Part shown: positions 1-64,000 of the stretch, in pieces
How the letters are laid out: every line of letters begins with the position of its first letter
How positions within the stretch are numbered: the stretch's first letter is position 1
Assembly: GCA_964647595.1 (NCBI GenBank)
Contig: CAZYGH010000005.1
Span: 34,961 to 98,960, forward strand
Direction: 5' to 3'
DNA length: 64,000 bases
Origin: an uncultured Verrucomicrobiota bacterium
GTDB lineage: Bacteria > Verrucomicrobiota > Kiritimatiellia > CAIQIC01 > Lenti-01
Position numbers and translations under genes: made by a program
The notes under the pieces: generated by a model
The model's input: the letters and a program-made list of their open reading frames with translations, nothing else
Told to the model about the DNA's origin: nothing
Database searches by the model: none

Positions 1-702
1 ATTGAAAAAAGTTTGGGCGAAGAGGGCCTGCGCAAATCCGTGGTAGTGGCCGTCACCTCCGACCAGTCCCCGCTCCTCCGCCGAAAGGGCGCGTCCACAG
101 CCATGGCCATTGCCGAATATTTCCGCGACCGGGGCGAGGACGTTCTCCTGCTCATGGATTCCGTGACCCGCTACGCCATGGCCCAGCGGGAAATCGGCTT
201 GGCCATCGGCGAACCCCCCACCACCAAGGGCTATCCCCCCAGCGTGTTTGGCATGCTGGCCCAACTGCTCGAACGTCCGGGCACCTCTCCACATGGCACC
301 ATCACGGCATTCTTCTCCGTCTTGGTCGAGGCCGACGACATGAACGACCCCATCGCCGACAGCGTACGCTCTATTCTCGACGGCCACATTGTGCTCTCGC
401 GCGAACTGGCCGAGGCTAACCACTATCCGGCCATTGACGTCCTGATGAGCATCAGCCGCTTGATGAGCGAAGTCGCCACGCCCAAGCAAGCCGAATGGGC
501 GGGCCGCCTGAAAGAATTGCTGTCGGTATATCGCCATGCAGAAGATCTCGTCAACGTGGGCGCCTATGTGGCGGGCTCCAATCCTCGCATCGATGAGGCG
601 CTCCGGAAGATGGATCCCATCCGCACTTTCTTGAGGCAACGGCCGTATGAAGTGTCGACCATGGAGAAGACCCTTGAGCTTCTGGAGAAGGTCGTGTCAT
701 GA
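1..702 (+). CDS. fliI: Flagellum-specific ATPase FliI, C-terminal part (5' end outside window)
   Basis: Frame is open from base 1. The product matches the C-terminal region of FliI/T3SS ATPases (LLLMDSVTRYAMAQREIGLAIGEPPTTKGYPPSVF..., HYPAIDVL) and is followed by fliJ. Confidence 0.88.
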   Translation: MEKSLGEEGLRKSVVVAVTSDQSPLLRRKGASTAMAIAEYFRDRGEDVLLLMDSVTRYAMAQREIGLAIGEPPTTKGYPPSVFGMLAQLLERPGTSPHGTITAFFSVLVEADDMNDPIADSVRSILDGHIVLSRELAEANHYPAIDVLMSISRLMSEVATPKQAEWAGRLKELLSVYRHAEDLVNVGAYVAGSNPRIDEALRKMDPIRTFLRQRPYEVSTMEKTLELLEKVVS

Positions 703-1196
703 AGCGCTTCAAATGCAGTTTGCAGCGCGTGATGGATGTCCGGGAAGTGGCTGTCAGCCAATGCGAAGCCATGTTGGCCGAATCCAATCGCGCGCTGAAC
801 GCCCGCCGGGCCGAGCATCAGAAATGCGATGCAGAATTGCATCAGGCCTCTGAAACCATCACGGCAGGAACGGGCAAAACGGTCCAGCCGTTTCGCGAGT
901 GCCTCGCCCAGCGGGCGTGGTTTCAACATTTGTCTGACCGGCTTCAACATGCCGCCCAAGCCACGCAGAAGGAAAGCGCGAAGGTGGATGTCCGCCGCGC
1001 GAACCTGAAAAAGGCGCTCCTCGAACACAAGGTCATCGAAAATCTGTCACGGCGCGAACGGTGCGACTGGTTGGAACAGGTTCGTCAGACCGAGCAAAAA
1101 ACAATGGATGAAGTGGCATCGGGCACCCGCGAACGCCGTAAGCATTCCGAACGCGCGGAAGCCTCCCCCTCCCATAACCCCGCGAGATCGCCATGA
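699..1196 (+). CDS. fliJ: Flagellar export chaperone FliJ-like (165 aa coiled-coil)
   Basis: ATGA overlap with fliI. Size and charged coiled-coil composition fit FliJ, and it sits immediately after fliI. Confidence 0.65.
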   Translation: MKRFKCSLQRVMDVREVAVSQCEAMLAESNRALNARRAEHQKCDAELHQASETITAGTGKTVQPFRECLAQRAWFQHLSDRLQHAAQATQKESAKVDVRRANLKKALLEHKVIENLSRRERCDWLEQVRQTEQKTMDEVASGTRERRKHSERAEASPSHNPARSP

Positions 1197-1807
1197 AATT
1201 TCTGGTGTTAGGTTTGAGCTTGTTTTGTGCCGCCCTCCTTTCCGCATTGGCGGCTATTTATGCTTCGGGGCGGCTGGAGAAAAAAGAGGAGCCCGCTCCC
1301 ACAGAAGTCACCGAGGTCAAGCCCGAAGTCCGCTCCACCATGTTTCCAGAGCAAAGCCGGGCTGTCGAAGAATTGATGAAGGCAATTGTTGCCCGACAAG
1401 AAGCCATGGGACGGCAAGAAACTCTCCTGAATGAGCGGGAAGAGCAAATCAAGCAAGAAACCGTTGTTCTGAATCGAATGCGCGACGAGCTGGCTCTCGC
1501 TCAAACGGAAATCGATGCCTACTTTACTAAGGTGGATGAAATGTCGCAGGGCTGGGATGACGACGAACGCAAAAACATGCGAAAACTCTCGGAATTCTAC
1601 GCCAAAATGGATCCGCAGAATGCCGCCAAGTTGCTCGCCAAAATTGAGCCCACACGCGTGGCGCGCATTTTGAGCAACCTTTCCGACCGCCAGGCGGCGG
1701 CCATTATGGATGCAACGGTAGCCTTGGGGCCGAATGGCATCGAACTTGCTGTAAAGTGGACAGAACTCATCCGCCAAATGAAAGAACCGCAGAAAACCTC
1801 GCCCTAA
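1193..1807 (+). CDS. Flagellar MotE/YlxF-like protein (N-terminal TM, MgtE-N-like helical domain)
   Basis: Position between fliJ and fliK matches B. subtilis ylxF. It has an N-terminal hydrophobic segment and a C-terminal KMDPQNAAKLLAKIEP...AAAIMD region resembling the MgtE_N / MotE fold. Confidence 0.5.
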   Translation: MKFLVLGLSLFCAALLSALAAIYASGRLEKKEEPAPTEVTEVKPEVRSTMFPEQSRAVEELMKAIVARQEAMGRQETLLNEREEQIKQETVVLNRMRDELALAQTEIDAYFTKVDEMSQGWDDDERKNMRKLSEFYAKMDPQNAAKLLAKIEPTRVARILSNLSDRQAAAIMDATVALGPNGIELAVKWTELIRQMKEPQKTSP

Positions 1808-1835
1808 TCTTAACCCTGCAATCTGGACCTAAGCC

Positions 1836-3353
1836 ATGTCGAACCTGATGAGTGTATTTCCGATTTCTTCGGGGGAATCTCCAAGCCTCCCTCCCCTGAC
1901 AGAGCGCAATACCCTCTATGGCGACGAGCGCCCGTTTGCACAATGGCTCGAGGAATCCTGTCGCGACCGTCCGCGCCAACCTCCTAAAGAGAATGCTCAG
2001 TCCAATGCCAACAAACAGGCCAAGCCTTCGCCCGACGAAACGGTTGTCCTCTCCGACTCTCCGGAACAGATGGTTTCAGATGTCGCCGATCTCGAGAGTG
2101 CGGCTCCAACCGAAACTCCACCCGAATCTCCCCTCTTACTGGCTCAGGGCCAGCCGGAGGCGCCCGCAACAGAAACTCCCGACATCGAGATGTCGGAGGA
2201 ATCCCTCCTCGAAACCGAAGAATCTGTCGTCCGAGTGTTGAATCCTCTCTTGAGTTCGGGCACTCCGTCTGCGAATTCGGCTGTTCCAACGCCCATTCAA
2301 AAGCCAGTTGAAACGGCAACCTCAACCCCCGCTGCAACCGATCCAGCGATGGAAGCAACTTCTCCTGCGTCCGTTCCAACTCCAACACCTGCTCCTGCGC
2401 AGGCACAAGCCGGAACCGAGGCCCAGCCCCCCGAATCCATTGATTCCGCTTCCCTCCCCTCCCCGGCCGCCTCCACGCCATCCGAAGCACCCGCTCTCCC
2501 TCCACAACAAGACGTGGACGTGGCCACCCTTTCGGAACCCGCCAAGGCGACAGAAAGCACACCCTCCCCGGATTGGACAGCAGAAGTCACAGATGAGATG
2601 ATCGAAACACCACCGCAAGAAATGGCCGATCCCGTCGCCATCGCCACGGCCCCCTCCGCTCCAGCCCCCGCGACATCGCCCGCATCCGAGACTCCCGCCA
2701 CAACTCAGGAAACCCCAGATACCACCGTGACGCAAGTGCCCGGAGCAGATACCTCGGAAGGCTTTAGCGGAGAGGGTTTCTCCCGCTCTTTCCAATCCCA
2801 CGAAGAGTCCCTCGCCCATGCTGCCCTTCAGCCCCCCCCCCCTGTTGGAACAAGCGAAACCTTGGCCTCAGAAGCGCCCGCCCCGGTCCCCCTCCCATCC
2901 ACAATGGGCGGACCGCTTCCCTCCTTTATGCAACCGGCCCTTCTGGCTCAACAGTTGGATCGGTTCGTTTTGCATTCGGTTCGCTCCGATTCCCACAGCA
3001 TTCGCATCGAACTCGAACCCGTTTCACTGGGTCGCGTAACGTTGCAATGCCGAGAAACAAGCGACGGTCTCAGCGTCGAAATTCAAGTGCAAAACAATCA
3101 AATCCGCTCGCTCCTCTCCGCCCAAGAGCAAGACTTGCGGAATAGTTTGGAATCGCAAGGAATGCAGATGGGCAAGTTCTCGGTGACTTGCCGCGATGGC
3201 GAAGGCCGTTCGGACAGCGATCGGCCAAGTCAACACCGAGAGCCCGATTCGTCGGACACAGAAGGCCGCCGGGTCGAAACCAAGTCAACATCAGGAACAT
3301 CGGGTTCCGAGCGCGGAACGCGCTTGGGCATGAGAAACCGCTGGGTGGCATAA
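1836..3353 (+). CDS. fliK: Flagellar hook-length control protein FliK (Pro/Ala/Thr/Ser-rich)
   Basis: Long low-complexity P/A/T/S-rich N-terminal region. The C-terminal domain (LLAQQLDRFVLHSVRSDSHSIRIELEPVSLGRVTLQC...VEIQVQNNQIRSLL) is typical of Flg_hook/FliK_C, and the gene precedes flgD. Confidence 0.75.
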   Translation: MSNLMSVFPISSGESPSLPPLTERNTLYGDERPFAQWLEESCRDRPRQPPKENAQSNANKQAKPSPDETVVLSDSPEQMVSDVADLESAAPTETPPESPLLLAQGQPEAPATETPDIEMSEESLLETEESVVRVLNPLLSSGTPSANSAVPTPIQKPVETATSTPAATDPAMEATSPASVPTPTPAPAQAQAGTEAQPPESIDSASLPSPAASTPSEAPALPPQQDVDVATLSEPAKATESTPSPDWTAEVTDEMIETPPQEMADPVAIATAPSAPAPATSPASETPATTQETPDTTVTQVPGADTSEGFSGEGFSRSFQSHEESLAHAALQPPPPVGTSETLASEAPAPVPLPSTMGGPLPSFMQPALLAQQLDRFVLHSVRSDSHSIRIELEPVSLGRVTLQCRETSDGLSVEIQVQNNQIRSLLSAQEQDLRNSLESQGMQMGKFSVTCRDGEGRSDSDRPSQHREPDSSDTEGRRVETKSTSGTSGSERGTRLGMRNRWVA

Positions 3354-3377
3354 CGCACCCATTAGGAGGAGCTGAAG

Positions 3378-3923
3378 ATGGATAGCATCAATGGAATTTC
3401 AAATGTGGTGACCCCGGTGGATATCAATACGTTGTCCCCCAAGGATCAGGCGGCGCTTCTGGCCATTCAGGAGCAGGAAGACGCAAAGCCAGGCGGCGCT
3501 CTAGGCAAGGATGAATTCCTCAACCTGCTCGTCACGCAGTTGTCCAATCAAGATCCTCTGGATCCGATGGACAGCAGCGAAAGCATTGCCCAGCTTGCTC
3601 AATTCAGCGCCTTGGAACAAATGCAAAACGTGGGCGATCAAATCCAGTCCTTGCGTCAGGCCAGCGGCTTGACCGATGCCATGCTCCTCCAAGGGCAGAC
3701 CGTGGAGGCCATCGATGGCAATGGCGTGGTCTATTCCGGCGTGGTAGACAGCGCCGTTTGGGGCTCCACGGGCCTTGTACTTACCATTGGCGGAACCAAG
3801 GTTCCCATGTCCAACATTGTCGAATTGAAGCTTACCGAGCTCCAAGAAGAAGCCACGGAGGAAGACGAAACCGTCTTCCCCTCCAACGCCGAGTCCACCA
3901 CCGAACCTGTCGAAGCAACCTAA
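3378..3923 (+). CDS. flgD: Flagellar hook assembly/capping protein FlgD
   Basis: Carries the FlgD signature GKDEFLNLLVTQLSNQDPLDPMD. An RBS-like aggagg lies upstream. Confidence 0.85.
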   Translation: MDSINGISNVVTPVDINTLSPKDQAALLAIQEQEDAKPGGALGKDEFLNLLVTQLSNQDPLDPMDSSESIAQLAQFSALEQMQNVGDQIQSLRQASGLTDAMLLQGQTVEAIDGNGVVYSGVVDSAVWGSTGLVLTIGGTKVPMSNIVELKLTELQEEATEEDETVFPSNAESTTEPVEAT

Positions 3924-3946
3924 ACCGAAAATAGAGGAGAAAAACC

Positions 3947-4786
3947 ATGCTACCTTCCATGTACAGCGGCGTATCAGGATTGCTTACGCATCAACAACGA
4001 ATGAACGTCATCGGCAACGATATTTCCAACGTCAACACCGTTGGCTATAAGCAGAGCGACGTATCCTTCAAAGAAGCCTATGTTCAAACCCTGCGGGCCC
4101 CCGCTCCCGGCACACCCGGCCAGCAGGTTGGATTGGGCGTGCAAATGGGCCAGATTGCCAAAGATTTCAGCGGAGGTGCCCTCATGCAAACGGGTACTGC
4201 CTCGAACTTTGCTGTTTCTGGAAATGGATTTTTTGTCGTATCCGACCCCGGTAGCGCACAGCAATACTTTTCCCGTGCGGGCGACTTCGTCCTCGATGTG
4301 GACGAAGCAACTAACGAGACCCACCTCATCACATCCGAGGGGCGCAGACTGCAAGGCGTGATGGGTGGCCCCCCCGCTCCCGATCTCACGGGCCTCACCA
4401 TGGCCGACATGCAGGACATCGTTCTGCCCGCCAATACCACGGCCTACTCGGTCGGCATGGACGGCACGATCTATATCTCCGTTGACGGTGCCGCGCCCGT
4501 GGCCTCCGGACGCATTGCGCTGGCCAATTTTGAAAACCCCGGCGGACTGCTTTCTGTAGGGAGTAATCTCTATCAGGAGACGGCCGCCGCCAGTATCCGA
4601 GCCTTCACCAACCCGGGCGATGCCGGAACGGGCCAAGTCTTTCAGGGCTATGTCGAAAATTCGAATGTTGACTTGGCGAATGAATTTACGGATATGATCA
4701 TCACCCAAAGAGGTTTCCAGGCCAATTCCCGCACGATTACCACGTCGGATGAAATGTTGCAGGAACTGCTATCTCTGAAACGGTAA
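3947..4786 (+). CDS. flgE: Flagellar hook protein FlgE (short form, 279 aa)
   Basis: N-terminus MLPSMYSGVSGLLTHQQRMNVIGNDISNVNTVGYK and C-terminus ANEFTDMIITQRGFQANSRTITTSDEMLQELLSLK are the conserved FlgE/rod-hook D0 helices. Confidence 0.82.
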   Translation: MLPSMYSGVSGLLTHQQRMNVIGNDISNVNTVGYKQSDVSFKEAYVQTLRAPAPGTPGQQVGLGVQMGQIAKDFSGGALMQTGTASNFAVSGNGFFVVSDPGSAQQYFSRAGDFVLDVDEATNETHLITSEGRRLQGVMGGPPAPDLTGLTMADMQDIVLPANTTAYSVGMDGTIYISVDGAAPVASGRIALANFENPGGLLSVGSNLYQETAAASIRAFTNPGDAGTGQVFQGYVENSNVDLANEFTDMIITQRGFQANSRTITTSDEMLQELLSLKR

Positions 4787-4797
4787 GGAGTTAAGGA

Positions 4798-5034
4798 ATG
4801 ATCATCTGCTCGGACCTTCACGGTCGCCCTCTGTATATCAATCCAGATTTGCTGGAACGCATCGAGCTAACCCCAGACACGCAGCTCGTGTTCGTCAACG
4901 GCAAGCGGACGTTCGTGAAGGAAGCTCCCGAACTTATTGTCGATCGAATCGTGGCCTTTCGGCAACGAACCGGCGTCTGCAATGCCGTCCCAATCTGGCG
5001 GAAAGAAGTCGTTGCCGATTCAGGCAAGGAATAA
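4798..5034 (+). CDS. flbD: Flagellar protein FlbD
   Basis: 78 aa. The MII...LHGRPLYINPDLLERIELTPDTQLVFVNGKRTFVKE pattern matches FlbD (MI.LT.LNG..F.IN.D.IE..PDT.I.L.NGKK), and it sits immediately upstream of motA. Confidence 0.78.
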   Translation: MIICSDLHGRPLYINPDLLERIELTPDTQLVFVNGKRTFVKEAPELIVDRIVAFRQRTGVCNAVPIWRKEVVADSGKE

Positions 5035-5040
5035 CACGGT

Positions 5041-5805
5041 ATGGATCTCGGGACACTATTAGGTATTCTCTTTGGTGCGGGAATTGTCGTGGGCGCCATC
5101 GCCATTGGCGGTGGCGCCGGCTTTTTCGACGTCCCGTCCTTGATGATTACGATCGGTGGTGCGCTTTCCGCCACGCTGATTAACTTCCCCTTACCCAAAA
5201 TCATCCGCACCATGGGCGTCGTTCGCAAGGCGTTCATGAGCCGGGACAAAGACTATCTGGCCGTCTTTAATCGCTTGTCGGACTTTGCCGTACGCGCTCG
5301 GCGCGACGGCATCCTCGGCCTCGAAAGCGATGTGGAAACTCTGGACGATCCCTTCATGCAGAAGGGGCTGCGAATGGCCGTGGACGGCAACTCCGCAGAA
5401 GTGATCGAAGCCGTTCTCGAGCAGGATATCGTCTCCATGGTGGAACGCCATCAGGTTGGCCATGGCATCTTTGCGGCCTTGGCCAATTATGCTCCCGCCT
5501 TCGGCATGATTGGAACGCTGATCGGCTTGGTTCAGATGCTTCGCAATTTGAGCGATCCTAGCGCGATCGGCATGGGCATGGCGGTGGCGTTAATCACCAC
5601 ACTCTATGGCGCGCTGGTGGCCAATCTGATCGCATTGCCTATTCAAGGCAAATTGGAACAACGAACGGCAGAAGAAGTGGCACTCCGGCGCATGGTACTC
5701 CAAGGCATCCTGTCCATCCAACAGGGCGACAGCCCGCGTGTGGCCCAAGAGAAACTGCGTAGCTATCTGCCTCCCTCTCTGCGGGCAAAAGCGGAAAGTT
5801 CATGA
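5041..5805 (+). CDS. motA: Flagellar motor stator protein MotA
   Basis: Four TM segments with MotA/TolQ/ExbB family motifs (ANYAPAFGMIGTLIGLVQML). Confidence 0.85.
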   Translation: MDLGTLLGILFGAGIVVGAIAIGGGAGFFDVPSLMITIGGALSATLINFPLPKIIRTMGVVRKAFMSRDKDYLAVFNRLSDFAVRARRDGILGLESDVETLDDPFMQKGLRMAVDGNSAEVIEAVLEQDIVSMVERHQVGHGIFAALANYAPAFGMIGTLIGLVQMLRNLSDPSAIGMGMAVALITTLYGALVANLIALPIQGKLEQRTAEEVALRRMVLQGILSIQQGDSPRVAQEKLRSYLPPSLRAKAESS

Positions 5806-6602
5806 GCGCAAAAGAACTCCCACCCAAAAAAGCCGCAATCGGTTGCCCGGGGTGGATGATGACCTTCGGCGACTGCATGTCGCTGCTGGTCACCTTCTTT
5901 GTGATGATGATCGCCTTCTCCTCCATGGAAGAAGAACGCTTGGCCGCCATGATTGGTGTGCTTCAAGGCGCCTTCGGCGTGTCCGATGTTCTCGAGCCCC
6001 CCGGTTTGGTGGAGCGCAAGGCCATCAGCGATACGGAAGTGGCCTCTCCAGAAGATCAGGATGCTTCCATCCGCGGAGAATCCGAACAACTCCATTTTTT
6101 AACGCCCGACGAAATGGCCAACGCGGTGCCCGATTTCATCAACGAAATTCGCCCCAATTCCGTCGAGCTCATGTCGGACCGCATCTTAATCCAAATGCTG
6201 GACGAAGGCCTCTCCATCGTGTTGGAAACAACAAACTTGTTTGTGGAAGGAACCGCCACGTGGCAAAAAGATTTTGGTCCGCTGTGGCAAGGCATCAGCG
6301 CCCTCCTTCAAGGACGCGGAAATGAAATCCGGATCACGTCCATGACCAGCGCCTCGGCCCCGGTTGAACATACCGTGGCCGCAACCAGTTGGGGCCTCGG
6401 CGTTGTTCGTGCTGACCACATTGCCCATGAACTGCAAACCGTCATGAAATCCCCCGCCTCCCGTTTTGGTGTGGGGGTTCAGGTCTATGACGATGAATCT
6501 AAAAATGCCCGAAATGACCACGTCGAAATCCTGATCATGGAAAAGGCAAAGGTCACCGATGTCGGCTCCGAAACCTCCTGGCCCAAGGGGATGTTCCGGT
6601 GA
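5802..6602 (+). CDS. motB: MotB-like stator protein (TM + plug region; no recognisable OmpA-like peptidoglycan-binding domain)
   Basis: ATGA overlap with motA. The N-terminus GWMMTFGDCMSLLVTFFVMMIAFSS is MotB TM/plug-like. The C-terminal half lacks the NxxLSxxRAxxV motif. Confidence 0.62.
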   Translation: MSAKELPPKKAAIGCPGWMMTFGDCMSLLVTFFVMMIAFSSMEEERLAAMIGVLQGAFGVSDVLEPPGLVERKAISDTEVASPEDQDASIRGESEQLHFLTPDEMANAVPDFINEIRPNSVELMSDRILIQMLDEGLSIVLETTNLFVEGTATWQKDFGPLWQGISALLQGRGNEIRITSMTSASAPVEHTVAATSWGLGVVRADHIAHELQTVMKSPASRFGVGVQVYDDESKNARNDHVEILIMEKAKVTDVGSETSWPKGMFR

Positions 6603-7306
6603 AAAAGCGATCTGCTCCAGCCAAAAAACCGGCGCCCACCGCTCCTGCCTATATGGCCCAATATACGGCCTTGATGACCATTCTGCTGGCCTTCTTCATT
6701 CTCATGCTCACCATGGGACACGAAAAAACATCCGGTTTCAAAGATGGCGTCGGCGATATCAAAAATCTGCTGGAGTTGTCCGGGGGCGGAAATGGATTGA
6801 TGAATTTCTGGCGCACCATGCGCAGACCCGGCCTTCCCATGAAGCTGAGCGTCGATGAGACACCCGGCGCCCAACTGGTCGGCTACGAAGAAGATGCCGT
6901 AGATCAGTTCAGTCTGGATGCCACCAGCATCAACAAAATTGGCTTCATGGATGACCGTCAAACCCTACGCCTACATTCCTCGATCCGGTTCGAACCGGGT
7001 CAAGTGCGGATGGATCGTAGCACCCAATACGCACTTGACCAGGCGATTGCCACAATTTACTCTCTCCAAGAATATAATGTTGTGGTGTGCGCATTGGTGA
7101 GTTCGGGTAAACCGGAAGCGGATCGCCTGTTGGCGGCCCAGCGAGCAGCGTGGCTGGTTCGTCATATCACGACCAGCGCGCAAATCCCGCGAGACCGAAT
7201 CCGTGCGCTCGGCCAAGTGGGTAGTCTAGTAGACAAGGAAAGTGGCGAACCCGTTGAGGTCTTGTTGTTGTTGCGCGATAAACGCGATGACATCAATGGC
7301 GTCTAA
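6599..7306 (+). CDS. Second MotB-like protein with degenerate OmpA-like C-terminus
   Basis: ATGA overlap with the preceding gene. The N-terminus AYMAQYTALMTILLAFFILML matches the MotB plug/TM consensus. The C-terminal ADRLLAAQRAAWLVRHITTSAQIPRDRIRALGQ resembles OmpA_C (LSxxRAxxVxxyL...Ri...G). Confidence 0.55.
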   Translation: MKKRSAPAKKPAPTAPAYMAQYTALMTILLAFFILMLTMGHEKTSGFKDGVGDIKNLLELSGGGNGLMNFWRTMRRPGLPMKLSVDETPGAQLVGYEEDAVDQFSLDATSINKIGFMDDRQTLRLHSSIRFEPGQVRMDRSTQYALDQAIATIYSLQEYNVVVCALVSSGKPEADRLLAAQRAAWLVRHITTSAQIPRDRIRALGQVGSLVDKESGEPVEVLLLLRDKRDDINGV

Positions 7307-7333
7307 AGGTTCAGAACAAAGAGGTTCACGATC

Positions 7334-7852
7334 ATGGCACAAAACAATGATGACCTGATGGATGGAGATGAGAAGCCTTCCGCAGCAAAGGCCAAACCGG
7401 CGGCGAAAAAAAAGGGACCTCTTCTCTTAATCGTATTTGGCCTGCTGGTCATGATCATTGCACCGCTCACCGTCTTGTTTCTCGTTAAGCCATCCGCAGA
7501 GAAAAAGGACGGAGAAGAGGCCGTTCAAAAGCCAGCGCCCCAGCCCGTCGTGATGGCCATTGAACCGCTGGTAGTCAACATTTCCGGAACGCGCATGACA
7601 CGCGTCCTGCGCATTCAGGTACACCTCATTCTGAGCGAACCTCGCCTCGAAGAAGTGATCAAGGAAATGATGCCCATGGTCAAGGATCGCATCATGAGCA
7701 CCGCCGGGCGTCGTACCTTGGACGAATTGGAGGGAGTGGATGATCGCGAGTCCATGAAGCGTGACATTGCCCTCGAAATCAACAGCCTGATTCGTAGCCG
7801 CATGGCAGGCAGTGTGCTGGATGTAGCCTTTAGCGAGTTCCTCATCCAATAG
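7334..7852 (+). CDS. fliL: Flagellar basal-body protein FliL
   Basis: Single TM (LLLIVFGLLVMIIAPLTVLF) followed by the IEPLVVNISGTR...LRIQVHLIL pattern typical of FliL. It lies between motB and fliM. Confidence 0.8.
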   Translation: MAQNNDDLMDGDEKPSAAKAKPAAKKKGPLLLIVFGLLVMIIAPLTVLFLVKPSAEKKDGEEAVQKPAPQPVVMAIEPLVVNISGTRMTRVLRIQVHLILSEPRLEEVIKEMMPMVKDRIMSTAGRRTLDELEGVDDRESMKRDIALEINSLIRSRMAGSVLDVAFSEFLIQ

Positions 7853-7861
7853 ATTGGCCCC

Positions 7862-8998
7862 ATGTCTGAACAACTCACACAAGCTGAAATCGATGCGCTA
7901 CGCAATGCCGTGCGCTCGGGAGAGATGGCGGTTGTTCAAGAAACCAAAACAGCCACGCCATCGGATGACATCAAAGTCATTTCCTACGACTTTCGCAAGC
8001 CGAAGCTCCTTTCGGCTGAACGGATGGTCAAGCTACAACTGGTCCACCAGCTCTTGCTCAAAAACCTGCAAACCATGCTCTTTTCGATGTTCAAGATTGC
8101 GGGGGAGTCCAAGCTCAGCGCACTGGAGCAGGTTTCCTACGGCGAATATATGCTGTCCCTCTCTCCCCCCACCTATCTGCTCAGCATTCAGGCCAATCCC
8201 GAAGTCGGCACCTTCGGCGTGGAATTAAGCCCTCCCATGGGTCAAATGTTGCTCGATATGCTCCTCGGCGGCGATGGCGTGGCCGCTTCCACAAGTCCCC
8301 CACACGAATTCAGCGCCTTCGAAATGGAAATCATGCGCACCCTGAGCGATCGGCTCTTGGAAGAGTTGGAGTTGGCGTGGAAGCAAATGCATGAGGTCAA
8401 TTTTCAAATCATTGCCCAAGGGGTATCGCCCGAACAAGTCCAAATCGCCCCGCCCGACACCCCTTGCCTGATTGCCGTGATTGATTTGCGGTTGAACGAA
8501 AAGTCCGTTCGAATGCAATTCTGCTATCCGTTCAACATGCTTCAGATCCTTTTTGAACGCGCGGAAACCACCCGCGACGATCAAGCCGGAAAACGGTCCG
8601 GCATCCGGCAAAAGGTGTTGCGCGCCGTGCAGGCCACCCCCCTTCCCTCCAATGTGGAACTGGGCCGGGCCCTGATGACCGCTGGCGAATTGGGCAGTTT
8701 GTGCGTTGGCGATGTCATCAAGCTGGACCAACCCACCGGTGATCCCCTTCGTCTCAATATCGGAGACCGAATGATTGGAAGCGCTTTCGTAGGCTCCCGC
8801 CGCGGCCGACTGGTCGCGGGCATCAACCACATCATGCGCCCCAACCAATCGCCTACCGACAAGCGACCGCCGACGCCGACGCCCGCCCCTACATCGGCGC
8901 CGACGCCCGCGCCCACCCCCTCCGCTGCCCCTCCCCGCCCACCGGTCCGCCCGCCGGAAAAACCTCAGCCCGATAAATCGAAAGGCCATCCATCATGA
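7862..8998 (+). CDS. fliM: Flagellar motor switch protein FliM (with Pro-rich C-terminal tail)
   Basis: Carries the N-terminal CheY-P binding motif LTQAEIDALR and the conserved ISYDFRKPKLLSAERMVKLQLVHQ... core. Confidence 0.9.
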   Translation: MSEQLTQAEIDALRNAVRSGEMAVVQETKTATPSDDIKVISYDFRKPKLLSAERMVKLQLVHQLLLKNLQTMLFSMFKIAGESKLSALEQVSYGEYMLSLSPPTYLLSIQANPEVGTFGVELSPPMGQMLLDMLLGGDGVAASTSPPHEFSAFEMEIMRTLSDRLLEELELAWKQMHEVNFQIIAQGVSPEQVQIAPPDTPCLIAVIDLRLNEKSVRMQFCYPFNMLQILFERAETTRDDQAGKRSGIRQKVLRAVQATPLPSNVELGRALMTAGELGSLCVGDVIKLDQPTGDPLRLNIGDRMIGSAFVGSRRGRLVAGINHIMRPNQSPTDKRPPTPTPAPTSAPTPAPTPSAAPPRPPVRPPEKPQPDKSKGHPS

Positions 8999-9435
8999 CC
9001 GACCCTAATCAAGATCCCTCCATCAGCGAAATCGAACGCCAAATGGCGGCCATGCTCGAAGAGAGCGAGCTGAGCGAAAAGCCGCAGCCCAAGACCCCTC
9101 CTCCCGCTTCCGGCCCCGTCATTCATCGGGTTGAAATGGATGAGGTCAAAACCGTGCCCCGTGCCGCTCCCGACCCAGACGGTAATCTGAAGCTCATTCT
9201 CGATATTGCGGTGGAAATCCGCGTCGAAGTCGGCAACTCGCGCCTCACCATCAGCGAGTTACTCAATCTGGCCCCCGGCTCCATCATTGAACTGGATCGC
9301 ACCGCCGGCAGCCCCGCCGACCTGCTGGTGAACGGCACCAAAATCGGCCAGGGCGATGTTGTTGTCGTCGACGAAAGCTATGGCATTCGCCTCACCAAGC
9401 TGGTCGATCCGCAGGACCGCATCAACTCGCTTTGA
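8995..9435 (+). CDS. fliN: Flagellar motor switch protein FliN
   Basis: The SpoA/FliN C-terminal domain (LILDIAVEIRVEVGNSRLTISELLNLAPGSIIELDRTAGSPADLLVNGTKIGQGDVVVVDESYGIRLTKL) is present. Confidence 0.87.
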   Translation: MTDPNQDPSISEIERQMAAMLEESELSEKPQPKTPPPASGPVIHRVEMDEVKTVPRAAPDPDGNLKLILDIAVEIRVEVGNSRLTISELLNLAPGSIIELDRTAGSPADLLVNGTKIGQGDVVVVDESYGIRLTKLVDPQDRINSL

Positions 9436-9471
9436 ACCCCGCCCCCATGTGCCGCCTGTTGAATCCATAGC

Positions 9472-10191
9472 ATGAATGTGGCCATCATTCCGGCTCGGGG
9501 TGGAAGCAAGCGCATCCCGCGCAAAAACATTCGCCCCTTCAACGGGAAGCCCATCCTCGCCTATTCCATCGAAGCCGCCCAAGAATGCGGTTGTATCGAT
9601 CGCGTGATGGTCTCCACCGATGACCCCGAAATTGCCGATGTGGCCCGTTCCCTTGGCGCTGAAATTCCATTCCTCCGGCCCACCCACTTATCCGACGATC
9701 AGACCCATCTGGACGCCGTCCTCAGTCACGCCGTCCGCTGGCTCCTCGACCAGGGCCATGCCCCAGAATTTGTTTGCGGCATCTTTGCCACGGCCCCCTT
9801 CTTAACCGGCTCCCTCCTGCGCGAGGGCCTTCAACGACTCCAAGCCTCACCCGAAAAACAGTACGCCTTCGGTGTCGCCAAATTTCCCTTCCCAATTCAG
9901 CGGGCAGTTCGGATCACCCCCCTCGGTGGCATCGAACCCTTTCAACCCGATAGCATGAGAATGCGTTCGCAGGACCTTGAAGAAGCGTATCACGATGCGG
10001 GCCAATTCTTCTGGGGTCGGACAGAGGCCATCTTAAACCGCGCCTCCATTTTTTCACCCACTTCGATTCCCATCGTCATCCCCTCCCATCGGGTCCAGGA
10101 TATCGACACCCCCGAAGATTGGGCCCGCGCAGAATGGTTGCACAAGGCCCTCATGCTATCGGAGAACCATGCGCGCGGCCTTTCGAGTTGA
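9472..10191 (+). CDS. pseF: Acylneuraminate/pseudaminic acid cytidylyltransferase (CMP-nonulosonic acid synthetase, PseF/NeuA family)
   Basis: N-terminus MNVAIIPARGGSKRIPRKNIRPFNGKPILAYSI is typical of CMP-NeuAc synthetase-like (CTP_transf_3) enzymes. It is in the same operon as pseG and pseI. Confidence 0.8.
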   Translation: MNVAIIPARGGSKRIPRKNIRPFNGKPILAYSIEAAQECGCIDRVMVSTDDPEIADVARSLGAEIPFLRPTHLSDDQTHLDAVLSHAVRWLLDQGHAPEFVCGIFATAPFLTGSLLREGLQRLQASPEKQYAFGVAKFPFPIQRAVRITPLGGIEPFQPDSMRMRSQDLEEAYHDAGQFFWGRTEAILNRASIFSPTSIPIVIPSHRVQDIDTPEDWARAEWLHKALMLSENHARGLSS

Positions 10192-11242
10192 TGCTTCTGC
10201 TTCCATCGGCAGCGGCCACCTCATGCGCTGTTTGGCTTTGGCGGAAGCCTTGCGCCGCAGGGAGATTTCCTCCACGTTTCTGTGCCGGGCCTTCCCCGAC
10301 CATGCCGGAGACGTAATTCTCCGCCAAGGGTTTGATCTTCACCTCTTGCCCATCGGCACCCAAACGGCATCGCCCCCGCCCCCTCATGCGGCATGGTTGG
10401 GCGCCAGCCAAGAAGAGGATGCCGCCGCATGTGCCTCACAATGGCCCACCGGAACGGACATCCTCGTCGTAGACCACTACGCGTTGGACATCCGCTGGGA
10501 AACCTCCATGCACCGTCTTTGTTCCATTCAACTAGCCATCGACGACCTAGCCGACCGCCATCACGCTTGCGATGTCTTGCTCGATCAGAATCTTGCCCCC
10601 CAAATGGAAAGTCGCTACGCGGGCTTCCTTCCTGCCACCTGTCGCTCTCTTCTCGGCCCCTCCTATGCGTTGCTCAGTCCCGCCTTTGCCCCGGCGGCCT
10701 CACTGGCAACGGAACGAACCACCGTCCGACGACTTCTCGTATTTTTTGGCGGCGGCGACACCGACAATCTGACGTGCCGCGCCCTTCGCGAACTGGCGTC
10801 TGTGAACCTCCCCGCCGATGTCGTGATCGGATCCGCCAATCCGCATCGCACCGAGGTTGCGTCGCTTTGCACAAGCTCCGACAGACTCTGGACTCTACAC
10901 GTGCAAACGCCCCACATGCCGGACCTCATGCTTCAAGCCGATTTGGCCTTGGGTGCCGGTGGCAGTAGCCATTGGGAGCGGTGCCTACTGGGTTTGCCCG
11001 CCTTGGTCGTCACCACCGCCGCCAATCAACTCCCCTCCACCCGTATGGTGGCAGAGCGCGGCGCCTGCCGCAATCTCGGCACGGCTCAGTCCTTGACCGA
11101 CGGCCAGTTTCGACAGGGCGTTGAAGAACTGCTTCAGAATCCCCACACGCTTCGCGCCATGAGCCGCGCCGCACAAGCGCTCATGCCCGATGGCAACGGC
11201 GCGGAACGTGTCGCATCTACCCTTCTGGAACACATACGATGA
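10169..11242 (+). CDS. pseG: UDP-2,4-diacetamido-2,4,6-trideoxy-beta-L-altropyranose hydrolase PseG-like (GT28-like)
   Basis: N-terminus MRAAFRVDASASIGSGHLMRCLALAEAL matches the PseG start consensus (FR.DAS..IG.GH.MRC). Its position between pseF and pseI supports the call. Confidence 0.72.
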   Translation: MRAAFRVDASASIGSGHLMRCLALAEALRRREISSTFLCRAFPDHAGDVILRQGFDLHLLPIGTQTASPPPPHAAWLGASQEEDAAACASQWPTGTDILVVDHYALDIRWETSMHRLCSIQLAIDDLADRHHACDVLLDQNLAPQMESRYAGFLPATCRSLLGPSYALLSPAFAPAASLATERTTVRRLLVFFGGGDTDNLTCRALRELASVNLPADVVIGSANPHRTEVASLCTSSDRLWTLHVQTPHMPDLMLQADLALGAGGSSHWERCLLGLPALVVTTAANQLPSTRMVAERGACRNLGTAQSLTDGQFRQGVEELLQNPHTLRAMSRAAQALMPDGNGAERVASTLLEHIR

Positions 11243-12321
11243 ACTCCATCCATATCGGTCACCACCTCATCGATGCCAACCATCCGCCCTTCATCATTGC
11301 GGAAATGTCAGGCAATCACGGACAGAGTCTCGATAAAGCCCTACGCCTCGTCGACGCCGCCTCAGAGGCCGGCGCACATGCCTTGAAGTTGCAAACCTAC
11401 ACCGCCGACACCATGACGCTGGACATCCGCGAGGGCGACTTTTTCATCGATGATCCTCGAAGCCTCTGGCGCGGAAATTCTCTCTATGACCTCTACAAAC
11501 TCGCCTATACTCCATGGGAATGGCATGCCCCCCTCTTTGAGCGTGCCCGTGCCCGCGGACTTCTCGCCTTCAGCACACCCTTCGACGCCACCGCCGTGGA
11601 CTTTTTGGAATCCCTTCATGTTCCCTGCCACAAAATTGCCTCATTTGAAAATGGCGACATTCCCCTCATCCGAAAAGTCGCCGCCACCGGCAAGCCCCTC
11701 ATCATGTCCACGGGTACTGCCACCCTCGCCGAATTGACCGAAGCCGTCGCCGCAGCACGAGAAGCCGGTTGCAAAGATCTCATTTTACTGAAATGCACCA
11801 GCAATTATCCCTCCGAGCCCAAGGATGCCAACCTCGCCACCCTTCCCCACCTGGCCGAAAAATTCAACTGCGTAGCTGGCCTCTCCGATCACTCCCTCGG
11901 CACCGCCGTGGCCGTAGCTGCGGTTGCCCTCGGTGCTCGCGTGGTGGAAAAACATCTGACCCTTTCCCGTGCCGATGGCGATGTGGATTCCGCCTTTTCC
12001 CTCGAACCCACCGAACTGGCCCAGTTGGTTCAAGACACTCGAATAGCTTGGCAAGCGCTGGGACACGTCAGCTTTGACCTCACCGACAGCGAGCAAGGCT
12101 CCCGAAAGCATCGGCGCAGTCTCTATATCGCCCAAGACATTGCCGCAGGCACTCCCCTCACGCTCCAAAATGTGCGTGCCATACGCCCCGGCGCCGGTCT
12201 GCCCCCCAAGCATCTCGACAAAATCCTTGGCTGCGTGGCCACCCGTGATTTGAAAAAAGGCACTTCCTTGAGCTGGGATTTGTTCCGCCCCACCACGTCG
12301 GAGACTTCCCCCCATGCCTAA
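11239..12321 (+). CDS. pseI: Pseudaminic/N-acetylneuraminic acid synthase (NeuB/PseI family)
   Basis: FIIAEMSGNHGQSLDKALRLVDAASEAGAHALKLQTY is NeuB-family. The C-terminal SAF/antifreeze-like domain (LTLQNVRAIRPGAGLPPKHLDKILG) is present. Confidence 0.85.
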   Translation: MNSIHIGHHLIDANHPPFIIAEMSGNHGQSLDKALRLVDAASEAGAHALKLQTYTADTMTLDIREGDFFIDDPRSLWRGNSLYDLYKLAYTPWEWHAPLFERARARGLLAFSTPFDATAVDFLESLHVPCHKIASFENGDIPLIRKVAATGKPLIMSTGTATLAELTEAVAAAREAGCKDLILLKCTSNYPSEPKDANLATLPHLAEKFNCVAGLSDHSLGTAVAVAAVALGARVVEKHLTLSRADGDVDSAFSLEPTELAQLVQDTRIAWQALGHVSFDLTDSEQGSRKHRRSLYIAQDIAAGTPLTLQNVRAIRPGAGLPPKHLDKILGCVATRDLKKGTSLSWDLFRPTTSETSPHA

Positions 12322-13315
12322 CTCCTCCCCACCCTCTTTTGCCGCAGGCGGAAACTGGCTCATCACCAGCGCCAGCGCCAAAGTAGATTTGGTTCGGCGC
12401 ATGCGCCAAGCGCTGAATGCCAAGGAACTTCGCCTATTTTCCACCGATCAATCCAGCCTGTCTGCGGCGTTTCATTTCAGCGATGGCCATTTTCTTCTTC
12501 CGCCCATTGAGTCCAGCGACTTCCTCGATCAACTGATCGCAACCTGCCACGCCCACCACATCCGCGTCCTTCTGCCCACACGCGATGCCGACCTGCGATT
12601 TTTTTCCGCTCACCGCGCACCGCTGGAAAAAGCCCACCTGTGGCCACTGGTGTCCGACTCCCAAACCATCGACATCTGCCTCGATAAAATTCAATTCGAC
12701 GATCACTGCTGCCGCCATCACCTACCCGTTCTTCCTCGCATCCACGAGCCAACCCCTTCCGTTTTCCCCTGCTTTGTTCGGAACCGCATCGGCTCCGCCG
12801 GTCATGGCGCCCAACGGGTTCCCCATGCGGATGCCATGCGAATCCTCTACGGCCCGTCCCCGTGGCCCAACCTCCTCATTCAACCCTGTTGCACCGACAA
12901 AGAATACACCATCGATGCGCTCTTCGACTTGGATGGCCAACCCGTGCAATGGATTTCGCGGGAACGCATCCGCACCAAGGCTGGCGAATCCACCGTGGGT
13001 CGCACCGTTTCCATCCCCGCGATCGACGCCCTCCTTCCATCCCTCGCCCACTCGCTCCATCTCATCGGACCCGCCACCATTCAGGTGTTTTATTCCCAAC
13101 AAAATGGCCTCCATCTCATCGAGGTGAATCCCCGATTCGGCGGAGCTGCCGCCCTTGGCATCGAAGCCGGATTAGATACCCCCCGCCGACTCGTATCCCT
13201 CGCGCAAGGCGACACCGAAGATTTCCTGCGCACCCGACCCCTTGAAATTGGAATGACCATGCTTCGCTACAGCCAGGACATTTTCATCCATGAAAATACG
13301 ACCCCGACAACCTGA
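12314..13315 (+). CDS. ATP-grasp domain protein (putative nonulosonic-acid modifying ligase)
   Basis: C-terminal HLIEVNPRFGGAAALGIEAGLDTP is the ATP-grasp Mg/ATP-binding motif. The gene is translationally coupled within the pse operon. Confidence 0.6.
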   Translation: MPNSSPPSFAAGGNWLITSASAKVDLVRRMRQALNAKELRLFSTDQSSLSAAFHFSDGHFLLPPIESSDFLDQLIATCHAHHIRVLLPTRDADLRFFSAHRAPLEKAHLWPLVSDSQTIDICLDKIQFDDHCCRHHLPVLPRIHEPTPSVFPCFVRNRIGSAGHGAQRVPHADAMRILYGPSPWPNLLIQPCCTDKEYTIDALFDLDGQPVQWISRERIRTKAGESTVGRTVSIPAIDALLPSLAHSLHLIGPATIQVFYSQQNGLHLIEVNPRFGGAAALGIEAGLDTPRRLVSLAQGDTEDFLRTRPLEIGMTMLRYSQDIFIHENTTPTT

Positions 13316-13328
13316 AACCACCAGCCCT

Positions 13329-14003
13329 ATGTTGTCCATTCTGGAGCCCTATACCCTCTTCTTTGTCGACATGGACGACACCCTGTTTGAAGAGCGCCAG
13401 TACGTGCTGAGCGGATTCCACGCCATTGCCAACTATGTCGCCCGATGGGGCCTCCGCTCCGACGAGGTGTGGCTGTTTCTTCAGCAGCACTTCGAAACAT
13501 CCGGCCGCGAGAAAATTTTCGATCATTTACTTCAACACTTCTTCGGAACCGTTCGCTCCGAACTGATTCAAGAATTGGTCTGGGTCTATCGCGACCATGT
13601 TCCGCAAATTCAACTCTATCCCGATGCAGCCGAAACCCTGAAAGCCTTGCGCTCGAAAGGCCGCGTCATCATCGTCACCGATGGCCTCACGTCCGTCCAA
13701 GAACGCAAATTTGCTGCCTTGGAATTGGACCGCCTCGTGGATCGCGTGGTGTTTTGCGACGCCATGGGTTTCCCCAAGCCCGACCCCAGTTCGCTTCGTG
13801 GCCGAGTCGAACAAGGCGTACGGAACGCCCTGATCATTGGCGACCGACCCGACCACGATCTCGCGTTGGCGGCCGCTCTTGGCCTCGATTCTGTTCGTGT
13901 GCGCACCGGCCGATTCCATGATGTAGACAACCAACCCTGGAAGCCCATTGCCGACCTGCCGAAGATTTCTTCTTTGCTCGGCCCGGACCCAACGGACACC
14001 TGA
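13329..14003 (+). CDS. HAD-superfamily hydrolase/phosphatase
   Basis: HAD motif I FFVDMDDTLF sits right after the internal ATG, and the distal GDRPDHD motif is present. The upstream ORF extension overlaps the ATP-grasp gene, so the internal start was chosen. Confidence 0.68.
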   Translation: MLSILEPYTLFFVDMDDTLFEERQYVLSGFHAIANYVARWGLRSDEVWLFLQQHFETSGREKIFDHLLQHFFGTVRSELIQELVWVYRDHVPQIQLYPDAAETLKALRSKGRVIIVTDGLTSVQERKFAALELDRLVDRVVFCDAMGFPKPDPSSLRGRVEQGVRNALIIGDRPDHDLALAAALGLDSVRVRTGRFHDVDNQPWKPIADLPKISSLLGPDPTDT

Positions 14004-14004
14004 C

Positions 14005-14652
14005 ATGGCCGTTCCACTCAAGCGAAAACACTTTTACGTGCTGGAGAAGCACTATACCGATCTGGCGGTTCGGCTCCTCCCGCCTCTCGCCAAAATCGGC
14101 CTGACCCCCAATCAAGTCACCCTCGCCAATTTACTCAACGGCCTTGTCATTATGACCGCCATTGCCGGGCACCACTACATCCTCGCCGCCCTTCTCACCC
14201 AGCTATACCTGTTCCTCGATATTCTCGATGGGAATTTGGCTCGCTATCGAGAAATGTCCACCCCGCTCGGCGCCGTCTTGGATAAAATCGGCGACCGCTT
14301 TTTTTACAATGGCGTCATGATCGTCCTCGGCCTCACCACCCCCGTCCACTGGATCTGGATCGTGCTCTTTTTGCTGGCTCACAACCTGCACTCCATCGCC
14401 GCCACTTACTACATTGTTCCCACCATCCGAACCCTGCCCACCTTCAAACGGTTCGGCCTGAAAAAAGTATGGATGAATCACGGCTACATCCTCGGCATGG
14501 ACCTGTCCACCCAAGACCTGCTGATCTCTCTCCTGATTGTCACGCCAGGGCGCGTCTGGATTCTCCCCGCCGTCACCATCCTCTATCTGGTGGACCTGAT
14601 CTATCGCCTCATCGAGCTGGAACAAAACCGCCGCCTCTCCCCTGCGGCATGA
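14005..14652 (+). CDS. CDP-alcohol phosphatidyltransferase family membrane protein
   Basis: Carries the family motif D-G-x2-A-R-x8-G-x3-D-x3-D (DILDGNLARYREMSTPLGAVLDKIGD) and multiple TM helices. The internal ATG (MAVPLKRKH) was chosen as start. Confidence 0.7.
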   Translation: MAVPLKRKHFYVLEKHYTDLAVRLLPPLAKIGLTPNQVTLANLLNGLVIMTAIAGHHYILAALLTQLYLFLDILDGNLARYREMSTPLGAVLDKIGDRFFYNGVMIVLGLTTPVHWIWIVLFLLAHNLHSIAATYYIVPTIRTLPTFKRFGLKKVWMNHGYILGMDLSTQDLLISLLIVTPGRVWILPAVTILYLVDLIYRLIELEQNRRLSPAA

Positions 14653-14700
14653 CATCTGCTTGAACAGGACGCAGATCGAGATCGTAAAAAGGATGAACCT

Positions 14701-15114
14701 ATGAAAACCGTCATCACCTATGGAACCTTCGACCTTTTTCATGTGGGACATTTACGCCTGCTGGAACGCGCGCGTTCGCTGGGGGATCGCTTGGTGGTCG
14801 CGGTCTCGACCGACGAATTCAACTCCGGCAAAGGCAAACGAACCCTCATCCCCTACCGGGATCGATCCGCCATCGTTCAGGCCATTCGTTGCGTCGATAT
14901 TGTCATTCCTGAAACCAACTGGGCGCAGAAAACTGATGATATTCATCAATTCAACGTCACCACCTTCGTCATGGGCGAAGACTGGAAAGGCAAATTTGAC
15001 GAGCTGAAAGAACTGTGCGAAGTCGTTTATCTACCCCGCACCGAAGGCATTTCCACCACCGAACTGAAGCAATCTATGGCCCTGCTAGGACAAATCATCC
15101 GAGAACTGCATTAA
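14701..15114 (+). CDS. Cytidylyltransferase, glycerol-3-phosphate cytidylyltransferase (TagD)-like
   Basis: N-terminus MKTVITYGTFDLFHVGHLRLLERAR carries the (H/T)xGH nucleotidyltransferase motif. Size (137 aa) matches TagD. Confidence 0.8.
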   Translation: MKTVITYGTFDLFHVGHLRLLERARSLGDRLVVAVSTDEFNSGKGKRTLIPYRDRSAIVQAIRCVDIVIPETNWAQKTDDIHQFNVTTFVMGEDWKGKFDELKELCEVVYLPRTEGISTTELKQSMALLGQIIRELH

Positions 15115-15124
15115 TGGCCGCACG

Positions 15125-16234
15125 ATGAGTTTGTCCCGTCCGATCCAGTTGGCCTTTTGCATCGACGATCGCTTTGCCCCTCCTCTCGCAACGCTGTTGC
15201 ACAGTTTGCAAACGCATTCACGCGCGGACCTGGGCGTTCAAGCCCATGTCGTCGGAAACCTGTCCTCCCCCATCCGCGACAAACTCTCCACCCTCTCTCG
15301 CCCCGATTTCGAAATTCATTTTCACACTCAGGTTCCCGACTTCAGCCACCTCCACATCAGCCCCATCTACGCCACCCGACTCAGCCAAGCCACCTATCAT
15401 CGATTGGCCCTCCCCGCCCTCCTCCCCAACGTCAACCGCATCTTGTATCTGGATGCCGACATGATCGCGCTGGACGATTTTTCCACACTGTGGAAAACCA
15501 ATCTTCAAGGCCGCTCCACCGGCGTCGTGCAGGACTACTTTTTGAGCCATCAAGAACGCTGGAAAGTCTTGAGCCTTCCGTTCCCTGAATATTTCAATGC
15601 CGGCATGCTCCTTATGGATCTGGATCAGTGGAGGTCTCAAACCATCAGCGAACGCGTCGCACAGGCCGTCGCCGAACATCCGAATTGGGAATATAACGAC
15701 CAAGACGGCTTAAACGTAGTGCTAAATGGCCAATGCCAATTCTTGGATCCGCGATGGAACGCCACGACAACGCGGCTCCAAGGAAATGCCGTTGACCACC
15801 CTGTTTTCATTCACTTCACCGGCCAAGAAAAACCGTGGCACGTTTCATCCGTCCATCCCTTTCGGGAAGCCTATCGCGAACACAAGCAGCAAACACCGTG
15901 GCGCGACGAACCCCTGACGCATTTTTTGGATCACGAAGACCAGCGCATCCTTCAATCGCTTCAGACTTCCCTTCCCCAAGGCGGCGCCATCGCCATCTAC
16001 GGATGCGGCGCACGGGGACGCCGTCTCGCCCTCTTCCTCCAAGCCCACCACCCGGCATTCTCCATCCGCTTCATGGTAGACCGAGCCGCTTCCAACGAAT
16101 GGAATGGAATCCCCGTCTATCGGCAACTGCCCGAGGAAACCCTCGACGCACTTCTCATCGCCTCCATTCCCTATCGCGACGAAATCCTCAAGAGCCTTCC
16201 CCCCGCCCTTCTGTCACAGGTCAACATCATTTAG
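15125..16234 (+). CDS. Family 8 glycosyltransferase with C-terminal Rossmann-like extension
   Basis: The GT8 DxD region RILYLDADMIALDDFSTLW is present. The C-terminal AIAIYGCGARGRRLALFL region has a GxGxxG-like motif. Confidence 0.68.
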   Translation: MSLSRPIQLAFCIDDRFAPPLATLLHSLQTHSRADLGVQAHVVGNLSSPIRDKLSTLSRPDFEIHFHTQVPDFSHLHISPIYATRLSQATYHRLALPALLPNVNRILYLDADMIALDDFSTLWKTNLQGRSTGVVQDYFLSHQERWKVLSLPFPEYFNAGMLLMDLDQWRSQTISERVAQAVAEHPNWEYNDQDGLNVVLNGQCQFLDPRWNATTTRLQGNAVDHPVFIHFTGQEKPWHVSSVHPFREAYREHKQQTPWRDEPLTHFLDHEDQRILQSLQTSLPQGGAIAIYGCGARGRRLALFLQAHHPAFSIRFMVDRAASNEWNGIPVYRQLPEETLDALLIASIPYRDEILKSLPPALLSQVNII

Positions 16235-16638
16235 CCCGGCCGCCCTTGGCTAGCAGCTAATTCGCGCTGCACCACCGTGAGAAGGCCCATCACATCGCCT
16301 TTCTCTAAACTGTCCTGCGCGCCCGCACGAATGGAAGCCTTTCGGGCCTCCTCATTCACCGAACCCGAAACCACAATGAACGGAAGATGTGGGAACCGAG
16401 CTCTCACCAGTTCAAGAGCCGCAGAAGAGCTGAAGCGGGGCATGTTGTGGTCCGACACCACGAGGTCCCATGCCTTTTCCTCAAAGGCCACAGCCAAGTC
16501 CTCTGCGTTATCCACGCGCCGCGAATCCAGCTCATAGCCGCCGGATCGGAGCTGCTCTTCCAGAAGCATGGCATCCAGCTCCGAATCATCCACAATCAAT
16601 AACCGGATTTTCATTTTTTCGGCGGAAGAATCCGTCAT
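16231..16638 (-). CDS. Response regulator, stand-alone receiver domain
   Basis: RLLIVDDSELDAMLL...LVVSDHNMP...FIVVSGS matches a CheY-like receiver with the expected Asp and Lys positions. Confidence 0.75.
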   Translation of the reverse strand: MTDSSAEKMKIRLLIVDDSELDAMLLEEQLRSGGYELDSRRVDNAEDLAVAFEEKAWDLVVSDHNMPRFSSSAALELVRARFPHLPFIVVSGSVNEEARKASIRAGAQDSLEKGDVMGLLTVVQRELAASQGRPG

Positions 16639-16674
16639 GTCTATTCTCCTCCATCTCAACCGATCGGGTCGCCA

Positions 16675-17121
16675 TCAAGGTCCAGCCGGAATGGGAGAGG
16701 GCTCGTTGATCACGCCCCAAAACTGGCCCAACTCGCGAACCGCCGTCATGAAATCCAAAAAATCCACGGGCTTCACAACAAACGCATTCACTCCATAGGA
16801 ATAGCATTTCATTAAATCGGAATCCTCGCGGGAAGACGTGAGCATGACCACCGGGATCACTCGTAACACGGGATCGCTCTTGATGACCTTCAACACTTCG
16901 AGTCCGTCCACTTTTGGCATTTTGATGTCCAACAAAATCAACGCAGGGGGACCACTGGTGCGCGAGGCATAGGAACCTCGGCGAAACAGAAAATCCAACG
17001 TCTCGGCGCCATCCGCCATTCGCTCAATGGGGCAAACCACCTTCCCTTCGCGCAAGGCCGCAATGGTCAATTCGGCATCATGTGGATTATCTTCGGCAAG
17101 CAACACATAGCGGTCGATCAT
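16675..17121 (-). CDS. Response regulator, stand-alone receiver domain
   Basis: VLLAEDNPHDAELT...LILLDIKMPKVDGLEVLKVIK...VVMLTSS matches a receiver domain. Its start overlaps the kinase stop (ATGA). Confidence 0.8.
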   Translation of the reverse strand: MIDRYVLLAEDNPHDAELTIAALREGKVVCPIERMADGAETLDFLFRRGSYASRTSGPPALILLDIKMPKVDGLEVLKVIKSDPVLRVIPVVMLTSSREDSDLMKCYSYGVNAFVVKPVDFLDFMTAVRELGQFWGVINEPSPIPAGP

Positions 17122-20100
17122 GGGGATGCCTCCTTTTCTGATTTTGCGAAATTCATGGGCAGAGAAAAATAAAACGACGCCCCCTTGTCCACTTCGCCTT
17201 CGGCCCATGTGCGCCCACCGTGACGCAACACGATTCGGCGTACGTTGGCCAACCCAATGCCCGTGCCCTCGAACTCCGATTCACCATGAAGGCGCGAAAA
17301 CACGCCAAACAACTTGTTGGCATATTTCATATCAAAGCCGGCGCCATTATCGCGCACGCACACAATGATCTCGTTGCCTTCGGTCTTGGCCGAAATATCG
17401 ATTCGGGCCACTTCACGCTTGCCCGAATATTTAACGGCATTCCCCAGCAGGTTTGCCATCACCTGTCGCAACAACGGCCGATCGGCGTGCACCTGCGGCA
17501 ATTCGCCAATCGTCCACTCGATCGAGCGCCCCTTCATTTCCAGCTCAAGTTCTTTTTTGCACTCCTCGACCATCTCGGCCAATGGAATGGGCTCGACGTT
17601 AATCTGGGCGCGACCCGTGCGGGAGAAGGACAGCAAGTCATCAATCAACGTGCCCATCCGCTTGGCGGCACCCGCAATCACGTCCAGATAACGAAAGCCG
17701 GTTTCGTCGAGCTTGCCTTTGGCGTTGCCTTGCAGCAACTGAACAAAACCCGACACATGGCGCAACGGGGCACGCAAGTCATGAGACACCGAATACGAGA
17801 ACGCTTCCAATTCTTTGTTTGCGCCAACAAGCGCCTCTTCGCTCTTCAACAGAGAGGCCTCCACGATGCGTCTGCGCCGAATCTCCGCCGCCATCCGCCG
17901 ATTCCAATACGTGAACAATCCCAGCAAGGCGGCAATGCCCGCCACATATTTATAGAGCTTCGCATAGTCAATGCGCTGATCGTAGACCACCGTCATCCAT
18001 CGCCGGGCCATCGTGATTTTTTCCTCTTCGTCGATCCCCTCCATCGCCTTCGTTAAAATCTGCGCCAAGATTTTGGTGTCGGAGCGAACCGCAAAGGCCG
18101 GTTGAAACACAAAGTCAAAATCGCCCGCCACCTTAATGCGCGAATGCCCACCGAGCTGGATGTAATAGCTCCCGACCAGTAGAGGCGCCACAAAGGCATC
18201 CAGTTCCCCCGCCTCCAACTGCTGAAGCGCACGGGGAGCATCATAAACGGTAGAAACATTCAACCCTGGCACCCGCTGCTGAAGCTGGGTGTCCATCCCA
18301 TAGCCCACCAGTACCGCCACCCGCAGATCTTTCAACTCCGAAATGTTGGCAACGGGCTTCGTGTTTTCATGAGTAAAAATCGCAGAAGGAAGAGCCTGAT
18401 AGGGCGCCGAGAATTCAATCTCCAACTGCTTTGCACTGGCTCGGTTCAGGGAGGAAAGCATATCCACCTCCCCATCGCGCAATTTCGCCTGAGCCTGACG
18501 CCAGGAGGGAATCGCCACATGCTGAAACGTCACGCCCAGCGCATGGCCAAAACGATCCAAATAGTCGTATCCAATGCCCGCAAATCCACCGCTCGAATCC
18601 GTGAACTCCAGCGGCGCCAAATGCGGATTGCTTCCCACCCGAATCACCGGATTTTTTTCCAGCCATTCTTTTTCCTCGGGCGTAAGCTGGACCCACGACA
18701 ACTCCGTCATCTGGTTCCACGTCTCTCCGCCCCAGCGTTCAAAAACGGCCTGCACCGCTGCCACCGGCATGGAGGCCATGGCGGCATTCAAGACCGAGGC
18801 CAACAGAGGCAAATCCGCGCGTACACCCATGCACGAAACCGATTCAATTTCCCACACGGTTCCCTGCACCTGCAAGTCCATGTACATCTCGTGTGACAAC
18901 GTCCAAACCGCCATGGCACGACCACCCACAAAGGCATCCGCCTGATGAGTCGAGACCGCCTCCAAGGCATTGCGCACATTTGGATATTCCTTCAGGCGAA
19001 GACCGTGCCGATTTTTCTTCAAATGCGCAGCCGCCGGGAAGCCGGATACCACTGCCACTGTACGATTGGAAAGGCTATCCAAGCCCACGAAATGCCCCTC
19101 GCCCTTTCGGCTAACCATCACGTTGGGAATGTTGGCGTAAGGCTTTGTACACAACATTCCCGTTTCAGCCTGAGTAGGCGAGGCATCCAAAATCGCCTCC
19201 AAATTCCCCGCACGAAACTCTTTCTCCAACTGCGCCCGCAACCCTGTCACCCATTCAATCCGGCCATCCAGACGCTCATTGGCATACTCAACAAAATCCA
19301 CCCCCAACCCGCGCACGTCGCCCGACAAATCCACATAGCTCATCGGAGGCACATCGGTGGGCACCCCCATGCGAATTCTAGGATTCCCCGCCAACCACTC
19401 CTTCTCTGCGGAACCGACCTCGAAGCGTCCTCCCGTTTCCACCGCCATCGAAAACCACTTGGCGCGCAAATATCGTCCATGATGTTGGAGCGCATCGCCC
19501 AATGCCCGGTCCAAAATACCGGCCAGTTCCGGCAACTCTTTGCGCACCCCGATGCAGAGGGCCGAGGGCACATCATCGTTGCGCCCTTGAACATGCAAAT
19601 TAGACAACATCTCCCTCGCTAACAGATACAGCGCGACCGCTCGATTTCCCATAAAGACCACCGAGTCACCCCGAGAAACCGCGTCTAACGCCGCGCTGGC
19701 ATGGTCATACGTTCGGATACGGGCCCGCGATTGTTTCTGCTCCAACCATCTTGCCTCGGGCCGCCCTTTTTCCACAGCCACCGAAGTGCCCGTCAGTTGT
19801 TTTTCATTCCTGAAAAATCGGCTTCCACCCATCCGTGCCACAAACACCACCGGAACGTCCAGATAGGCCTGGGTATACGTCAGGACATCATCGTCACCGC
19901 CGCCGGGCGTGGCATCCATCACCGCATCCAGTTCACCCGCTTTCAACCGCGTCATCAGTTCACTTGAAGTCCCCGATTCAAGATGAATTTTCCCCCCAAG
20001 CCACACATTCATCTCCTCGAGCAAATCCACGCCAAACCCAACCGGGTTGCCATGTCGATCCGTGAAATGCAAGGGCGGATAATCTGCCATCACTCCGATG

Positions 20101-20252
20101 CGAATACTCTCCCGGTCGGCCAACCAAACCTGCTGGCCATCTTCGAGCTGAAACTCAGCCTCTGGTTTTGCCGCCGCACCGATTGCCCACAACAGGCAAA
20201 TGGCAACCTGCACCCAACCCCGCCAACGAAAAGAAATCTGGATGGTTCTCAC
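17118..20252 (-). CDS. Sensor histidine kinase with three tandem periplasmic solute-binding (SBP_bac_3-like) domains
   Basis: Signal/TM segment, three repeated roughly 230-aa amino-acid-binding-protein-like modules, then TM, coiled coil, HisKA (FSYSVSHDLRAPLRHVSGFVQLL) and HATPase_c (GTGIGLANVRRIVLRHGG) domains. Confidence 0.82.
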   Translation of the reverse strand: MRTIQISFRWRGWVQVAICLLWAIGAAAKPEAEFQLEDGQQVWLADRESIRIGVMADYPPLHFTDRHGNPVGFGVDLLEEMNVWLGGKIHLESGTSSELMTRLKAGELDAVMDATPGGGDDDVLTYTQAYLDVPVVFVARMGGSRFFRNEKQLTGTSVAVEKGRPEARWLEQKQSRARIRTYDHASAALDAVSRGDSVVFMGNRAVALYLLAREMLSNLHVQGRNDDVPSALCIGVRKELPELAGILDRALGDALQHHGRYLRAKWFSMAVETGGRFEVGSAEKEWLAGNPRIRMGVPTDVPPMSYVDLSGDVRGLGVDFVEYANERLDGRIEWVTGLRAQLEKEFRAGNLEAILDASPTQAETGMLCTKPYANIPNVMVSRKGEGHFVGLDSLSNRTVAVVSGFPAAAHLKKNRHGLRLKEYPNVRNALEAVSTHQADAFVGGRAMAVWTLSHEMYMDLQVQGTVWEIESVSCMGVRADLPLLASVLNAAMASMPVAAVQAVFERWGGETWNQMTELSWVQLTPEEKEWLEKNPVIRVGSNPHLAPLEFTDSSGGFAGIGYDYLDRFGHALGVTFQHVAIPSWRQAQAKLRDGEVDMLSSLNRASAKQLEIEFSAPYQALPSAIFTHENTKPVANISELKDLRVAVLVGYGMDTQLQQRVPGLNVSTVYDAPRALQQLEAGELDAFVAPLLVGSYYIQLGGHSRIKVAGDFDFVFQPAFAVRSDTKILAQILTKAMEGIDEEEKITMARRWMTVVYDQRIDYAKLYKYVAGIAALLGLFTYWNRRMAAEIRRRRIVEASLLKSEEALVGANKELEAFSYSVSHDLRAPLRHVSGFVQLLQGNAKGKLDETGFRYLDVIAGAAKRMGTLIDDLLSFSRTGRAQINVEPIPLAEMVEECKKELELEMKGRSIEWTIGELPQVHADRPLLRQVMANLLGNAVKYSGKREVARIDISAKTEGNEIIVCVRDNGAGFDMKYANKLFGVFSRLHGESEFEGTGIGLANVRRIVLRHGGRTWAEGEVDKGASFYFSLPMNFAKSEKEASP

Positions 20253-20388
20253 AATTCGTTGACGATAAGCAATGGCCTGCCTCTTTGCCAGAAATATTCA
20301 CCCGTCTCACCTATTTTTCCATTCCCAGTTCCGTTGCCATTTGGGCAGCCCGGTGGTAGCCTAACAAGGTAATTTCTTTGTACCCCCT

Positions 20389-21453
20389 ATGTTGCGCCAC
20401 CCCTCCACATTTCAACCTCTTTTCAACTGGAGAGAAATCACCTTCCTCCTCCGACTTCTGGTCATCTGGGCAGCCATGGGGTGCATCGTGCCCCCCCCCC
20501 GCGAGGCCCTCGGCTGGAACGGTCCTCAACACATCCAAATCACGCAAGCCGCAAGCCGTCATGTTCCTCCCGAAATGGCTGCCTTTGAAGCCTTCGCCGC
20601 CCCCATAGCCATCCCCAGCACCTATCCTGACATTTGGCGCGCCACAGATTTTGCTGAAGGCCCCCGCCACTATTTCAAACCCGATTACCTGCCCTCTTCC
20701 TGCGATCTGACCCGCCTTCCCACCGACCGTATGGAAGCCTTCCGCTCCCAACTCAGCCTGACTCGTCCCAGCGAAATCGGGATGGCCCCCTGGTCCATTC
20801 TCAACTTGATGCAAGGCTTCACCTCCGCCATGAAAACCAACGACTGGGTGTGGGCCGCCCGCTGCGCCGCCGCCCTGAGCCACTATGTGGCCGATGTGCA
20901 CATGCCCTTCCACTGCACCCGCAATCACGATGGCCAAGAAACAGGCCAAAATGGCATTCACATGCGAGTCGAGAGCAACGTAACGGAATTCTTTTTCCAG
21001 CCCGAAAGCATCACCCCTTCGCCGCCTGTCTATCTGGAAGATCCCTTCCATTCGATCTTGCGCTGGGCCCAAGACTCCCTCCTCCGCATGCCCACCCTGC
21101 TGGACGCCGACCGTATCGCCACACAGGAAATCGGCGACACCCAATCTCAAGCCTATTATCTCACGCTTTGGAAGCTGGCAGGCCCCGTCCTCATCGAGCG
21201 GGCCAGCGCCGCCGCCACCGACCTCTCTTCCATCTGGTACACCGCTTGGGTCGATGCCGGCAAGCCGTCCATCCCGGAACCTTTGGCTGAAATCCCCCCC
21301 TTCTCCGTTTTTTCCGGTGTCGGTATCACGCCTCCGGAACCCCAAGCCCCTCCCATCATTCGCGAGAAACCTCCCATCGACGTCCTGTTCTGGGGCACCC
21401 TGTTCCTCTTTGTCGTGGTGTCCATCACCGCCATTCGCCACTACGTTAAATAA
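20389..21453 (+). CDS. S1/P1 nuclease-like zinc-dependent nuclease (Zn-dependent PLC/P1 superfamily), membrane-anchored
   Basis: Signal peptide, then LGWNGPQH (the Trp1/His of S1-P1 mature N-terminus) and HYVADVHMPFHCTRNHD (the HxxGDxHQPLH-like Zn-ligand block). A C-terminal TM helix (VLFWGTLFLFVVVSITAI) is present. The antisense ORF is G-rich, so the plus strand was chosen. Confidence 0.55.
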   Translation: MLRHPSTFQPLFNWREITFLLRLLVIWAAMGCIVPPPREALGWNGPQHIQITQAASRHVPPEMAAFEAFAAPIAIPSTYPDIWRATDFAEGPRHYFKPDYLPSSCDLTRLPTDRMEAFRSQLSLTRPSEIGMAPWSILNLMQGFTSAMKTNDWVWAARCAAALSHYVADVHMPFHCTRNHDGQETGQNGIHMRVESNVTEFFFQPESITPSPPVYLEDPFHSILRWAQDSLLRMPTLLDADRIATQEIGDTQSQAYYLTLWKLAGPVLIERASAAATDLSSIWYTAWVDAGKPSIPEPLAEIPPFSVFSGVGITPPEPQAPPIIREKPPIDVLFWGTLFLFVVVSITAIRHYVK

Positions 21454-21469
21454 TCTCCACCTTCGCCGC

Positions 21470-21883
21470 TTACGCGTCGGCAAATTCCTTTTTCAACGCC
21501 TCCAACAAGCGCGCCGATTCCTGTTCGACCGAGGCCAGCAAACGGCGCGCCTCCTCCAGCTTTCCAGCATTCGCCCGCGACTCCATTTGCAGCGCCACGG
21601 AATGCAAAGCAATGCCGCCCATATTGCCCGCTCCGCCCTTGATCGTGTGGGCCTGCAAGCGTAGCGCCTCGGCATCCCCCTCCGCCACCACCCGACGCAG
21701 CGCCGTGATTTGCTCGGGATGCATCTTCATATAGATTTGGGCCATGCGGCAGGCCAACTCTCGCAGCCCCCCCATTCGCTTCAGCATGCCCGCCACATCC
21801 AACACTACAGGCGACTCCTCCATGGGCGTTGCGGTGGGTTCGTCATTCATCCGTTCACCGTTCAAGGAGAAAAATGAACTCAC
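21470..21883 (-). CDS. Histidine phosphotransfer (Hpt) domain protein
   Basis: Carries the HTIKGGAGNMG motif with the phospho-accepting His. The start may be at an internal ATG (MNDEPT or MEESP). Confidence 0.75.
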   Translation of the reverse strand: MSSFFSLNGERMNDEPTATPMEESPVVLDVAGMLKRMGGLRELACRMAQIYMKMHPEQITALRRVVAEGDAEALRLQAHTIKGGAGNMGGIALHSVALQMESRANAGKLEEARRLLASVEQESARLLEALKKEFADA

Positions 21884-23385
21884 AAGCCTTCGGCGATGGC
21901 TTCACGAACAACTTCGCGATCGTCAAAATGCGTCATGCGGCCCGCGATTTCCTGATAGGTTTCATGACCTTTCCCTGCAATGAGCACGGTATCGCCTGCA
22001 CATGCGAGTTGAAGGGCCGCCCGAATGGCTTTGGCGCGGTCCAGTTCAACTTGATGAGGTTTGCCCAGATTCATCCCCGCCAGGATTTCGTTGAGGATGT
22101 CCTGCGGAGCTTCATTGCGCGGATTATCGCTGGTGACCACGGCAACATCGGCCAGCTCCGACACCGCCGCACCCATGCGCGGGCGCTTGGAACGATCTCG
22201 ATTTCCGCCGCAACCAAAGACACAAATCAGACGACCCGTCGTCGTTTCGCGCAGGGTTTGCAAGACATTGCGAAGAGCGTCCTCCGTATGGGCGTAGTCC
22301 ACAAAAATGTGGCGACCACGCAAATCCTCCACTCCTTCCAATCGGCCCGGCACGCACGACAAGTTGGAAAGAGCCTCTCCCATCCTCTCCACGGGAACAC
22401 CCAAGGCCCCGCACACCGCAAGAGCCCCGAGCGCATTGGATATATTGAAGCGTCCGGCAAGATTCAGTTGCACCGCCATTTCTCCCCACGGCGTAAGAGC
22501 CCGAAATGTGGAACCGGCTTCCGAAAGCTGGATGTCCACCGCACGCACTTGCGCTTCGGGATGACACCCGAAGGTGAACAGACGGCCCGCTAAAAATGCT
22601 TCATTTGCGAGACGACGTCCATAGGGGTCGTCGATGTTCACGGCGGCGGGCGCCGAGGGAGACCGTGCCGCCAACGTCTCAAATAGGCGCTTCTTGGCAT
22701 CATAATACGCCTCCATCGTCTTGTGAAAATCCAAGTGGTCGATGGTCAAATTGGTAAAAACAGCGGCCGAAAATCGCGTCCCTCGAAGGCGCTCGGCGGC
22801 GAGTCCCTGCGAGGACACTTCCATCGCCATGGCCCGGCCCCCCGCTTGAAGGGTTTCAGCAAAATATCGCTGCAGGTCCAGCGACTCCGGCGTGGTACGT
22901 GTAGCGGTAAGGAGCCGACCGCCACATTCATATCGAATGGTGCCGATCAGCCCGCACGGAATCTCCGCCGCACGCAGGATATCGCGAATCATGAAAACCG
23001 TTGTGGTCTTTCCGTTGGTTCCGGTGACGCCCACCACGTGTAGCTTTTCGGAAGGATGTCCAAAAAATTCAGCGGCCACATCTGCCATGGCCGTTCGCGC
23101 GCCCTCCACACAGACGCTGACCAAAGAACGCGGAGGCTTCAGCCCCTTTTCGTGCATCACCGCCACCGCGCCACGACGCGCCGCATCTTCGATATAGAGC
23201 GCGCCATCGGTTTTTTCACCGGGCAAGGCGATGAACAAATCCCCCGGACGTACGGCACGAGAATCGCAGGCCAAGCCGGAAATCTCGGTTGTGGCCGCAC
23301 CATCGGATAGAGTCACCGACACATTTCGAAACAGTCGACCCAACTTCATCGCACGGGAAACGGTTCCGGGTACAGAGGCACTCAT
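21880..23385 (-). CDS. murE: UDP-N-acetylmuramoyl-L-alanyl-D-glutamate--2,6-diaminopimelate ligase MurE
   Basis: Mur ligase P-loop GVTGTNGKTTT and the DNPR motif are present. It sits downstream of ftsI in the dcw order. Confidence 0.9.
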   Translation of the reverse strand: MSASVPGTVSRAMKLGRLFRNVSVTLSDGAATTEISGLACDSRAVRPGDLFIALPGEKTDGALYIEDAARRGAVAVMHEKGLKPPRSLVSVCVEGARTAMADVAAEFFGHPSEKLHVVGVTGTNGKTTTVFMIRDILRAAEIPCGLIGTIRYECGGRLLTATRTTPESLDLQRYFAETLQAGGRAMAMEVSSQGLAAERLRGTRFSAAVFTNLTIDHLDFHKTMEAYYDAKKRLFETLAARSPSAPAAVNIDDPYGRRLANEAFLAGRLFTFGCHPEAQVRAVDIQLSEAGSTFRALTPWGEMAVQLNLAGRFNISNALGALAVCGALGVPVERMGEALSNLSCVPGRLEGVEDLRGRHIFVDYAHTEDALRNVLQTLRETTTGRLICVFGCGGNRDRSKRPRMGAAVSELADVAVVTSDNPRNEAPQDILNEILAGMNLGKPHQVELDRAKAIRAALQLACAGDTVLIAGKGHETYQEIAGRMTHFDDREVVREAIAEGL

Positions 23386-25163
23386 GGTTCCACCTCGGAG
23401 ATTTCCCGATAATAGACCGGCTCGCCCGCGTCCATGGGTCGAATGTCGAGATACCGCGCAATCGGCGCCGCCATGTGGGCAAACACGGGCGCGGCGGTCA
23501 CGCCACCGGTGCGTAACGGTTGCGGATTATCCAGCACCACAATAATGCCGATCTCCGGCCGATCGGCAGGCAACAGCCCCATGAAGGAGGATACATTTTC
23601 ATTTTTCACATAGTGGCCATGTTTGATTTTTTCCGCCGTGCCGGTTTTGCCTGCCACGCTGTAGCCGGGAATGGCCGCACGCGTGCCCGTGCCGCCTTCG
23701 AGCGTCACCTCGGCCAGCATCGTCCGCATGAGCCCGGCCGTTCGCTCGGTGATGGGACGAGCCAGCGCCACCGGTTTGTTTTCTTGCAACACATCGCCGT
23801 TTTTATCGACCACTTTTTTGACAATGTGAGACTTCATGAGAAATCCGTCGTTTCCAATGCAGCACAAGACATTCAGCATTTGCAGAGCGGTTACCGACAC
23901 CTCATGACCCATGGCCACGCGCGTGATGCTGAGCTTGTTCCATTTGGAAAGCGGATGGAGAAGGCCCGACTCTTCACCCGGCATCTCGATCCCGGTGGGC
24001 TTTCCTAAACCGTAGGCCGTCAGATAGCGATGCAGTTTTTGATCTCCCAGCATCACCGCAATCTTGGCCGCCCCAATGTTGCTAGACTTGCGCAAAATCC
24101 CTGTCACATCCAGCGTTCCATACGGATGGAAATCCCTCAGCGGTTTTCCGGCGAAATACCACATGCCGTTTTCACAAAAGAACAGATCGTTGGTCGAAAT
24201 GAGTCCTTCGTTAAGCGCCGCCGCCACCACGCCGACCTTGAAGACGGAGCCTGGCTCGTAGTTGAATCCAATCGTGCGATTGAGACGCGAATCGGCCTCG
24301 GTATTATTGTAGTCATTCAGGTCGTATGCGGGTCGCGAAACCATGGCGAGGATCTCGCCCGTGCGAACATCTTCCACAATTGCCCACGCGGCCTGGGGAT
24401 GAAAGTTCGTCATGGCGGCATCCAGAGCTTTTTCAACAAAATATTGAATGTTTTGATCGATGGTCAGATGGATATCGACGCCTTCCTGAGGGGCGATCTC
24501 CAGCGAACGGCGGGTATAGATTTCCCGCCGGTTTCCATCGCGCTCGCTTTGGCGAAAGCCCGGGCGACCTCGCAACAAGGAATCCCATCGCTGCTCAATC
24601 CCCGCACTTCCAACGCCTTCTTTGTTGGAGAATCCCAACACATGGCATCCCATGGACGAGTGCGGATAATAGCGGGTGGTCAACGGCTCAAAGAATACAC
24701 CCGGCATGCGCAGACGCTCGATCGTGGCAGCCACTTCCTCCCGTACCAGTCGTGCCACCGGCTCATAGCGGCGACCGGGGCGATTCACCCGATCGTACAC
24801 CTGCGAATACGGCAACTCCAAGATTCTGGATAAGTGGGCGCTAACCGCCTTGGCCTGCCCATTGCTGAGAACGACCAACGGGTCCACACAGACGTTCTCC
24901 ACCGGCAGATCGAGCGCCAAGAGACGCTCATTGCGGTCCAGAATTCGCCCCCGCCCCACCAAAATTTCTTCCTTCACCGTCCGCATGCGAATCACGCGGT
25001 TCTTTTTGGCCTCATTGGGTGCTAAATGCAAATAGCCGAGGCGCCCGATCAGACAGCACCACACCGTCAACAAAATGACGGCCACAAAGGCGACCCGCCA
25101 CATGTACCCCCGATCAATCACGTCGAGTCGATGTCTCGTGGAACGCGTACCGAGCCGGCTCAT
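23382..25163 (-). CDS. ftsI: Peptidoglycan D,D-transpeptidase FtsI/PBP (class B penicillin-binding protein)
   Basis: N-terminal TM, PBP dimerisation and transpeptidase domains with SxxK (SVFK), SxN (SSN) and KTGT motifs. Start is uncertain; the ORF is open to 25226. Confidence 0.85.
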   Translation of the reverse strand: MSRLGTRSTRHRLDVIDRGYMWRVAFVAVILLTVWCCLIGRLGYLHLAPNEAKKNRVIRMRTVKEEILVGRGRILDRNERLLALDLPVENVCVDPLVVLSNGQAKAVSAHLSRILELPYSQVYDRVNRPGRRYEPVARLVREEVAATIERLRMPGVFFEPLTTRYYPHSSMGCHVLGFSNKEGVGSAGIEQRWDSLLRGRPGFRQSERDGNRREIYTRRSLEIAPQEGVDIHLTIDQNIQYFVEKALDAAMTNFHPQAAWAIVEDVRTGEILAMVSRPAYDLNDYNNTEADSRLNRTIGFNYEPGSVFKVGVVAAALNEGLISTNDLFFCENGMWYFAGKPLRDFHPYGTLDVTGILRKSSNIGAAKIAVMLGDQKLHRYLTAYGLGKPTGIEMPGEESGLLHPLSKWNKLSITRVAMGHEVSVTALQMLNVLCCIGNDGFLMKSHIVKKVVDKNGDVLQENKPVALARPITERTAGLMRTMLAEVTLEGGTGTRAAIPGYSVAGKTGTAEKIKHGHYVKNENVSSFMGLLPADRPEIGIIVVLDNPQPLRTGGVTAAPVFAHMAAPIARYLDIRPMDAGEPVYYREISEVEP

Positions 25164-25476
25164 CGGTCTCTTCGACGTGGAGCCGAATGATGTTCTGCTC
25201 CTCCGGCCACGACATGACAATGCCATGGTGCGCCATCAAACGCTCCATGTTCGGCGTGGACCGTGCGGTGGCCCAGTTGCGTTCTTCATTCACCACTCGC
25301 TTGTGAATCTCGGCTTTTTCGTGCTCCAACTTCTTGATCTCGCGCCCAATGCTTTCACAGGTATTAAAGAGGCTCAAGTACACCATCGCCAGCACAGCAA
25401 CCAAAGTGCCAATCGAAACACCCCAAAACATGATCCGGTTGCCTTCGTGCCCTGCCTTGATATTTCGCTTCGCCAT
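25114..25476 (-). CDS. ftsL: Cell division protein FtsL-like (small bitopic membrane protein)
   Basis: About 120 aa with a single TM (IMFWGVSIGTLVAVLAMVYLSLF) and a coiled-coil region. Position between rsmH and ftsI supports the call. The internal ATG start abuts the rsmH stop. Confidence 0.55.
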   Translation of the reverse strand: MAKRNIKAGHEGNRIMFWGVSIGTLVAVLAMVYLSLFNTCESIGREIKKLEHEKAEIHKRVVNEERNWATARSTPNMERLMAHHGIVMSWPEEQNIIRLHVEETDEPARYAFHETSTRRD

Positions 25477-25477
25477 C

Positions 25478-26407
25478 TTATGCCATCCTTTCCAACACTC
25501 GCAGCTTAGCCGTTCGTGAGCGTGGATTTCTTGCCAACTCTTCTTCCGTGGCGGTGACCGCCTTGCGGGTGACCCGACGCGCGCGCGGCAACTGCCCAAC
25601 CCAACGCGAACCACCTTTGGCCAGCGATTCCATCCGCCCCTCGTGGGCCGTCATGAACTGCTTCACCATCCGGTCTTCCAAACTATGAAAACTAATCACG
25701 GCCAACCGCCCGCCGGGAGCCAGCAGATCCAAGGCGGCCGGCAAAACTGACTCCAGCGCCGCCAACTCGCCATTCACCGCGATTCGAAGCGCCTGAAACG
25801 TCTGGGTCGCCGGATGCGTGCGCCCGCGGCGGCCACCTTTCGCCTGCGACACCCACTCCGCCAACTGGGCCGTTGTCTCCAGCGGCTCACCACGCGCCAA
25901 CACTCCTGAAATCGTTTTGGCAATCCGTCGCGACATCGGCTCCTCGCCATAGCGCCACAAGATATCGGCCAACTCCAGCGGAGAGAGTTGTTTCAGCAAG
26001 GTAGCCGCCGTGAGCTCCTGCCGGTCATCCATCCGCATATCCAGCGGGCTATCCCGCATGAAACTGAATCCGCGTTCTGCGCGGTCCAGTTGCATCGAAG
26101 AAACACCCAGATCCAGCAAAATTCCGCGAATGTTGCCGATCCCGTGTCGAGCCACCACCTCGGCCATCTCCAAAAAATTGGCCCGCTCCACAATCACGCG
26201 ATCTCCAAAAGGCGCCAATGCCGCGTGAGCCAATTCAAGAGCATCCCCGTCTCGATCTAGCGCCAGCATGTGGGCATCCAAGCCAGCCGCCGCCAACACC
26301 GCCGAGGCATGGCCGCCCGCCCCCGCCGTTCCATCCACATACCAACCACCCGGCTCCGTCACCAACCGGGCCACGGTCTCCTCGAGCAACACCGGCATAT
26401 GGAGCAT
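25478..26407 (-). CDS. rsmH: 16S rRNA (cytosine1402-N4)-methyltransferase RsmH (MraW)
   Basis: The RsmH signature MLHMPVLLEETV...YVDGTAGAGGHASAVL...HSLEDRMVK is present. Confidence 0.9.
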   Translation of the reverse strand: MLHMPVLLEETVARLVTEPGGWYVDGTAGAGGHASAVLAAAGLDAHMLALDRDGDALELAHAALAPFGDRVIVERANFLEMAEVVARHGIGNIRGILLDLGVSSMQLDRAERGFSFMRDSPLDMRMDDRQELTAATLLKQLSPLELADILWRYGEEPMSRRIAKTISGVLARGEPLETTAQLAEWVSQAKGGRRGRTHPATQTFQALRIAVNGELAALESVLPAALDLLAPGGRLAVISFHSLEDRMVKQFMTAHEGRMESLAKGGSRWVGQLPRARRVTRKAVTATEEELARNPRSRTAKLRVLERMA

Positions 26408-26423
26408 GATATACCTCGTTCGA

Positions 26424-27041
26424 TCAAACGAACCAGACGCGGCCACTCTGCGTACGCATAGACGGCGAACCAATTCGCAGCCCGCGTTCATCCTCGGTCA
26501 CAGCATCGCCCCCTTCAAACAACTGATAGCGCGGCAGGAGGACGCGTTGGGGAACGGAGAACCAACGCGACTCCTCTCTGCCGCTGGAAATGGATTGGCT
26601 CCTGACAAGCTGGCGCCCCATCCCACCGCGAACTGCGGGGACCGCCTGGGAGACCGCCACCGCACGAACGGGTGTCACAACGCGCGTTGTGGCAACCACG
26701 CGTGCCGTGGTCTTGGATTTGGATTGAACCGAGACAACCGTTTGTGGAATCGCCGACACCACCGGTTTCGCCTTTGACGCGGGAACCACAGCTTCAACCG
26801 AACCAACAGAAGCCTCCGGTTGGCTAATCACACGACCCGTTGCGTCGAACAGTTCCGCCTGTTCACCGTGATTCGCCGAAACCCGATGGTCTTCTTGATC
26901 CCACCAGTTCTCGTTTGCCCCCTTCGGTTTCGCCTCGGACCCAATGCCCAAGATCACACTACCCAAGAAGGTTAGAACCCGATGTATTGTGCCGCTTCCG
27001 CGAACTTCGATTGATCTAGTTGCGAGTTCTGCTCGTTCCAT
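26424..27041 (-). CDS. Hypothetical membrane-anchored protein between mraZ and rsmH
   Basis: ORF with one predicted TM (VLTFLGSVILGIG) and a low-complexity Ser/Val/Thr-rich region. No recognisable domain. It overlaps the mraZ 3' end and the rsmH start. Confidence 0.3.
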   Translation of the reverse strand: MERAELATRSIEVRGSGTIHRVLTFLGSVILGIGSEAKPKGANENWWDQEDHRVSANHGEQAELFDATGRVISQPEASVGSVEAVVPASKAKPVVSAIPQTVVSVQSKSKTTARVVATTRVVTPVRAVAVSQAVPAVRGGMGRQLVRSQSISSGREESRWFSVPQRVLLPRYQLFEGGDAVTEDERGLRIGSPSMRTQSGRVWFV

Positions 27042-27529
27042 GACTCCGGACTCCATAATTCAAATCGGCTACCCACGCCGGCCAATACCATCTGATTGAT
27101 GATTCCGGCTTGTTCCAGCAAAGCATCTTTCACACGGATTCGGCCCTGCGAATCCAAGACCACGCGATCCGCGCGCGAAAAAAAGTCCCGTGAAAATTTC
27201 ATCGCCTGTGCATTGGCAATCGAAACCGAACGGAATTTTTCCAGACGCTGCGCCATTTCGCGGGCCGTCACCACATAGAGACAACGGACGCCAACACCCG
27301 GCAAGACGTACAGCGTGGGATTCCCCGCCGCCTCTCGCCAGTCCGATGGAATCGTCACCCGCTTCTTCCCATCCAGCGAATGGGTATAGCAGCCGACGAA
27401 TGCTCCCGCATTCAGCAGCTCATCTATTTCGGTTGTGACACGTTGCTCCACTTGGCTTACCTTGTGATGCACTTTATCCCACTTCGCCCCACCAACCGTC
27501 AACAGAAAATCGGCCCGATGGTATAACAT
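26972..27529 (-). CDS. mraZ: Transcriptional regulator MraZ
   Basis: Two MraZ repeats with the DxxxR-type motifs (SLDGKKRVTIPSDWR ... LDSQGRIRVKDALLEQAGI). The true start is probably an internal non-ATG codon; the upstream roughly 40 codons are doubtful. Confidence 0.7.
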   Translation of the reverse strand: MLYHRADFLLTVGGAKWDKVHHKVSQVEQRVTTEIDELLNAGAFVGCYTHSLDGKKRVTIPSDWREAAGNPTLYVLPGVGVRCLYVVTAREMAQRLEKFRSVSIANAQAMKFSRDFFSRADRVVLDSQGRIRVKDALLEQAGIINQMVLAGVGSRFELWSPESWNEQNSQLDQSKFAEAAQYIGF

Positions 27530-27680
27530 TTTTAATTAATTGATGCGCAACAGGTTGCAACTTCAATTCTTCCGCCGCCCCCGCCACTCATGCACAACTT
27601 ATCCACAGGCCTTTTCGATCCCCCCGTTTTGGCTCATATTTTTGCCCAAAATGAGGCTTTCTTGTGGTAGTGTCTCCCCC

Positions 27681-28022
27681 ATGCATGAACTGAGCCTCAT
27701 GACGAATCTGTTGAGCGATGCCACCGCTGCGGCCCATGGCGCATCCATTTGCGCCATGACCGTGCGCGTGGGCCCCCTATCGGGAATCGTCGTCGACTCC
27801 CTGCGCTTTGCCTTCGAAGCCCTTGCACCCGGCACTCTGGCGGACGGCGCACGGCTCGATATCCAAGAATCCGACATTTCGTTCCATTGCCCCCGGTGCC
27901 ATGCGAAATACTCAACCCCTCTCGGCTCCTATCAATGTCCCACCTGCCTTTCCACCGAGGGTGAACTGTGCGGCGGGAACGAACTAGAACTCATCTCCAT
28001 CGAGGTATCCGACCATGTGTGA
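27681..28022 (+). CDS. hypA: Hydrogenase/urease nickel incorporation protein HypA
   Basis: Begins MHELSL and has two CxxC pairs (CPRC...CPTC), as HypA family proteins do. Confidence 0.8.
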
Positions 28023-28761
28023 CTCCTGCGGCTGCGGCCATCCCCACGATCATTCCCACGAAGACAGTCTCTCTCATCCCCGCCCTCATACACATCCGCA
28101 CACCCGCGAACACAGCCATCCCCCGCCCACCCGAACCATCGAAGTTCAGCTCCCCGCCCTCGCGCTGAATCAGCGACATGCCGACCAGAATCGCGGCTGG
28201 TTTCGCGCCAAAGGCCTAACCGTTTTCAATCTGCTCTCCTCCCCCGGCTCTGGAAAGACGGCCCTGCTTGAGCGCACCTTGCGCCTCCTTCCAACCGCTG
28301 CCGCCATCGTGGGAGACCTTCAAACCGATAACGACGCCATCCGCTTACGCGCCTCCGGTGCCCAAGCCATCCAAATCACTACCGGCGCCACCTGCCATCT
28401 CGATGCGCATATGGTCGCCCATGCTCTGGAAAAGCTCGACACAACAAATGTTCGAATCCTCTTCATCGAAAATGTCGGCAATCTCGTCTGCCCCGCCTCG
28501 TACGACCTCGGAGAATCCAAACGGGTCGTTCTGTTGTCCGTCACCGAAGGCGAAGACAAGCCCCTGAAGTATCCCGTCATTTTTCACAACGCTCATCTGG
28601 TGCTGATCACCAAGATCGATCTAGCCGATGCCGTGGGTTTTGATCGCGAAAAAGCGTTGGCCCACATTCGCCAAACCGCTCCCAAGGCCCACATCCTCGA
28701 AGTATCCGCCAAAACGGGCGCGGGCCTCGACGCTTGGCTGGCGTGGCTTCAACCCCAATAG
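28015..28761 (+). CDS. hypB: Nickel-incorporation GTPase HypB (His-rich N-terminus)
   Basis: CxxCGC at the N-terminus, His-rich linker, P-loop GSPGSGKT, and the [10 protein letters not shown] motif. Confidence 0.85.
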
Positions 28762-28823
28762 GGGAAATAGGGGTCAGAATAGGGGTCAGTCCTTGCATTG
28801 AATAGGGGTCAGTCCTTGCATTG
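28756..28823. repeat. Tandem direct repeats of the 23-bp unit AATAGGGGTCAGTCCTTGCATTG (2 full + 2 partial copies)
   Basis: Read directly: aatagggg / aaataggggtcag / aataggggtcagtccttgcattg x2, starting at the hypB stop codon. Confidence 0.8.
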
Positions 28824-28836
28824 TAGCATAAATGTG

Positions 28837-28908
28837 TTTTCCACAGTGTGGAAACATTCTTTCCATTGTGTGGAAAAATCGGGAAAAAGTTTTCCATTGT
28901 TTGGAAAC
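28837..28908. repeat. Composite palindromic triad element (copy 1): TTTTCCACAGTGTGGAAA, TTTCCATTGTGTGGAAAAA, TTTTCCATTGTTTGGAAAC
   Basis: Three roughly 19-bp inverted-repeat sites (9-bp arms around a central G/C) with centre spacings of about 23 and 30 bp. The same architecture recurs at 35724-35796 and, inverted, at 54324-54397. Confidence 0.85.
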
Positions 28909-28913
28909 GCTGG

Positions 28914-29669
28914 CTATCGTTTGGAGCCGCTGGCTTTGGGAACCATGCGCACAATCACCGGCGAACCCCAGAGTCGCGTGAGACCCAACGCGCGACAGAC
29001 CGCCTCAAGCCCGGCGGAAATCGCCCGATTCTTGAGCATACGATGCAAGACCATCGGCAGAAAGAACTGCTTCTTTGTTTCGGCAGGAACAAATCCGTTC
29101 TTCGCGAATTCTTCTAGCACCTGCTGATGGCGAAACAAGGCCCAAGGGCGCGTGTTTTTCTCAAACTTCTTCTTAGCACCAAACAGCGCCGGGGCAATAG
29201 CATTCAAGCTCTGTTCCGTGGGATAATCCACAATCACGCCTTGGCGCGCCACTCGGCACAGTTCGCGCACGAGCTCCGGCCAGCGTTCGCAATGGGTCAG
29301 CAGTCGAAAACAAATCACCAGATCAAACACATTGTCGGGCAGAGGCAACTCGATCAGGTTGCCAACCGTAAAGCAACACTTCCCGGAATCGATCGCCGAC
29401 TGAATGCGGTGCCGGCACGATTCGTCGCTACCCAGCACCGTCACACGCCACCCTTCGCGACACAGAGGCACCGTCAACTGCCCGTGCCCACCGCCCACAT
29501 CCAGCACCGATGCGTCCGGAAATTTCCGAACCATGCGCATAGTGATGTTCTCCTGAACGTCCAGCATCCACTGGCCTGCCGGCCCCGAAAAGCGCGTGGC
29601 ATATTCGTCCGACGAGGTATGGATGTCGGCGGTCTCCGGAAACGGACAATCAGGATCGGTTGCACTCAT
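28914..29669 (-). CDS. Class I SAM-dependent methyltransferase
   Basis: Carries the SAM-binding motif VLDVGGGHGQLTVPL. Start set at the internal ATG (MSATDPD); the upstream G-rich ORF extension is antisense-like. Confidence 0.7.
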   Translation of the reverse strand: MSATDPDCPFPETADIHTSSDEYATRFSGPAGQWMLDVQENITMRMVRKFPDASVLDVGGGHGQLTVPLCREGWRVTVLGSDESCRHRIQSAIDSGKCCFTVGNLIELPLPDNVFDLVICFRLLTHCERWPELVRELCRVARQGVIVDYPTEQSLNAIAPALFGAKKKFEKNTRPWALFRHQQVLEEFAKNGFVPAETKKQFFLPMVLHRMLKNRAISAGLEAVCRALGLTRLWGSPVIVRMVPKASGSKR

Positions 29670-30904
29670 ACGGGTCTTGTATCTTTTTTTTGTCGGGCGC
29701 GCAACCCCACCGCAAACAAGATGGCGAGCACAAAAAATCCCAACGAGTTCAGTCCGAAGACGGCCCTCAAATTCACGGCCGCCACCAGGCCGGCCAGCAA
29801 AGGCCCCACGGCCCACCCGATCGATCGCGTGGTGCTGGCCAGTCCAAACGCCACCCCCTGACGTTCTTCGGGCACCCGCTTGGCCAGCCACACATTCAGC
29901 GCCGGCTCCAGCGCCCCCGCAAACAGCACCATGACAAACCGAACCGGAAACAGCACCGCAAAGGAATGAATGACCGTGAGCCACCCGCTCAACACCGCCG
30001 CCATCAAGGCCGCCACGATCAGCAGGCGCATGGGATTGAAATGATCCGACAGCCAACCCGTCGCCAAACCCGCCAGCAATCCCGCCAATCCGCTACACGC
30101 ATACAACGCACCGCTCCACAGCGAAACGCCATCGAGCGATCCATAGATTTCCTGCACCAACAGCGGCATGAAGGACATGTCGAACTGGCGCACCAAGGCA
30201 ATCGCACCAATCATCGCCAGTACGCCATAAAACGTCTTCGACAAATCCCGCCAATGCACTCGCGCCCGCGTGGCCGCATCTTCTGAAACGGCTTGACCCG
30301 ACGATGGCATTCGCGTTTCGCGCGTGAACCACAGCACCACCACACCCGCCAACAACAGCAACACGCCCGAAGAATAAAAGGCCGCGCGATAGCCCAACCA
30401 ATGCGCCACAAATCCACCCAAAAATCCACCCGTTAAGCCACCGGAATACACGGAGGCGCTCAAGCCCCCCATCGCCAACCCTCTGCGCTCGTGGGGCATT
30501 TCGCCCGCCAAAAACGCCTGCGCCGCCGTCATCGTACCCGTCAAGGCCCCCTGCAACATGCGCAACACGATCAACATCAGCGGCGTCTGCACGGCCCCCA
30601 TCAGCGACATCACCACCGCGCCCGCCAAGTTGGCGCGAACCAGCATCATCCGCTTACCAAATCGATCCGCCAACAGTCCCCAAAACGGTGCGGTAATCCC
30701 CATCGTCACAGCAGTCGACGAGGAAAAGAGCGCCACCCACATCTGGAGTTCGCCGTGTCGCACCACGCCCAAATCCGTCTGCAAAAAATAGGGAGCAAAG
30801 GGCAACGCAAAAGAAAATCCCATGATCGATAGGAATTGCGACACCCACACCCACACCATCTGTTTTTTCCACGACTTGGACATACCGTTCGCATTGTGCC
30901 GCAT
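29666..30904 (-). CDS. MFS transporter
   Basis: About 12 TM helices with MFS-like loops. ATGA-type overlap with the downstream methyltransferase gene. Confidence 0.75.
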   Translation of the reverse strand: MRHNANGMSKSWKKQMVWVWVSQFLSIMGFSFALPFAPYFLQTDLGVVRHGELQMWVALFSSSTAVTMGITAPFWGLLADRFGKRMMLVRANLAGAVVMSLMGAVQTPLMLIVLRMLQGALTGTMTAAQAFLAGEMPHERRGLAMGGLSASVYSGGLTGGFLGGFVAHWLGYRAAFYSSGVLLLLAGVVVLWFTRETRMPSSGQAVSEDAATRARVHWRDLSKTFYGVLAMIGAIALVRQFDMSFMPLLVQEIYGSLDGVSLWSGALYACSGLAGLLAGLATGWLSDHFNPMRLLIVAALMAAVLSGWLTVIHSFAVLFPVRFVMVLFAGALEPALNVWLAKRVPEERQGVAFGLASTTRSIGWAVGPLLAGLVAAVNLRAVFGLNSLGFFVLAILFAVGLRARQKKDTRPV

Positions 30905-30980
30905 TTCTCGACCCTTGGCATCGAAAATAATGAAATCACTCCATGCTTGCGCTTTCAGGCCGTTCTTTCTACGGTTCGAA

Positions 30981-32063
30981 CATATGGCACGCGTCGAACA
31001 TAGCAAAGAAAGCCGCTCTTCCCAGCTACGAGAAGCGTCCACTCACAATGACATTCCCGCGCGCAGTCACTACCGCCCGCCCAAACGCGTCATCACCGCT
31101 CCCCAGCCCAGCATCAAACGCCACGCCATCCGCCTGCTCATCGCCACTGCGATTGCGGTCCTGCTCATGCTGTCCCTGCTGATGCTCGCCGTTCAGTATG
31201 AAAAGCGGGATTGGAATCAAAAAATTCAACGCACCTGGGCCGCCAGTGTTGCCAAACCTTCCCCCGTGGTGGAAGAGCCCCAACCCGAGGTCATCGAAAC
31301 GCCCAAAGGGTGGACCTTCGAACTCCCTCCGACGGCCACACCTCGCCTCATCAGGCGACTGAACGCCGATCGTTTCGTTTCCAACTGGTGGCTCATTCTT
31401 GCCCGTAGCATAGCCGATCAACCCTATCCCGAAATCCAAGTGACCTGCCTCAGAATGGCCATGGCCATTAGCGGCGAAAACGCTGAAATTAAAAATGATC
31501 TGGGAGCCTTCTATCTCCAGCAACGTCGCATATGGGAAGCCTCCTCCCAGTTTTGGGGCGCCAATCAACTTCAGCCCGGCTTCGCCCCCTCTCGTTTCAA
31601 TCTGGCCCTGACCGCCATCGCAGACCGGAATCCCAATCAAGCCATTCAGTGGCTCGGCAACTATCTCGGCCAGCGCCCCACCGACACCACCGCCATCCGC
31701 CTGCAGGCCACCCTCCTCACGCAGCTTTCCCGCCCCGCGGATGCTCTGAACATGCTCGAAAAATTCCTGAAAAATCAGCCCTCCGATAATCCCCTTTTCC
31801 TAGAAGCCGCCGTTCTCGCCGCGCGACTCGACCAAAAAAGAAATGCCCTCCGCTATCTCGAAATATCCATGAATGGCAATCCTCTCCCCAATGTCATTCG
31901 CACCTATCAATCCGTTGCTTTCCGCGAAATTCGCCTCTCCGGCGAGGGCGAAGCCTTGGCCAAACACCTCGCCAACAAAGCCCGCGTCGCCTATAGCGCA
32001 CCCGTCCCCACAGAAGACATCACGCCCTTGCGCGCCACCACCACTGAGGCCAAAATCCGCTGA
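30981..32063 (+). CDS. Hypothetical membrane-anchored TPR-like protein
   Basis: One TM (LLIATAIAVLLMLSLLMLAV) followed by helical repeat-like segments. No catalytic motifs. Confidence 0.45.
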   Translation, partial: HMARVEHSKESRSSQLREASTHNDIPARSHYRPPKRVITAPQPSIKRHAIRLLIATAIAVLLMLSLLMLAVQYEKRDWNQKIQRTWAASVAKPSPVVEEPQPEVIETPKGWTFELPPTATPRLIRRLNADRFVSNWWLILARSIADQPYPEIQVTCLRMAMAISGENAEIKNDLGAFYLQQRRIWEASSQFWGANQLQPGFAPSRFNLALTAIADRNPNQAIQWLGNYLGQRPTDTTAIRLQATLLTQLSRPADALNMLEKFLKNQPSDNPLFLEAAVLAARLDQKRNALRYLEISMNGNPLPNVIRTYQSVAFREIRLSGEGEALAKHLANKARVAYSAPVPTEDITPLRATTTEAKIR

Positions 32064-32080
32064 CTTCTCTTGAGGAAGCC

Positions 32081-32207
32081 TCTTGAAACGCTCCGGCCAA
32101 AACGGTCGGGACGGAGCCCCACCCTCCAAAAATCAGCCAAAACAACCTATATTTCACCATTGGAGGGACGACCTCCGTGTCGTCCGTGTTCGTTTTGCAA
32201 GAGCCTC
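32081..32207 (+). repeat. Roughly 125-bp long-hairpin repeat element (copy A), MITE/REP-like
   Basis: Near-identical to 54848-54968. Internally an imperfect palindrome: cttg(c)caaaacgg...ccctccaa [loop] ttggaggg...cgttttgcaag. Lies between the convergent TPR and comEC genes. Confidence 0.8.
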
Positions 32208-34737
32208 ACGGACTCGCCCACAGCCGAATTCCCGTGTCCGGCCAACGGGCCGGGGCTCCCGCCAGCTCGATCTGAATCGTCCCCTGTCGATCGGTTCGCC
32301 ACACCCTCGCCCCTCGCAAAGCCACTCGCTCTACCGTCGTCTCATCGGGATGCCGCCCCTCCGTATCGGGCCCCGCGCTAAAAATCACCTCGCGCGGCCA
32401 CACCGCCTCCAACCAGCTCAAGGAGGTGGCCTCCGCCGCCCCATGCTTTCCCGCCACCAAGACCGATGCCGCCAACGAGCGCCCCCTGCCCTGCATCGCC
32501 TTTTCCTGTTCCTCGCCCGCATCGCCCGCCAGGACAATCGATCCCCCGAAGCGCGCCACTCGCAACACCAGCGAAGCATCATCCGCACGCGCCATCTTCA
32601 TCGACTTCGGCGGCCACAGCACCTCCCACACCATATGCCCCGGCCAATCCCCGCCATCCCCTTCCTGCAAGCGATGAATTGGAATCGCCTCCTCCTCCGC
32701 CCGTTCCACAATTTTCTTCATCAGCGGCGATGCCCACATCATCTCCGGAATCCACACCTCGCCCACATCCAGTTCATCCATCACACGCATCGCCCCGCCC
32801 ACATGCTGCGCATCCGCATGCGTCAAGACCAACGCATTCAACCCATTCACCCCTTCCGCTCGCAACAGCCGCAGCGTGTCTTCTGCGCGAAATTCGGAAC
32901 CCGCATCCACCAGCCCTTTCCACTGTTTCGCCTTCACCAGCACCGCATTTCCCTGCCCCACATCCAGCACCGACACCCGGCACCGATGCGCCTCATCAAC
33001 GCTCCACACCAACGTCAACAGCCCCAACAATCCCAATCCAACCGCCAACGCTCCGCGTATCCGCCGCGCCATCACCGTCGCAATCGATAAAATAAAAAAC
33101 CATACCAACACACCCGCCGCCGGTGGCGTGCGAACAAACCAATGCCCGCCCGGAACATCCGCCGCCGCTTGAATGCTAACCGTCAAAAAGGTGGCCACCA
33201 CGCGAGCCGCATGATTAAACACTTCCGAACAAAATCCGCTGAGCGGCGCACACAGCAAACTCATCACGCCCGCCAGCAAAATGGCAAAAGCGGACGGAAT
33301 CACCACCAAATTCATGACCAGCGCCACCGGCGAAAACAAATTGAAAAAGTAGGCCGTCAACGGAGCCGTGCTGACCCAGGCCGACACCGTCACCGATCCA
33401 TATCTCAACACCGACAGCGCCCACTCGCGCAACCGCTGGCCCACAGAATTTTCTGCCTCCGGCAACTGCCACGGGTCGTGGCGTGACATCCGTTTGAACC
33501 ACGCCTCCAGAATCGGCTGAACAGCCAGCAAACCCGCCACCGCCGTGAACGAAAGTATGAAACCCAAATCTCCCAGTTGAGTGGGCGATGCCACCAAAAT
33601 AACAATCGCCGCAACCGCCAGCGCGGAGATGGCATCCGGCCTGCGCCCCAGAAAAGGTGCCGCCAACAGCAACGACGCCATCACGCACGCGCGAATCGCG
33701 CTGGTCGCCGCCCCCGTCGTCACCGTGTACATCACCAGAAGCGGAGCCAGAATCAAAAACCACCGCGTCATCGGAACGCCAAAAGCCCGCAAAAGCCCCG
33801 CAAACAGCAACGTCATCATCCCGACATGCGCCCCGGAAATGGCAAAAATATGAACCGTGCCCGTCGATGCGAAATCCTTCCGCAACGACGCAGGCAAATC
33901 CTCGCGATACCCCAGCAACAGCGCCTGCAAAAGCCCCCGCTCTTCCGGAAAATCATCCAGCCCCCGCGCCAACACATCGCGACACATCCGCCGCCGCTCC
34001 ATGCACCACGCCACAAACGGATTCCCTCGGTTAGCATCCAGAAACGTAGCCCGGTCATAATCAATCACGGTCTGATTTTCCGGAAGGGTAAAAAGCCCGG
34101 CACGTCGCAACACCAACGGCCGAACCATCCCAAGCAATTGCCATCGCTCCCCATACTGCGGCAACCGGCATCCCTCCTTCCCCCCGCGCAACACCACACG
34201 AATCGAATCCTCCACCCGCCGCCACTGTCCATCTCGGTTCAACCCCTCCACACGCGCATGAAACACCGCCCCATCCGCCAACCCCGCCTTAGCCGGTCGC
34301 GGCACCGCATCCTCTGTCGCCACCACCACCAATTTCACATACTCCATCGGCCGCCCCATCAACGCCGCCAGCGACGCGTGGGAAGACCCCTCCACCGACT
34401 GCCTCGCATGCGCCGCCATCAACAGTAACGCCACACCCATCAGCGGAACCACCGATCCTTTACGTTGCACCCACACAAATAGTGGCAACAGCAACACAAA
34501 TCCCGCTCCCAAATACCACACCGAAGAAATCGGCACACAAAGCCCGATCGCCGTTCCCCCAATGATCGGAAACGCCAACCCCAGCATCGCCCGCCGACGC
34601 GGCGGACGAACCCGCCCCCTCGCCGACCGCATCTCCTCTTCCGGCCACCATTCCACAAACCGATCTCCATCGTGTTGCTCAAACCCTGCCCTCTTGTACC
34701 CTCCACCACCCCGCGCCGCAAGGCTCATCGCCACCAA
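32206..34737 (-). CDS. comEC: DNA internalisation-related competence protein ComEC/Rec2 (with C-terminal metallo-beta-lactamase domain)
   Basis: Three-part ComEC architecture: N-terminal DUF4131-like region, multi-TM Competence domain, and a C-terminal MBL domain (LVLTHADAQHVGG). Confidence 0.85.
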   Translation of the reverse strand: MVAMSLAARGGGGYKRAGFEQHDGDRFVEWWPEEEMRSARGRVRPPRRRAMLGLAFPIIGGTAIGLCVPISSVWYLGAGFVLLLPLFVWVQRKGSVVPLMGVALLLMAAHARQSVEGSSHASLAALMGRPMEYVKLVVVATEDAVPRPAKAGLADGAVFHARVEGLNRDGQWRRVEDSIRVVLRGGKEGCRLPQYGERWQLLGMVRPLVLRRAGLFTLPENQTVIDYDRATFLDANRGNPFVAWCMERRRMCRDVLARGLDDFPEERGLLQALLLGYREDLPASLRKDFASTGTVHIFAISGAHVGMMTLLFAGLLRAFGVPMTRWFLILAPLLVMYTVTTGAATSAIRACVMASLLLAAPFLGRRPDAISALAVAAIVILVASPTQLGDLGFILSFTAVAGLLAVQPILEAWFKRMSRHDPWQLPEAENSVGQRLREWALSVLRYGSVTVSAWVSTAPLTAYFFNLFSPVALVMNLVVIPSAFAILLAGVMSLLCAPLSGFCSEVFNHAARVVATFLTVSIQAAADVPGGHWFVRTPPAAGVLVWFFILSIATVMARRIRGALAVGLGLLGLLTLVWSVDEAHRCRVSVLDVGQGNAVLVKAKQWKGLVDAGSEFRAEDTLRLLRAEGVNGLNALVLTHADAQHVGGAMRVMDELDVGEVWIPEMMWASPLMKKIVERAEEEAIPIHRLQEGDGGDWPGHMVWEVLWPPKSMKMARADDASLVLRVARFGGSIVLAGDAGEEQEKAMQGRGRSLAASVLVAGKHGAAEATSLSWLEAVWPREVIFSAGPDTEGRHPDETTVERVALRGARVWRTDRQGTIQIELAGAPARWPDTGIRLWASP

Positions 34738-34784
34738 TCAAATATTTCTCCCCATTTCGCCCCACAAGCCCCATACTCTTCCCC

Positions 34785-35690
34785 ATGCAGGACCCTGCCG
34801 AAATCCTGACTCAACGCGGTCCCCTCACCGGCGCAGAACTCCTAGCCGCCGGAAACTTCCCCAACGTACTCGACCTCTGGCGCGCCTGCCACATCCCCCA
34901 ACTCCTCCGCCGCCGCACCGGCCGCCGCTATATGCGCCTCGACACCGCCGTGGACCACTACGCCCGCCTTTCCCCCTCCATCCGCCGCGAATTTCTCACC
35001 TACACCTTGATCGGCCTGACGAGCCAACAATCCGCCCTCGAACAACGCGCCGCCGAATTGGAACGCAACACCGCCCGCATCTCGCGCGAAAAACTCGACC
35101 TCGCCCGCGAAAGCATCTGCATGGCCCTCGCCTCTCTCCCCGATGAATCCCTCATCCTCCAACACACCACCTTCCTCATCGCCGGCGACATCACCTACCA
35201 AATGGCCCACCGCGTCCCCCGCCCCGAAAAAAGTTCCAGCCGCATGGTCCGCGGCTCCGACCTCGACATCATCATCGTCACCACCGACACCCTTCCCGAA
35301 GCCGCACGCCAATCCCTCGACGACGCCATCTACCGCCAAAAGCACTATCTCCTCACCCACCCCGACCTTCAGGAAGAAATCGACTACATCCTCAAGCCCC
35401 TCGCCAAAGTCCGCCAGCAACTCGCCTTCGACCGCTTCGAACACCTCGTCGCCTGCAAAATTCTCTGCGAATCCCAGCTCCTCTACGGCTCCCCCTTTCT
35501 CTTCGACGAGCTCATGAAACTCGTCGACGCCTCCGGTGTGCGCGCCAAGCTGGACGCCATGCACGCCTCCGCCGAAGCCTTCCGCCAGCAAGCCGAACTC
35601 ACCCTACTCGACCCCGTCGCCACCGCCGCCTGCCCCACCAACCCCCTCAACCTCTTCTACACCCGCGAAGAAGGCGACGAAATCTACTAG
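34785..35690 (+). CDS. Hypothetical protein (possible degenerate nucleotidyltransferase-like motif GSDLDIIIV)
   Basis: 301-aa ORF with ordinary amino-acid composition; the antisense ORF is G-rich. No confident family assignment. Confidence 0.4.
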   Translation: MQDPAEILTQRGPLTGAELLAAGNFPNVLDLWRACHIPQLLRRRTGRRYMRLDTAVDHYARLSPSIRREFLTYTLIGLTSQQSALEQRAAELERNTARISREKLDLARESICMALASLPDESLILQHTTFLIAGDITYQMAHRVPRPEKSSSRMVRGSDLDIIIVTTDTLPEAARQSLDDAIYRQKHYLLTHPDLQEEIDYILKPLAKVRQQLAFDRFEHLVACKILCESQLLYGSPFLFDELMKLVDASGVRAKLDAMHASAEAFRQQAELTLLDPVATAACPTNPLNLFYTREEGDEIY

Positions 35691-35723
35691 CCCGCCCCCT
35701 CGCGTTTTGTTGCGCCAAAAAAG

Positions 35724-35796
35724 TTTTCCACAGTGTGGAAAAATTTTTTCCATTGTGTGGAAAAACTGCGAAACATTTTTCCATTGTATGGAAAAC
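35724..35796. repeat. Composite palindromic triad element (copy 2)
   Basis: TTTTCCACAGTGTGGAAAA, TTTTTCCATTGTGTGGAAAAA, TTTTTCCATTGTATGGAAAAC, in the same order and spacing as copy 1. Lies between the convergent hypothetical and tolC-like genes. Confidence 0.85.
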
Positions 35797-35800
35797 TTTT

Positions 35801-37207
35801 TTAGCGCGCGCCCCCACCCAGCGCATGGAACAACGCCGCCGCATCGGCCACGCGTGCCGCCTGCGCTCGCGCCACATCGCTCTGGGCCTGGCGCAGCCGA
35901 ATGGTCTCGTCCAGCAGCGCCATGCGGCTGATGCCGCCCGCTTCGTGTTGTCGCCGCGCAATGTCCTGCACGGAGGCCGTTCGGCTCAACACGGCCGACT
36001 GCGTTTCCAGTGTGCGCGCATCCGCCTCCAGCGCGCCCAACACGTCGGCCACTTCCTGCAAGCCGCGCAACACGGTTTGACGATAGGCCGCCGCCGCCTC
36101 GTCGTAGGCCGCCACCGCCGCACGCTTTTTCGCACGCAAAGCGCCGCCGCGAAAAACGGGCTGCATCAGGGCTCCGCCCACGCTCCACACATTGAGGCTG
36201 TTCAGCAAATCCCCCAGATCCGTCGTCTGCGATCCGAGGCTCGCGGATAGCGTGAACTGCGGATACAGGTTGGCCGTCGCCACGCCCACGTTCGCGCACG
36301 CCTGATGCCACACCGCCTCAGCCGCGCGAATGTCCGGACGCCGTCGAGCCACCTCCGAAGGCACCCTCAACGGCAAGTCGCCGGACAGGCGCAACGCAGA
36401 TAGTTTAACGCCATCGGGAATCGCCTCGCCGGGCTCTTTTCCCAGATAAACGGCCAACTGCCGACGGAGTTGCGCTTCCTGATATTCCAACGCCGGCAAC
36501 GCCAGCTTGGCTTGATCCAGCCATAACCCATGCCGTTCCCACTCCGCTTGGGAAATCCCGCCCACCTTGCGCCGTTCCTCCGCCATGCCGAACTGTTCGC
36601 TCCGCGCCGCCACCACGTCCCGCGCCGCCGCCAGTCGTTCCGCCACCTCGGCCCGACGTATGAACGCCAGCACAACGTTCGCCGCCAACGTCTGCCGCGC
36701 CGCATCCAGCTCATACTCCCGCTGGTCCACCTTGGCTTTCAGCCCTTCCAGCACGCGCCGATTCTTGCCAAACAAATCAAAGTCGTACGAAATGGAAACC
36801 GACGCCTGATACACGGAAAACGGGTCGGGCACCGGCACGTTTTCCATCCCCATCGCTTCCGGATTCACCTTTTGGTGCTTGGCCGAAAGCCCCGCATCCA
36901 CCGCCGGAAAAACCGTTGCTCCCGATTGCGCGCTGTACTCTTCTTTCGCCTGCTTCAGCCGCGCCAACGCCTGCGCCTGCGTGGGACTTTCTTCCAGCGC
37001 CGTTTGCACCGCGGCATTCAGCGCCTCGCATTGAAACAACTCCCACCACGATTCCGGAATGTCCATCTCCGCGTTGAAATTCGTCGACACCTCACCCAAG
37101 GAATCGCTCTTCGGCGCGGCAGGCGCCTGAAAACGAGGCCCCGTCGCGCAGCCCGCCAACACGGCCAACGCGCCGCACAACCCCACAAAAGGAATCCACT
37201 TGCTCAT
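35801..37207 (-). CDS. Outer-membrane efflux lipoprotein, TolC/NodT family
   Basis: Lipoprotein signal (LAVLAGCATGP) and two OEP repeats. It is the last gene of the HlyD-ABC-ABC2 operon. Confidence 0.8.
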   Translation of the reverse strand: MSKWIPFVGLCGALAVLAGCATGPRFQAPAAPKSDSLGEVSTNFNAEMDIPESWWELFQCEALNAAVQTALEESPTQAQALARLKQAKEEYSAQSGATVFPAVDAGLSAKHQKVNPEAMGMENVPVPDPFSVYQASVSISYDFDLFGKNRRVLEGLKAKVDQREYELDAARQTLAANVVLAFIRRAEVAERLAAARDVVAARSEQFGMAEERRKVGGISQAEWERHGLWLDQAKLALPALEYQEAQLRRQLAVYLGKEPGEAIPDGVKLSALRLSGDLPLRVPSEVARRRPDIRAAEAVWHQACANVGVATANLYPQFTLSASLGSQTTDLGDLLNSLNVWSVGGALMQPVFRGGALRAKKRAAVAAYDEAAAAYRQTVLRGLQEVADVLGALEADARTLETQSAVLSRTASVQDIARRQHEAGGISRMALLDETIRLRQAQSDVARAQAARVADAAALFHALGGGAR

Positions 37208-37215
37208 GTCGCACC

Positions 37216-38358
37216 TCAATCCAGCGTTTTCCGATAAAACAACGTGGCAATCGTCATCACCACAACCGTGAAAATCATCATCGGCCAAATGTTCGGCCAC
37301 AAATCGACCCACTCTCCGCCCTTGAGGAAAATGTTTCGAACCAACCGATTGAAATAGGTCAGCGGCAAAACATTTCCAATGAATTGCGCCCACTTCGGCA
37401 TGCCGAAAAACGGAAACATGAACCCCGACAGCAACAAGTTGGGCAGAAAATAAAACACCGTCATCTGCATCGCCTGCAACTGGTTTTTCGCCAGCGACGA
37501 CAGCGTGATGCCCACCGTCAGGTTCGCCGCCACGAACAGCAAGGACACGCCATACAGCGTGACCAGATGCCCCTCAAACGGCACGCGAAACAACGCCAGC
37601 GCCGCCACCAGAATCAACGTGGCCTGGAGCAATCCAATGGCAATGTACGGCACGATTTTTCCCGTCATGACTTCGATCGATTGAACCGGCATCGCCAACA
37701 GGTTTTCCATCGTTCCCCGTTCCCGCTCGCGCGTGATGGCCAACCCCGTCATCAGCACCATCATCAGCGTGAGGATCACGCCCATCAGCCCCGGCACCAC
37801 GTTGTATTGGGTGATGCCCTCCGGATTGTAGAGCCGGTGTAGCCGCACGTCGAACGCGTCCGGCGTCCCCGCCAAATCGCTCAACGCGCCCACCGCGTTT
37901 TTGTTCAGCACGGAGCGGACAATCGGCCCCATCGCCCCCAACGCCATCCCGGTCGCCGTCGGATCTGTCGCGTCCGCTTCGACCAACAACGACGGCCGCT
38001 CGCCCCGCAACAGGCGGCTCGTGAAATCCGGCGGAATGTTCACCACGAACAACACGTCTCCACGCGCCAGCGCGTCCCTCGCCATCTCCTCGTTCGCCAC
38101 GCTTCCCGCGATTTCGAAATACTCCGATTGCTCCATCGCCGAAATGAACGAGCGCGTGAACTCGCTTTTGTCGGCATCCAAAATCGCGGTGGGCAAATGC
38201 TTGGGGTCCGTATTGATCGCAAAGCCAAACAAAATCAACTGCATCAGCGGAATGCCCACGATCATCGCGAAACTGACGCGATCGCGCTTCAACTGCAAAA
38301 ACTCCTTGAGCACCATCGCCCACCAACGCCCAACGGAAAAGCCACGAATTTGTTTCAT
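37216..38358 (-). CDS. ABC-2 type transporter permease
   Basis: Large N-terminal periplasmic loop followed by 5-6 C-terminal TMs, the pattern of ABC2_membrane_3-like permeases. Confidence 0.8.
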   Translation of the reverse strand: MKQIRGFSVGRWWAMVLKEFLQLKRDRVSFAMIVGIPLMQLILFGFAINTDPKHLPTAILDADKSEFTRSFISAMEQSEYFEIAGSVANEEMARDALARGDVLFVVNIPPDFTSRLLRGERPSLLVEADATDPTATGMALGAMGPIVRSVLNKNAVGALSDLAGTPDAFDVRLHRLYNPEGITQYNVVPGLMGVILTLMMVLMTGLAITRERERGTMENLLAMPVQSIEVMTGKIVPYIAIGLLQATLILVAALALFRVPFEGHLVTLYGVSLLFVAANLTVGITLSSLAKNQLQAMQMTVFYFLPNLLLSGFMFPFFGMPKWAQFIGNVLPLTYFNRLVRNIFLKGGEWVDLWPNIWPMMIFTVVVMTIATLFYRKTLD

Positions 38359-39314
38359 GACGCCTCTTCTCCCACGTTGTCCCGCGCCTTGCCCATCAAG
38401 TGGATGAACACGTCTTCCAGCCCCGTTTCCGAAGGCTCCAAACGCCAAGCCCCACCTGTCGAGACTTCACGCAATGTTTGCTCCAACACGGCCCCATTTG
38501 AACCGCTGACATGGAGCACCGACCCAAACAACACCGTCTGTTCTACGCCCGGCCGATTCTGCAACGCGTGGGACAACTCCCCCAACCCTTCGCCGTGAAG
38601 AGTCCACGTACTCAATCCCTGCGCCGCAATCACCTCCTGCGCCGTCCCCTTGGCCAGCAATTCGCCATAGGCAATGTAGGCCAACTTGTGGCACCGCTCT
38701 GCTTCATCCATGTAGTGAGTGCTCACCAGCACGGAAATGCCGCGCGCCGCCAGCCGATGCAGTTCTTCCCAAAAGTCGCGCCTTGCCGAAGGATCCACCC
38801 CTGCCGTCGGCTCGTCCAACAGCAGGAGCTTAGGCTGGTGAAGCATGCAGGCCGCCAAGGCCAGCCGCTGTTTCCATCCGCCCGACAGCGACCCCGTCAA
38901 TTGCTCCGCCCGCGTCGTCAGCCCCAACTCTTCCAATGCGTCGGCCACCACCTGCCGCCGATTGGGCATGCCGTACATCCGCGCCACGAAATCAAGATTC
39001 TCGCGAATGGTCAAATCGTCCCAATACGAAAATTTCTGCGTCATGTATCCGGCTTGCCGCTTGATCTGCTCCCGGTCGCGCAAAATGTCGAAACCCAAAC
39101 AAGTGCCGCTGCCCGAATCAGGCGTCAGTAAGCCGCACATCATGCGGATCGTCGTGGTCTTGCCACTCCCATTGGGACCCAGAAATCCGAAAATCTCGCC
39201 CGGCTTCACTTGGAGGGAAACATCCCGAACCACGTGCTTCCGGCCGAAATGCTTGTTCAGATTCTGAACATCAATGGCCCATTCGCTATCCATGACTCTG
39301 CCCTCTTTGCTCAC
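38355..39314 (-). CDS. ABC transporter ATP-binding protein
   Basis: Walker A GPNGSGKTT, signature LSGGWKQR and Walker B LLLLDEP are present. Confidence 0.88.
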   Translation of the reverse strand: MSKEGRVMDSEWAIDVQNLNKHFGRKHVVRDVSLQVKPGEIFGFLGPNGSGKTTTIRMMCGLLTPDSGSGTCLGFDILRDREQIKRQAGYMTQKFSYWDDLTIRENLDFVARMYGMPNRRQVVADALEELGLTTRAEQLTGSLSGGWKQRLALAACMLHQPKLLLLDEPTAGVDPSARRDFWEELHRLAARGISVLVSTHYMDEAERCHKLAYIAYGELLAKGTAQEVIAAQGLSTWTLHGEGLGELSHALQNRPGVEQTVLFGSVLHVSGSNGAVLEQTLREVSTGGAWRLEPSETGLEDVFIHLMGKARDNVGEEAS

Positions 39315-40261
39315 CGCAAGCTCGCCTGCACCGGTTGCCCCGGATGAAGATTCGCAGTGGGCTCCACAGGCCGAGCCTCGATCATAAAGACCAACTTGGA
39401 TCGCCGCTCGTTGCTATAAATGATCGGCGGCGTGTACTCCGCTTCCCCCGACACATAGGTCACCTTCGCCTTGATTTCCGACTCCGCCCCATCGCACCGC
39501 AACGCCACATCTTGGCCCATCACCAAATGCCCCAGCTCCGTTTCCGGAACGAAAAAGCGCACCTTCACGTTCTCGGGCGGCAGTAGCCGCACCACCGGAC
39601 GCCCCGCCGACACCCATTCGCCTTCCCGATACAACGTGTCGAATACGCGACCCGTCACCGTCGAAGCAACCTTCTTCTGGTTCAGCCGCCATTCCGCCTG
39701 CTCGCACGCGGCTCGCGCCGCCGCCACTTGCGCGCTCTGCGCCCGGATTTGGTCTTCGCGCGCCGGCAATTCCGCCACGGACTGCTGACCTTCCAGCTCG
39801 CTCACCCGCGCGGCCGAAATCTCGGCCGACGCGCGGGATCGATCCAATTGCGCCTGCGAAATGCCGCCCGCCACAAATTGCGCTTCATCGCGCACCCGCT
39901 CGGACTCGGCTCGTTCGGCATCCGCCTTGGCCTGCGTTTGTTGAGCGCGAATCACATCCAACTCCTGCGGACGCTTCCCGAGCTTCAAATCATCAAGCTG
40001 AGACTCCGCCGCCGCCAACTGCTTCCGAGCTTGGCGCAAAGCAGCCGCCTCATTCTCCGACTCCAACGTAAACAGCGCATCGCCCGCCGCAACGGAATCG
40101 CCCCTCGCCACGCTCAGGGTGTCCAAGCGACCGGCCCCGGACGTCGCCACGTGGACAAACTCGCCCTCGACGTATCCTTGAAAAACACCCGGCGTCTCCC
40201 GCGTACAACCGGCCAGCGCAAGACCCAGTCCCACAATCCCAACACAAACCAACTGTTTCAT
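39311..40261 (-). CDS. HlyD-family periplasmic adaptor (membrane fusion protein)
   Basis: N-terminal lipobox/TM, long coiled-coil, and a beta-barrel C-terminus. It is the first gene of the export operon. Confidence 0.8.
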   Translation of the reverse strand: MKQLVCVGIVGLGLALAGCTRETPGVFQGYVEGEFVHVATSGAGRLDTLSVARGDSVAAGDALFTLESENEAAALRQARKQLAAAESQLDDLKLGKRPQELDVIRAQQTQAKADAERAESERVRDEAQFVAGGISQAQLDRSRASAEISAARVSELEGQQSVAELPAREDQIRAQSAQVAAARAACEQAEWRLNQKKVASTVTGRVFDTLYREGEWVSAGRPVVRLLPPENVKVRFFVPETELGHLVMGQDVALRCDGAESEIKAKVTYVSGEAEYTPPIIYSNERRSKLVFMIEARPVEPTANLHPGQPVQASLR

Positions 40262-40307
40262 CGTCAATTCCTCCTGAAAGTATAGCCTTTTCCAGTTCCA
40301 GAAACTT

Positions 40308-41942
40308 CTATTCGCGAAAGCCGTTGGTGATCGGCATGCGCCGGTCGCGACCAAAGGCCTTGGGCGTTATTTTGATGCCGGGCGCCCCCTGTCGACGCTT
40401 GTATTCGCTACGGTCCACCAGACGCGCCACCCGGCGCACAGTGGCCTCGTCAAATCCCTCGGCAATGATGTCTTTCAAGCCGATCTGCTGCTCCACATAG
40501 CGCTCCAGAATGGGGTCCAGCACCTCATACGGCGGAAGCGAATCGGAATCGCGCTGCCCCGGCTTCAACTCCGCCGATGGCGGCCGTGAAATCGTTGTGG
40601 GAGGAATCACCTCGCCGCGCGTGTTGCGCCACCGCGCCAACTCGAACACCAACATCTTGGGCACATCCTTGATCAGCGCAAATCCTCCGCACATGTCGCC
40701 GTAGAGCGTCGCATAGCCCGTGGCCATTTCGCTCTTGTTGCCCGTGGTGACCACCATGTGTCCGTAGCGATTAGACAACGCCATCACTATCACCCCGCGA
40801 ATACGCGCCTGCAGGTTTTCTTCCATCAGCGTTCCCGGTAATGGCTTCATCCAATCAACGGACGCACAGGCCGGATTCAACAACCCCGCAAACGCATCCA
40901 CGGCTGGCGCAATCGGAATTTGCAGACAAGGAATTCCCAGCCGCTTGGCCAATTCCAGCGCATCCGAAAATGTCTCTTGCGAAGTGATCACCGAAGGCAG
41001 CGTCACACCAAACACGCGATCTTTCCCCAGCGCATCCACCGCAATCGTGGCGACCAGCGCGGAATCGATGCCGCCGGAGAGGGCCACCAACACGCCCGGA
41101 AAACCATTTTTGTCCGTGTAGTCTTTCAGCCCCAGCTTGAGCGCCTCGTACACCTCTTCCACGGGGGTTGGCATTTCTGCAATGCGTCCCGGCGTCGGAA
41201 TCCATTTTCCATCTTGCGGCTCAACGTCCACCATCAACGAGCCCTCGCAGAACAACTCGGTCCGCGCGGTCAACCGTCCATCGGCATCCATCGCCATGCC
41301 GCCCCCGTCAAAGACCAATTCGTCCTGCCCTCCCACGATGTTAGTGTACAGCATAGGAACGCCCAGCGCCGCCGTGGCCTTCCGCGCCATTTCTTCGCGG
41401 TCGGTCTCGCGGGCCTGACAATAGGGAGAGGCCGACAAATTCACCAACACGTCGCAGTTTCCTTTCAGGCCCCGAAAGGACTCTCCCTCCGGCCACCACG
41501 AATCTTCGCAAATATGCACCGCGAGGCGCGCACCCTGAAAAGTGAAAACCAGTGGCTCCGTCCCCGGCGCAAAAATGCGCCGCTCATCGAATACGCCGTA
41601 GTTGGGCAACAGCCTCTTCTTCGCCACCGCCACCCGCTGTCCTCCCGCAAACAACATCGCGGTATTGTGAAGTTTTCCGCCCTCCCGCATGGGCGCGCCC
41701 ACCATCGCTAACAATTTCTTCGGCAAGGCCGCCGCCAATTTTTTCACTTCCGCCTCCACGGCATCCATGAACCTCGGACGCAACACCAGATCGTCCGGCG
41801 GATATCCACACAACGCCAGCTCGGGAAAGACCGCCACCTCCGCTCCGGCGGCATCAGCCTCCTGAGCCAACCGCAGAATCTTGGCAGCATTCTCGTTCAG
41901 CGCACCCACGGTCGGGTTCATCTGGATCAGCGCAAATTTCAT
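40308..41942 (-). CDS. nadE: Glutamine-dependent NAD+ synthetase NadE
   Basis: N-terminal nitrilase/CN-hydrolase domain (Glu-Lys-Cys triad context) plus a C-terminal NAD synthetase domain with the SGGIDS P-loop. Confidence 0.9.
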   Translation of the reverse strand: MKFALIQMNPTVGALNENAAKILRLAQEADAAGAEVAVFPELALCGYPPDDLVLRPRFMDAVEAEVKKLAAALPKKLLAMVGAPMREGGKLHNTAMLFAGGQRVAVAKKRLLPNYGVFDERRIFAPGTEPLVFTFQGARLAVHICEDSWWPEGESFRGLKGNCDVLVNLSASPYCQARETDREEMARKATAALGVPMLYTNIVGGQDELVFDGGGMAMDADGRLTARTELFCEGSLMVDVEPQDGKWIPTPGRIAEMPTPVEEVYEALKLGLKDYTDKNGFPGVLVALSGGIDSALVATIAVDALGKDRVFGVTLPSVITSQETFSDALELAKRLGIPCLQIPIAPAVDAFAGLLNPACASVDWMKPLPGTLMEENLQARIRGVIVMALSNRYGHMVVTTGNKSEMATGYATLYGDMCGGFALIKDVPKMLVFELARWRNTRGEVIPPTTISRPPSAELKPGQRDSDSLPPYEVLDPILERYVEQQIGLKDIIAEGFDEATVRRVARLVDRSEYKRRQGAPGIKITPKAFGRDRRMPITNGFRE

Positions 41943-42376
41943 ATCGCCTTCACTCCCATCTTCTCCAAGAAAGCCGCTGGCAAATCCGCCAGGCGATTTT
42001 TCGCATAATCAAACGCCACCATTCCGGTTTTGGCCAGCGCCACCACCGCGCCATCGCCCACACGCGTCACCCGATACATCATGTCAAACGTGCGTCGCTC
42101 CACGTCAGCCAGCCCCATCTCCACCATCAGCTTGTCACCGCGAAACGCCACCGCCTTGAACTGCACCACGGCATCGCCCATCAGCATCCCCACGCCGCCT
42201 ATGTCCTCTTCCGAAAATCCGGCGCTCGCCAAATATCGAAGCCGTGCCTCATGCAACAGCCCCAACATCGCGTCATTCCCCACATGCCGCCCATAATTGA
42301 TGTCCGTGATGCGCACATCCAATTCCGTGCGGAAGCCCCACACCACATCCTTCAAATCCAACTTCACTCTCGCCAT
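41939..42376 (-). CDS. Acyl-CoA thioesterase (hotdog fold, 4HBT-like)
   Basis: About 145 aa with a hotdog-like pattern (INYGRHVGNDAMLGLLHEAR). Confidence 0.65.
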   Translation of the reverse strand: MARVKLDLKDVVWGFRTELDVRITDINYGRHVGNDAMLGLLHEARLRYLASAGFSEEDIGGVGMLMGDAVVQFKAVAFRGDKLMVEMGLADVERRTFDMMYRVTRVGDGAVVALAKTGMVAFDYAKNRLADLPAAFLEKMGVKAI

Positions 42377-42452
42377 TGCCATTCTCCAGTTGCGGAACAT
42401 TGTGAGACAAAAGCCCTTTGCAACTCAAACCGAAACGCATACCCTTCCGCTC

Positions 42453-42920
42453 ATGCCTCCATCCGTCCTCATTATTATCCGGCGCGGCGAAGATCCCGCC
42501 AAGTGTACCGTCCGCCCCCTCCGCGGTACGCCCGGACTCGATTTTCTTCCTTATCCCTTGCGGCAAATGCCCGACCTTTCGCGGCATCTGCTGCTCGCCC
42601 CTGATGCGCCGCCCCTCACGCGCGCCGATGCCAACCGCCCCCTTCTCCTGCTCGACGCCAGTTGGCGCCACGCCGCCAACATGCGCAAGGCTGTCGAGCC
42701 CGTCGAAGCCCGATCCATTCCTCCGGGATGGCAAACCGCTTATCCCCGGCGCTCCAAGATTCACGACGACCCCGACACCGGTCTCGCCACCGTTGAAGCT
42801 CTTTTTGCCGCCCTTTCAATCCTTGGATTCCGTGACGACTCCCTCTTACGCTTCTATCCTTGGAGAGACGCCTTTTTTCTGCTCAATAAGTGTCGACAAG
42901 CAGAGCCCAGCGGTGGATAG
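42453..42920 (+). CDS. DTW domain protein (tRNA-uridine aminocarboxypropyltransferase-like)
   Basis: DTW motif LLLLDASWRHA is present. Start set at the internal ATG; the upstream portion of the ORF is antisense to the thioesterase gene. Confidence 0.6.
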   Translation: MPPSVLIIIRRGEDPAKCTVRPLRGTPGLDFLPYPLRQMPDLSRHLLLAPDAPPLTRADANRPLLLLDASWRHAANMRKAVEPVEARSIPPGWQTAYPRRSKIHDDPDTGLATVEALFAALSILGFRDDSLLRFYPWRDAFFLLNKCRQAEPSGG

Positions 42921-42931
42921 TTTCAACTTGT

Positions 42932-44395
42932 ATGGAAGCGAAACAAGATGATTTTGCGGTTCCCCAAGATGGCCAACCCTTGATGGTTCGCGCCCCCACC
43001 CTGACTTCGGAGCAAATTGAAGCCGTCATCGGGGTGCTCTACCAACTGTTGTTGTCCATCGGCAAAGAAGAGCTTCACGACCAAGTTTCTTTTTGCCTGC
43101 GCGAACTGCTGGAAAATGCCGTGCGTGCCAATCATAAGCGCCGCACCTTTCGCACCGCTGGCCTCGACATTCACAACTCCGATGACTACGCCAAGGGAAT
43201 TGAGCTCTTGCGAGAAGAAGGCGTCGAATCCCCATCGACTATCGATGAAACGGATTTTGTCGAAGTTCGCATCGAACGCAATGCCAACATCATGATCCTG
43301 CGAGTCTCCAACTCCTCGCAAATGGTCGAGACCGAGCGCCAGCGCGTCACGCAACGCCTCACGGCCTCGCAGCTCTACGAGTCCTTTGATGAAGTCATCG
43401 ATCAGGTGGAAGACCAGTCCGAAAGCGCCGGCATGGGCCTCGTCATGCTGGGCATGATTTTGCGCCGCCTAGGTGTGCCCGATGGCGGACTGCAATTCAC
43501 AAGCGAAAACGGCCTGACCATATTCGAAATCACCCTGCCTCTGGATCTGGTCAGCGACGAAGAATCGGACAACCTCACCGATACCCTCTTGCACGAAATT
43601 GAGTCCATTCCGCAAGTGCCTCAAAACATCCAGTCGCTGCGTGAGTTGTTGCGCAATCCCGATGTGGATTATGCGGCCCTCGCCAAATTGATTCGCAAAG
43701 ACCCCGCCCTGACCCTCGAAGTGTTGCGCATGGCCAACTCCGCTGTCTATCGCCGCAGCCAACGCATCGACAGTTGCGAGACCGCGCTGAGCCTGCTGGG
43801 CATCCGGGGGCTACGCGGCATTTTAGATACCTTTGGCGCACGCAAAGCGCTGGAGAACCACTACCCCGCACAATTGTTGGATCGACTGTGGAAACACAGC
43901 ATGGACATTGCAGAACTCGCCGCCGCCATCGGTCGTCAGTTAAGTTATCCTGACAGCACCATCGAGGCGGCCTATGTTAGCGGTCTCCTCCACGATGTTG
44001 GCCGCATCATCCTTGAAGGCCGTAATCCCGACGCCTATCAGGCGCTTCAAAAATTCTGCATGGCGAAGCAAGCTTCGCCCGCCGCCGCAGAAAATCTGAT
44101 TGCCGGTGTGAATCATACCCGCATCGGCTCCCGCATGGCCGAACATTGGAATTTGCCCGAACGCCTCGTGCAGTCCATCCGCTACAGCCGGGCCCCCCTC
44201 TCCGCACCCAAAGCGGCTCGCGAGTGCGCCCAGCTCATCTTTTTGGCTCATCCCATGGCCCGCCGCCTTCGCGGTGGATCCAAGGAGTATGACATCAACG
44301 ACACCGTCCTCACCAGCTTCGGACTCGACATCCCCGGTGGATTGGACGAACTGGCCGAACGCATCCGCAACTCTGAGCAAAAGCCCGCCGTTTGA
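42932..44395 (+). CDS. Signal-transduction protein with N-terminal GHKL-like ATPase region and C-terminal HDOD domain
   Basis: The C-terminal half (LTLEVLRMANSAVY...GLLHDVGRIIL) is HDOD-like. The N-terminal region resembles a histidine-kinase-like ATPase/anti-sigma regulator. Confidence 0.6.
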   Translation: MEAKQDDFAVPQDGQPLMVRAPTLTSEQIEAVIGVLYQLLLSIGKEELHDQVSFCLRELLENAVRANHKRRTFRTAGLDIHNSDDYAKGIELLREEGVESPSTIDETDFVEVRIERNANIMILRVSNSSQMVETERQRVTQRLTASQLYESFDEVIDQVEDQSESAGMGLVMLGMILRRLGVPDGGLQFTSENGLTIFEITLPLDLVSDEESDNLTDTLLHEIESIPQVPQNIQSLRELLRNPDVDYAALAKLIRKDPALTLEVLRMANSAVYRRSQRIDSCETALSLLGIRGLRGILDTFGARKALENHYPAQLLDRLWKHSMDIAELAAAIGRQLSYPDSTIEAAYVSGLLHDVGRIILEGRNPDAYQALQKFCMAKQASPAAAENLIAGVNHTRIGSRMAEHWNLPERLVQSIRYSRAPLSAPKAARECAQLIFLAHPMARRLRGGSKEYDINDTVLTSFGLDIPGGLDELAERIRNSEQKPAV

Positions 44396-44404
44396 TCGAT
44401 TGCT

Positions 44405-46201
44405 ATGGCTCGCGTCTCCAGTGGCTGGATTCTGCTTCTTCTATCGTGGGCTCTTGTTGCCATCCCCCAGATGGCAGAAGCGGCAGGAACAGAGAATTTT
44501 GCCCACTTTACCGTCACCACGAATAGCTATCTTTCTGGCACGTTCACCGGCCAAGATGGCTCGACGTGGACCTACAACAAATGCCAAGGGAGCAGGGTCA
44601 TCCAAGCCCCCACTCCCGGCCTCGCCAAAGGAACCCCCGTCGCCTATCTGGAATCGGGAACCTTGACCGAAGGATGCGGCACCCTCTCCTTCGACTGGAT
44701 GCAAATGTTCGCCTCAACCGTCAGCGTGGAGGTCGTCGTCAACAGCGTTGTCCGCCACACCATTACGGGAAGTGGAAAAGACGTTGTGAATCATACAGGC
44801 CCTCTCACCATCAACGTCGGAGGAAATTTCACCCTCCGCATTCAGCAGCGCAATTCCCAATCCTGCCAAGTCGCCATCGACAACATTTCTTGGACCTCCT
44901 ACGGCGGGAGCGCACCTGAGCCGCCAACCCTCCATTTCTCCCCCGACACCAACCGCCTGCTCACGGCCTACAGCAATGCCATCCAGCTCACCGTCACCGC
45001 CACGGAACCCAATGTCGACACCGTCCGCCTTTGGGCCACCAACATCCCATCTGGAGCCCTTTTCAACGCCGCCACCGGAACAACTCCACTGATTTCGACG
45101 TTTTCTTGGACGCCTTCTTCCTCCCAAACCGGCATCCACTCCATCGCTTTTTTTGCCGAGGACAAAGAAGGCACATCTTCGCGCACCCTTACCATCGAAG
45201 TCACCCCCATCTATCCCTACTACCACTATGCCCAAGGTCTCACCGGAACCGCCCTCAAATCCAAGCTCCATGACATCATTTCTGCCGGCACACGCCAACT
45301 CACGGATGATCAGGAAAACGATGCCATGAAGGTCCTGCACACCGACCCCGCCAACACCAACAACGTGTTCCTTCTCTACAATCCCACGTCCTCCATCCCG
45401 AAGTCCGCCTACAACAACACCCCCAACGGCTGGAACAAAGAACACGGCTGGCCCGAATCTCGCGGTCTCGGCAATGAAGGCCCCGACCAAGTCGACGTCC
45501 ACAACCTCTTTGCCGAGCACATGGGAGCCAATGCCCTGCGCGCTAATCTCTACTTCGACAATAGCGACCCCGCCGACCCCGGCTACCGTTCACCCGCCAC
45601 CAATGTGGCTCCCGAAACCTCCATGGATTCCAACTCGTGGTCTCCCCCCCCTGCCTCGCGCGGCAATGTGGCCCGCGCCGTCTTCTACATGGCCACTCGC
45701 TATGACGGCAGTGAGCCCAACACCTCAGCGCTCGCCTTCTCTGATGATCCCGCCCACACCAATACCATGGGCAAACTCTCCACCCTTCTCGCTTGGCATG
45801 AAGCCGATCCCCCCGACGCCGCCGAAAGCAATCGCAACGAAATCATTTTCCGCTCCTACCAGTACAATCGGAATCCGTTCATCGACCACCCCGAATGGGT
45901 CGATGCCATCTGGAACGACGACGATGGCGATGGCATGAGCAACACCAAGGAAGCCATGGCCGGAACCGATCCCACCAACCCCGCCTCCGTTTTCAACGCC
46001 TCTTTCGCCGGCGGGAGAATCACCTGCGGACTCCTCACCACCGGCCCCACTTGGCGCCTCTACCAAGGCTCATTCCAAAGCAATACCCTCGTCTGGCAGG
46101 CTGTCGCCCAAACCAATCGCCTGCAAAACGGCACACTCACCTTCAACATCGCCCCCACCAACCCTGCCACCTTTTACCACCTGCGCGCAACCCGTCCGTA
46201 A
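44405..46201 (+). CDS. Secreted extracellular nuclease, endonuclease I (EndA/NucM/Dns) family catalytic domain with extra N- and C-terminal domains
   Basis: Signal peptide, then the family motifs NKEHGWPESRG, VDVHNL, RGNVARAVFYMATRY and NEIIFRSYQYNRNPFIDHPEW. Confidence 0.8.
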   Translation: MARVSSGWILLLLSWALVAIPQMAEAAGTENFAHFTVTTNSYLSGTFTGQDGSTWTYNKCQGSRVIQAPTPGLAKGTPVAYLESGTLTEGCGTLSFDWMQMFASTVSVEVVVNSVVRHTITGSGKDVVNHTGPLTINVGGNFTLRIQQRNSQSCQVAIDNISWTSYGGSAPEPPTLHFSPDTNRLLTAYSNAIQLTVTATEPNVDTVRLWATNIPSGALFNAATGTTPLISTFSWTPSSSQTGIHSIAFFAEDKEGTSSRTLTIEVTPIYPYYHYAQGLTGTALKSKLHDIISAGTRQLTDDQENDAMKVLHTDPANTNNVFLLYNPTSSIPKSAYNNTPNGWNKEHGWPESRGLGNEGPDQVDVHNLFAEHMGANALRANLYFDNSDPADPGYRSPATNVAPETSMDSNSWSPPPASRGNVARAVFYMATRYDGSEPNTSALAFSDDPAHTNTMGKLSTLLAWHEADPPDAAESNRNEIIFRSYQYNRNPFIDHPEWVDAIWNDDDGDGMSNTKEAMAGTDPTNPASVFNASFAGGRITCGLLTTGPTWRLYQGSFQSNTLVWQAVAQTNRLQNGTLTFNIAPTNPATFYHLRATRP

Positions 46202-46240
46202 TCCAATCTGCCGACTCAAGCGGGCTTTCCCTGCAACCCA

Positions 46241-46346
46241 GGAATTCAGAATCCATTTCTCTCACAGAGCGCACAGAGGCTCACGGAGAAGTTCAAACCA
46301 AAAAAAATTTTCTCTGTAGAACTCGGTGTCCTCTGTGGTGAAATTC
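46241..46346. terminator. Large imperfect inverted repeat between convergent nuclease and cheX genes (candidate bidirectional terminator)
   Basis: GGAATTC...GAAATTCC outer arms; CACAGAG x2 on the left arm and CTCTGT(A/G)G x2 on the right arm, around a central A8T4 tract. Confidence 0.3.
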
Positions 46347-46349
46347 CTA

Positions 46350-46856
46350 TTACATATAGACCATAACGTGGAAGGAAATTTTCTCGTCGTGAGCCATAAA
46401 CGGAATAATGGCACCCTGTTGCTTGACGTTGACCGATCCGGGACCCGCATTCAGTGCGCCGATCGGCGAAATCTTTCCGGCCACCACCAGCGGCAAACCC
46501 ATCGCCACTTTTCCATACGCCTCGGCATACTTGCTTTTGAAAACGCCCGCGATGTTGTTGGCCAATTCCCCAAACGCATCGCAGATCGACGAGTCCTCCA
46601 CCTCTTCGGACATCATCATCTTCCGCGTAATGCGCAACGCATTCTCATCGCTGGCGGCAATCATCACATAGCCCACCCGCTCGCCCCCCACACCCACAAT
46701 CGCCACCACATCCGCATGGATGGGTGCGATTTTCATGATCACTTTTCCGGCGAAAAGATCTAAACCCAAAAACATCGAAAACGTGTCCTGCGTGGCAGCC
46801 GTAAGCGTGAACATTATTTCTTCGAAGGTGACTTCAACTGGGCTACTTTCGCTCAT
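46350..46856 (-). CDS. cheX: Chemotaxis phosphatase CheX/CheC-like
   Basis: About 165 aa with the GELANNIAG motif. Confidence 0.72.
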   Translation of the reverse strand: MSESSPVEVTFEEIMFTLTAATQDTFSMFLGLDLFAGKVIMKIAPIHADVVAIVGVGGERVGYVMIAASDENALRITRKMMMSEEVEDSSICDAFGELANNIAGVFKSKYAEAYGKVAMGLPLVVAGKISPIGALNAGPGSVNVKQQGAIIPFMAHDEKISFHVMVYM

Positions 46857-46999
46857 AGACTCTCCTAAAAATCTGGTTATGTTCCTCGGTCTGTTTTGCA
46901 GACTACATTTTCGTCCCTCTTCTTGAAAAGCCTATTCATCTTTTCAAAACAATTCTCTTCAAACAGAAATTTCGAGTATAGTCATCGAGAAGGAATAGC

Positions 47000-47302
47000 A
47001 TGAAAAAAACATTTACCCTGTCTCACCCCAAGATCAAAGCCGCCCGTTTAGCGGAAGCCGCCCGATGCGAGGTCCGCAAATATCTGAAAAGATCCCGAAA
47101 CCGTGCGCGCCCGGAAGGCGTCGATTTCTGGGATTTCGACTGCACCTTCGGCCCCACACCCGCAGAAGCCCAACCGCTTGACGTGGCCGACATCGGCAAG
47201 GCCATCTGTACCGCCGAAGCGAATCACGTTGAATCGTTTTATCTAGAAATCCTCGCCAAACCCGGCCACCGCCCAGTGAAGCCTCCCATCGAAACCCCGT
47301 GA
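47000..47302 (+). CDS. Hypothetical small basic protein
   Basis: 100 aa with no known motif. Translationally coupled (GTGA) to the downstream gene. Confidence 0.35.
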   Translation: MKKTFTLSHPKIKAARLAEAARCEVRKYLKRSRNRARPEGVDFWDFDCTFGPTPAEAQPLDVADIGKAICTAEANHVESFYLEILAKPGHRPVKPPIETP

Positions 47303-48033
47303 AGGTGCTGTCCATTGGCGATCAAATCCGCGCCGGAACCTATCTCGTCCGCTCACGCTTCACCCGAAGTGTGTTGCTGCTTGACCCCGCCCAGCGCGCC
47401 CTGTTTGTCGTGGATCGTTCGATCGGCGCGGGCCCCCTCCATCTGGTGGTCTCCAATCCCAACACCTTCGTCGCAGACGAGCAGCTCAATATTCCTCTCC
47501 CAAAACCTCCGCCCATTTTTGACTCCAAAATGCCGCACCTATCCGCAAACGCACGGCAACGACTCCTGCGCGTTCTCCAATCTTCCCTGCCCCGTCATGC
47601 CCATCCCGAAAGCCTCATTTCACTTTTCACCCCTCCAAAGAAACTCTCCACCGTTCATCACCATCGCAACGCCATTTTTCAAAAGGCCTTTGCCCATGTG
47701 GAGGCCCGACAAATCACCGAAGCGATACGCCTCATCCGGGGCTGCGGCGAGGGTCTCACGCCTTCCGGTGACGATTTTATATGCGGCTGGATGCTGGCGC
47801 TTCGTCTGAAAAAAAAGTTCGAGCAAGCCCAATGTTTGTTGCCACACGCCCTCGGAAATAACCCCATCTCCAACGCCTTCTTGGAAATGGCCGCAAAAGG
47901 CCGCGTGAATATCGCACTACAACACCTCTTGACCTCCCCCACAGATGCCCACATCAAAAAAGTGTGCGCCTTCGGTCACTCTTCCGGCGCAGACATCCTG
48001 TGCGGCCTTTGGTTTGGCTTCATCCGTCAATAA
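47299..48033 (+). CDS. Hypothetical protein with GCGEGLTPSGDDFICG motif (DUF2877/AllH-like?)
   Basis: GTG start overlaps the upstream stop. The GxGxGLTPxGDD motif is recalled from an uncharacterised family; the assignment is uncertain. Confidence 0.35.
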   Translation: MKVLSIGDQIRAGTYLVRSRFTRSVLLLDPAQRALFVVDRSIGAGPLHLVVSNPNTFVADEQLNIPLPKPPPIFDSKMPHLSANARQRLLRVLQSSLPRHAHPESLISLFTPPKKLSTVHHHRNAIFQKAFAHVEARQITEAIRLIRGCGEGLTPSGDDFICGWMLALRLKKKFEQAQCLLPHALGNNPISNAFLEMAAKGRVNIALQHLLTSPTDAHIKKVCAFGHSSGADILCGLWFGFIRQ

Positions 48034-48827
48034 ACCAGCCACCACCAGACCACCAGACTAAGCCCCATGCGATACCAGCCAAAGGCTTCAAACGTGTGGT
48101 TCGAAATCAGTTTCATCAACCATCGAATGGCCAAGCGCGCCACAACATACGAAACCCCCAGCCCAATGGCGTAGGGGATATAGTCTGAGTGTTGCAAGGA
48201 ATCCCATCCCTTGTAGAGATCGTAGACCGCCGCCAACATCAACACGGGCACGGCCGCAAAAAACGAATACTCAGCAGCCGTCTTGCGCCCCAATCCCATC
48301 AACCGCCCGCCCATAATCGTGGCCATGGATCGCGACGTGCCGGGCACCATAGCCAGACACTGAAAAAAACCCATTCCCAGCGCCCTCTTCCAGCCCAAGG
48401 CATCCACCCCGCCTTCCTCCTGCGAAGGCAACAGCCTCTCCATCACAATCATGATCACGCCACCCACGCCGAGCGCGATGGCAATCACCCCCGGCGTGAA
48501 CAGCTTTTCTTTAATGACCGAATGAAACAACCCGCCCAACACCACCGCCGGCAATGTCGTCAGCCCCAGCCAAAACAGACCTCGAATGCCCGCAAATCCA
48601 ACCAGATTTCGAAAATCGGCCAGCCGCGCAAACCGCTTCCAGTACTCCACCAGAACGGCCAGAACGGCCCCCGATTGGATCACCACCTCAAACACATCGC
48701 TGAAGGGCTTGCCCATCCATTCATTCGCCAAAATGAGGTGGCCGGTGGAGGAAATCGGGAGATACTCCGTGATTCCCTCCACCACCCCCATCCAGGCGGC
48801 CATCAGTCCAGTTGTGAATTCTGACAT
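48027..48827 (-). CDS. uppP: Undecaprenyl-diphosphate phosphatase UppP (BacA)
   Basis: Carries the BacA signature region EGITEYLPISSTGHLIL plus a C-terminal PGxSRSxxT-like motif. Multiple TMs. Confidence 0.85.
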   Translation of the reverse strand: MSEFTTGLMAAWMGVVEGITEYLPISSTGHLILANEWMGKPFSDVFEVVIQSGAVLAVLVEYWKRFARLADFRNLVGFAGIRGLFWLGLTTLPAVVLGGLFHSVIKEKLFTPGVIAIALGVGGVIMIVMERLLPSQEEGGVDALGWKRALGMGFFQCLAMVPGTSRSMATIMGGRLMGLGRKTAAEYSFFAAVPVLMLAAVYDLYKGWDSLQHSDYIPYAIGLGVSYVVARLAIRWLMKLISNHTFEAFGWYRMGLSLVVWWWLVY

Positions 48828-48837
48828 GCCGCAGATC

Positions 48838-50415
48838 TTACAGTTCAACGTGGAAGGCCACGTGTGCCTGAATATCCACGCCAATCTGCTTCACGAGCGA
48901 TTCATCCACCGCGCGGTTCACCTTCAAGATGGCCAAGGAGGTCTTGCCCTTCGAGTCGTGCGGATTTCGCACATCATCGATGTTCACACCCGCCGCCGCC
49001 AAGGCCGCCGCAATGCGCCCCAACACGCCGGGACGATCCTCATAGGTAAACACCACCCAGTTGCCAGTGGGCTCGAAGTACAGCTTGTCGAAGTCGTTGA
49101 TGCGCGCAATCAGCAAATTGCCTTCCTCCACCGTCCCCCGAACACTCGCACGCACCAAATGCTCGGCATCAATGTTGCCCGTCAGGTCCACCGTGATGGA
49201 GTTGGTAAAAGCCTTATGATCATCGGTCACACGATTCACATAATCAACACCCATGTCGGCCAAAAACGCCAACGTGCGCTTGTGATCCATGCCCGTGTCG
49301 TAGTCCGCGCTCAACCCCGCCGTCACCGGCGTCAACAGCCACTGCGCATACGGCTTAAGCGAGCCGTAGAAGCTTGTTTCAATCAGCTTTAGACGCGTAT
49401 CCGCTCCCAACACGCGGCGGCAAATGCGCGTGAGCACATGGGCCAGCCGCCCAAAGGCGGGATCCAGCCCGGCGGGCACATCGCGGTTGACCACCGCACT
49501 TGTAATCCCCTTGTCATCCAGATCAATCAGCTCCCGCGCGGAAAGCTCGGCGGCCTTTCGATTGGCTTCGCGTGTGCTCGCGCCCAAATGCGGCAACATC
49601 AAATCAGCAATGTCCACCACGCTCTTGGGACCTTCCTCGTCCTTGGCATACACATCGTTCAGGAACCGGATTTTCTTCTCGGCCTTGAGCGCTCGCAAAT
49701 CGGCCTCGTTGAGAATTCCGGCACGAGCGCAATTAATCAACGTGGCACCCGTCCTCATTCCCCCCAACAACACACGATTGATCATGCCGCGCGTTTCTTC
49801 ATTCTCCGGAATATGAAGCGAGACATAGTCCGCGCGCCTGAACAATTCCGGCAGGCTGGTCAGCTCAATGCCGAGCGCCGCCGCCTTTTCTTCCGAAGTG
49901 AACGGATCGTAGCCAATTATTTTCACTTCGAATCCCGCCAAGCGCTTCGCCACCAATTGTCCAATGTAGCCCAGCCCCACAATCCCCACCGTCTTCCCGG
50001 TGAGCTCCGTGCCCATGAAAGCCGTCTTTTCCCACTGTCCGGCCCGGCACGAGGCATCTGCCGCCACCAGATGGCGCGCATCGGCCAGCATCATGGCCAC
50101 CACCTCTTCCGCCACCGCATTGGAATTCGCCCCCGGCGTATTCATCACATCCACGCCTTTTTTGCGGGCATGGCGAATATCAATTGTGTTGTAACCCGCT
50201 CCCGCCCGCACAATCACCTTGATCCCGGGCGCCGAGTCGATGATGTCGGCTGTGATTTTCTCGCTACGCACGATCAACGCATGAGTGTCAGGGTTGTCGC
50301 GAACCAATTGGGCCACGTCGCATTTCGGAACCTGCACCACCGCATAGCCGCCATGGGCCTCCAGAATCTCTTTGGCCACGGCATCCAATGCAGTCGGAAT
50401 CAATACTTTCTTCAT
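48838..50415 (-). CDS. serA: D-3-phosphoglycerate dehydrogenase SerA (with ACT domain)
   Basis: 2-hydroxyacid dehydrogenase NAD-binding motif GIVGLGYIGQLVAKRL, a long C-terminal ASB region, and an ACT domain. Confidence 0.9.
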   Translation of the reverse strand: MKKVLIPTALDAVAKEILEAHGGYAVVQVPKCDVAQLVRDNPDTHALIVRSEKITADIIDSAPGIKVIVRAGAGYNTIDIRHARKKGVDVMNTPGANSNAVAEEVVAMMLADARHLVAADASCRAGQWEKTAFMGTELTGKTVGIVGLGYIGQLVAKRLAGFEVKIIGYDPFTSEEKAAALGIELTSLPELFRRADYVSLHIPENEETRGMINRVLLGGMRTGATLINCARAGILNEADLRALKAEKKIRFLNDVYAKDEEGPKSVVDIADLMLPHLGASTREANRKAAELSARELIDLDDKGITSAVVNRDVPAGLDPAFGRLAHVLTRICRRVLGADTRLKLIETSFYGSLKPYAQWLLTPVTAGLSADYDTGMDHKRTLAFLADMGVDYVNRVTDDHKAFTNSITVDLTGNIDAEHLVRASVRGTVEEGNLLIARINDFDKLYFEPTGNWVVFTYEDRPGVLGRIAAALAAAGVNIDDVRNPHDSKGKTSLAILKVNRAVDESLVKQIGVDIQAHVAFHVEL

Positions 50416-50535
50416 CTCTTCTCCCTTTCGTCGTTATGTGGAGTGGAAAGCCCGTACTGTAGCCAGCTCCTCATTCCCGCGCAAGCCCTTCCAAGAACCT
50501 TGACCACCTCCCGCCCGTTGCGTAATGTTCCCGCC

Positions 50536-51528
50536 ATGTTGAAATCCTCTTCAAAAACCGGATGGCGCGGTCTGTTTTTCTTTTTCCTGCTGGGGTGCCT
50601 GCTGACCACGGCACCGGAAACCCAAGCCATTGCTAAACCCTACGTCGAAACCACTCCCAAACGTGGGTTTCACCTGTTCGTCCGCCCCAAGAAAAAGGCC
50701 CCCGACGCCCAGTGGAAATACGTTCAGGAACTCGAACAAGCCGGCAAGACCCGAGCCGCCGCCAAACAGGCTCTGGCCCTTCGCCTCTTTTGGCCGCATT
50801 CGCCCGAAGCCCCCGATGCCCAACTGCGCTATGCCCGCTTGCTGGAGCTACGCCAACATCCTCAAGAAGCCTTCGACGCTTACCAATACTTGATGGAACA
50901 TTACACCGGACACTTTGCCTTCAACGAGGTCATCGATCGCCAAATGGCCATCGCCAAATCGCTGATGAATACCAAAAAGGGCAAGTTCCTCTTCATTCCC
51001 GGCTTCGCGGCTCCCGAGCGCGCCATTCCGCTCTTTGAAAAAATTGTCGCCAGCGCCCCTGAAGGTCAGCACACCGCCGAAGCGTATTATCTGATCGGCG
51101 TTGCTAATGAAAAAACGTACGATTACGACAAAGCCATCGAAGCCTACTTCACCACCTTGAATCGATTTCCCACCAGCGAATACGCCGAGAAATCCGCCTA
51201 TTCTCAGGCGCAGTGCCATATCAAAATCTCCGATGACTCCCCCAACGACAACCGCGCCCTCGCCACCGCCCGTGCCGCCAGTTTTCTCTTCCTGCAACGC
51301 TATCCCGACTCCGAACACCGCGTGGCCGTGGAGGCCGATCTTTCCCGCCTCCACCAACGCCAAATCCAAAATGCCTACGCCCTCGCGCGCTATTATGACA
51401 CCATTCTCAAAAAGCCTGCCGCCGCCCTCATCGAATATCAGACGTTTGTCGCCTTATATCCAGATGCCGAACAGGCCCCCGCTGCACGCGAGCGCATCGC
51501 CCAACTGAACCCGCCCAAGGAGAACTAG
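50536..51528 (+). CDS. BamD/YfiO-like TPR lipoprotein (outer-membrane assembly)
   Basis: Signal/lipoprotein-like N-terminus followed by TPR-like helices with a YYLIGVANEKTYDYDKAIEAY pattern. The upstream 366 codons of the ORF are antisense to serA and were excluded. Confidence 0.6.
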   Translation: MLKSSSKTGWRGLFFFFLLGCLLTTAPETQAIAKPYVETTPKRGFHLFVRPKKKAPDAQWKYVQELEQAGKTRAAAKQALALRLFWPHSPEAPDAQLRYARLLELRQHPQEAFDAYQYLMEHYTGHFAFNEVIDRQMAIAKSLMNTKKGKFLFIPGFAAPERAIPLFEKIVASAPEGQHTAEAYYLIGVANEKTYDYDKAIEAYFTTLNRFPTSEYAEKSAYSQAQCHIKISDDSPNDNRALATARAASFLFLQRYPDSEHRVAVEADLSRLHQRQIQNAYALARYYDTILKKPAAALIEYQTFVALYPDAEQAPAARERIAQLNPPKEN

Positions 51529-51529
51529 G

Positions 51530-52039
51530 ATGAACAAATTCCTCACCCTGCTTGTCACCACTGGTTTGATTCTGCTGACCTCCGGTTGCGCCAGTTATCG
51601 CCTGGGCTCCATGCTCCCTGCCGACATTCGAACCGTTCACATCCCCACCTGCGTGAACAAAACCACCGAGCCGCTGATCGAACAAGATGTCACCCGCGCC
51701 ATCCTCGCCCAAGTCCAAATGGATGGCTCCTTGCGCGTCGCCTCCGAGGAAACAGCCGACACCATCCTCGATGTCACCCTCACCCACTTCTGGCTCGATC
51801 CCGTCGCTTATCAAACCGGCGCCAGTTCCACCGTCAATCAATACCGCATGAGCATCCGCGCCTCCTTCGTTCTACGCCGTCGCGTCGATAACTCCGTTGT
51901 CGCCGAATCACCCGGTCTCACCGGCTGGTATGATTTCAATTTTGCCGGCGACATGACCACCTCCAAAAACATCGCCCTGCGTCCCGCCGCCGAGGATCTC
52001 GGCCGCCGCATCGTCAACCGCATCGTTCAATACTGGTAG
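51530..52039 (+). CDS. LptE-like LPS-assembly lipoprotein
   Basis: Lipobox LLTSGCASY, about 170 aa, an LptE-like pattern. Adjacent to the bamD-like gene. Confidence 0.55.
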   Translation: MNKFLTLLVTTGLILLTSGCASYRLGSMLPADIRTVHIPTCVNKTTEPLIEQDVTRAILAQVQMDGSLRVASEETADTILDVTLTHFWLDPVAYQTGASSTVNQYRMSIRASFVLRRRVDNSVVAESPGLTGWYDFNFAGDMTTSKNIALRPAAEDLGRRIVNRIVQYW

Positions 52040-52051
52040 GATTCCGCGCTC

Positions 52052-52861
52052 GTGCCCGCCAAGCGCATCATTCCCTGCCTCGACATCACCGGCGGGCGCG
52101 TCGTCAAAGGCGTTCGCTTTGTCGAATTGCGCGACGCCGGCGACCCCGTATCCATTGCCCGCGCCTACGAAGCCCAAGGCGCCGACGAGCTGACCTTCCT
52201 CGACATCACCGCCTCCAGCGATGGACGAGACACCATGGTCGAAGTGGTCCGCGCCGTCGCCGCCCAAGTCTTCATGCCCCTCACCGTGGGCGGCGGCATT
52301 CGCACCCCCGCCGATATTCGAAAAATGCTACAGGCCGGTGCTGACAAGGTCTCGCTCAACACTGCCGCCCTGCTCAACCCCGGCCTCATCGACGATTCCT
52401 CGCGGCAGTTCGGCTCTCAATGCGTCGTCCTCGCCATCGACGCCCGACGCAACACCGACGGGCGTCCCGGCTGGACCGTCTACACCCACGGCGGACGCAA
52501 GCCCACCGAGCTCGACGCCGTGGAATGGGCCCGCGAAGGCGTCCGGCGCGGCGCCGGCGAAATTCTTCTCACCAGCATGGACTGCGACGGCACCAAAAAC
52601 GGCTATGACCTCCCCCTCACCCGCGCCATTGCCGATGCCGTCCCCGTACCCGTCATCGCTTCGGGCGGCGTCGGAACCCTCGATCACCTCCGCGCGGGCA
52701 TCGTGGAAGGCCATGCCGACGCCGTGTTAGCCGCCTCCATTTTCCATTTTGGAGAATTCACCGTCCCTCAAGCCAAAGCCTATCTCTCCCAGTGTGGCAT
52801 CGAGGTTCGCACGCCCTTCATCCCTGCCGATTCCATCCCCTCGAAAGGAAATCCCACATGA
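52052..52861 (+). CDS. hisF: Imidazole glycerol phosphate synthase cyclase subunit HisF
   Basis: N-terminus [20 protein letters not shown] and the conserved TIM-barrel motifs ([18 protein letters not shown]). Confidence 0.9.
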
Positions 52862-53268
52862 ACGAGCTCGAAGAAGGCACCACCCTTTCCCTCGATTTCA
52901 ACAAGCTGACCAAGGCCATCTCCACCTGCCCCGGCGTCATTCCTGTGGCCGTCCAACACGTCGACACCCGCGACATCATTCTCATCGCCTACACCAATGA
53001 AGCGGCCATGAAAAAAGCCATCGCCGAACGAACCGCCATTTTCTGGAGTACCTCCCGTAATGAACTCTGGGAAAAAGGCAAAACCTCCGGCGAAACCTTT
53101 GACTTGCTGGACGTGCGCGTCAATTGCGAACAAAACTCCCTCGTCTATATCGTGCGTCCTCGCCGCGGTGGCATCTGTCACACGAAGAATGAAAAAGGCC
53201 AACCCCGCAACTGCTACTACCGCACCTTAAATTTCGAGACCGGCCAACTCGTCCATCTCGACCCCTGA
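52858..53268 (+). CDS. hisI: Phosphoribosyl-AMP cyclohydrolase HisI
   Basis: ATGA overlap with hisF. PRA-CH motifs are present (IAYTNEAAM...[21 protein letters not shown]...C..D). Confidence 0.85.
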
Positions 53269-53274
53269 GCCCCC

Positions 53275-54303
53275 ATGAGCGCAACTCCGCCCTCCCGTCC
53301 CCGTCCCGCCACCTCGCAGGACCCGTTGCGCACCGCCGCCAATCGGCGGATCCTCATTTTTATTTCCGCCTCCGTCCTCCTCTTCATCGGTGCCCTATGG
53401 CTCGCCGTGCACAAAGAAACCCTCACCGTCGTCCCCACCCTCCCTCCCCCCCTCACCGAAGAGCCCACGCTCGATATTCCAAAACCAACAGCAAAGCCCA
53501 TTCCCCTCCCAACCCCGCCGCCCGTTGTTGAGCCCACCTCGCCTGCCTTGGATCAATCGGCTCAAATGGAAGTCGCCCTTGTCGCCTATCGAGAAGCCTC
53601 CGAGCACCTGATTGCCAAACGGTTTGATCCGGCCGAGGAACGAGCCCTCGCCGCCCTCACCGCCTACCCCAAAATGGCCTCCGCCCAGCGAATCCTCGGC
53701 CTCATCTATCTCCAACAAGGCCGCGTGGATCGCGCGATTACCGTCCTTGAAGAATCTCTGCGCAACGAGCCCCTTCACCCCGAAGCCCTCACCCATCTCG
53801 CCTTTGCCTATTTGCAAAATCAGAATCCCGGCCTCGCCATGGAACTCATCGAAACCTGTCGCCGAATCCACCCCGACTACAAACCCGCCCTCATCCAACA
53901 GGGACTCATGCTTCTCTCCCAGCCCGATTCACAAGAAGCCGTCGATGTCCTGCGCGAAGCCGTCGCCGCCTTCCCCAGCATGCCCGGCCCCCGTAATAAT
54001 TTGGCCGTGGCCCTCGCACGCCGAGGTGATCGCGAAGGCGCCCGTGAACAGCTCTCTGCCCTCATCGAGATCGACCCCAATAATTTTTCTGCCCTCTTCA
54101 ACACAGGAGCCCTTTACGCGCAAGAAACCAACGCACCCGCCGCCCTCCCGTTTCTGCGCCGCGCCATGGCACAAATGAACCCCTCCAACTTCCGCACCTA
54201 TCTGAACGATCCCGACCTCGCCCCCATCCGCGAATCCACCGAATTCAAACAGCTCTTGGAAGAACTCGATCCCCTCTTTCCCGTCCTTCGTCCGCCGCAA
54301 TAA
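53275..54303 (+). CDS. TPR-repeat membrane-anchored protein
   Basis: One TM (ILIFISASVLLFIGALWLAV), a Pro-rich linker, and about six TPR-like helical repeats. Confidence 0.6.
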   Translation: MSATPPSRPRPATSQDPLRTAANRRILIFISASVLLFIGALWLAVHKETLTVVPTLPPPLTEEPTLDIPKPTAKPIPLPTPPPVVEPTSPALDQSAQMEVALVAYREASEHLIAKRFDPAEERALAALTAYPKMASAQRILGLIYLQQGRVDRAITVLEESLRNEPLHPEALTHLAFAYLQNQNPGLAMELIETCRRIHPDYKPALIQQGLMLLSQPDSQEAVDVLREAVAAFPSMPGPRNNLAVALARRGDREGAREQLSALIEIDPNNFSALFNTGALYAQETNAPAALPFLRRAMAQMNPSNFRTYLNDPDLAPIRESTEFKQLLEELDPLFPVLRPPQ

Positions 54304-54323
54304 AATCCGGCAAACCACCTACG

Positions 54324-54397
54324 TTTTCCACACAATGGAAAACTTTTTCTCGATTTTTCCACACAATGGAAAGAATGTTTCCACACTGTGGAAAAAC
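54324..54397. repeat. Composite palindromic triad element (copy 3, inverted orientation)
   Basis: TTTTCCACACAATGGAAAA, TTTTTCCACACAATGGAAAG, TGTTTCCACACTGTGGAAAAA: the reverse complement of the copy 1/2 order, with mirrored spacing. Lies between the convergent TPR and prepilin-like genes. Confidence 0.85.
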
Positions 54398-54400
54398 CAA

Positions 54401-54778
54401 TTAGGGCGCACTTCCAATCCACAGCTGCCGATTCGTTCCCGTCATGTCCCCACCCATCGACCACAAATAAAATGTCACCTTGGAGCTGTTTGAATACCCA
54501 TACGACATTCCCCACGGATCCATGAAGTTCGAATTCGAATGATTTGCAGCCGCCAGCGCTCCCTTCAAACCATCGATATCCGGCACCTGACCATATTTCG
54601 TTTGGTAATCCGTCACGAAACTTTCCAACTGGGTGACCTCTGCTTCCGCCTTGGTGCGCGCGGCCTTTTTCTGCGCATTCCCCGCCAACCCCAGAATCAG
54701 CGCGGCCAACAACGCAATGATGGCAATCACCGTCAATACTTCAACCAAGGTAAATCCAGCCCGATTCGCTCTCTTCAT
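54401..54778 (-). CDS. Prepilin-type N-terminal cleavage/methylation domain protein (type IV pilin/pseudopilin-like)
   Basis: N-terminus RAGFTLVEVLTVIAIIALLAALIL is the class III signal peptide/N-methylation motif. Start set at the internal ATG (MKRANRAGFTLVE). Confidence 0.72.
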   Translation of the reverse strand: MKRANRAGFTLVEVLTVIAIIALLAALILGLAGNAQKKAARTKAEAEVTQLESFVTDYQTKYGQVPDIDGLKGALAAANHSNSNFMDPWGMSYGYSNSSKVTFYLWSMGGDMTGTNRQLWIGSAP

Positions 54779-54847
54779 CGCATCTCTCCTTGTTTGGACT
54801 ATACTGCGCCATCCCCATGTCGGAATCAATCCCTCTCTCATAATCCG

Positions 54848-54968
54848 CTTGAAAACTCTTGCCAAAACGGTCGGGACGGAGCCCGACCCTCCAAAAACCT
54901 CAAACCAGATTGTTTTCGCCGTTGGAGGGACGACCTCCGTGTCGTCCGGGTTCGTTTTGCAAGGGCTC
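54848..54968 (+). repeat. Roughly 125-bp long-hairpin repeat element (copy B), overlapping the cutA 3' end
   Basis: Aligns with copy A over about 120 bp with few substitutions. The last roughly 23 codons of the cutA ORF are encoded inside the element. Confidence 0.8.
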
Positions 54969-55298
54969 TACAACCGATCCTTTTGTCGTCTCGTCGCCCA
55001 CCCATTGCAAATACGCTGCAAAGCCCGCCGTGACCGGAAGCAGCAAAATCTCGGGAACCTCGTACGAATGCCGTGCCCGGACGAACGCCTCCACTTCTGG
55101 ATACAGCGCCACTTTCGTTTTGATCAGCACCAAGACCTCCGAATCCCGCTTCACTTCGCCCTTCCACCGATACACACTTTGGATAGGCATCGTCTGAACG
55201 CACGCCGCCAATCGACTTTCCAACAGCCCATCGATCACGTTCTCCGCCTCCTCCGCATCGGGAAACGTCACCATCACAACACCCACTTCCGTATTCAT
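54900..55298 (-). CDS. cutA: Divalent-cation tolerance protein CutA
   Basis: The CutA1 pattern AACVQTMPIQSVYRWKGEVKRDSEVLVLIKT...HSYEVPEILLLPV is present. The C-terminal tail beyond about YLQWV lies within repeat copy B. Confidence 0.75.
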   Translation of the reverse strand: MNTEVGVVMVTFPDAEEAENVIDGLLESRLAACVQTMPIQSVYRWKGEVKRDSEVLVLIKTKVALYPEVEAFVRARHSYEVPEILLLPVTAGFAAYLQWVGDETTKGSVVEPLQNEPGRHGGRPSNGENNLV

Positions 55299-55343
55299 TC
55301 TCCCAAGAGTACCCGATCTTCATCCCAAACACACGCGTGGATA

Positions 55344-55360
55344 CTGTTTTATAAAACAAG
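55344..55360. promoter_or_regulatory. Palindrome CTGTTTTATAAAACAAG in the cutA/PiT divergent intergenic region
   Basis: Perfect inverted repeat TGTTTTATAAAACA, a variant of the 18-bp site seen at 55410 and 58463. Confidence 0.4.
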
Positions 55361-55409
55361 GTCCGTTTTCTTTGCATCCCCCGGGCCCCTTGCCCCCAAA
55401 AATGGGATA

Positions 55410-55427
55410 TAGTTTTATAAAACAATA
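55410..55427. promoter_or_regulatory. Palindromic site TAGTTTTATAAAACAATA upstream of the PiT transporter gene
   Basis: 18-bp sequence identical to 58463-58480. Both copies are preceded by the related cccaaaa(a/c)gg stretch. Confidence 0.45.
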
Positions 55428-55545
55428 GCCAAAATGGGGAAGGCTGAAACGAAAGAGTAAAACGATTTACTAATTTTCTTGCTCCTCCATCTCTCTCCGG
55501 CTACAGTGCGCGGGCAAACCCAAACCCTTTGTCAAAGGATAGATT

Positions 55546-57072
55546 ATGATGCCCGATTTCACGACATTGTTAATGGTGGTCGCCGTTGGAATGCTCGCAT
55601 GGGACTGCATCGAGGTCGGCAAAAATGATGCCGCCAACTTGATCAACGGCGTCTTCGGCGCGCGAGTTCTCACCCGCCGCACAGCCGTCTGGCTGGCGGG
55701 AATCGCTGTTCTGTTAGGCGCCACATTTGCGTCCCCCGTCATGGAAACCGCTCGCAAGGGAATCTTTGAACCCGGCCAACTCCAGCTCCATCAAGCCATG
55801 GTGGTTTACGTGTCCGCCTACATTGTGGATACCGCCTTGCTTCACGCCTATTCCGCCTATGGCATGCCCGTCAGCACCACGGCCTCGCTGATCTTTGAAT
55901 TGGTCGGCGCCTCCATCGGCGTGGCCCTCACGCTGGGTATCGTCCACTGGGACAAAGTCGCCTCCGTTCTGAACGCCATCGGCGTTTCCATCCTCCTCAG
56001 CGGCATCGCCGGATTCCTCGTGCAACGCATGTTCCGAGCAGCCATTCAAGACGAACACACCGACCACATGCGCGTACTATTGCATGGCCCATGGATTGCC
56101 GGGCTCATGCTCACATGGTTGTCGTGGTTCATGATTCTAAAGGGAATGAAGGCGGTTCCGATCGTTGCTGAATTTCGCCAACACATCGTCGAACGCCTCG
56201 GCATGGGTGGATTTCTACTAGTGGTTTGGGCCGCCATGACGTTGCTGGTCCACATGCTCGTCACCATTTTTCAGGAGCAACTCACCAAACGCCTATTCGG
56301 CATCCTCGCCATTCTCGGCATGTTATGCCTCGCCTTTGCATTCGGGCAAAACGATCTGGCCAACGGCGCTTCACCCGGCCTTTCCGCATTCTGGCTCTGG
56401 AAACATGCCGACATCAGCACCGCCGAGGCCAGCAAAATGGCCATCCCCATTTGGCTCTTGGCGCTGTGCGGATTCCTCATGGTACTGGGCATGAACACCA
56501 AAAGCGCCCAGCGCGTGACCCGCGCCGCCGTCAACACGGGCAGCCAATTCGACCACATTGCCCTCTATGCCCCCGGCTGGTGCAAAGCCATTGCACGAGG
56601 CTTGCTCCGCCTTCGCCCAGTGGGCCCCGACCTCGCCCCGCCACCCCAACTCACCGATCAGGGCAAGCGCCTTCACTTCGACCCCCTTCGCGCTGCTGTC
56701 ATCATGTCGGTCAGCGCCAGCGTAATCGCCTTTGCCTCCAGCAACGGATTTCCCGTTTCCACCACCTATGTCACCTTCGCTGCCGTGGTCGCCACTGGCA
56801 TGGGCGACCGCACCATGGCTCGCGGCGATGCCGACCTGAAAATCGGACGTGCCATATGGGTGGTCTTCAGTTGGTTCATCGGCGGATTCATTGCGCTCTT
56901 GGCTGCCGGCGGAGTAGCTTGGGTTTTATTGCACGCAGGTACCACCGGACTAATCTTGGGTCTAGGCGGCAATTTGGCTCTACGGGCCTACGTCAAGCGC
57001 AGGTCGGACCACCACGAACAGCAATATCACCCGCAAACGCCTCAAGAAATCGCACTCGAAACCAAAGAGTAG
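55546..57072 (+). CDS. Inorganic phosphate transporter, PiT family
   Basis: PHO4/PiT signature GKNDAANLI near the N-terminus and a second GQNDLANG repeat. About 12 TMs. Confidence 0.72.
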   Translation: MMPDFTTLLMVVAVGMLAWDCIEVGKNDAANLINGVFGARVLTRRTAVWLAGIAVLLGATFASPVMETARKGIFEPGQLQLHQAMVVYVSAYIVDTALLHAYSAYGMPVSTTASLIFELVGASIGVALTLGIVHWDKVASVLNAIGVSILLSGIAGFLVQRMFRAAIQDEHTDHMRVLLHGPWIAGLMLTWLSWFMILKGMKAVPIVAEFRQHIVERLGMGGFLLVVWAAMTLLVHMLVTIFQEQLTKRLFGILAILGMLCLAFAFGQNDLANGASPGLSAFWLWKHADISTAEASKMAIPIWLLALCGFLMVLGMNTKSAQRVTRAAVNTGSQFDHIALYAPGWCKAIARGLLRLRPVGPDLAPPPQLTDQGKRLHFDPLRAAVIMSVSASVIAFASSNGFPVSTTYVTFAAVVATGMGDRTMARGDADLKIGRAIWVVFSWFIGGFIALLAAGGVAWVLLHAGTTGLILGLGGNLALRAYVKRRSDHHEQQYHPQTPQEIALETKE

Positions 57073-57145
57073 CCGCACAAACCGCATCTTGGGTTCCGTT
57101 ATAGCCGCCTGCGTTAGGGGTCGGGATCGCCCCCCCCCTACGGAC

Positions 57146-58351
57146 TCAGCACTCCTTCAACAGCGTCGAGATCAAATCGCAAACCAGCGGCGGCTTTCCC
57201 TCCGTTGGCAAAAACTCGTCAAAGTTGGCCGACCGGATATCGGAGCACAAGCCCAGAGGCCCATCCACCCATGCAAAGGGAACCGGATCAGACGTATGCC
57301 CCCGCTTAATGATCGGAGTGCGGTGATCCGTGCACACAATCAATCGATAGGGTTGACCCTCTGCTTCCAGCGCAGCCCACACCGGAGCCACCACCTTGTG
57401 ATCGAAATTCTCGATGGACCGCACCTTTTCCTCTGCCATTCCCTTGTGGCCACACTCGTCAGGCGCTTCCACGTGCACATAAACAAAATCCGAGCGCCGC
57501 AAGCAATCGATGGCAGCATGCGCCTTGCCCTCATAGTCGGTATCGATCCAGCCAGTAGCCCCCGGCACACGGATCACTTCCAACCCACACAGAACGGCCA
57601 AACCGCGAACCAGATCCACGGCCGTAATCACACCCCCCTGCAGCCCATAGCGCTCCGGATAGGATTGAAGCGACATCGCCTTGCCATAACCCCACAACCA
57701 GATCTGCGTAGCCGGACGCTTCCCCTTCGCCACTCGGGCCAGATTCACCGGATGCGAGGTGAACACATGCCGCGACAGCTCCATGAGAGCTCGTGCCTCA
57801 TCTTGTCGAGGCCCCTTGGGAAGATAATCCGCAACAGGTTTCCCGGAAATTTCATGCGGCGGCATCACCACCAGCTCGGTGGGTCCATCGTGCCAAACCA
57901 GCAGATGACGATAACTCACGCCACCATGAAACTTCAGGCCAACTCGAGAAACCGCCGTGTTCAGCGCGGAAATGAGTTGATGAGCTTCCTCGCTGGAAAT
58001 ATCGCCAGCGGAATAGTCCAGCATTCGGCCATTTTCAATCGTCACCAGATTGGTTCGATAAGCCACATCCGCCGCCTGGAGAGGAAGTCGAGCTCCCGCC
58101 GCTTCGATCGCCGCCCGGCCCGTATAGTTCTCTAAGGCGTTATACCCCAGCAACCCCATGTTTGCCACATCACTACCTGGGGCAAGGCCATCTGGAACGG
58201 TATGAACCAATTGAACATGCCCCGAACCCGAGACGCGACGAATCGAGGGTATATCCGCCACTTGAAGAGGCGTTTTTCCGTGCAAAGCCGCCACCGGCTC
58301 ATCGCCCATACCATCGCCGACCAATACTGCTATTTTTCTTTTTGCGCTCAT
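57146..58351 (-). CDS. apgM: 2,3-bisphosphoglycerate-independent phosphoglycerate mutase, archaeal-type (ApgM family)
   Basis: N-terminus KIAVLVGDGMGDEP and the metalloenzyme-domain motifs typical of ApgM/cofactor-independent PGM are present. Confidence 0.78.
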   Translation of the reverse strand: MSAKRKIAVLVGDGMGDEPVAALHGKTPLQVADIPSIRRVSGSGHVQLVHTVPDGLAPGSDVANMGLLGYNALENYTGRAAIEAAGARLPLQAADVAYRTNLVTIENGRMLDYSAGDISSEEAHQLISALNTAVSRVGLKFHGGVSYRHLLVWHDGPTELVVMPPHEISGKPVADYLPKGPRQDEARALMELSRHVFTSHPVNLARVAKGKRPATQIWLWGYGKAMSLQSYPERYGLQGGVITAVDLVRGLAVLCGLEVIRVPGATGWIDTDYEGKAHAAIDCLRRSDFVYVHVEAPDECGHKGMAEEKVRSIENFDHKVVAPVWAALEAEGQPYRLIVCTDHRTPIIKRGHTSDPVPFAWVDGPLGLCSDIRSANFDEFLPTEGKPPLVCDLISTLLKEC

Positions 58352-58462
58352 TGAGGTGCCACCCTACCCGACCCGCCCTTGAAAATCAACCGCACGAAAC
58401 GGACATTTTTTGCCCCCCTACCCCACTTCCCTCACGAAAACCATCCCGCCCAAAACGGCTCT

Positions 58463-58480
58463 AGTTTTATAAAACAATAT
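58463..58480. promoter_or_regulatory. Palindromic site TAGTTTTATAAAACAATA upstream of apgM
   Basis: Identical 18-mer to 55410-55427, about 110 bp upstream of the apgM start on the minus strand. Confidence 0.45.
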
Positions 58481-58524
58481 CCCTTTTCTCCCCCTCCCCC
58501 ACCGACCCAAACAACGAAAAATGT

Positions 58525-59109
58525 TCAGCCTACTCCCTGACTCAGGGCCTCGAGGGTCACGCTCTCCCATCCCGGCAAGGCCAGACAGTGCTCCACAATC
58601 AGGGCGCTGGCAAAGGCGTCAAAGAGCGCATCGTGCCAACTTCGACCCGGACAAAACGCTCGGGCACGAGCTGTCAGCCCCATGGCTTCGCAGACTTCGG
58701 CAAGCGAATGACCATCCAAATCAGGACGGGCGTGACGTGCCAATTTTAAAGTGTCAATCCATGGTCCCAGTTTGTGCATGGGTGCGGCACGGCGAAGAAT
58801 TTTTTTTTCCGTCCCCATGTTATGCGCAACCAGTGGCCGCCCTTCCAGCCAAGGCCGCCATTCCGGCCACAGATCGGCCATCTCTGGCGCGCCCGCCAAA
58901 AGCGTACGGATTTCGGCGTGGCGCCCCGGTGCATAGGGATTAAAAGGACGATCCGCACGCACGTGTAACCAATTTTCATGAAACCGGCCCGTCACACACC
59001 CCCCCTGCATCTCCACAAAAGCCACCTGCCAAGGCTCGTCGGGATGTCCACGCACGATGCCCGTCGACTCAAAATCCAGCACGGTCAACATGACATCCCG
59101 AACATTCAT
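58525..59109 (-). CDS. DEDDh 3'-5' exonuclease (DnaQ/epsilon-like)
   Basis: Exo I motif VLDFESTG, exo II AHN, and exo III HDALFDA are present. Confidence 0.75.
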   Translation of the reverse strand: MNVRDVMLTVLDFESTGIVRGHPDEPWQVAFVEMQGGCVTGRFHENWLHVRADRPFNPYAPGRHAEIRTLLAGAPEMADLWPEWRPWLEGRPLVAHNMGTEKKILRRAAPMHKLGPWIDTLKLARHARPDLDGHSLAEVCEAMGLTARARAFCPGRSWHDALFDAFASALIVEHCLALPGWESVTLEALSQGVG

Positions 59110-60992
59110 TTCACTGGCGAGGATAGCGCCTTTTCCAATTCAGACAAAATCTCGCCAAACTCGGCAAAGGCTTCGCGCAACACACCCGCATCGCGCAAAT
59201 CCACACCCGCAGCCGCTACCGCGTCCAATGGATCGCAACTGCCTCCCGCGCGCAACAATCCCAAATAGGCATCCACGCCTTCCCCCGCCCGAATGCGGCG
59301 CGAAAAAATCAAAGCAGCGCAAAAGCTGGTGGCATATTTGTAAACGTAAAAATCGTAATAGAAGTGCGGAATCCGGCACCACTCCCATGCAATGGAGGCA
59401 TGAGCCTGAATCCCTTCTCCGTAATACTTTTTGTTTAATTCGTAATACTGCTCCCGAAGAAACTCTGCGGTCAGCGGCGTCCCCTCCTCCTCCCAGCGGT
59501 GCAACTCGCGTTCGAACTCCGCAAACATGGTCTGTCGAAAAATAGTTCCCTTGAAGGAATCACACAGGTGGTTCAGCAAATGCGCCCGCATGGATAAATC
59601 CTGCCGGGGACGGCCCAGCAAATTGTGAGTCAACAGGAGCTCGTTCACCGTAGACGCAATTTCCGCCAAAAAGATCGGATAATGCGCCATGCGATGCGGC
59701 TGAGTCTGATTCGCCATCCACGTGTGGAGAGAATGCCCCAGCTCATGCGCAAGCGTAAAGGCGTCATCCAGACGGTCGTGGTGATTCAATAACAAATAGG
59801 GGGGACTGTCGTAGCAGCCGCTGGAATAGGCGCCCGACCGTTTGCCTTTGTTTTCAGGCCAATCAATCCATCGCGCCGAAAAGGCGGTTCGCAACGCATT
59901 TCCATATTCCGCCCCCAACGGGCGACACGCCTCCATCACCCATTCCCGGGCCTGCTCCATCGATACCTTTTCTGAACACGACGGCACCAGCGGCGCATAT
60001 AGGTCATACATATCCAAATCCGTCAGCCCCAACGTACGCTTGCGCACCTCCAAATACCGATGAAACAGCGGAAGCGCATCGTGCGTGGCACCGATCAAGC
60101 CCTCATAAACCGACTCCGGAACTTGATCATCAAAAAGCGCAGCTTCCAATGACGAAGGAAAGTTCCGCACGTGGGCCATGTAGACATGAGCCTTCACAGT
60201 AGACGACAAGGTCGAGGCCAACGTGTTCTGCCATTTTCCATAGGTGCCTAGCAACGTCTCAAACGCCGCTTTGCGCACGCTTCGGTCCGGATTCTCCAAA
60301 TAGGTTCGATAGCTTCCCTCGGTCAGAGGCAAAGGTTTTCCATCGGCCCCCGCAATGTCCGGAAACGTCATGTCGGCATTCGTCAACAGGCCATAGGTCT
60401 GCTCGGACGCGGACAACACTTCAGCAGCGCGTGCCAGCAATGTTTCCTCGGCGGAAGACAAAATATGCGGCTTATTCCGCAGCACTTTCAGCAGACTGCG
60501 CCGACACGAAGCCAACTCCGGCGCCTCCATCCACGCGCGAATCTCCTCCTCCGGATGCGACAACAGCTCCGGCGTAATCCAGGCACATTCAGCCGCAATT
60601 TCCGCATAGCGGGCTCGAATGCGCGCATCGCGGGCCTGAGCCTCTGGCAACGCTGTATCTTCATCGTGGCGCAAATGCGCAAAGGTGTGGAGCCGCTCCA
60701 ACAGGCGATCCAGGTTCGTTTCCGCCTCCATCAAGCGCGCAACCGCAGTCGCAGAATCCAGCTTTCCTTTCATCACCAGCACAGGTGCAACCACTTCGTC
60801 CAAGCGCGCGAAATCGGCATCCCACGCTTCGGAAGAGGTATAAAGGGGCTTCAAATCCCATGTCAGCGTCTCGGGCACATCGCTTCGGGCAGGAACAGCA
60901 GAAGATTCAAGTGTTGATTTCATACCCTTACACTCCACAAAACAACCGCTCTCTTCAAGAAAAGACATCTTCGGCTTTGGCAACCGCACCAC
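59106..60992 (-). CDS. pepF: Oligoendopeptidase F (M3 family)
   Basis: HELGHSLH zinc-binding motif; size and overall pattern match M3B PepF. Confidence 0.85.
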   Translation of the reverse strand: MVRLPKPKMSFLEESGCFVECKGMKSTLESSAVPARSDVPETLTWDLKPLYTSSEAWDADFARLDEVVAPVLVMKGKLDSATAVARLMEAETNLDRLLERLHTFAHLRHDEDTALPEAQARDARIRARYAEIAAECAWITPELLSHPEEEIRAWMEAPELASCRRSLLKVLRNKPHILSSAEETLLARAAEVLSASEQTYGLLTNADMTFPDIAGADGKPLPLTEGSYRTYLENPDRSVRKAAFETLLGTYGKWQNTLASTLSSTVKAHVYMAHVRNFPSSLEAALFDDQVPESVYEGLIGATHDALPLFHRYLEVRKRTLGLTDLDMYDLYAPLVPSCSEKVSMEQAREWVMEACRPLGAEYGNALRTAFSARWIDWPENKGKRSGAYSSGCYDSPPYLLLNHHDRLDDAFTLAHELGHSLHTWMANQTQPHRMAHYPIFLAEIASTVNELLLTHNLLGRPRQDLSMRAHLLNHLCDSFKGTIFRQTMFAEFERELHRWEEEGTPLTAEFLREQYYELNKKYYGEGIQAHASIAWEWCRIPHFYYDFYVYKYATSFCAALIFSRRIRAGEGVDAYLGLLRAGGSCDPLDAVAAAGVDLRDAGVLREAFAEFGEILSELEKALSSPVK

Positions 60993-61012
60993 AATGACCT
61001 ATTCTATCCCGC

Positions 61013-63025
61013 ATGAAAAAACTTTTTCGCTTCATGGGTTGGTTGATCGCCTTGGCCATTTTGCTCGGCGTCGCGGGCCATTTCACACTCCGCCATGCCC
61101 TCAACACGCCGAAGTTCAAGGCCGCCGCAACCGGGTTCATCGAGCGCTCCATTGGCCGAAGCGCCGAATACGACACCATCGACTATTCCCTTTTCCCTTT
61201 TTCCCTCATCGTGAAAAATGCCGTCCTTAAGGAGAAAAATCCTTCGCAAAATTTCGCGTCGATGAAGGATCTCAGCTTCTTCGTTGATTTTAAAACCAAG
61301 GAAGTCACCTCCATCCTCTTGGAACAGCCCACCATCCGCATCGTTCAACACCCCGATGGCACGTACAATTTCTCCGATCTCTTCCCCTCCCCGCCAACCG
61401 AACCCGCGACTCCCCAGACAGAACCCTCCACCACTCCTTCCACACCCTCCAAGCCCGTCCCCGCCCCGCCTCCACCCGCAGATCCCTTCTCCATTCGCCT
61501 CGTGCAAATCGAAAACGCACAGGTTGAATTCATTGCCCTGGACGAAGAAAACAACGAGGAAAGTTTCGTTCTCTCCAACATCGATTTCCAACTCAACGAT
61601 TTCGCCCCCGACCGCCCCTTTCACATGAACGGAAGCGCCACCTTGGGAAAAACCTCCTCCTTGCAATTCGAACTCTCCGGCCCCGCCCTTGCGGCATATG
61701 CCCACCGCATGGGCGCATGGCCCATCGCCTTCGGCAGCCGCCTCGACATCGGTAATTTCGCGGATCTGAAAGCCTTCTTGCCACCCGAAACACTGCCCTT
61801 CGAAAGCCTGTGGATGACCCTGAATATTCAAGGCTCGATCACCGACAAGCTCTCCATCCTCCTCCACATCAAAACGCCCGACGCCACAGAAACGCACCCC
61901 GTTTCGCTCGATGTTGGATTCCACGCCGACCTTTCGCTTCCCGAACTCATCGCCCAGCATCTGCTCGCTGGAACACCCCTTCCCGAATCGTTGTCACCCG
62001 CCCCCCCCACCGCCTTCCCCTGCACCCCGCCACCCGGCGCGATTGCCTTGACAGACAACCCCACGCTTGCGCTTCTTCTTCAACACCTGCAGGCCACGTT
62101 GGAACTCACCTTCCCTGCAATGGCCTACGCCAACAACCGTTTCACCGACGGCTCGATCTCGGCTTTCTTGCGAAGCGGCGTGCTAACCATCCCGCATGCA
62201 AAATTATCCGCCTATGGCGGAACGCTGGACGCCCGTGGAAACGCGCAATTATTGGCATGCCCGTTGTCCTATCGGCTCGATCGTCTCGTCGCCGACCGAG
62301 TCGAAATCAAACAAGCCTTGGATGCCAACGGGCTCCGTGATCTGGCCAATATCTCAGGCCTGATTCATGTGGAAGGAAGCCTTTCCGGTCATGCCGTCGC
62401 CGAGCCCAGCCTGCGCTCCTTGGAAGCAGAAACCAGCCTTCGCATCGACCACTTGCAATCCGTCGGAACCGGCGGTTCCCTCATGGATCAGGTGTGGGTG
62501 AAACTCGACCACCCCCTCCTTCTTAAACTGCTACCGCACCTCCAGCCCAAGGTCGACCAAGCCAAACAAACCACCTCCACCATCTCCACCTCGCACTATG
62601 ACGAGGCCACGGCCACCTTGGTTCTCCACAATGGGAAAGCCTCCCTTTCCGGCACACGCCTCTCCATGCCCGGCTATCGCCTCGACCTCTCCGGCGCCAT
62701 ATTCCCCTTCGACGACCGGATGGATCTATCCGCCCATTTGGTCGCCTCCCCCGAAGAGACCGCGCACCTCACCGACGGCAAAGACCTCTCCGCCTATCTG
62801 CCCTATGAAAAGGGAAGCCTCACCATACCCCTCTTCATTCAAGGTCCCCTGCAAAACCCAAGGGTTCTACCCGACTTCGACCTGCTCCTCAAAAATGCTC
62901 TGAACGCCACCGTAGGACAAGACATCGGAAACCACCTCAACAACCTGTCGGATTCCGATAAAAAAAATGTGCAGCAAGGCTTGCAAGTTTTGCAAGGCAT
63001 CGGATCCCTCTTCCTCAAGCCATAA
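61013..63025 (+). CDS. AsmA-family outer-membrane biogenesis protein
   Basis: N-terminal TM anchor (FMGWLIALAILLGVAGHF) followed by a long beta-rich periplasmic region, in an AsmA-like arrangement. Confidence 0.65.
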   Translation: MKKLFRFMGWLIALAILLGVAGHFTLRHALNTPKFKAAATGFIERSIGRSAEYDTIDYSLFPFSLIVKNAVLKEKNPSQNFASMKDLSFFVDFKTKEVTSILLEQPTIRIVQHPDGTYNFSDLFPSPPTEPATPQTEPSTTPSTPSKPVPAPPPPADPFSIRLVQIENAQVEFIALDEENNEESFVLSNIDFQLNDFAPDRPFHMNGSATLGKTSSLQFELSGPALAAYAHRMGAWPIAFGSRLDIGNFADLKAFLPPETLPFESLWMTLNIQGSITDKLSILLHIKTPDATETHPVSLDVGFHADLSLPELIAQHLLAGTPLPESLSPAPPTAFPCTPPPGAIALTDNPTLALLLQHLQATLELTFPAMAYANNRFTDGSISAFLRSGVLTIPHAKLSAYGGTLDARGNAQLLACPLSYRLDRLVADRVEIKQALDANGLRDLANISGLIHVEGSLSGHAVAEPSLRSLEAETSLRIDHLQSVGTGGSLMDQVWVKLDHPLLLKLLPHLQPKVDQAKQTTSTISTSHYDEATATLVLHNGKASLSGTRLSMPGYRLDLSGAIFPFDDRMDLSAHLVASPEETAHLTDGKDLSAYLPYEKGSLTIPLFIQGPLQNPRVLPDFDLLLKNALNATVGQDIGNHLNNLSDSDKKNVQQGLQVLQGIGSLFLKP

Positions 63026-63118
63026 GGCCCCATTTTCAGGTTTGACGGCCCCACCCCCACGGGCCTATTCTTCACCTACTGTGTTTTGTTAATATGCTTT
63101 TGCCCCAAGGAGTGCCTC

Positions 63119-64000
63119 ATGGAAGAAATCACATTGGAACAAGTCCCCCGCAAAGTCCGCGATCTCTTTGAAAAGGCCATGGCCGCCCTCGAACGCGGCA
63201 ACGCTGGCTATGCGCTCGATATGCTCAAACAGGTGATTGCGGTCGAACCTCGCTTCCTCTTGGCACGTAAGAATCTGCGCATCGCCCAAGTCAAGGCCTT
63301 CATGGCCAGCAAACCCACCGCCATGACCCACCAAATGGCCTCTCTCAAAGGCACCTTCACCATGATGAGCGCCCAAGGTAAGCTCAAGAAGGACCCCAAG
63401 GCCGCCTTAGACGGTGCCGAAAAACTCCTCGAACTGGATCCCCTCAACCTCCCCTTCTTGAAATTTTTTGCCCAAGCCTCCGAAGCCGCCAGCCTTCCCG
63501 AAGTCGCCGTCCAAACGCTGGAAATCGCCAAGCCCTATTTTGCCAAAGACGTCGTGTTTCTGCGACTCCTCGCCCGCCTCTACATCGAAACCAATCAGCC
63601 GGCCGGCGCTCGCGACTGCTACACCGCCGTTGCCGAACTTCTTCCCAACGATCAAGTCGCCATCAAAAATCTGAAGGATGCCGCCGCTCTCGATAGCATG
63701 AAGACCGGCGGTTGGGAGCAAAAAGGTAGCTTCCGCGACAAACTTAAAGATAAGAAAGAAGCCATCCTGCTGGAACAACAAGCCAAGTCCGTCAAGGGCG
63801 ATTCCGATGTGGACACGCTCATTTCCGAGCGCCTGAAAGACATCCAGCGCGAACCCCAGAACATGAACTTCCGCCGCGCCTTGGCCGATCTCTATGTGCG
63901 CGCCGAACGCTTCGACGATGCCCTGCAAGCCCTCGAGGACGCCACCAAAGCCGCCGGTCGCGCCGACCCCCAAATCGAACGCACCGTTTCGCTCATCAAA
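63119..64000 (+). CDS. TPR-repeat protein (3' end outside window)
   Basis: ATG at 63119 preceded by aaggag; frame stays open to the window end; helical-repeat composition. Confidence 0.5.
   Translation, partial: MEEITLEQVPRKVRDLFEKAMAALERGNAGYALDMLKQVIAVEPRFLLARKNLRIAQVKAFMASKPTAMTHQMASLKGTFTMMSAQGKLKKDPKAALDGAEKLLELDPLNLPFLKFFAQASEAASLPEVAVQTLEIAKPYFAKDVVFLRLLARLYIETNQPAGARDCYTAVAELLPNDQVAIKNLKDAAALDSMKTGGWEQKGSFRDKLKDKKEAILLEQQAKSVKGDSDVDTLISERLKDIQREPQNMNFRRALADLYVRAERFDDALQALEDATKAAGRADPQIERTVSLIK

Follow-up and report, generated by a model that had tools for sequence, protein, structure and literature searches.

A pseudaminic acid-type island fused to a flagellar operon of an uncultured Verrucomicrobiota bacterium, with genes that suggest phosphoglycerol decoration

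A 64,000-nucleotide stretch of DNA from an uncultured Verrucomicrobiota bacterium (the window) carries an island of eight + strand genes located 3' of fliN (positions 9472-16234). Comparative genomics divided these genes into three modules of predicted function: pseF-pseG-pseI; an ATP-grasp ligase with a HAD phosphatase; and a CDP-alcohol phosphotransferase with TagD and a GT8 glycosyltransferase. On balance, and with some reserve, we favor the view that the three stacked modules jointly produce a decorated pseudaminic acid (Pse) glycan for flagellin. The most likely product, with a chemistry that we infer, would be a Pse with a non-acetyl N7-acyl group that also carries glycerol phosphate and a hexose, and the add-on modules probably make a novel phosphoglycerol-decorated Pse.

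Organization of the island

As a preliminary description of this DNA had stated, a Pse-type island is fused to the fliN end of a flagellar operon, separated by 36 bp and consisting of eight tightly packed genes (Table 1). The genes fliM and fliN are the last flagellar genes of the operon to which the island is fused; fliI through fliL are located 5' of fliM inside the window, and flgB through fliH just upstream of the window (locus L020). The island-bearing region forms the distal portion of a single long flagellar operon (flgB...fliN). A scan of the + strand from fliN to the end of the GT8 gene identified no terminator-like or promoter-like site, and the gene 3' of GT8 is convergent. The true start of the CDP-alcohol phosphotransferase was assigned to the ATG at 14005, and an alternative TTG at 13948 was rejected. 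Three of the eight genes (HAD, CDP-alcohol phosphotransferase, and tagD) had been passed over in the preliminary description.

Table 1. Coordinates and assignments of the island genes and the two preceding flagellar genes
Feature	Position	Strand	Junction with preceding gene	Assignment
fliM	7862-8998	+		Pfam FliM and FliMN_C matches over the fliM/fliN pair
fliN	8995-9435	+		TIGR02480, 94 bits vs cut-off 84
pseF	9472-10191	+	36 bp	CMP-pseudaminic acid synthetase (cytidylyltransferase)
pseG	10169-11242	+	-23	UDP-sugar hydrolase of the Pse pathway, GT-B fold
pseI	11239-12321	+	-4	Pseudaminic acid synthase, NeuB family with SAF domain
ATP-grasp ligase	12314-13315	+	-8	PylC-like_N and ATPgrasp_Ter
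HAD-IA phosphatase	13290-14003	+	-26	Pfam Hydrolase, HAD_2
CDP-alcohol phosphotransferase	14005-14652	+	+1	PF01066, integral-membrane, 215 aa
tagD	14701-15114	+	+48	Glycerol-3-phosphate cytidylyltransferase
GT8	15125-16234	+	+10	Retaining hexosyltransferase, PF01501

Late and early steps of the Pse pathway

The assignments of PseF, PseG, and PseI rest on NCBI curated profile cut-offs, which all three proteins exceed, in agreement with the earlier recognition of these genes. PseF scored 312 bits against the TIGR03584 equivalog (cut-off 206) and also matched Pfam CTP_transf_3. For PseG, the TIGR03590 equivalog gave 282 bits (cut-off 154) and the MurG model just 26 bits, which argues against a generic MurG-like GT28 enzyme; the protein also aligned with Campylobacter jejuni PseG (PDB 3hbm) with an E-value of 1.4e-12, including the N-terminal G-H motif. 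The NeuB homolog is PseI by profile, as it scored 486 bits against the TIGR03586 equivalog (cut-off 340) compared with 269 on the sialic acid synthase model NeuB_NnaB, under the cut-off of 400. By these profiles, pseF-pseG-pseI are assigned to the late Pse steps of UDP-sugar hydrolysis, PEP condensation, and CMP activation, and the three proteins are clear orthologs of their counterparts in the canonical CMP-Pse pathway (PseB, C, H, G, I, and F of C. jejuni and Helicobacter pylori; psaABCDEF of Acinetobacter baumannii). Unlike the canonical set, the locus is without pseB and pseC, has an ATP-grasp and a HAD protein in the PseH slot, and has three appended genes (CDP-alcohol phosphotransferase, tagD, and GT8).

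The reported absence of pseB, pseC, and pseH from the 64 kb was borne out by a Pfam scan of nearly all window ORFs of at least 80 amino acids (a few ORFs at 59106-63973, the 3' end, and some likely spurious ORFs were left out), which detected no Polysacc_synt_2 (PseB), DegT (PseC), GNAT, flagellin, or MptE-like (Maf) domain. In the 10 kb that precedes the window (L020), there are just flgB-fliI and MBOAT/AlgX genes, with no pseB, pseC, pseH, flagellin, or Maf gene. As no flagellin, Maf or FlmG-like transferase, pseB, or pseC is encoded within 74 kb, the link to flagellin is one of synteny alone. PseB, PseC, and the flagellin-linking enzyme must be encoded elsewhere in the genome.

The ATP-grasp and HAD module

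All Pfam and NCBIfam matches of the ATP-grasp protein were under the family cut-offs. Its AF2 model (pLDDT 94) matched the uncharacterised structure 2pn1 best, with biotin carboxylase, PurK, and PylC next; the nearest characterised structural neighbors are thus bicarbonate-activating enzymes (biotin carboxylase and PurK), which leaves room for a different chemistry. The HAD protein has its DxDxT motif as DMDDT, and its best NCBIfam match, TIGR02253 (CTE7), is also under the cut-off. The pair is widespread, with at least 577 metagenomic relatives, many of which are fused. HAD relatives are joined to the C-terminus of the ATP-grasp protein in many homologs, and the HAD is directly 3' of, or fused to, the ATP-grasp in 42 of the 65 metagenomic loci with room for a HAD. 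The frequency of these fusions suggests that the two proteins work as a pair.

Within pse operons, the pair was found in Agarivorans (pseB-pseC-pseF-pseG-[ATPgrasp-HAD]-pseI, adjoining maf-fliS-fliD), in Mangrovitalea, where the same genes are ordered slightly differently (pseB-pseC-pseF-pseI-pseG-[ATPgrasp-HAD]), in Acidobacteria, and in many of 80 metagenomic loci. An acetyltransferase is almost always missing from such operons, and about a dozen contiguous operons encode PseB, PseC, PseF, PseG, PseI, and the ATP-grasp/HAD proteins with neither an acetyltransferase nor an unassigned ORF. The order pseB-pseC-pseF-pseG-X-pseI in related operons matches psaABCDEF of A. baumannii, in which the slot of the pair is psaE (= pseH) and swapping of this segment changes the N7 acyl group (PMC9676051).

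The preliminary description had proposed that the ATP-grasp ligase replaces or augments the early genes. By gene position this appears correct for PseH, whereas the ligase cannot substitute for PseB or PseC. It had also suggested an amino-acid-amidated or otherwise derivatised nonulosonic acid; the ligase does point to derivatisation, but an amino-acid substituent, although possible, is not indicated, and its obligatory pairing with a phosphatase speaks for a phosphorylated intermediate. In the proposed scheme, the ATP-grasp enzyme would use ATP to couple the 4-amino group of the PseC product with a carboxylic acid, replacing the acetyl-CoA-dependent N-acetylation by PseH. The acid would probably be phosphorylated, for example 3-phosphoglycerate, and the HAD would then strip the phosphate; mannosyl-3-phosphoglycerate synthase and its phosphatase operate by a similar logic. 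Such a scheme would yield Pse5Ac7R, in which the N7 substituent is hydroxylated and is not an acetyl group. The function of the pair is putative, as no member has been characterised, and the acyl donor is a guess.

The CDP-alcohol phosphotransferase, TagD, and GT8

The CDP-alcohol phosphotransferase has several hydrophobic segments and belongs to a small subfamily, with just 80 homologs retrieved in a search of 5.8e9 protein sequences; its motif D72xxD75G76xxA79R80...G89xxxD93xxxD97 is invariant in 30 homologs. TagD matched TIGR01518 with 167.8 bits (cut-off 165.4) and aligned end to end with Bacillus subtilis TagD (PDB 1coz; E-value 4e-50) with the HxGH motif kept, and is thus predicted to make CDP-glycerol. 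Together with the HAD, these two proteins point to glycerol phosphate linked by a phosphodiester, and the three make up the most unusual and distinctive part of the island. The membrane enzyme would transfer glycerol phosphate from CDP-glycerol to a hydroxyl of the Pse derivative with release of CMP, and would act on a soluble intermediate, not on flagellin itself; for this uncharacterised subfamily, which hydroxyl is the acceptor and in what order the steps run are guesses. The CDP-alcohol phosphotransferases characterised so far all make lipids or small solutes, and we know of none that modifies a sugar. The phosphotransferase gene is part of a rare trio with tagD and GT8, which is found by itself beside a che operon in L101; in Pelagicoccus, the phosphotransferase and tagD genes are likewise found by themselves beside a che operon. 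In L017, it is present without tagD, and CDP-glycerol is thus not proven as the donor.

The GT8 catalytic domain spans residues 9-239 (PF01501, E-value 2e-46), with D110xD112 and the motif H230..G233.E235-K-P-W-H invariant. Foldseek matched its AF2 model (pLDDT 94.5) best with WbbM, LgtC, and GlyE. The model also confirmed the extra C-terminal Rossmann-like domain noted earlier, which is "C2185-like" (residues ~285-369, nucleotides ~15977-16231), has a GxGxxG motif, and aligns by hhalign, at 97.3% probability, with the accessory domain found in other flagellin-island enzymes. The Aeromonas GT8 homologs compared are 37-40% identical across the full length, and the 37%-identical homolog of Aeromonas dhakensis directly follows the fgi-1 GT2 gene in the flagellin island. 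In Aeromonas hydrophila, deletion of the GT8 gene AHA_4170 truncates the flagellin glycan after Pse-Hex, and the enzyme extends the Pse-linked glycan by one hexose at the third chain position, after Pse and one hexose (bioRxiv 10.1101/2024.06.23.600306). Because the island enzyme is of the same class, it is inferred to be a glycan extender that would add one alpha-linked hexose, rather than a flagellin-linking transferase or Maf substitute; of the two roles proposed in the preliminary description, the extending role is therefore retained and the linking role is not.

Related loci

A second Verrucomicrobiota MAG (L006) has the same eight-gene cluster after fliM-fliN, with 75-94% protein identity. 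The core pseF-pseG-pseI-ATPgrasp-HAD-CDP-alcohol phosphotransferase follows fliM-fliN in L006 and L017 and flgK...rpoN in L018, and is thus kept in two distinct flagellar settings. The triad CDP-alcohol phosphotransferase-ATPgrasp-HAD is located, in other phyla, beside pseI/pseF/pseG in complete flagellin islands, namely those of Halanaerobiales (L004, L005, and L011; fliD-flagellin-maf-pseB-pseC...) and Lysinibacillus sphaericus (L012; pseB-maf...tagD...-pseF-pseG-pseI-pseC-flaG-fliD). All PVC-type loci examined (the window, L006, L017, L018, L101, and L003) had modules next to flagellar or chemotaxis genes. Related loci carry Maf or a large TPR-glycosyltransferase, and L012, L018, and L101 carry TagF-like domains.

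Alternative interpretations

The replacement of PseH has a tentative competitor that we consider rather unlikely, in which plain Pse5Ac7Ac is made by a PseH encoded elsewhere and the ATP-grasp/HAD pair attaches a further group, for example an amino acid or another acid on O or N, or an N-carboxy group. In one metagenomic operon (L076), a GNAT acetyltransferase gene is located between pseC and the ATP-grasp gene; the pair can thus coexist with a PseH-like enzyme and may attach an extra substituent instead of taking the place of the acetyl group. The lineage of the window also has pseB and pseC elsewhere, so that pseH could be as well, and the structural neighbors of the ATP-grasp protein include carboxylases and PylC, an amino-acid ligase. 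The dozen contiguous operons without an acetyltransferase and the exact location of the pair in the psaE/pseH position argue for replacement.

That the Pse is destined for a surface polysaccharide or lipid (LPS, capsule, or a glycerophospho-glycolipid), with the CDP-alcohol phosphotransferase and TagD making a membrane lipid or glycerophospho solute and the place after fliN incidental, seems quite unlikely to us. It would account for the lack of a flagellin or Maf gene in the window, for the diderm organism with LptE, and for the closest phosphotransferase relatives, which make phosphatidylinositol phosphate, archaetidylinositol phosphate, or di-inositol phosphate. A Wzx/Wzy polysaccharide locus (L015) also contains the ATP-grasp/HAD pair, which is thus not flagellin-specific. 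Against this stand the constant flagellar or chemotaxis neighbors in PVC-type loci, the unbroken operon after fliN, the Bacillota and Agarivorans modules within islands bounded by flagellin, maf, fliD, and fliS, and the experimental tie of the GT8 class to the Aeromonas flagellin glycan. Direct attachment of the glycan to flagellin Ser/Thr by the GT8 in place of Maf is very improbable. Protein-glycosylating GT8s do exist (glycogenin, and GlyE on serine-rich repeat proteins), the C-terminal domain is common to other flagellin-island enzymes, and the window is without Maf; however, GT8 donors are UDP-hexoses rather than CMP-nonulosonic acids, AHA_4170 acts only after Pse and one hexose, the relatives have their own Maf or TPR-glycosyltransferase proteins, and no GT8 is present in L017, L018, or any Bacillota version of the island.

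Comparison with known systems

For a flagellin glycan decorated as we favor, CDP-activated transfer of a phospho-alcohol has a precedent in ftaABCD (bioRxiv 10.64898/2026.02.12.704994; PMC10714395). Like the Clostridioides difficile type A and Pseudomonas aeruginosa b-type systems (FtaABCD; PA1088-1091), the island combines a HAD-family enzyme, a CDP-alcohol-making cytidylyltransferase, and a phosphotransferase, and a phospho-alcohol would be hung on the flagellin glycan by a phosphodiester. In overall logic, this resembles the CDP-threonine modification that C. difficile flagellin receives after glycosylation, with different enzyme families: the HAD is of the HAD-IA type and not ThrH-like, the cytidylyltransferase is TagD-type and not an NTP-transferase, and an integral-membrane CDP-alcohol phosphotransferase takes the place of the TagF-like enzyme. 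The donor would be CDP-glycerol instead of CDP-N-methylthreonine, the sugar would be Pse instead of GlcNAc or a deoxyhexose, and the HAD is tied to the ATP-grasp instead of the cytidylyltransferase. A tagD and CDP-alcohol transferase (pgs) pair was seen earlier in a Pse-type island of Geobacillus (Parageobacillus) thermoglucosidans DSM 2542 (De Maayer and Cowan 2016, PMC5109656); that pair is known by annotation and is likened here by description, and its authors guessed at phospholipid modification.

The closest sequence and structure relatives of the phosphotransferase are the IPCT/DIPPS di-inositol-phosphate synthase, AF2299, and the PIP and AIP synthases (among solved structures, AF2299, PIP synthase, and DIPP synthase). 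These membrane enzymes share its catalytic motif, some act on water-soluble CDP-alcohols and acceptors, and a phosphatase follows. Unlike in that group, the scores here are far under the family cut-offs, the locus has no inositol-phosphate synthase, and the genomic partners are nonulosonic acid and motility genes. TagD is a close homolog of the wall teichoic acid enzyme that supplies CDP-glycerol; unlike that machinery (TagD, TagB/TagF), the window has a CDP-alcohol phosphotransferase instead of a TagF-like enzyme, and the host is a diderm without teichoic acid. The GT8 shares its length and two-domain architecture with that of the Aeromonas group II polar island (Fgi-1/AHA_4171 GT2; AHA_4170 GT8, 366 aa), and the one Aeromonas homolog examined in context is located in a Pse-based flagellin island. 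Aeromonas adds the first hexose with a GT2 (Fgi-1) that is absent here, and has Maf and lux-type fatty-acyl genes where the CDP-alcohol phosphotransferase and tagD genes stand in this island.

A pseudaminic acid island in the position of the export-gate genes

The preliminary description had placed a pseudaminic acid (Pse) glycosylation island directly behind fliN and had noted that the window lacks pseB, pseC and pseH. The finding is real, although this first reading was right only in part: the locus belongs to the known general kind of Pse-based flagellin glycosylation islands, with two uncharacterised enzyme modules added. The island consists of eight plus-strand genes encoding PseF, PseG, PseI, an ATP-grasp enzyme, a HAD phosphatase, a CDP-alcohol phosphotransferase, TagD and a GT8 glycosyltransferase. 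The first of these begins 36 bp past the fliN stop codon, and the successive junctions of -23, -4, -8, -26, +1, +48 and +10 bp confirm the packed arrangement that had been reported. The sixth gene starts at ATG 14005, one base past the stop of the fifth gene, and not at TTG 13948. No terminator-like and no sigma-70-like site was found on the plus strand from fliN to the end of the GT8 gene, and the gene that follows GT8 encodes a response regulator and is convergent. Upstream of the island, the window contains fliI, fliJ, an MgtE_N-like gene, fliK, flgD, a short flgE-like gene, flbD, motA, motB, a second motB-like gene, fliL, fliM and fliN, and the 10 kb preceding the window carry flgB/C, fliE, fliF, fliG and fliH on the same strand; the island therefore closes a single run of about 27 genes. 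Unusually, the early flagellar operon ends with the glycosylation genes in the place of fliOPQR-flhBA, and the export-gate genes must be encoded elsewhere.

The three Pse enzymes were assigned with the NCBI curated equivalog models. PseI scored 486 bits with its own model (TIGR03586, cut-off 340) and 269 bits with the model for sialic acid synthases (TIGR03569, NeuB_NnaB), which is under the cut-off of 400 for that family, so the sialic alternative fails and the Pse-type assignment stands. PseG scored 282 bits (TIGR03590, cut-off 154) versus 26 bits with the MurG model, and its sole PDB match was the PseG of C. jejuni (3hbm), with the N-terminal G-H motif aligned; it is accordingly not a generic GT28 enzyme of the MurG type, and both refuting tests proposed in the preliminary description thus speak for Pse. 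PseF scored 312 bits (TIGR03584, cut-off 206). Pfam scans covered nearly all larger ORFs of the window, short of a few near the 3' end (59106-63973) and some likely spurious ones, and bore out the reported absences: neither PseB (Polysacc_synt_2/Epimerase) nor PseC (DegT) was found in the 64 kb or in the 10 kb upstream, and no GNAT (PseH) or other acetyltransferase was found in the window. The same scans found no flagellin among the window ORFs and no nonulosonic acid transferase, whether Maf/MptE-like or a TPR-glycosyltransferase of the FlmG type. Both pseB and pseC are present in related islands of other phyla, and no acetyltransferase was found in the complete related islands L005/L011 (Halanaerobiales), L012 (Lysinibacillus sphaericus), L014 and L016, the exception elsewhere being locus L076.

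Two side observations concern the flagellar genes. At the fliN junction, fliO/P/Q/R-flhB-flhA do not follow fliN, unlike in many bacteria with such a gene order. In the two consecutive motB-like genes, Pfam sees only the MotB plug region, without an OmpA-like peptidoglycan-binding domain; a tandem motB-like pair is also present in the related locus L017.

Coordinates of features in the window and in related loci
Sequence	Feature	Positions
Window	Glycosylation island, eight genes, plus strand	9472-16234
Window	fliN-pseF junction	9435/9472
Window	Consecutive motB-like genes	5802-6602; 6599-7306
Window	C2185-like domain (GT8, aa ~285-369)	15977-16231
Window	mraZ to response regulators, minus strand	16231-27529
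L005	C2185-like domains	6132-6430; 8930-9273
L012	C2185-like domains	4176-4475; 5203-5530
L018	C2185-like domains	12936-13265; 19240-19581
L036	ATP-grasp-HAD fusion	9983-11698
L038	ATP-grasp-HAD fusion	9320-11149
L088	ATP-grasp-HAD fusion	9968-11569
L101	Phosphotransferase and tagD, with GT8, by chemotaxis operon	8855-14935
L003	Phosphotransferase and tagD by chemotaxis operon	6928-12708
L018	Phosphotransferase-tagD adjoining TPR/TagF-like/GT protein	11723-17611
L011	Asparagine-synthase-type amidotransferase	4241-6085
L005	DUF8042 protein	3145-3744
L011	DUF8042 protein	568-1131

Conservation of the island and its modules

The same eight genes follow fliM-fliN in an uncultured Verrucomicrobiota MAG (L006), with 75-94% protein identity. 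L017 reads fliM-fliN-pseF-pseG-pseI-ATPgrasp-HAD-phosphotransferase and then ends, without tagD or GT8, so that the fliN-island junction is common to the window, L006 and L017. In L018, the same six genes lie behind flgK...rpoN and are followed by tagD and a TagF-like gene. The phosphotransferase subfamily is small, with 80 proteins at E <1e-5 in a search of 5.8 billion protein sequences and eight loci among 185,579 species genomes; in the genome loci with enough flanking DNA, it always adjoins the ATP-grasp and HAD genes and lies near pseI, pseF and pseG. Halanaerobiales MAGs have the order fliD-flagellin-maf-DUF8042-pseB-pseC-methyltransferase-...-NTP transferase-phosphotransferase-ATPgrasp-HAD-pseI-pseF-pseG, with flgB/C further downstream, and one Bacillota MAG likewise has the phosphotransferase next to ATP-grasp/HAD and pseI/pseF/pseG. 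Lysinibacillus sphaericus G25-62 carries pseB-maf-methyltransferase-TagF-like-tagD-TagF-like-tarI-like-tarJ-like-phosphotransferase-ATPgrasp-HAD-pseF-pseG-pseI-pseC-flaG-fliD. In L101, phosphotransferase-tagD-GT8 stands alone, with a che operon on one side and a 1256-aa TPR/TagF-like/GT4 protein on the other, and in Pelagicoccus the phosphotransferase and tagD lie near a PseF-like gene and che genes. These combinations divide the island into three modules: pseFGI; ATP-grasp with HAD; and the phosphotransferase with tagD and GT8. GC content steps down from ~0.59-0.61 across the pse genes to ~0.55 across the last three genes, which is weakly consistent with separate origins of the modules.

It is synteny that argues strongly for a link between the island and flagellin. 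The modules are conserved alongside motility genes: PVC-type genomes have them joined to either of two flagellar operons and to che operons, and in Bacillota and Gammaproteobacteria they form part of islands whose borders are flagellin, maf, fliD and fliS. Candidates for the enzyme that links the glycan to flagellin are present in relatives, with Maf in L005, L012 and L014 and a TPR-GT protein in L018 and L101. The link is strengthened by the experimental support for the GT8 class in Aeromonas, described below.

Several features of the related loci were recorded alongside. In L101 and L003, the phosphotransferase and tagD lie next to chemotaxis operons without pse, ATP-grasp or HAD genes (L101 also has GT8). 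In L101 and L018, the pair adjoins proteins of 1087-1256 aa that combine TPR repeats, a TagF-like glycerophosphotransferase domain and GT1/GT4; in L003, the pair lies beside two distinct proteins, a TPR protein of 421 aa and a GT4 of 491 aa. The very large proteins of L018 and L101 presumably share the architecture of Caulobacter FlmG, and may be flagellin-directed transferases of that type. Between pseC and the phosphotransferase genes, the Halanaerobiales island L011 additionally encodes an amidotransferase of the asparagine-synthase type (614 aa), which hints at a further decoration, for example an amidated or acetamidino derivative. In L005 and L011, a DUF8042 protein is encoded directly 3' of maf, and it may be the counterpart of GlfM, a "glycosylation factor for Maf" listed in a 2026 Clostridium paper (PMC13317340).

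The ATP-grasp and HAD enzymes

The ATP-grasp protein matched the Pfam families PylC-like_N and ATPgrasp_Ter, and every characterised subfamily scored below its cut-off. Residues K125, E197, D201, R216, R218, E270, N272 and R274 are invariant in alignments of its homologues. With the AF2 model (pLDDT 94), the best Foldseek match was an uncharacterised structural-genomics protein (2pn1), followed by biotin carboxylases, PurK and PylC, and no characterised close relative was found in this structure search. The neighbouring gene encodes a HAD-IA phosphatase bearing the DxDxT motif. In many homologues with 35-40% identity, ATP-grasp and HAD are joined in one protein of ~565 aa, and this frequent fusion indicates that the two enzymes act in one pathway. 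A metagenome profile scan returned at least 577 relatives, fused and unfused, from Proteobacteria, Bacillota, Acidobacteria and Verrucomicrobiota. Among the best 80 of these, pse genes were present in 46 loci, 42 of the 65 loci with room for a HAD gene had one, either fused or immediately downstream, and the CDP-alcohol phosphotransferase was found in none of the 80. PseG-ATP-grasp fusions were looked for as further evidence of linkage and none were found. ATP-grasp-HAD fusions are common in metagenomes within pse operons, as in L036, L038 and L088 and in proteins P0146, P0148, P0195 and others.

A recurrent gene order, pseB-pseC-pseF-pseG-[ATPgrasp-HAD]-pseI, was observed in Agarivorans beside maf-fliS-fliD. 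Mangrovitalea sediminis has the same gene set with pseI ahead of pseG, and the arrangement recurs in an Acidobacteria Wzx/Wzy locus and in L021, L025, L026, L034, L042, L056 and others. The psaABCDEF operon of A. baumannii has the same order, except that psaE, the acetyltransferase PseH, stands where ATPgrasp-HAD stands in the related operons; swapping the psaD/psaE segment in A. baumannii changes the N7 acyl group to 3-hydroxybutanoyl (PMC9676051). About a dozen of the recurrent operons have neither an acetyltransferase nor an unassigned ORF. In our reading, the ATP-grasp/HAD pair usually takes over the N4-acylation step, and the word "usually" is needed because L076 has a GNAT between pseC and the ATP-grasp gene of the same operon, which softens the stricter proposal that the ATP-grasp enzyme always replaces PseH. 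The ATP-grasp enzyme would use ATP and a carboxylic acid in place of acetyl-CoA, and an obligatory phosphatase partner would imply a phosphorylated intermediate. By analogy with the mannosyl-3-phosphoglycerate synthase/phosphatase pair, we guess that the ligated acid might be 3-phosphoglycerate, giving an N-glyceroyl group. N-glyceroyl is a known substituent of Pse in Tannerella and Campylobacter. The presence of the pair in polysaccharide loci as well, such as the Wzx/Wzy locus L015, points to a route of general use for making a Pse derivative, not one reserved for flagellin.

A literature search combining ATP-grasp and pseudaminic acid returned incidental mentions only, with no paper tying an ATP-grasp enzyme to Pse biosynthesis. 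The Pse5Am7Gra locus of Tannerella forsythia was considered separately as a user of the pair; according to its papers, this locus has a functional PseH, and neither enzyme is mentioned there, so that it gives no support.

The CDP-alcohol phosphotransferase and TagD

The phosphotransferase is a polytopic protein of 215 aa (PF01066, E 6e-17) with hydrophobic segments around aa 46-67, 111-129 and 170-196 and with all catalytic residues intact: in the motif Dx2DGx2ARx8Gx3Dx3D, D72, D75, G76, A79, R80, G89, D93 and D97 are invariant in 30 homologues. It fell into none of the characterised subfamilies searched (PIP, AIP, DIPP, PGP, PS and CL synthases), the best NCBIfam score being 64.5 bits versus a cut-off of 180 (archaetidylinositol phosphate synthase). 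Its nearest relatives are AF2299, PIP and AIP synthases and DIPP synthase, with scores far below the family cut-offs; some of these act on soluble substrates. Enzymes of this family transfer a phospho-alcohol from a CDP-alcohol to an acceptor hydroxyl with release of CMP, and to our knowledge the family is otherwise devoted to phospholipids and osmolytes.

TagD scored 167.8 bits with TIGR01518 (cut-off 165.4) and aligned end to end with B. subtilis TagD (PDB 1coz; E 4e-50, aa 1-127), including GTFDLFHVGH with its HxGH motif; as judged by this similarity, it is the predicted source of CDP-glycerol. The adjacency of the two genes suggests CDP-glycerol as the phosphotransferase donor. In the simplest reading, the Pse derivative would receive glycerol phosphate on one of its hydroxyls as a soluble intermediate, on the cytoplasmic side of the membrane. 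Halanaerobiales islands pair the phosphotransferase with an NTP_transf_3 cytidylyltransferase instead of tagD; together with the lack of tagD in L017, this indicates that the CDP-alcohol may differ between lineages. A tagD and "pgs" pair was noticed in 2016 in the Pse-type flagellin island of Geobacillus thermoglucosidans, where phospholipid modification was guessed (PMC5109656).

The GT8 glycosyltransferase and its C-terminal domain

The last enzyme of the island matched PF01501 (E 2e-46), with D110, D112, H230, G233, E235, K236, P237 and W238 invariant (DxD and HxxGxxKPW), and its AF2 model (pLDDT 94.5) matched WbbM, LgtC and GlyE. It had been put forward as either a flagellin glycosyltransferase or a glycan-extending enzyme. 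Full-length homologues with 37-40% identity occur widely in Aeromonas, and in A. dhakensis the homologue lies in the polar flagellin glycosylation island directly after an fgi-1-type GT2. A. hydrophila ATCC 7966 has the 366-aa GT8 AHA_4170 at this position, and when AHA_4170 is deleted the flagellin glycan stops at Pse-Hex (bioRxiv 10.1101/2024.06.23.600306), in view of which the island GT8 is best read as an extender that would add a hexose. Its absence from L017, L018 and the Bacillota islands argues against the linking role, which favours the second of the two suggestions over the first.

The extra C-terminal Rossmann-like domain that had been described on this enzyme is real: it forms a beta-alpha-beta unit with an invariant GxGxxG motif. 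A Pfam search with the C-terminus alone gave no match, and homology surfaced only by profile-profile comparison, with the domain annotated by Pfam as C2185-like_N (97.3% probability, E 2e-11). In flagellin islands of several phyla, this ~90-aa domain is carried by five catalytic types, namely GT8, GT2, a TylF methyltransferase, a second CDP-alcohol phosphotransferase and TagF-like enzymes. It appears to be an accessory or targeting module common to flagellin-glycan enzymes.

Comparison with the Fta system and implications

The characterised system nearest in logic is type A glycosylation of C. difficile, in which a HAD enzyme, a cytidylyltransferase, a methyltransferase and a TagF-like phosphotransferase produce CDP-N-methylthreonine and transfer the modification to the GlcNAc on flagellin (PMC10714395; bioRxiv 10.64898/2026.02.12.704994). 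The enzyme families differ from those of the island. FtaA is ThrH-like, whereas the island HAD matched the ThrH model at E 0.003 (17 bits versus a cut-off of 133); FtaB has the NTP-transferase fold, whereas the island cytidylyltransferase is of the TagD type; and neither a SAM methyltransferase (FtaC-like) nor a Glyphos_transf domain (TagF-like FtaD) was found in the island. The island would therefore work like the Fta system without being a member of it. A closer relationship would have followed if C. difficile CD0242 were an ATP-grasp enzyme, but the papers show it to be a nucleotidyltransferase, which leaves Fta as an analogue in logic only.

The locus points to two enzyme sets without any characterised member. 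Taken together, one possible reading, which we hold only tentatively and consider rather unlikely to be right in all its parts, is that ATP-grasp and HAD form a widespread alternative to PseH that has gone unrecognised, in which a phosphorylated acid would be ligated with ATP and then dephosphorylated to give Pse a non-acetyl, hydroxylated N7-acyl group, and that the phosphotransferase subfamily is the first integral-membrane member of its lipid-synthase family to decorate a sugar meant for a protein, moving glycerol phosphate from CDP-glycerol to give glycerophospho-(hexosyl)-Pse on flagellin. If true, the ATP-dependent N7 route would explain the many pse operons without pseH, the phosphodiester decoration would widen the known range of the phosphotransferase family, and the newly discovered CDP-activated post-glycosylation modification of flagellin would extend to another sugar and another phylum. 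Pse on flagellin is required for filament assembly and motility in several pathogens, its pathway is a drug and vaccine target, and its chemical diversity is known mostly from structures and not from enzymes. The predictions are directly testable in the culturable carriers Lysinibacillus sphaericus G25-62, Agarivorans and Mangrovitalea sediminis.

Other features of the window

The rest of the window encodes a two-component system, part of the dcw cluster (mraZ, mraW, ftsI, murE), hydrogenase maturation, comEC, efflux, NAD synthase, cheX, lptE, hisF and similar functions. On the minus strand, mraZ-mraW-(gap)-ftsI-murE is followed by genes for an Hpt protein, a 390-aa ORF without a Pfam match, a histidine kinase of 1044 aa with three periplasmic SBP_bac_3 domains, and two response regulators. 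This signalling block follows murE directly, where murF-mraY would stand, and its end converges on the GT8 gene. Over most of the window, the GC skew has strongly negative values, chiefly -0.15 to -0.43 per kb, whichever strand the genes use; it is weaker or near zero roughly in the first 8 kb and near 22-25 kb. The pattern points to a very strong compositional bias between the replication strands, with the plus strand as the lagging-strand template.

Follow-up and report, generated by a model that had tools for sequence, protein, structure and literature searches.

A pseudaminic acid gene run adjoining flagellar genes carries a putative CDP-glycerol-dependent phosphotransferase and a separable ATP-grasp/HAD pair

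The window (the whole 64-kb stretch of DNA analysed) holds one compact run of + strand genes in the order fliM-fliN-pseF-pseG-pseI-ATP-grasp-HAD-CDP-alcohol phosphotransferase-TagD-GT8, with the following features.

7862-8998, + strand: fliM, flagellar switch gene (Pfam FliM and FliMN_C, given for fliM and fliN as one entry)
8995-9435, + strand: fliN, flagellar switch gene, directly 5' of the pseudaminic acid (Pse) run
9472-10191, + strand: pseF, CMP-pseudaminic acid synthetase (TIGR03584, 312 bits; cutoff 205.7)
10169-11242, + strand: pseG, UDP-sugar hydrolase of the pseudaminic acid pathway (TIGR03590, 282.5 bits; cutoff 153.55)
11239-12321, + strand: pseI, pseudaminic acid synthase (TIGR03586, 486 bits against 340.25; Pfam NeuB and SAF)
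12314-13315, + strand: ATP-grasp ligase (Pfam PylC-like_N / ATPgrasp_Ter)
13290-14003, + strand: HAD-IA hydrolase with an alternative ATG at 13329, the start taken in the first-pass annotation (PF00702, 61 bits, cutoff 26.4; HAD_2)
14005-14652, + strand: class I CDP-alcohol phosphotransferase, 215 aa (PF01066, 62.9 bits; cutoff 22)
14701-15114, + strand: TagD-type glycerol-3-phosphate cytidylyltransferase (TIGR01518, 167.8 bits, barely above the cutoff of 165.4)
15125-16234, + strand: GT8 retaining glycosyltransferase, final gene of the run (PF01501, 159 bits)

The pseF-led run starts 36 nt after the end of fliN, its gene junctions either overlap or leave gaps of at most 48 nt, and a scan of the + strand from fliN to the end of the GT8 gene detected no terminator-like sites. 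The first-pass annotation had described the HAD, phosphotransferase and cytidylyltransferase genes as three consecutive genes flanked by pseI/ATP-grasp and GT8, just downstream of the flagellar genes; their position, strand and flanks (pseF/pseG/pseI and ATP-grasp on the 5' side, GT8 on the 3' side) were as it described, and profile searches upheld all three family identities, with PF00702, PF01066 and TIGR01518 each above cutoff. Among the Pse pathway genes, pseF, pseG and pseI scored above their equivalog cutoffs, and pseB, pseC and pseH are absent from the 64 kb and must be placed elsewhere in the genome; tblastn searches of the window for homologues of pseB, pseC, maf, flagellin, TarI/J and NTP_transf_3 found none. 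Since pseB, pseC, pseH, maf and flagellin lie outside the window, it is position, together with the gene content of relatives, that points to flagellin as the target.

A second Verrucomicrobiota MAG (L010) has these eight genes in the same order, with proteins 75-94% identical, and near variants of the arrangement occur in two further lineages (L104 and L105), so the juxtaposition is not due to chance. The fliM-fliN-pseF junction is also present in L001, L010 and L104. On balance, the run from pseF to GT8 reads as a Pse biosynthesis and tailoring operon joined to flagellar genes and carrying two separable accessory modules. The closing GT8 gene is conserved in L010 only, and its product has a C-terminal extension of ~120 aa without a family match; this C-terminal part gave no significant match to Pfam, even at E<=1.

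The cytidylyltransferase (family PF01467) aligns over its full length (residues 1-127) to Bacillus subtilis TagD (1COZ, E=4e-50), and its HxGH (as HVGH) and RTEGISTT motifs line up with those of 1COZ, which places it in the TagD group. Judged by this homology, the enzyme would make CDP-glycerol.

CDP-alcohol phosphotransferases are textbook phospholipid enzymes and, in archaea, osmolyte enzymes. The transferase encoded here has a complete class I signature (D72xxD75G76xxA79R80x8G89xxxD93xxxD97), all eight residues of which are invariant in 16 subfamily members, as are R149, K153 and R201. Its AlphaFold model (pLDDT 84.8) comprises helices at residues 12-30, 35-54, 58-81, 87-111, 116-143 and 167-211, an architecture of a juxtamembrane helix and six transmembrane-type helices, and the model and Foldseek agree in showing the class I core fold. 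The top fold match was AF2299 (TM 0.71-0.72), followed by PIP synthases and IPCT-DIPPS, with weaker matches to PgsA, PSS and CPT1. AF2299 binds CDP-glycerol and processes no lipid, and six-TM CDP-alcohol phosphotransferases take soluble acceptors, whereas the enzymes with lipid acceptors have 3-4 additional helices (PMC4634129).

These observations bear directly on a lipid route, in which the transferase would be a PgsA-like synthase using CDP-diacylglycerol, or a Kennedy-like synthase joining CDP-glycerol and diacylglycerol, and would give either a phospholipid or lipid-modified flagellin. The Pfam family name 'phosphatidyltransferase' and the PGP synthase label given to homologues in some sources speak for it, and such a route was suggested for Geobacillus by De Maayer and Cowan (PMC5109656). 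However, the transferase scored far below the equivalog cutoffs for lipid synthases (pgsA 23.5 against 109.1, pssA 27.3 against 107, ClsA 30.3 against 240), it has the six-TM architecture and a nearest fold that is not a lipid processor, and the neighbouring donor genes yield soluble CDP-polyols. A phospholipid role for the cytidylyltransferase/transferase pair is thus disfavoured, and we consider the lipid route very improbable.

Scores against two further phospholipid-synthase families were also below the equivalog cutoffs (PIPS 45.1 against 170, AIPS 64.5 against 180), the IPCT/DIPP synthase profile was not reached (NF041135, 35.3 against 580) with the adjoining cytidylyltransferase being TagD-type, and no inositol-phosphate synthase gene was found among the neighbours of the transferase. 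PIP synthase has two arginines to which the invariant R149, K153 and R201 may be likened, and on this analogy they would be compatible with an anionic acceptor. We infer that the 14005-14652 product is a CDP-glycerol:acceptor glycerophosphotransferase. A comparison of TagD-associated and TarIJ-associated transferases gave position 168 as the sole separating site (Ser against Gly/Phe), which we rejected as a marker of donor specificity, as it is confounded by phylogeny and the signal is too weak.

The transferase subfamily is small, with 24 clusters (50% identity, E<=1e-30) recovered from 1.84 billion representatives, against 21,444 matches for the broad CDP-alcohol phosphotransferase family. 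The first-pass annotation had proposed a comparison of genome neighbourhoods, and across 17 independent lineages, spanning Verrucomicrobiota, Halanaerobiales, Clostridia and Bacilli, we found the transferase within nonulosonic acid or flagellin glycosylation islands in 15. The two exceptions, both with ~63% identity and no sugar-acid context, were L011, where the gene lies among polyamine and NamZ genes, and L009, where it lies beside purK. A nucleotidyltransferase gene set adjoins the transferase in 13 of the 17 lineages, being TagD in five, TarI or TarI and TarJ in five, and NTP_transf_3 in three, whilst in L104 the transferase is without an adjacent TagD. In Lysinibacillus, TarI-TarJ abut the transferase gene and TagD sits between two TagF-like genes, so that donor genes track their own transferases; in L105 and L019, most of the CDP-glycerol could be consumed by TagF-like enzymes. 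Taken together, the nonulosonic acid neighbourhoods, the adjacent nucleotidyltransferases and the AF2299-like fold make transfer of glycerol-phosphate to a soluble acceptor of the Pse pathway the best reading. The suggestion of a phospho-polyol decoration of the Pse glycan, made from the window alone, thereby gains support from recurrence in pseudaminic acid and flagellin islands across phyla, whilst its alternative, a compatible solute, is disfavoured by the predominance of glycan loci, rather than osmolyte contexts, in 15 of the 17 lineages.

The role assigned to the HAD protein fared differently, having been grouped with TagD and the transferase as one triad within the glycosylation island. 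The protein contains all four HAD catalytic motifs (DMDDT, VTDG, KPDP, GDRPDHD) and belongs to HAD-IA, and it reaches no equivalog cutoff (top TIGR02253, 72 bits against 169.75). Using a family built from the orthologues of the window's HAD, we detected it in eight of the 17 transferase lineages, each of which also has the ATP-grasp, and in none of the nine lineages without that ATP-grasp; L106 has only an unrelated Pfam HAD, ~9 kb off. The ATP-grasp gene adjoins the HAD gene in seven of the eight transferase lineages having both, the two are also adjacent in nine metagenome loci with no transferase gene on the recovered sequence (many of these contigs are short), and the pair occurs without the transferase gene in pse loci, for example L029 and L061 (flanks of 7-10 kb). 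The HAD, transferase and TagD genes are therefore not a single unit, and the HAD follows the ATP-grasp rather than the transferase; the part of the triad that recurs across phyla is the cytidylyltransferase/transferase pair.

The same distribution weighs against the three-step scheme of the first-pass annotation, modelled on DIPP or PGP synthesis, in which TagD would act first, the transferase would use a phospho-alcohol as acceptor (e.g. glycerol-3-phosphate or a phosphorylated hydroxy-acid) and the HAD would then strip the terminal phosphate, the resulting phosphodiester being either linked to the glycan, with the ATP-grasp as a possible catalyst, or freed as a solute such as diglycerol phosphate. 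The closest curated and structural relatives of the transferase (AIP synthase, PIP synthase and IPCT-DIPPS) do all act on phospho-alcohol acceptors and depend on a phosphatase afterwards, the HAD stop and the transferase start codon are separated by 1 nt, the ATP-grasp/HAD pair is contiguous with the transferase in all eight lineages having both modules, and the invariant arginine and lysine residues could hold an acceptor phosphate. Yet the window-type HAD was not detected in nine of the 17 transferase lineages, pse loci with the ATP-grasp and HAD lack the transferase, the donor genes differ in type (glycerol, ribitol or other), which would be odd for a single defined solute, and the setting is glycan loci and not osmolyte contexts. 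We regard this joint reading as unlikely.

The HAD is instead most likely a phosphatase partnered with the ATP-grasp module, and it could dephosphorylate the transferase product besides another role. The ATP-grasp, whose top PDB match is a protein of unknown function (2pn1, E=1.7e-23), would be a carboxylate-amine ligase that N-acylates a pseudaminic acid intermediate. An acetyltransferase is missing in the window, L004 and L019, which prompted the idea that the ATP-grasp and HAD substitute for PseH; this was rejected, as a GNAT gene lies just 5' of the pair in L029, L038, L039 and L042. ATP-grasp relatives frequently adjoin PIG-L deacetylases.

Flagellin, Maf or other flagellar genes are present at many of the 15 nonulosonic acid loci, as seen for instance in Lysinibacillus sphaericus (L019), Calidifontibacillus (L020), Clostridium neonatale (L006-8), Halanaerobiales (L003-5/L017), Eubacterium (L018), L107 and four Verrucomicrobiota lineages. 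In these four lineages the genes lie immediately 3' of fliM-fliN or flgK-rpoN, and in Bacillota the subfamily gene sits among genes for flagellin, Maf, FliD and FliS, both of which argue against transfer of the polyol-phosphate to a surface glycoconjugate other than flagellin (a Pse-bearing LPS or capsule, or a teichoic acid-like polymer), where the flagellar neighbourhood would be purely positional. Pse is found in the LPS and capsules of many bacteria, the window has no maf or flagellin gene, the operon closes with a GT8 of the LPS-glycosyltransferase type, and genes characteristic of wall polymers (TagF-like and GT4) occur in L009 and L105, all of which favour such a target; however, the window run contains no flippase, polymerase or initiating-transferase gene, and a non-flagellin target seems improbable to us.

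For flagellin as the target, we propose a first module of TagD and the CDP-alcohol phosphotransferase and a second of the ATP-grasp ligase and the HAD. [quoted passage not shown] The likeliest acceptor would be pseudaminic acid, its CMP-activated form or its N-acyl side chain, with glycerol-phosphate added before a Maf- or FlmG-type enzyme loads the sugar onto flagellin, and the predicted product is a glycerol-phosphate decoration joined by a phosphodiester (+154 Da). Work by a membrane enzyme on a cytoplasmic sugar is plausible, given the precedent of DIPP synthase. The second module would most likely give a Pse intermediate an unusual N-acyl group, or trim that group, through ATP-dependent ligation of a carboxylic acid and a phosphatase step. 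As the modules are contiguous wherever both occur, the side chain made by the second may, speculatively, serve as acceptor for the first. Relatives pair the transferase with TarI/TarJ (CDP-ribitol) or NTP_transf_3, so the family would install differing phospho-alcohols. We tentatively suggest, as a possibility somewhat short of an even chance, that the six-helix subfamily is an uncharacterised class of sugar-tailoring enzymes that adds polyol-phosphates resembling those of teichoic acids to nonulosonic acids on their way to flagellin, with the ATP-grasp and HAD building a new hydroxy-acyl N-substituent of Pse as the attachment point. Under this suggestion, the polyol (glycerol-phosphate, ribitol-phosphate or others) would be set by the adjacent nucleotidyltransferase, and catalysis would take place at the membrane face, on the nucleotide sugar or the free sugar.

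Similar logic is known from other bacteria, and the first-pass annotation, which knew of no such combination in flagellin glycosylation, overstated its novelty. The Type A locus of Clostridioides difficile 630 (CD0240-CD0244) and the b-type locus of Pseudomonas aeruginosa PAO1 (PA1088-PA1091) direct a phosphodiester-linked decoration of the flagellin glycan, supported by mass spectrometry of mutants (PMC10714395, PMC11833859). As in the window, the setting is a flagellin glycosylation island, and the proposed chemistry has a nucleotidyltransferase produce a CDP-activated phospho-compound that a phosphotransferase then links to the flagellin sugar by a phosphodiester; the cluster also includes a HAD-family enzyme. 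Their phosphotransferase, however, is soluble and TagF-like, whereas that of the window is a class I membrane CDP-alcohol phosphotransferase; for their donor, CDP-(N-methyl)threonine from an NTP_transferase-type enzyme has been proposed, as against CDP-glycerol from a TagD-type enzyme; their HAD is PSP/ThrH-like, whilst that of the window scores 17.3 bits against the ThrH cutoff of 133; and their base sugar is GlcNAc or a deoxyhexose, rather than Pse. No PF04464 or methyltransferase gene was found in the window run, which places it outside the phospho-threonine systems, and PA1088-PA1091 was rejected as a homologous cluster, since it draws on other enzyme families and has just the logic in common with the window run.

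A further precedent, likened here by published gene names, is the tagD and 'pgs' ('phosphatidylglycerophosphate synthase', CDP-alcohol phosphatidyltransferase family) gene pair in the Pse-type flagellin glycosylation island of (Para)geobacillus thermoglucosidans DSM 2542, which is without pseH and was published in 2016 (PMC5109656). That report was genomic only and proposed phospholipid modification, without a link to the ATP-grasp and HAD or a distribution across phyla. The idea of TagD acting with a CDP-alcohol phosphotransferase in these islands is thus not wholly new, the Geobacillus pair having been noted in 2016 and the C. difficile and P. aeruginosa logic being analogous.

The Archaeoglobus fulgidus enzymes AF2299 and IPCT-DIPPS share with the window transferase the fold, the signature motif, a soluble CDP-alcohol donor and the six-TM core, but only ~22% identity; they bear an N-terminal cytidylyltransferase-like domain, where the window has a separate TagD-type gene, and they serve osmolyte synthesis in a hyperthermophile, as opposed to the Pse and flagellar islands of mesophilic bacteria. 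Wall teichoic acid synthesis by TagD/TarI/TarJ and TagB/TagF/TarL likewise uses CDP-glycerol or CDP-ribitol donors and places a polyol-phosphate on a sugar hydroxyl by a phosphodiester, and TagF-like genes share loci with the transferase gene in L019 and L105. The teichoic acid transferases nevertheless belong to PF04464, unrelated to PF01066, and unlike teichoic acid loci the run has no lipid-linked primer or export genes and the predicted acceptor is a nonulosonic acid.

Literature searches combining flagellin glycosylation with CDP-alcohol phosphatidyltransferase returned no papers, those combining flagellin or nonulosonic acid with glycerol phosphate or phosphoglycerol returned nothing relevant, and none yielded a flagellin glycan with Pse-phosphoglycerol; we also know of no such glycan. 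A 2026 survey of Pse in Clostridium does not mention genes of the window type. If our suggestion is correct, a subfamily dedicated to the sugars of protein glycans would broaden the known functions of the CDP-alcohol phosphotransferases, as their first role outside lipids and osmolytes, and would account for genes that pipelines now annotate as lipid synthases. A polyol-phosphate on Pse would give the filament negative charge and teichoic acid-like epitopes, a new charged flagellar decoration with possible effects on filament assembly, recognition by phages or the immune system, and surface interactions. The prediction is directly testable in cultivable carriers, which include Lysinibacillus sphaericus G25-62, Calidifontibacillus oryziterrae ZYK, Clostridium neonatale, Eubacterium sp. 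MSJ-21 and Pelagicoccus sp. SDUM812003.

The second module touches on a separate question, as the N-acylation routes of nonulosonic acids are described as poorly understood (PMC5378307), and the papers on Pse5Am7Gra in Tannerella do not give genes for the glyceroyl group. The ATP-grasp/HAD and ATP-grasp/PIG-L pairs hint at uncharacterised routes of this kind.

Immediately downstream of the flagellar switch genes fliM and fliN, the window carries eight close-set genes on the forward strand (9472-16234), in an order shared with a second Verrucomicrobiota MAG (locus L010):

9472-10191, +, pseF (TIGR03584, 312 bits)
10169-11242, +, pseG (TIGR03590, 282 bits)
11239-12321, +, pseI (TIGR03586, 486 bits)
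12314-13315, +, ATP-grasp ligase (PylC-like_N / ATPgrasp_Ter)
13290 or 13329-14003, +, HAD-IA hydrolase (PF00702)
14005-14652, +, CDP-alcohol phosphotransferase (PF01066, 62.9 bits)
14701-15114, +, TagD-type cytidylyltransferase (TIGR01518, 167.8 bits against a cutoff of 165.4)
15125-16234, +, GT8 glycosyltransferase (PF01501)

Gene calls and family matches thus bear out the presence and position of the HAD, transferase and TagD-like triad reported by the first-pass annotation within a flagellar nonulosonic-acid island. Upstream lie fliI, fliK, flgD, a flgE-like gene, motA, two motB-like genes and fliL, and downstream, on the opposite strand, response regulators and a large sensor kinase. As neighbouring genes of the run overlap or are separated by at most 48 nt, and no forward-strand terminator-like site was found between fliN and the end of the GT8 gene, co-transcription with the flagellar genes is plausible.

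The transferase belongs to a small, distinct group, as only 24 of the 21,444 CDP-OH family proteins recovered by its subfamily profile from 1.84 billion cluster representatives reached E≤1e-30; a word-indexed search identified 88 members. We scored the neighbourhoods of 17 independent lineages with HMMs, phmmer and Pfam. In 15 of these the transferase was surrounded by nonulosonic-acid genes (pseI/NeuB, pseF, pseG, pseB, pseC), many also with flagellin, Maf, FliD/FliS or other flagellar genes, and its orthologues did not lie in the phospholipid or osmolyte contexts that had been named as counting against a role in glycosylation. In four Verrucomicrobiota lineages it follows fliM-fliN (window/L010, L104) or flgK-rpoN (L105), or lies near che genes (Pelagicoccus, L002), and in Bacillota it sits within classic flagellin glycosylation islands, in Halanaerobiales (L003-5/L017), Clostridium neonatale (L006-8), Lysinibacillus sphaericus (L019), Calidifontibacillus oryziterrae (L020), Eubacterium MSJ-21 (L018) and L107. 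The two exceptions are L009, with purK next door and, within a few kb, a TagD fragment together with TagF-like and GT4 genes, and L011, where the gene lies among polyamine, NamZ and MurU/AmgK-like genes. The L011 homologue (9983-15026, another Verrucomicrobiota MAG) is 63% identical, has no sugar-acid locus around it and is flanked by carboxynorspermidine-type genes, a GH101-like protein, NamZ and an NTP_transferase-kinase fusion, a setting in which the subfamily may have a second role.

A nucleotidyltransferase gene set directly adjoins the transferase in 13 of the 17 lineages: TagD in window/L010, L105, L002, L106 and L107; TarI, in four cases with TarJ (CDP-ribitol), in C. neonatale, L019, L020, L108 and L016; and an NTP_transf_3 enzyme in Halanaerobiales, L014 and L015. 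Donor genes seem to stay with the transferases they serve: in Lysinibacillus, TarI-TarJ abuts the CDP-OH gene and TagD lies between two TagF-like genes. Alignment position 168 of the transferase (window ~14506-14508), adjoining an invariant GMD motif, is Ser with TagD or NTP_transf_3 and Gly/Phe with TarIJ, and is a possible donor-specificity position. TagF-like glycerophosphotransferases beside TagD inside Pse-type flagellar islands of L. sphaericus (L019 5203-8165) and a Verrucomicrobiota relative (L105 11214-15889) hint at teichoic-acid-like chains on flagellin glycans.

The window TagD-like protein matches B. subtilis TagD over its whole length (1COZ; E=4e-50), HxGH and RTEGISTT included, so that CDP-glycerol synthesis is a safe inference from homology. 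In the transferase, all eight signature residues (D72xxD75G76xxA79R80...G89xxxD93xxxD97) are invariant across 16 relatives, and its score falls far under every curated lipid-synthase cutoff. Its AlphaFold model (pLDDT 84.8) combines a juxtamembrane helix with a six-helix membrane core, matching AF2299 best (TM 0.71-0.72), then PIP synthases and IPCT-DIPPS, with PgsA, PS synthase and CPT1 weaker. According to Clarke et al. 2015 (PMC4634129), neither AF2299, which binds CDP-glycerol, nor DIPP synthase acts on lipids; six-TM members of the family use soluble acceptors, lipid-acceptor enzymes having three or four additional helices, and PIP synthase holds the acceptor phosphate with two conserved arginines on TM4-6 (PMC4634129). 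By analogy, three other residues that are invariant in the subfamily and located in the corresponding half of the protein (R149, K153 and R201) may form a site for an anionic acceptor. Judged by homology, the transferase looks like a functional class I CDP-alcohol phosphotransferase, with an architecture suited to soluble substrates.

The HAD hydrolase retains all four catalytic motifs and reached no specific curated equivalog. At CDP-OH loci its orthologue always comes with the ATP-grasp (8 lineages) and was not detected by the HAD HMM in the other nine, L018 having only a distant ATP-grasp relative ~6 kb away and L106 only an unrelated Pfam HAD ~9 kb away. In an ATP-grasp-anchored metagenome scan of 80 loci, the HAD lay directly beside the ATP-grasp in 10, usually followed by pseI, and only one of these (L035, a Halothermothrix duplicate) carried the transferase, which is clearly absent from L029 and L061 within 7-10 kb on each side. 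The first proposal, with the HAD as third member of a transferase triad, is therefore not supported, and ATP-grasp+HAD forms a separate, second accessory module in Pse loci. Adjacent ATP-grasp and HAD genes occur in many Pse loci, with or without the transferase (window 12314-14003; L029 6684-8286; L061 9998-11692; L038, L039, L042), and their role in nonulosonic-acid biosynthesis appears undescribed. A GNAT gene lies upstream of the pair in L029, L038, L039 and L042, which rules it out as a general PseH replacement; the window, L004 and L019 themselves show no acetyltransferase. PIG-L-type deacetylases (de-N-acetylases) adjoin ATP-grasp relatives in ~20 of the 80 loci (L027, L028, L050, L054, L057, L059, L060, L063, L064, L068, L071, L073, L075, L076, L078, L081, L082, L029, L106), which suggests a deacetylate-then-reacylate route for amino sugars. 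Loci with both modules always have them side by side, and the two might conceivably share a target site on the sugar.

The proposal of a phospho-polyol flagellin decoration is thus supported for the cytidylyltransferase-transferase pair, the transferase lying among nonulosonic-acid genes in 15 of 17 lineages, but not for the HAD, which goes with the ATP-grasp. A phospho-polyol tailoring step of the flagellar Pse glycan is the best explanation for the pair and, in our view, somewhat probable. With CDP-glycerol supplied by TagD, the transferase, judging from context, would pass glycerol-phosphate to a hydroxyl in the Pse pathway (on free Pse, CMP-Pse, an N-acyl side chain or a glycoprotein) at the cytoplasmic membrane face, giving a phosphodiester decoration that would finally reside on flagellin. 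The closest studied analogue is the C. difficile Type A and P. aeruginosa b-type flagellin glycan, where a HAD-family enzyme, a nucleotidyltransferase (proposed product CDP-threonine) and a TagF-like phosphotransferase yield sugar-phospho-(N-methyl)threonine (PMC10714395, PMC11833859). Although the logic is common to both, none of the three enzyme families is shared, and the window system therefore falls outside that type. De Maayer and Cowan described one flagellin island of Geobacillus, also without pseH, in which tagD accompanies a 'phosphatidylglycerophosphate synthase', and proposed a phospholipid modification (PMC5109656); fold and donor genes here argue against that reading. The combination itself has therefore been seen before, tempering the claim of novelty. 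We found no paper linking CDP-alcohol phosphotransferases biochemically to flagellin glycosylation, and no reported flagellin glycan with Pse-phosphoglycerol. Since both CDP-polyol chemistry and flagellin glycans decorated through phosphodiesters have been described before, the module is not a conceptual surprise; it is conserved, rare and cross-phylum, and the prediction is testable in cultivable species.

A small domain, PF22674 ('C2185-like_N'), recurs in flagellin glycosylation islands (L004 8230-9273; L107 2964-12340; L108 3653-9953; L105 11214-19424; L061 14461-20587). Its fusion partners there are glycosyltransferases, methyltransferases, TagF-like enzymes, an acetyltransferase, a DltD-like protein and a second CDP-alcohol transferase, and it may serve all of them for targeting or docking. 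In the window, the GT8 protein has a C-terminal extension of ~120 aa (15875-16231) that includes a glycine-rich stretch, 'IAIYGCGARG', and matches no Pfam family. The two MotB-like genes after motA (5802-7306) encode the MotB_plug domain only, the second matching more weakly. Convergent on the glycosylation operon is a reverse-strand signalling cluster (16231-21883) made up of two single-domain response regulators, an Hpt protein and a histidine kinase of 1044 aa that carries SBP_bac_3 domains in its periplasmic part. The coding strand is ambiguous at 20311-21483, where a reverse-strand ORF of 390 aa occupies the same DNA as a 354-aa forward-strand gene of the public assembly, neither with a Pfam match. 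GC skew stays strongly negative throughout the window (1-64000), at about -0.15 to -0.38, independent of gene strand.

Follow-up and report, generated by a model that had tools for sequence, protein, structure and literature searches.

Interspersed palindromic repeats, among them the REP/BIME elements, the REPINs and the RPEs, are known from a few well-studied phyla. The REP/BIME/REPIN elements of gamma-proteobacteria are mobilised by RAYT tyrosine transposases (Y1), whose genes REPs typically flank, and consist of short palindromic units dispersed at gene ends and within operons. The RPEs, known only from Rickettsia, are single elements of 100–150 bp, the old copies of which decay. We analysed 64,000 nucleotides of DNA from an uncultured Verrucomicrobiota bacterium (this whole stretch is called the window below), in which a triad, that is, three dyads TTTCCA-N5-TGGAAA within 72 bp, is present three times, and we compared it with related sequences from other genomes. 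With slightly better than even confidence we regard these sites, and the arrays of the same dyad found in relatives, as lineage-specific interspersed palindromic repeats of the BIME/REPIN/RPE kind, resident in Kiritimatiellia-type PVC bacteria and maintained by a putative factor that recognises the dyad. The family is apparently undescribed; exact-sequence and keyword searches of the accessible literature gave nothing comparable for Kiritimatiellia/Verrucomicrobiota. The sites in the window are as follows.

28837..28908, plus strand: composite copy 1, P1-22-P2-31-P3, with sites at 28838-28854 (centre CACAGTG), 28860-28876 (CATTGTG) and 28891-28907 (CATTGTT), joined by the linkers CATTC and AATCGGGAAAAAGT.
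35724..35796, plus strand: composite copy 2, P1-22-P2-31-P3, with sites at 35725-35741, 35747-35763 and 35778-35794, flanked by AAAAAAG and CTTTTTT.
54324..54397, minus strand: composite copy 3, in reversed order, with P3 at 54325-54341, P2 at 54356-54372 and P1 at 54378-54394.
15479..15497, in a GT8 glycosyltransferase gene (15125-16234, plus strand): single perfect 19-bp palindrome TTTTCCACACTGTGGAAAA, encoding FSTLWK, a fourth site of the window that had been overlooked earlier.

The first-pass annotation had described the three composite copies, with three palindromic sites apiece, and all of these were found in the sequence, as was the recurring pseudo-peptide FSTVWKHSFHCVEKS in the six-frame translation. 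Its geometry needed correction. The start-to-start spacings are 22 and 31 bp rather than about 23 and 30 bp, and copy 3, described as the exact reverse complement, differs from that of copy 1 at 2 of 71 nt (97% identity, counted over the linkers as well); copies 1 and 2 are 89% identical. The near-perfect 19-bp palindrome ascribed to each copy is perfect (19/19) in copy 2 only and reaches 18/19 in copies 1 and 3. The recurrence is not due to chance composition: with up to one mismatch allowed, the dyad is matched 11 times in the window, where shuffled sequences lead one to expect 0.16 matches, and no shuffled sequence reached 11.

The genes on either side of the three copies had been assigned correctly, and all three junctions are convergent. 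Copy 1 lies between the stop codon of CobW/HypB (plus strand, 28761) and that of a methyltransferase (minus strand, 28914-28916), copy 2 between the stop of an unannotated 301-aa ORF (plus strand, 35690) and that of OEP/TolC (minus strand, 35801-35803), and copy 3 between the stop of a TPR protein (plus strand, 54303) and that of a prepilin/T2SS-G protein (minus strand, 54401-54403). At each copy the end of the element is 6 nt from the stop codon of the minus-strand gene, and three of the six convergent gaps of at least 60 bp in the window, as counted from the ORF and gene tables, are filled by it. The GC skew keeps one sign throughout the window.

We scanned for a 17-mer of the dyad and obtained at least 113 loci. 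Of the 113 matches listed, 93 belong to 22 PVC MAGs. Clusters, 85 in number and with 2–9 sites each, were seen only in these PVC matches, which bears out the earlier suggestion that the element is specific to a lineage. Arrays of 2–9 units thus occur in at least 22 MAGs labelled as Verrucomicrobiota/Kiritimatiellia, and one of these MAGs has at least 17 blocks with a perfect 17-mer. The density is about one array per 20–100 kb, and about 130 kb of related sequence chosen without reference to the motif held no arrays except at the queried positions. The earlier proposal of a REP/BIME-like repeat scattered over the genome, as opposed to a promoter operator of the neighbouring genes, is supported. 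The window's triad form, P1-5 nt-P2-14 nt-P3, recurs with similar linkers in several related MAGs.

The unit is a dyad of 17–19 bp, (T)TTTCCA-Y-N-S-N-R-TGGAAA(A), which is A/T-rich although the host genomes have 58–72% GC. Across 296 sites the half-site TTTCCA is fixed, and 295 have a G:C pair at the centre. The spacing is strict: 22 bp was counted 83 times, 30–32 bp 81 times and 41–43 bp 7 times, most of the remaining distances are sums of these classes, and a distance of 21 or 23 bp does not occur among the 296 sites, even though linkers of 5 nt vary in sequence. Across arrays the length of the linker is constant and its sequence is variable. Since units joined at 22, 31 and, rarely, 42 bp are two, three and four helical turns apart, all units of an array lie on one face of the DNA. 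Few sites have decayed: 36 phased sites are degenerate and 296 are intact, and the control offsets gave a single match in 1342 positions. The arrays are balanced in orientation, both relative to transcription (5:4 and 8:8) and relative to GC skew. Stop codons are nearly absent from them in every frame, 50 of 87 being open in all six, with a mean of 5.4 open frames compared with 1.5 in shuffled sequences. A logo of the flanks of 86 arrays shows R-R-K-T ahead of TTTCCA.

The placement of the arrays is broader than the window suggests. The convergent-junction rule proposed from the three copies in the window is true of these copies and does not extend to the relatives, where 14 arrays were in convergent, 7 in divergent and 37 in same-strand contexts, against a background of 76, 60 and 237 at the same loci, all assigned with an approximate, self-trained codon-score gene caller that over-extends ORFs through arrays. 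Other arrays are found between genes of the same strand or upstream of pheS. Three genomes share the pheS array as an orthologous feature, with 3–8 units and a 14-nt linker of the same length and differing sequence, and it adjoins the pheS Shine-Dalgarno sequence. About one array in ten lies in frame within a gene, namely in pyrC (L006, L071), in tilS, in a permease gene and in genes for orthologous membrane proteins (L112, L023); in the permease and TilS, Pfam domains are found on either side of it.

In about 80 clusters of PyrC orthologues (55–72% identity), 1–6 units occupy one position, between HAEDE and HHLRRPR, and lengthen the protein by 14–60 residues relative to outgroups (at most 49% identity), which are without the array; we confirmed the array on DNA in L125–L127. 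Within the arrays the lysine codons AAA and AAG are used 17:0, as compared to 27:63 elsewhere in the gene, and GC3 is 0.29–0.43, as compared to 0.69–0.88 outside. That dyads remain near letter-perfect against codon bias over a deep clade suggests a conserved factor reading them. The palindrome in the GT8 gene is kept in a relative that is 80% identical (L096), and its site aligns, with no insertion, with a D-[IL]-S-[TP]-L-W motif of the other GT8 homologues found, FSTLWK being restricted to orthologues at least 81% identical. The site was made in place on native codons, and so selection or sequence-directed drive fits it better than transposition.

The composite arrays, in turn, bear signs of copying. 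The triad of the window is 90–96% identical to copies in MAGs whose genes share 70–80% DNA identity with the window. As the 72-bp triad, linkers included, is 90–97% identical at unrelated loci and in different genomes, copying rather than independent origin is indicated. Presence varies between orthologous sites: L055 has an array at a site that is empty in the window, L067 has one where L002 has none, and downstream of the 301-aa gene arrays were seen in 4 of about 15 relatives, one of them in mirror order. We found no mobility event between near-identical strains, the sole strain-level copy found being 100% identical to the window. No target-site duplications were detected either; direct repeats of 3–6 bp flank no more than 5 of 86 arrays, where a shuffled control leads one to expect about 2. 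A tblastn search of about 700 kb of loci and the window, with an approximate IS200 TnpA sequence as the query, gave nothing significant for a Y1 transposase. One weak match in the transposase search, beside the array of L036, proved to be an MscS-like channel when its translation was judged by eye. Families of genes recurring next to arrays, sought as a sign of an autoregulated binding protein or an autonomous element, were limited to pheS, pyrC and generic ABC or epimerase genes, so that the neighbour analysis offered no candidate for a trans-acting partner protein. BLAST of the triad against plasmid and phage collections gave no match, and a scan of viral contigs with the 17-mer gave 9 isolated matches and no arrays of the dyad type. 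With Rfam 15 at the gathering threshold there were no matches in the window, and one tRNA only in 12 array-rich loci. The sequence also gave reason to discard sigma-54, ECF and sigma-70 promoters as readings of the arrays, at which a sigma-70 scan marked no promoter.

A functional array of binding sites that is not mobile at all would likewise be consistent with the deep conservation in position and the strict phasing. The sites would then be operators of an abundant dimeric protein (nucleoid-associated, ParB/Noc-like or acting as a roadblock), which oligomerises on one face of the helix, and would be selected where they are needed. Such an origin agrees with the whole-turn spacing and with linkers fixed in length and free in sequence, with the invariance of the half-sites and the central G:C pair, with the lack of orientation bias and the small number of decayed copies, and with upkeep at the DNA level at orthologous positions in pyrC and upstream of pheS; the rise of the GT8 site in place through substitutions and the lack of both target-site duplication and transposase are also as expected. 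We nevertheless consider it unlikely, because near-identity of the full triad and its linkers at unrelated loci and in different genomes points to copying, the arrays add residues to PyrC relative to the outgroups, presence and absence vary between orthologous sites, and the neighbour analysis gave neither a candidate protein nor an autoregulated gene. The first-pass annotation had named an array for a dimeric DNA-binding protein among its options; the data are compatible with this option, and the phasing partly favours it. A related and equally doubtful possibility is that the arrays are putative platforms for a clade-specific dimeric protein that coats one helix face, serving as roadblocks or insulators or as chromosome-organising sites like those of Noc and ParB. 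If so, convergent transcription would be stopped at gene ends, the long pur-pyr operon would be partitioned from within pyrC, and pheS would be shielded from the gene upstream, amounting to a genome-wide, protein-based system of termination or insulation; we know of no comparable system in bacteria. Folding of the transcripts offers a different explanation, by which the arrays are mainly bidirectional intrinsic terminators, or hairpins that stabilise the 3′ ends of convergent transcripts. As RNA, triads have folding energies between −21 and −34 kcal/mol on either strand (z from −3.2 to −6.3), with values of −26 (plus strand) and −21 kcal/mol (minus strand) for copy 1 (z about −3.2) and of −30.7 and −30.3 kcal/mol for copy 2 (z about −6), and the P1–P2 doublet forms one long hairpin of about 40 nt. 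Each of the window's three copies sits at convergent stops, a simple terminator scan flagged P1 of copies 1 and 2, and copy 2, alone of the three, has T-runs after the hairpin on both strands. Against this, the flagged stems contain just 3 G-C pairs, there is no T-tail in copies 1 and 3, arrays show no preferred orientation relative to transcription, and positions 7/11 show no excess of the compensatory T..A pair, with 9 cases where half-site frequencies predict about 16. In addition, arrays also lie by the Shine-Dalgarno sequence of pheS and in translated ORFs, where hairpins would be unwound, and hairpins do not require strict 22/31-bp spacing, all of which makes termination quite improbable as the main role.

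Clusters of DnaA boxes that titrate or reactivate DnaA, like datA/DARS of E. coli or the clusters of B. subtilis, come to mind since the half-site TTTTCCACA agrees with the consensus of DnaA boxes, TTWTNCACA, and P1 amounts to two inverted perfect TTTTCCACA boxes. On a viral contig of 60% GC (L116), at least 8 TTTTCCACA(G) boxes, 11–13 bp apart, form an origin-like cluster, so that the box may be in use in organisms of that sort. The cluster on L116, one of the 9 matches in viral contigs, consists of direct TTTTCCACA boxes and is unrelated to the dyad arrays. Conservation in the arrays is the reverse of that expected for DnaA boxes, where CACA is conserved most, TTTCCA being invariant and positions 8–9 (the CA of CACA) variable (C in 76% and A in 68% of 296 sites). 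Strict dyad symmetry is not a feature of DnaA binding, tblastn with an approximate query found no dnaA in 113 loci or the window, single boxes are not over-represented outside arrays, and copies lying in frame within pyrC, tilS and permease genes would be hard to account for; this reading is very unlikely. We find it still less credible that the dyad is a DNA-uptake signal accumulating by molecular drive, as do the USS/DUS of Pasteurellaceae and Neisseriaceae, where inverted signal pairs are found at gene ends. The window does encode ComEC, a secreted Endonuclease I and a pseudopilin, and the lack of orientation bias, the copies in permissive coding loops conserved over a clade, the creation of the GT8 site in place and the lack of target-site duplication and transposase are in keeping with uptake. 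ComEC is, however, common in bacteria not known as competent, one array per 20–100 kb is far below the approximately one signal per kb of USS/DUS, TTTTCCACA occurs outside arrays once in 64 kb (median 0 for words of the same composition), and the strict 22/31-bp arrays and composite triads would be left unexplained. Finally, three repeats resembling binding sites in each element, and the mutual inversion of copies 2 and 3 with P1 outermost, recall the multiple transposase sites at the ends of Tn7 and Mu. It is extremely improbable that the arrays are ends or remnants of transposons or IS elements, or a classical MITE. They are single and do not flank cargo as inverted pairs, the 18.6-kb stretch from copy 2 to copy 3 holds ordinary housekeeping genes, no transposase was found beside any array examined, plasmid and phage collections are without a match, and the terminal inverted repeats with target-site duplication that define a MITE are not what the arrays present. 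The first-pass annotation had allowed that the element might be the terminal repeat of an IS or transposon. Given that there is no target-site duplication, no recurrent neighbour gene and, with the approximate query, no transposase in about 700 kb, it almost certainly is not.

If the arrays are interspersed repeats of the BIME/REPIN/RPE kind, as we favour, they would have been inserted or copied into permissive DNA, such as gene ends, gaps within operons and protein loops. Unit number varies between orthologous sites, and one orthologous array is in mirror order; modules may be gained, lost or flipped. A conserved trans-acting factor that recognises the dyad would keep the arrays near consensus, and candidates for it are a domesticated transposase or recombinase (compare REP/RAYT), a dimeric DNA-binding protein of the nucleoid type, or both. 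At convergent gene ends, where the array fills the gap, it would most likely serve as a two-way stop or insulator, by way of hairpins in the 3′ ends of both transcripts, a bound protein, or both, a role that we infer from position and folding.

The family unites traits that are usually separate: operator-like dyads at whole-turn spacing, BIME-like mosaics and RPE-like in-frame residence in essential genes. It also matters to annotators of these MAGs, as arrays extend or interrupt real genes, yield spurious small ORFs (33 clusters) and break assemblies, the contigs L115 and L055 terminating within one. The arrays could serve as a lineage marker.

Several known systems share part of this description. 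Among the operators of cooperative dimeric repressors, lambda OR1-3 triads, the ARG boxes of ArgR (about 21 bp apart) and NrdR boxes (about 31–32 bp) are alike in having 17-bp palindromes in which the half-sites are invariant and the centre is free, spaced by 2 or 3 turns, and in forming triads; these operators belong to promoter regions of single loci, whereas the dyad arrays are dispersed, mostly at the 3′ ends of genes, and occur in ORFs too. The sites of ParB and Noc also lie within coding regions, where they are held at the DNA level. The half-site TTTTCCAC resembles TGTTTCAC of parS, and there is a likeness between the Noc site ATTTCCCGGGAAAT and the TTTCC/GGAAA arms, but the spacing of half-sites differs by 3–5 bp and the known chromosomal sites do not form tandem phased arrays; canonical parS, a 16-bp palindrome (TGTTNCACGTGAAACA), was absent from the window even when 3 mismatches were allowed, and an exact copy was found in none of 146 loci. 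BOX of Streptococcus pneumoniae and MIRU-type repeats are similarly modular and intergenic near gene ends, and the copy number of an internal module varies in them too, but their sequence is unrelated, and their modules are neither dyad operators nor subject to a rule of helical phasing.

The arrays resemble the REP/BIME/REPIN elements in the dispersal of short palindromic units at gene ends and within operons, and in their mosaics with few fixed linker classes and variable unit number. Doublets form one long hairpin in both; REP units are imperfect palindromes of 20–40 nt able to form a hairpin, and the dyad of 17–19 bp, with its doublet hairpin of about 40 nt, agrees with this. In both, other mobile elements insert into units and target-site duplication is lacking. 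The clusters are likewise multi-copy, here with three linker classes, but about 10% of the arrays are in genes. A GTAG or CGTC tetranucleotide at one end, the head, is the hallmark of the two REP superfamilies (PMC3733652). The flanks of 86 dyad arrays have neither. In contrast to REP, moreover, the dyad is an A/T-rich, operator-like perfect palindrome at whole-turn spacing in genomes of 58–72% GC, its core is unchanged in 22 MAG assemblies, of which those sharing genes with the window are only 70–80% identical to it in DNA, and no RAYT was found in about 700 kb of loci and the window with an approximate query. The RPEs and the in-frame copies have in common that both are palindromic insertions in genes as well as in intergenic DNA, and the peptide they add is tolerated; those in pyrC, tilS, the permease and the membrane proteins are in frame and free of stop codons, like RPEs. 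The dyad arrays are set apart from the single Rickettsia elements by the host lineage and by their architecture as arrays of 17-bp dyads, and, unlike RPEs, they have held their motif against codon bias across PyrC orthologues that are 55–72% identical.

All three elements that the first-pass annotation reported in the window are present, and each consists of three TTTCCA-N5-TGGAAA dyad sites (P1, P2 and P3) spaced 22 and 31 bp start to start. With at most one mismatch allowed, the dyad pattern matched 11 times in the window, versus 0.16 expected from dinucleotide-preserving shuffles. Copy 3 indeed lies in reverse orientation, but it is not the exact reverse complement that had been described: once reverse-complemented, it differs from copy 1 at 2 of 71 positions. 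Copies 1 and 2 share 89% identity. To these three triads, found as claimed, a fourth, overlooked site has to be added. The gene pairs named at the three junctions agree with Pfam:

28837-28908 (+), copy 1, between HypB (+) and a methyltransferase (-)
35724-35796 (+), copy 2, between a 301-aa unannotated ORF (+) and an OEP/TolC protein (-)
54324-54397 (-), copy 3, between a TPR protein (+) and a prepilin/T2SS-G protein (-)
15479-15497, single perfect 19-bp palindrome, inside a GT8 glycosyltransferase gene (15125-16234, +)

In each of the three copies, 6 nt separate the end of the element from the minus-strand gene's stop codon. By our own count from the ORF and gene tables, six convergent gaps in the window measure 60 bp or more, and the element occupies three of them; a fourth, between a TPR gene and comEC, is filled by an unrelated second repeat family (32091-32204).

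This second family (~115 bp, 92-93% identical) contains GGTCGGGACGGAGCCC and the hairpin GGACGACCTCCGTGTCGTCC, and has another copy at 54856-54966, where it separates cutA from the prepilin gene. Some PyrC orthologues contain in-frame peptides such as GRHGGRPSMEGRAPSRPD, which may stem from a related element. Direct repeats AATAGGGGTCAG(TCCTTGCATTG) (28760-28825, two full copies and some partial ones) adjoin copy 1 on its upstream side; their 12-mer had nine matches from three sources among the fetched sequences. The A/T palindrome GTTTTATAAAAC, absent from every fetched locus, occurs three times in the window, twice (55346-55357 and 55412-55423) upstream of a PHO4 phosphate transporter gene (55546) and once (58464-58475) between the genes for phosphoglycerate mutase and RNase T; it may serve as an operator or promoter element. 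ComEC (Competence domain plus metallo-beta-lactamase; 32206-34737, -), a large secreted Endonuclease I with Ig-like and TSP3 repeats (44405-46201, +) and a T2SS-G-type pseudopilin (54401-54865, -) are possible parts of a DNA-uptake apparatus. A minus-strand cell-division cluster, divergent from hypA-hypB, starts at 25015-27529 (Pfam MraZ and Methyltransf_5; a PBP_dimer/Transpeptidase gene).

We scanned one genome per species for the 17-mer TTTCCACAGTGTGGAAA and found at least 113 loci. Among the matches listed, 93 of the 113 belonged to 22 MAG assemblies labelled Verrucomicrobiota, Kiritimatiellia, Lentisphaerae or Opitutia (GC 58-72%), the remaining 20 being lone single matches in unrelated phyla; clusters of dyads (arrays) were confined in this listing to PVC loci, with at least 85 arrays of 2-9 sites each. 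The dyad arrays form a clade-wide, phased family. Array-derived ORFs and PyrC homologues carry the NCBI name 'Kiritimatiellia bacterium'. The closest relative of the window among the matches listed was the MAG CAYNHA (binchicken_co229_252; ~80% DNA identity, 5 kb of shared gene order), and an ENA metagenome contig was 100% identical to the window. Neither Rfam nor the plasmid and phage collections held a match to the family, and we found no matching description in the searchable literature; among the protein clusters of the public collection, 33 are small spurious ORFs that stem from arrays. The arrays also interrupt short-read assemblies, several of which end inside or right after one (contig L115 stops at window position 28865, and L055, L061 and L037 end likewise).

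The anatomy of the family was analysed on 296 sites. Their consensus is (T)TTTCCA-Y-N-S-N-R-TGGAAA(A), with T preceding the core in 92% of the sites, a G:C centre pair in 295 of 296, and C (76%) or T (24%) at position 7. Units are spaced by 22 bp (83 cases), 30-32 bp (81) or 41-43 bp (7), most other spacings are sums of these, and spacings of 21 or 23 bp did not occur among the 296 sites. Since 22, 31 and 42 bp are about two, three and four turns of B-DNA, all dyads lie on one face of the helix. The 5-nt linkers vary widely in sequence (AAAGT, ACTTT, CATTT, ATATT and others); the 25-nt class bears a G+C-rich hairpin, ATCCCGC-N4-GCGGGAT. A doublet-to-doublet spacing of 51 bp was also found. In a test for decay, phased degenerate sites were scarce (36 versus 296 intact), with mismatches mostly at the outermost base, and at control offsets 1 of 1342 positions matched the dyad. 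Copies of whole composites lie at unrelated loci: CALMBO, CAYNHA, CAZGMQ, SABN and other MAGs contain the window triad, P1-CATTC-P2-AATCGGGAAAAAGT-P3, with linkers that are the same or similar (88-96% BLAST identity to the window copies). Stop codons are nearly absent from arrays; all six frames are open in 50 of 87, and the mean is 5.4 open frames versus 1.5 in shuffles.

Being almost stop-free, arrays can reside in frame within genes, and several do so in real genes with Pfam domains on both sides:

dihydroorotase PyrC (L006), 4 units
PyrC (L071, a 71%-identical orthologue of that in L006), 2 units
OppB-like permease (L007)
TilS (L031)
a pair of orthologous membrane proteins (L112 and L023), with the array at one shared position between predicted helices

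A search with the L006 PyrC returned ~80 ortholog clusters (55-72% identity), nearly all of which carry an array-derived peptide between HAEDE and HHLRRPR, where FSTVWK, FHSVEK and FPQCGK are the dyad's three reading frames. The clusters contain 1-6 units, with protein lengths of 419 to 506 aa; homologues from other phyla (at most 49% identity) have a short unrelated loop in this place. The 2-unit forms correspond to either the leading or the trailing pair of units in the 4-unit form, which fits one ancient array with later gain and loss of units. Dyads were intact in the DNA of three further pyrC contigs (L125, L126 and L127), with spacings of 22 and 31 bp. In all three, pyrC lies within a long same-strand run of purine genes followed by pyrimidine genes, purL...purF-guaA-pyrC-pyrE-pyrF-pyrB-pyrI-pyrD-pyrK, in which stops overlap starts in L125 and L127; several genes of the run in L126, including guaA, are called in pieces. 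Inside pyrC arrays lysine is encoded by AAA 17 times and never by AAG, versus 27:63 in the rest of the same genes, and GC3 is 0.29-0.43 versus 0.69-0.88 outside. What is conserved is therefore the DNA motif rather than the peptide, and this motif has been maintained long-term against codon bias.

The GT8 palindrome adds no residues and lies on the codons for FSTLWK. At this position the remaining GT8 homologues found read D-[IL]-S-[TP]-L-W, and the F and K that complete the dyad are limited to the three nearest orthologues (81% identity or more). In the DNA of the window and of L096, read directly, the dyad is spelled by the rare codons TTT, ACA and AAA. Since the native S-T-L-W codons already give TCCACNCTGTGG, the site looks like a proto-site that was turned into a full dyad in place. 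This conversion is unaccounted for by any explanation tested, and the site argues for selection or sequence-directed drive on the motif.

Placement at convergent junctions, noted for all three copies in the first-pass annotation, holds in the window but is not a rule across the family. In a self-trained codon-score gene classification, which is approximate since stop-free arrays tend to let ORFs read on through them, multi-site arrays outside the window were at 14 convergent, 7 divergent and 37 same-strand positions, versus a background of 76, 60 and 237 intergenic regions in the same loci. Convergent placement is perhaps also a sub-lineage feature of the window's relatives (4 of 9 classifiable arrays in CAYNHA, by our own reading of the context table). 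Properly annotated examples include an array between two ABC-transporter operon genes and an 8-unit array upstream of radC, adjoining a helicase-methylase island.

Orthologous sites vary in unit number and in presence. Directly upstream of pheS, orthologous in three genomes (PheT 76-87% identical), arrays of 3 to 8 units share the left flank TTTTCGTGCTTTCCATT and a first linker constant in length (14 nt) and different in sequence; the last site stops a few nucleotides before the Shine-Dalgarno sequence. Relatives with the 301-aa gene came from a metagenome scan. Downstream of this gene, L128 (96% identity) has a lone P1, after which a 45% GC island begins, L129 has three sites, two of them degenerate, and the contig pair L132/L133 has a triad in mirror order. 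No array is present at the junction in eleven loci whose orthologues are 46-77% identical, and one further locus stops short of it. TolC is never the downstream gene in these relatives. The L128 array (region 787-3749) marks a breakpoint of an island insertion or replacement. In place of P2, P3 and TolC, this island has ORFs that by eye are aminotransferase-like, GNAT-like and LicD-like, the first reading through the dyad. L055 has an array where the window has none, as does L067 relative to L002. Small elements of 73-130 bp (GCGCGCGTCCCGCGCACGGATTGCC... in CAYNHA; ATAGCCGAGTGCCGAGCCCGAG... in DMJA, MWEZ and SABN) are inserted in or beside array linkers (L020 1043-1129, L029 3181-3267, L096 1019-1105, L011 ~2820-2936). 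Arrays appear to be insertion targets for other elements, like REPs, which are targets of some IS elements. A perfect 28-bp palindrome, ACTATCACTTATAATTATAAGTGATAGT, adjoins arrays in four CAYNHA loci (L030, L042, L063 and L096, e.g. L096 1125-1152), and its 18-bp core CACTTATAATTATAAGTG is in five fetched loci.

We considered several known types of element. P1 equals two inverted TTTTCCACA boxes; however, the arrays are probably not DnaA-box clusters, as the most important DnaA-box positions vary while TTTCCA is fixed (296 sites), dnaA is absent nearby, in the window and in the 113 loci, and single boxes are not over-represented. What looks like an origin-type DnaA-box cluster was seen in a viral contig (L116 6060-6200, 60% GC), where a non-coding stretch between ORFs has at least eight TTTTCCACA(G) boxes in both direct and inverted orientation, spaced by 11-13 bp, an arrangement unlike the arrays. 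A parS search of the window and of the fetched loci rejected parS as the identity of the dyad. A tie to transcription direction or replication strand was rejected as well, because asymmetric units (T.G against C.A at positions 7/11) were balanced with respect to transcription (5:4 in ++ and 8:8 in -- contexts) and to GC skew (16:13 in positive-skew and 16:20 in negative-skew loci). GC skew is unusually strong in the window's genome; it is negative throughout window positions 1-64000 (2-kb windows, -0.02 to -0.38), irrespective of gene strand, and the lack of a sign change places the window on one replichore. There was no sign of selection for base pairing, with 9 double T..A pairs observed versus ~16 calculated from half-site frequencies. 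Nor is the family a classical transposable element: we found no target-site duplication and no recurrent neighbouring gene at the arrays, and no Y1 transposase, linked or otherwise, in the sampled sequence.

Whole-turn spacing, together with linkers of fixed length and free sequence, points to a cooperative dimer recognising double-stranded DNA, and the near identity of whole triads points to a copying process. We infer that a conserved trans-acting factor recognises the dyad, because otherwise the consensus would not persist in 22 species, nor would the dyad survive 30-45% amino-acid divergence in a protein loop. Position and folding make a two-way stop or insulator role at the ends of convergent genes plausible; triads fold at -21 to -34 kcal/mol on both strands, and only copy 2 has the look of a canonical bidirectional terminator.

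The finding is real and goes beyond an ordinary REP; specialists would be surprised by the phasing and by how deeply the motif is conserved at the DNA level within essential genes. The defining head of a REP is missing from the arrays, and RAYT was not seen. We file the family under interspersed palindromic repeats, with BIME/REPIN-like working and RPE-like in-frame copies, as a member of none of those families. The nearest known model that combines copying and recognition is the E. coli BIME, which is spread by RAYT and bound by host proteins.
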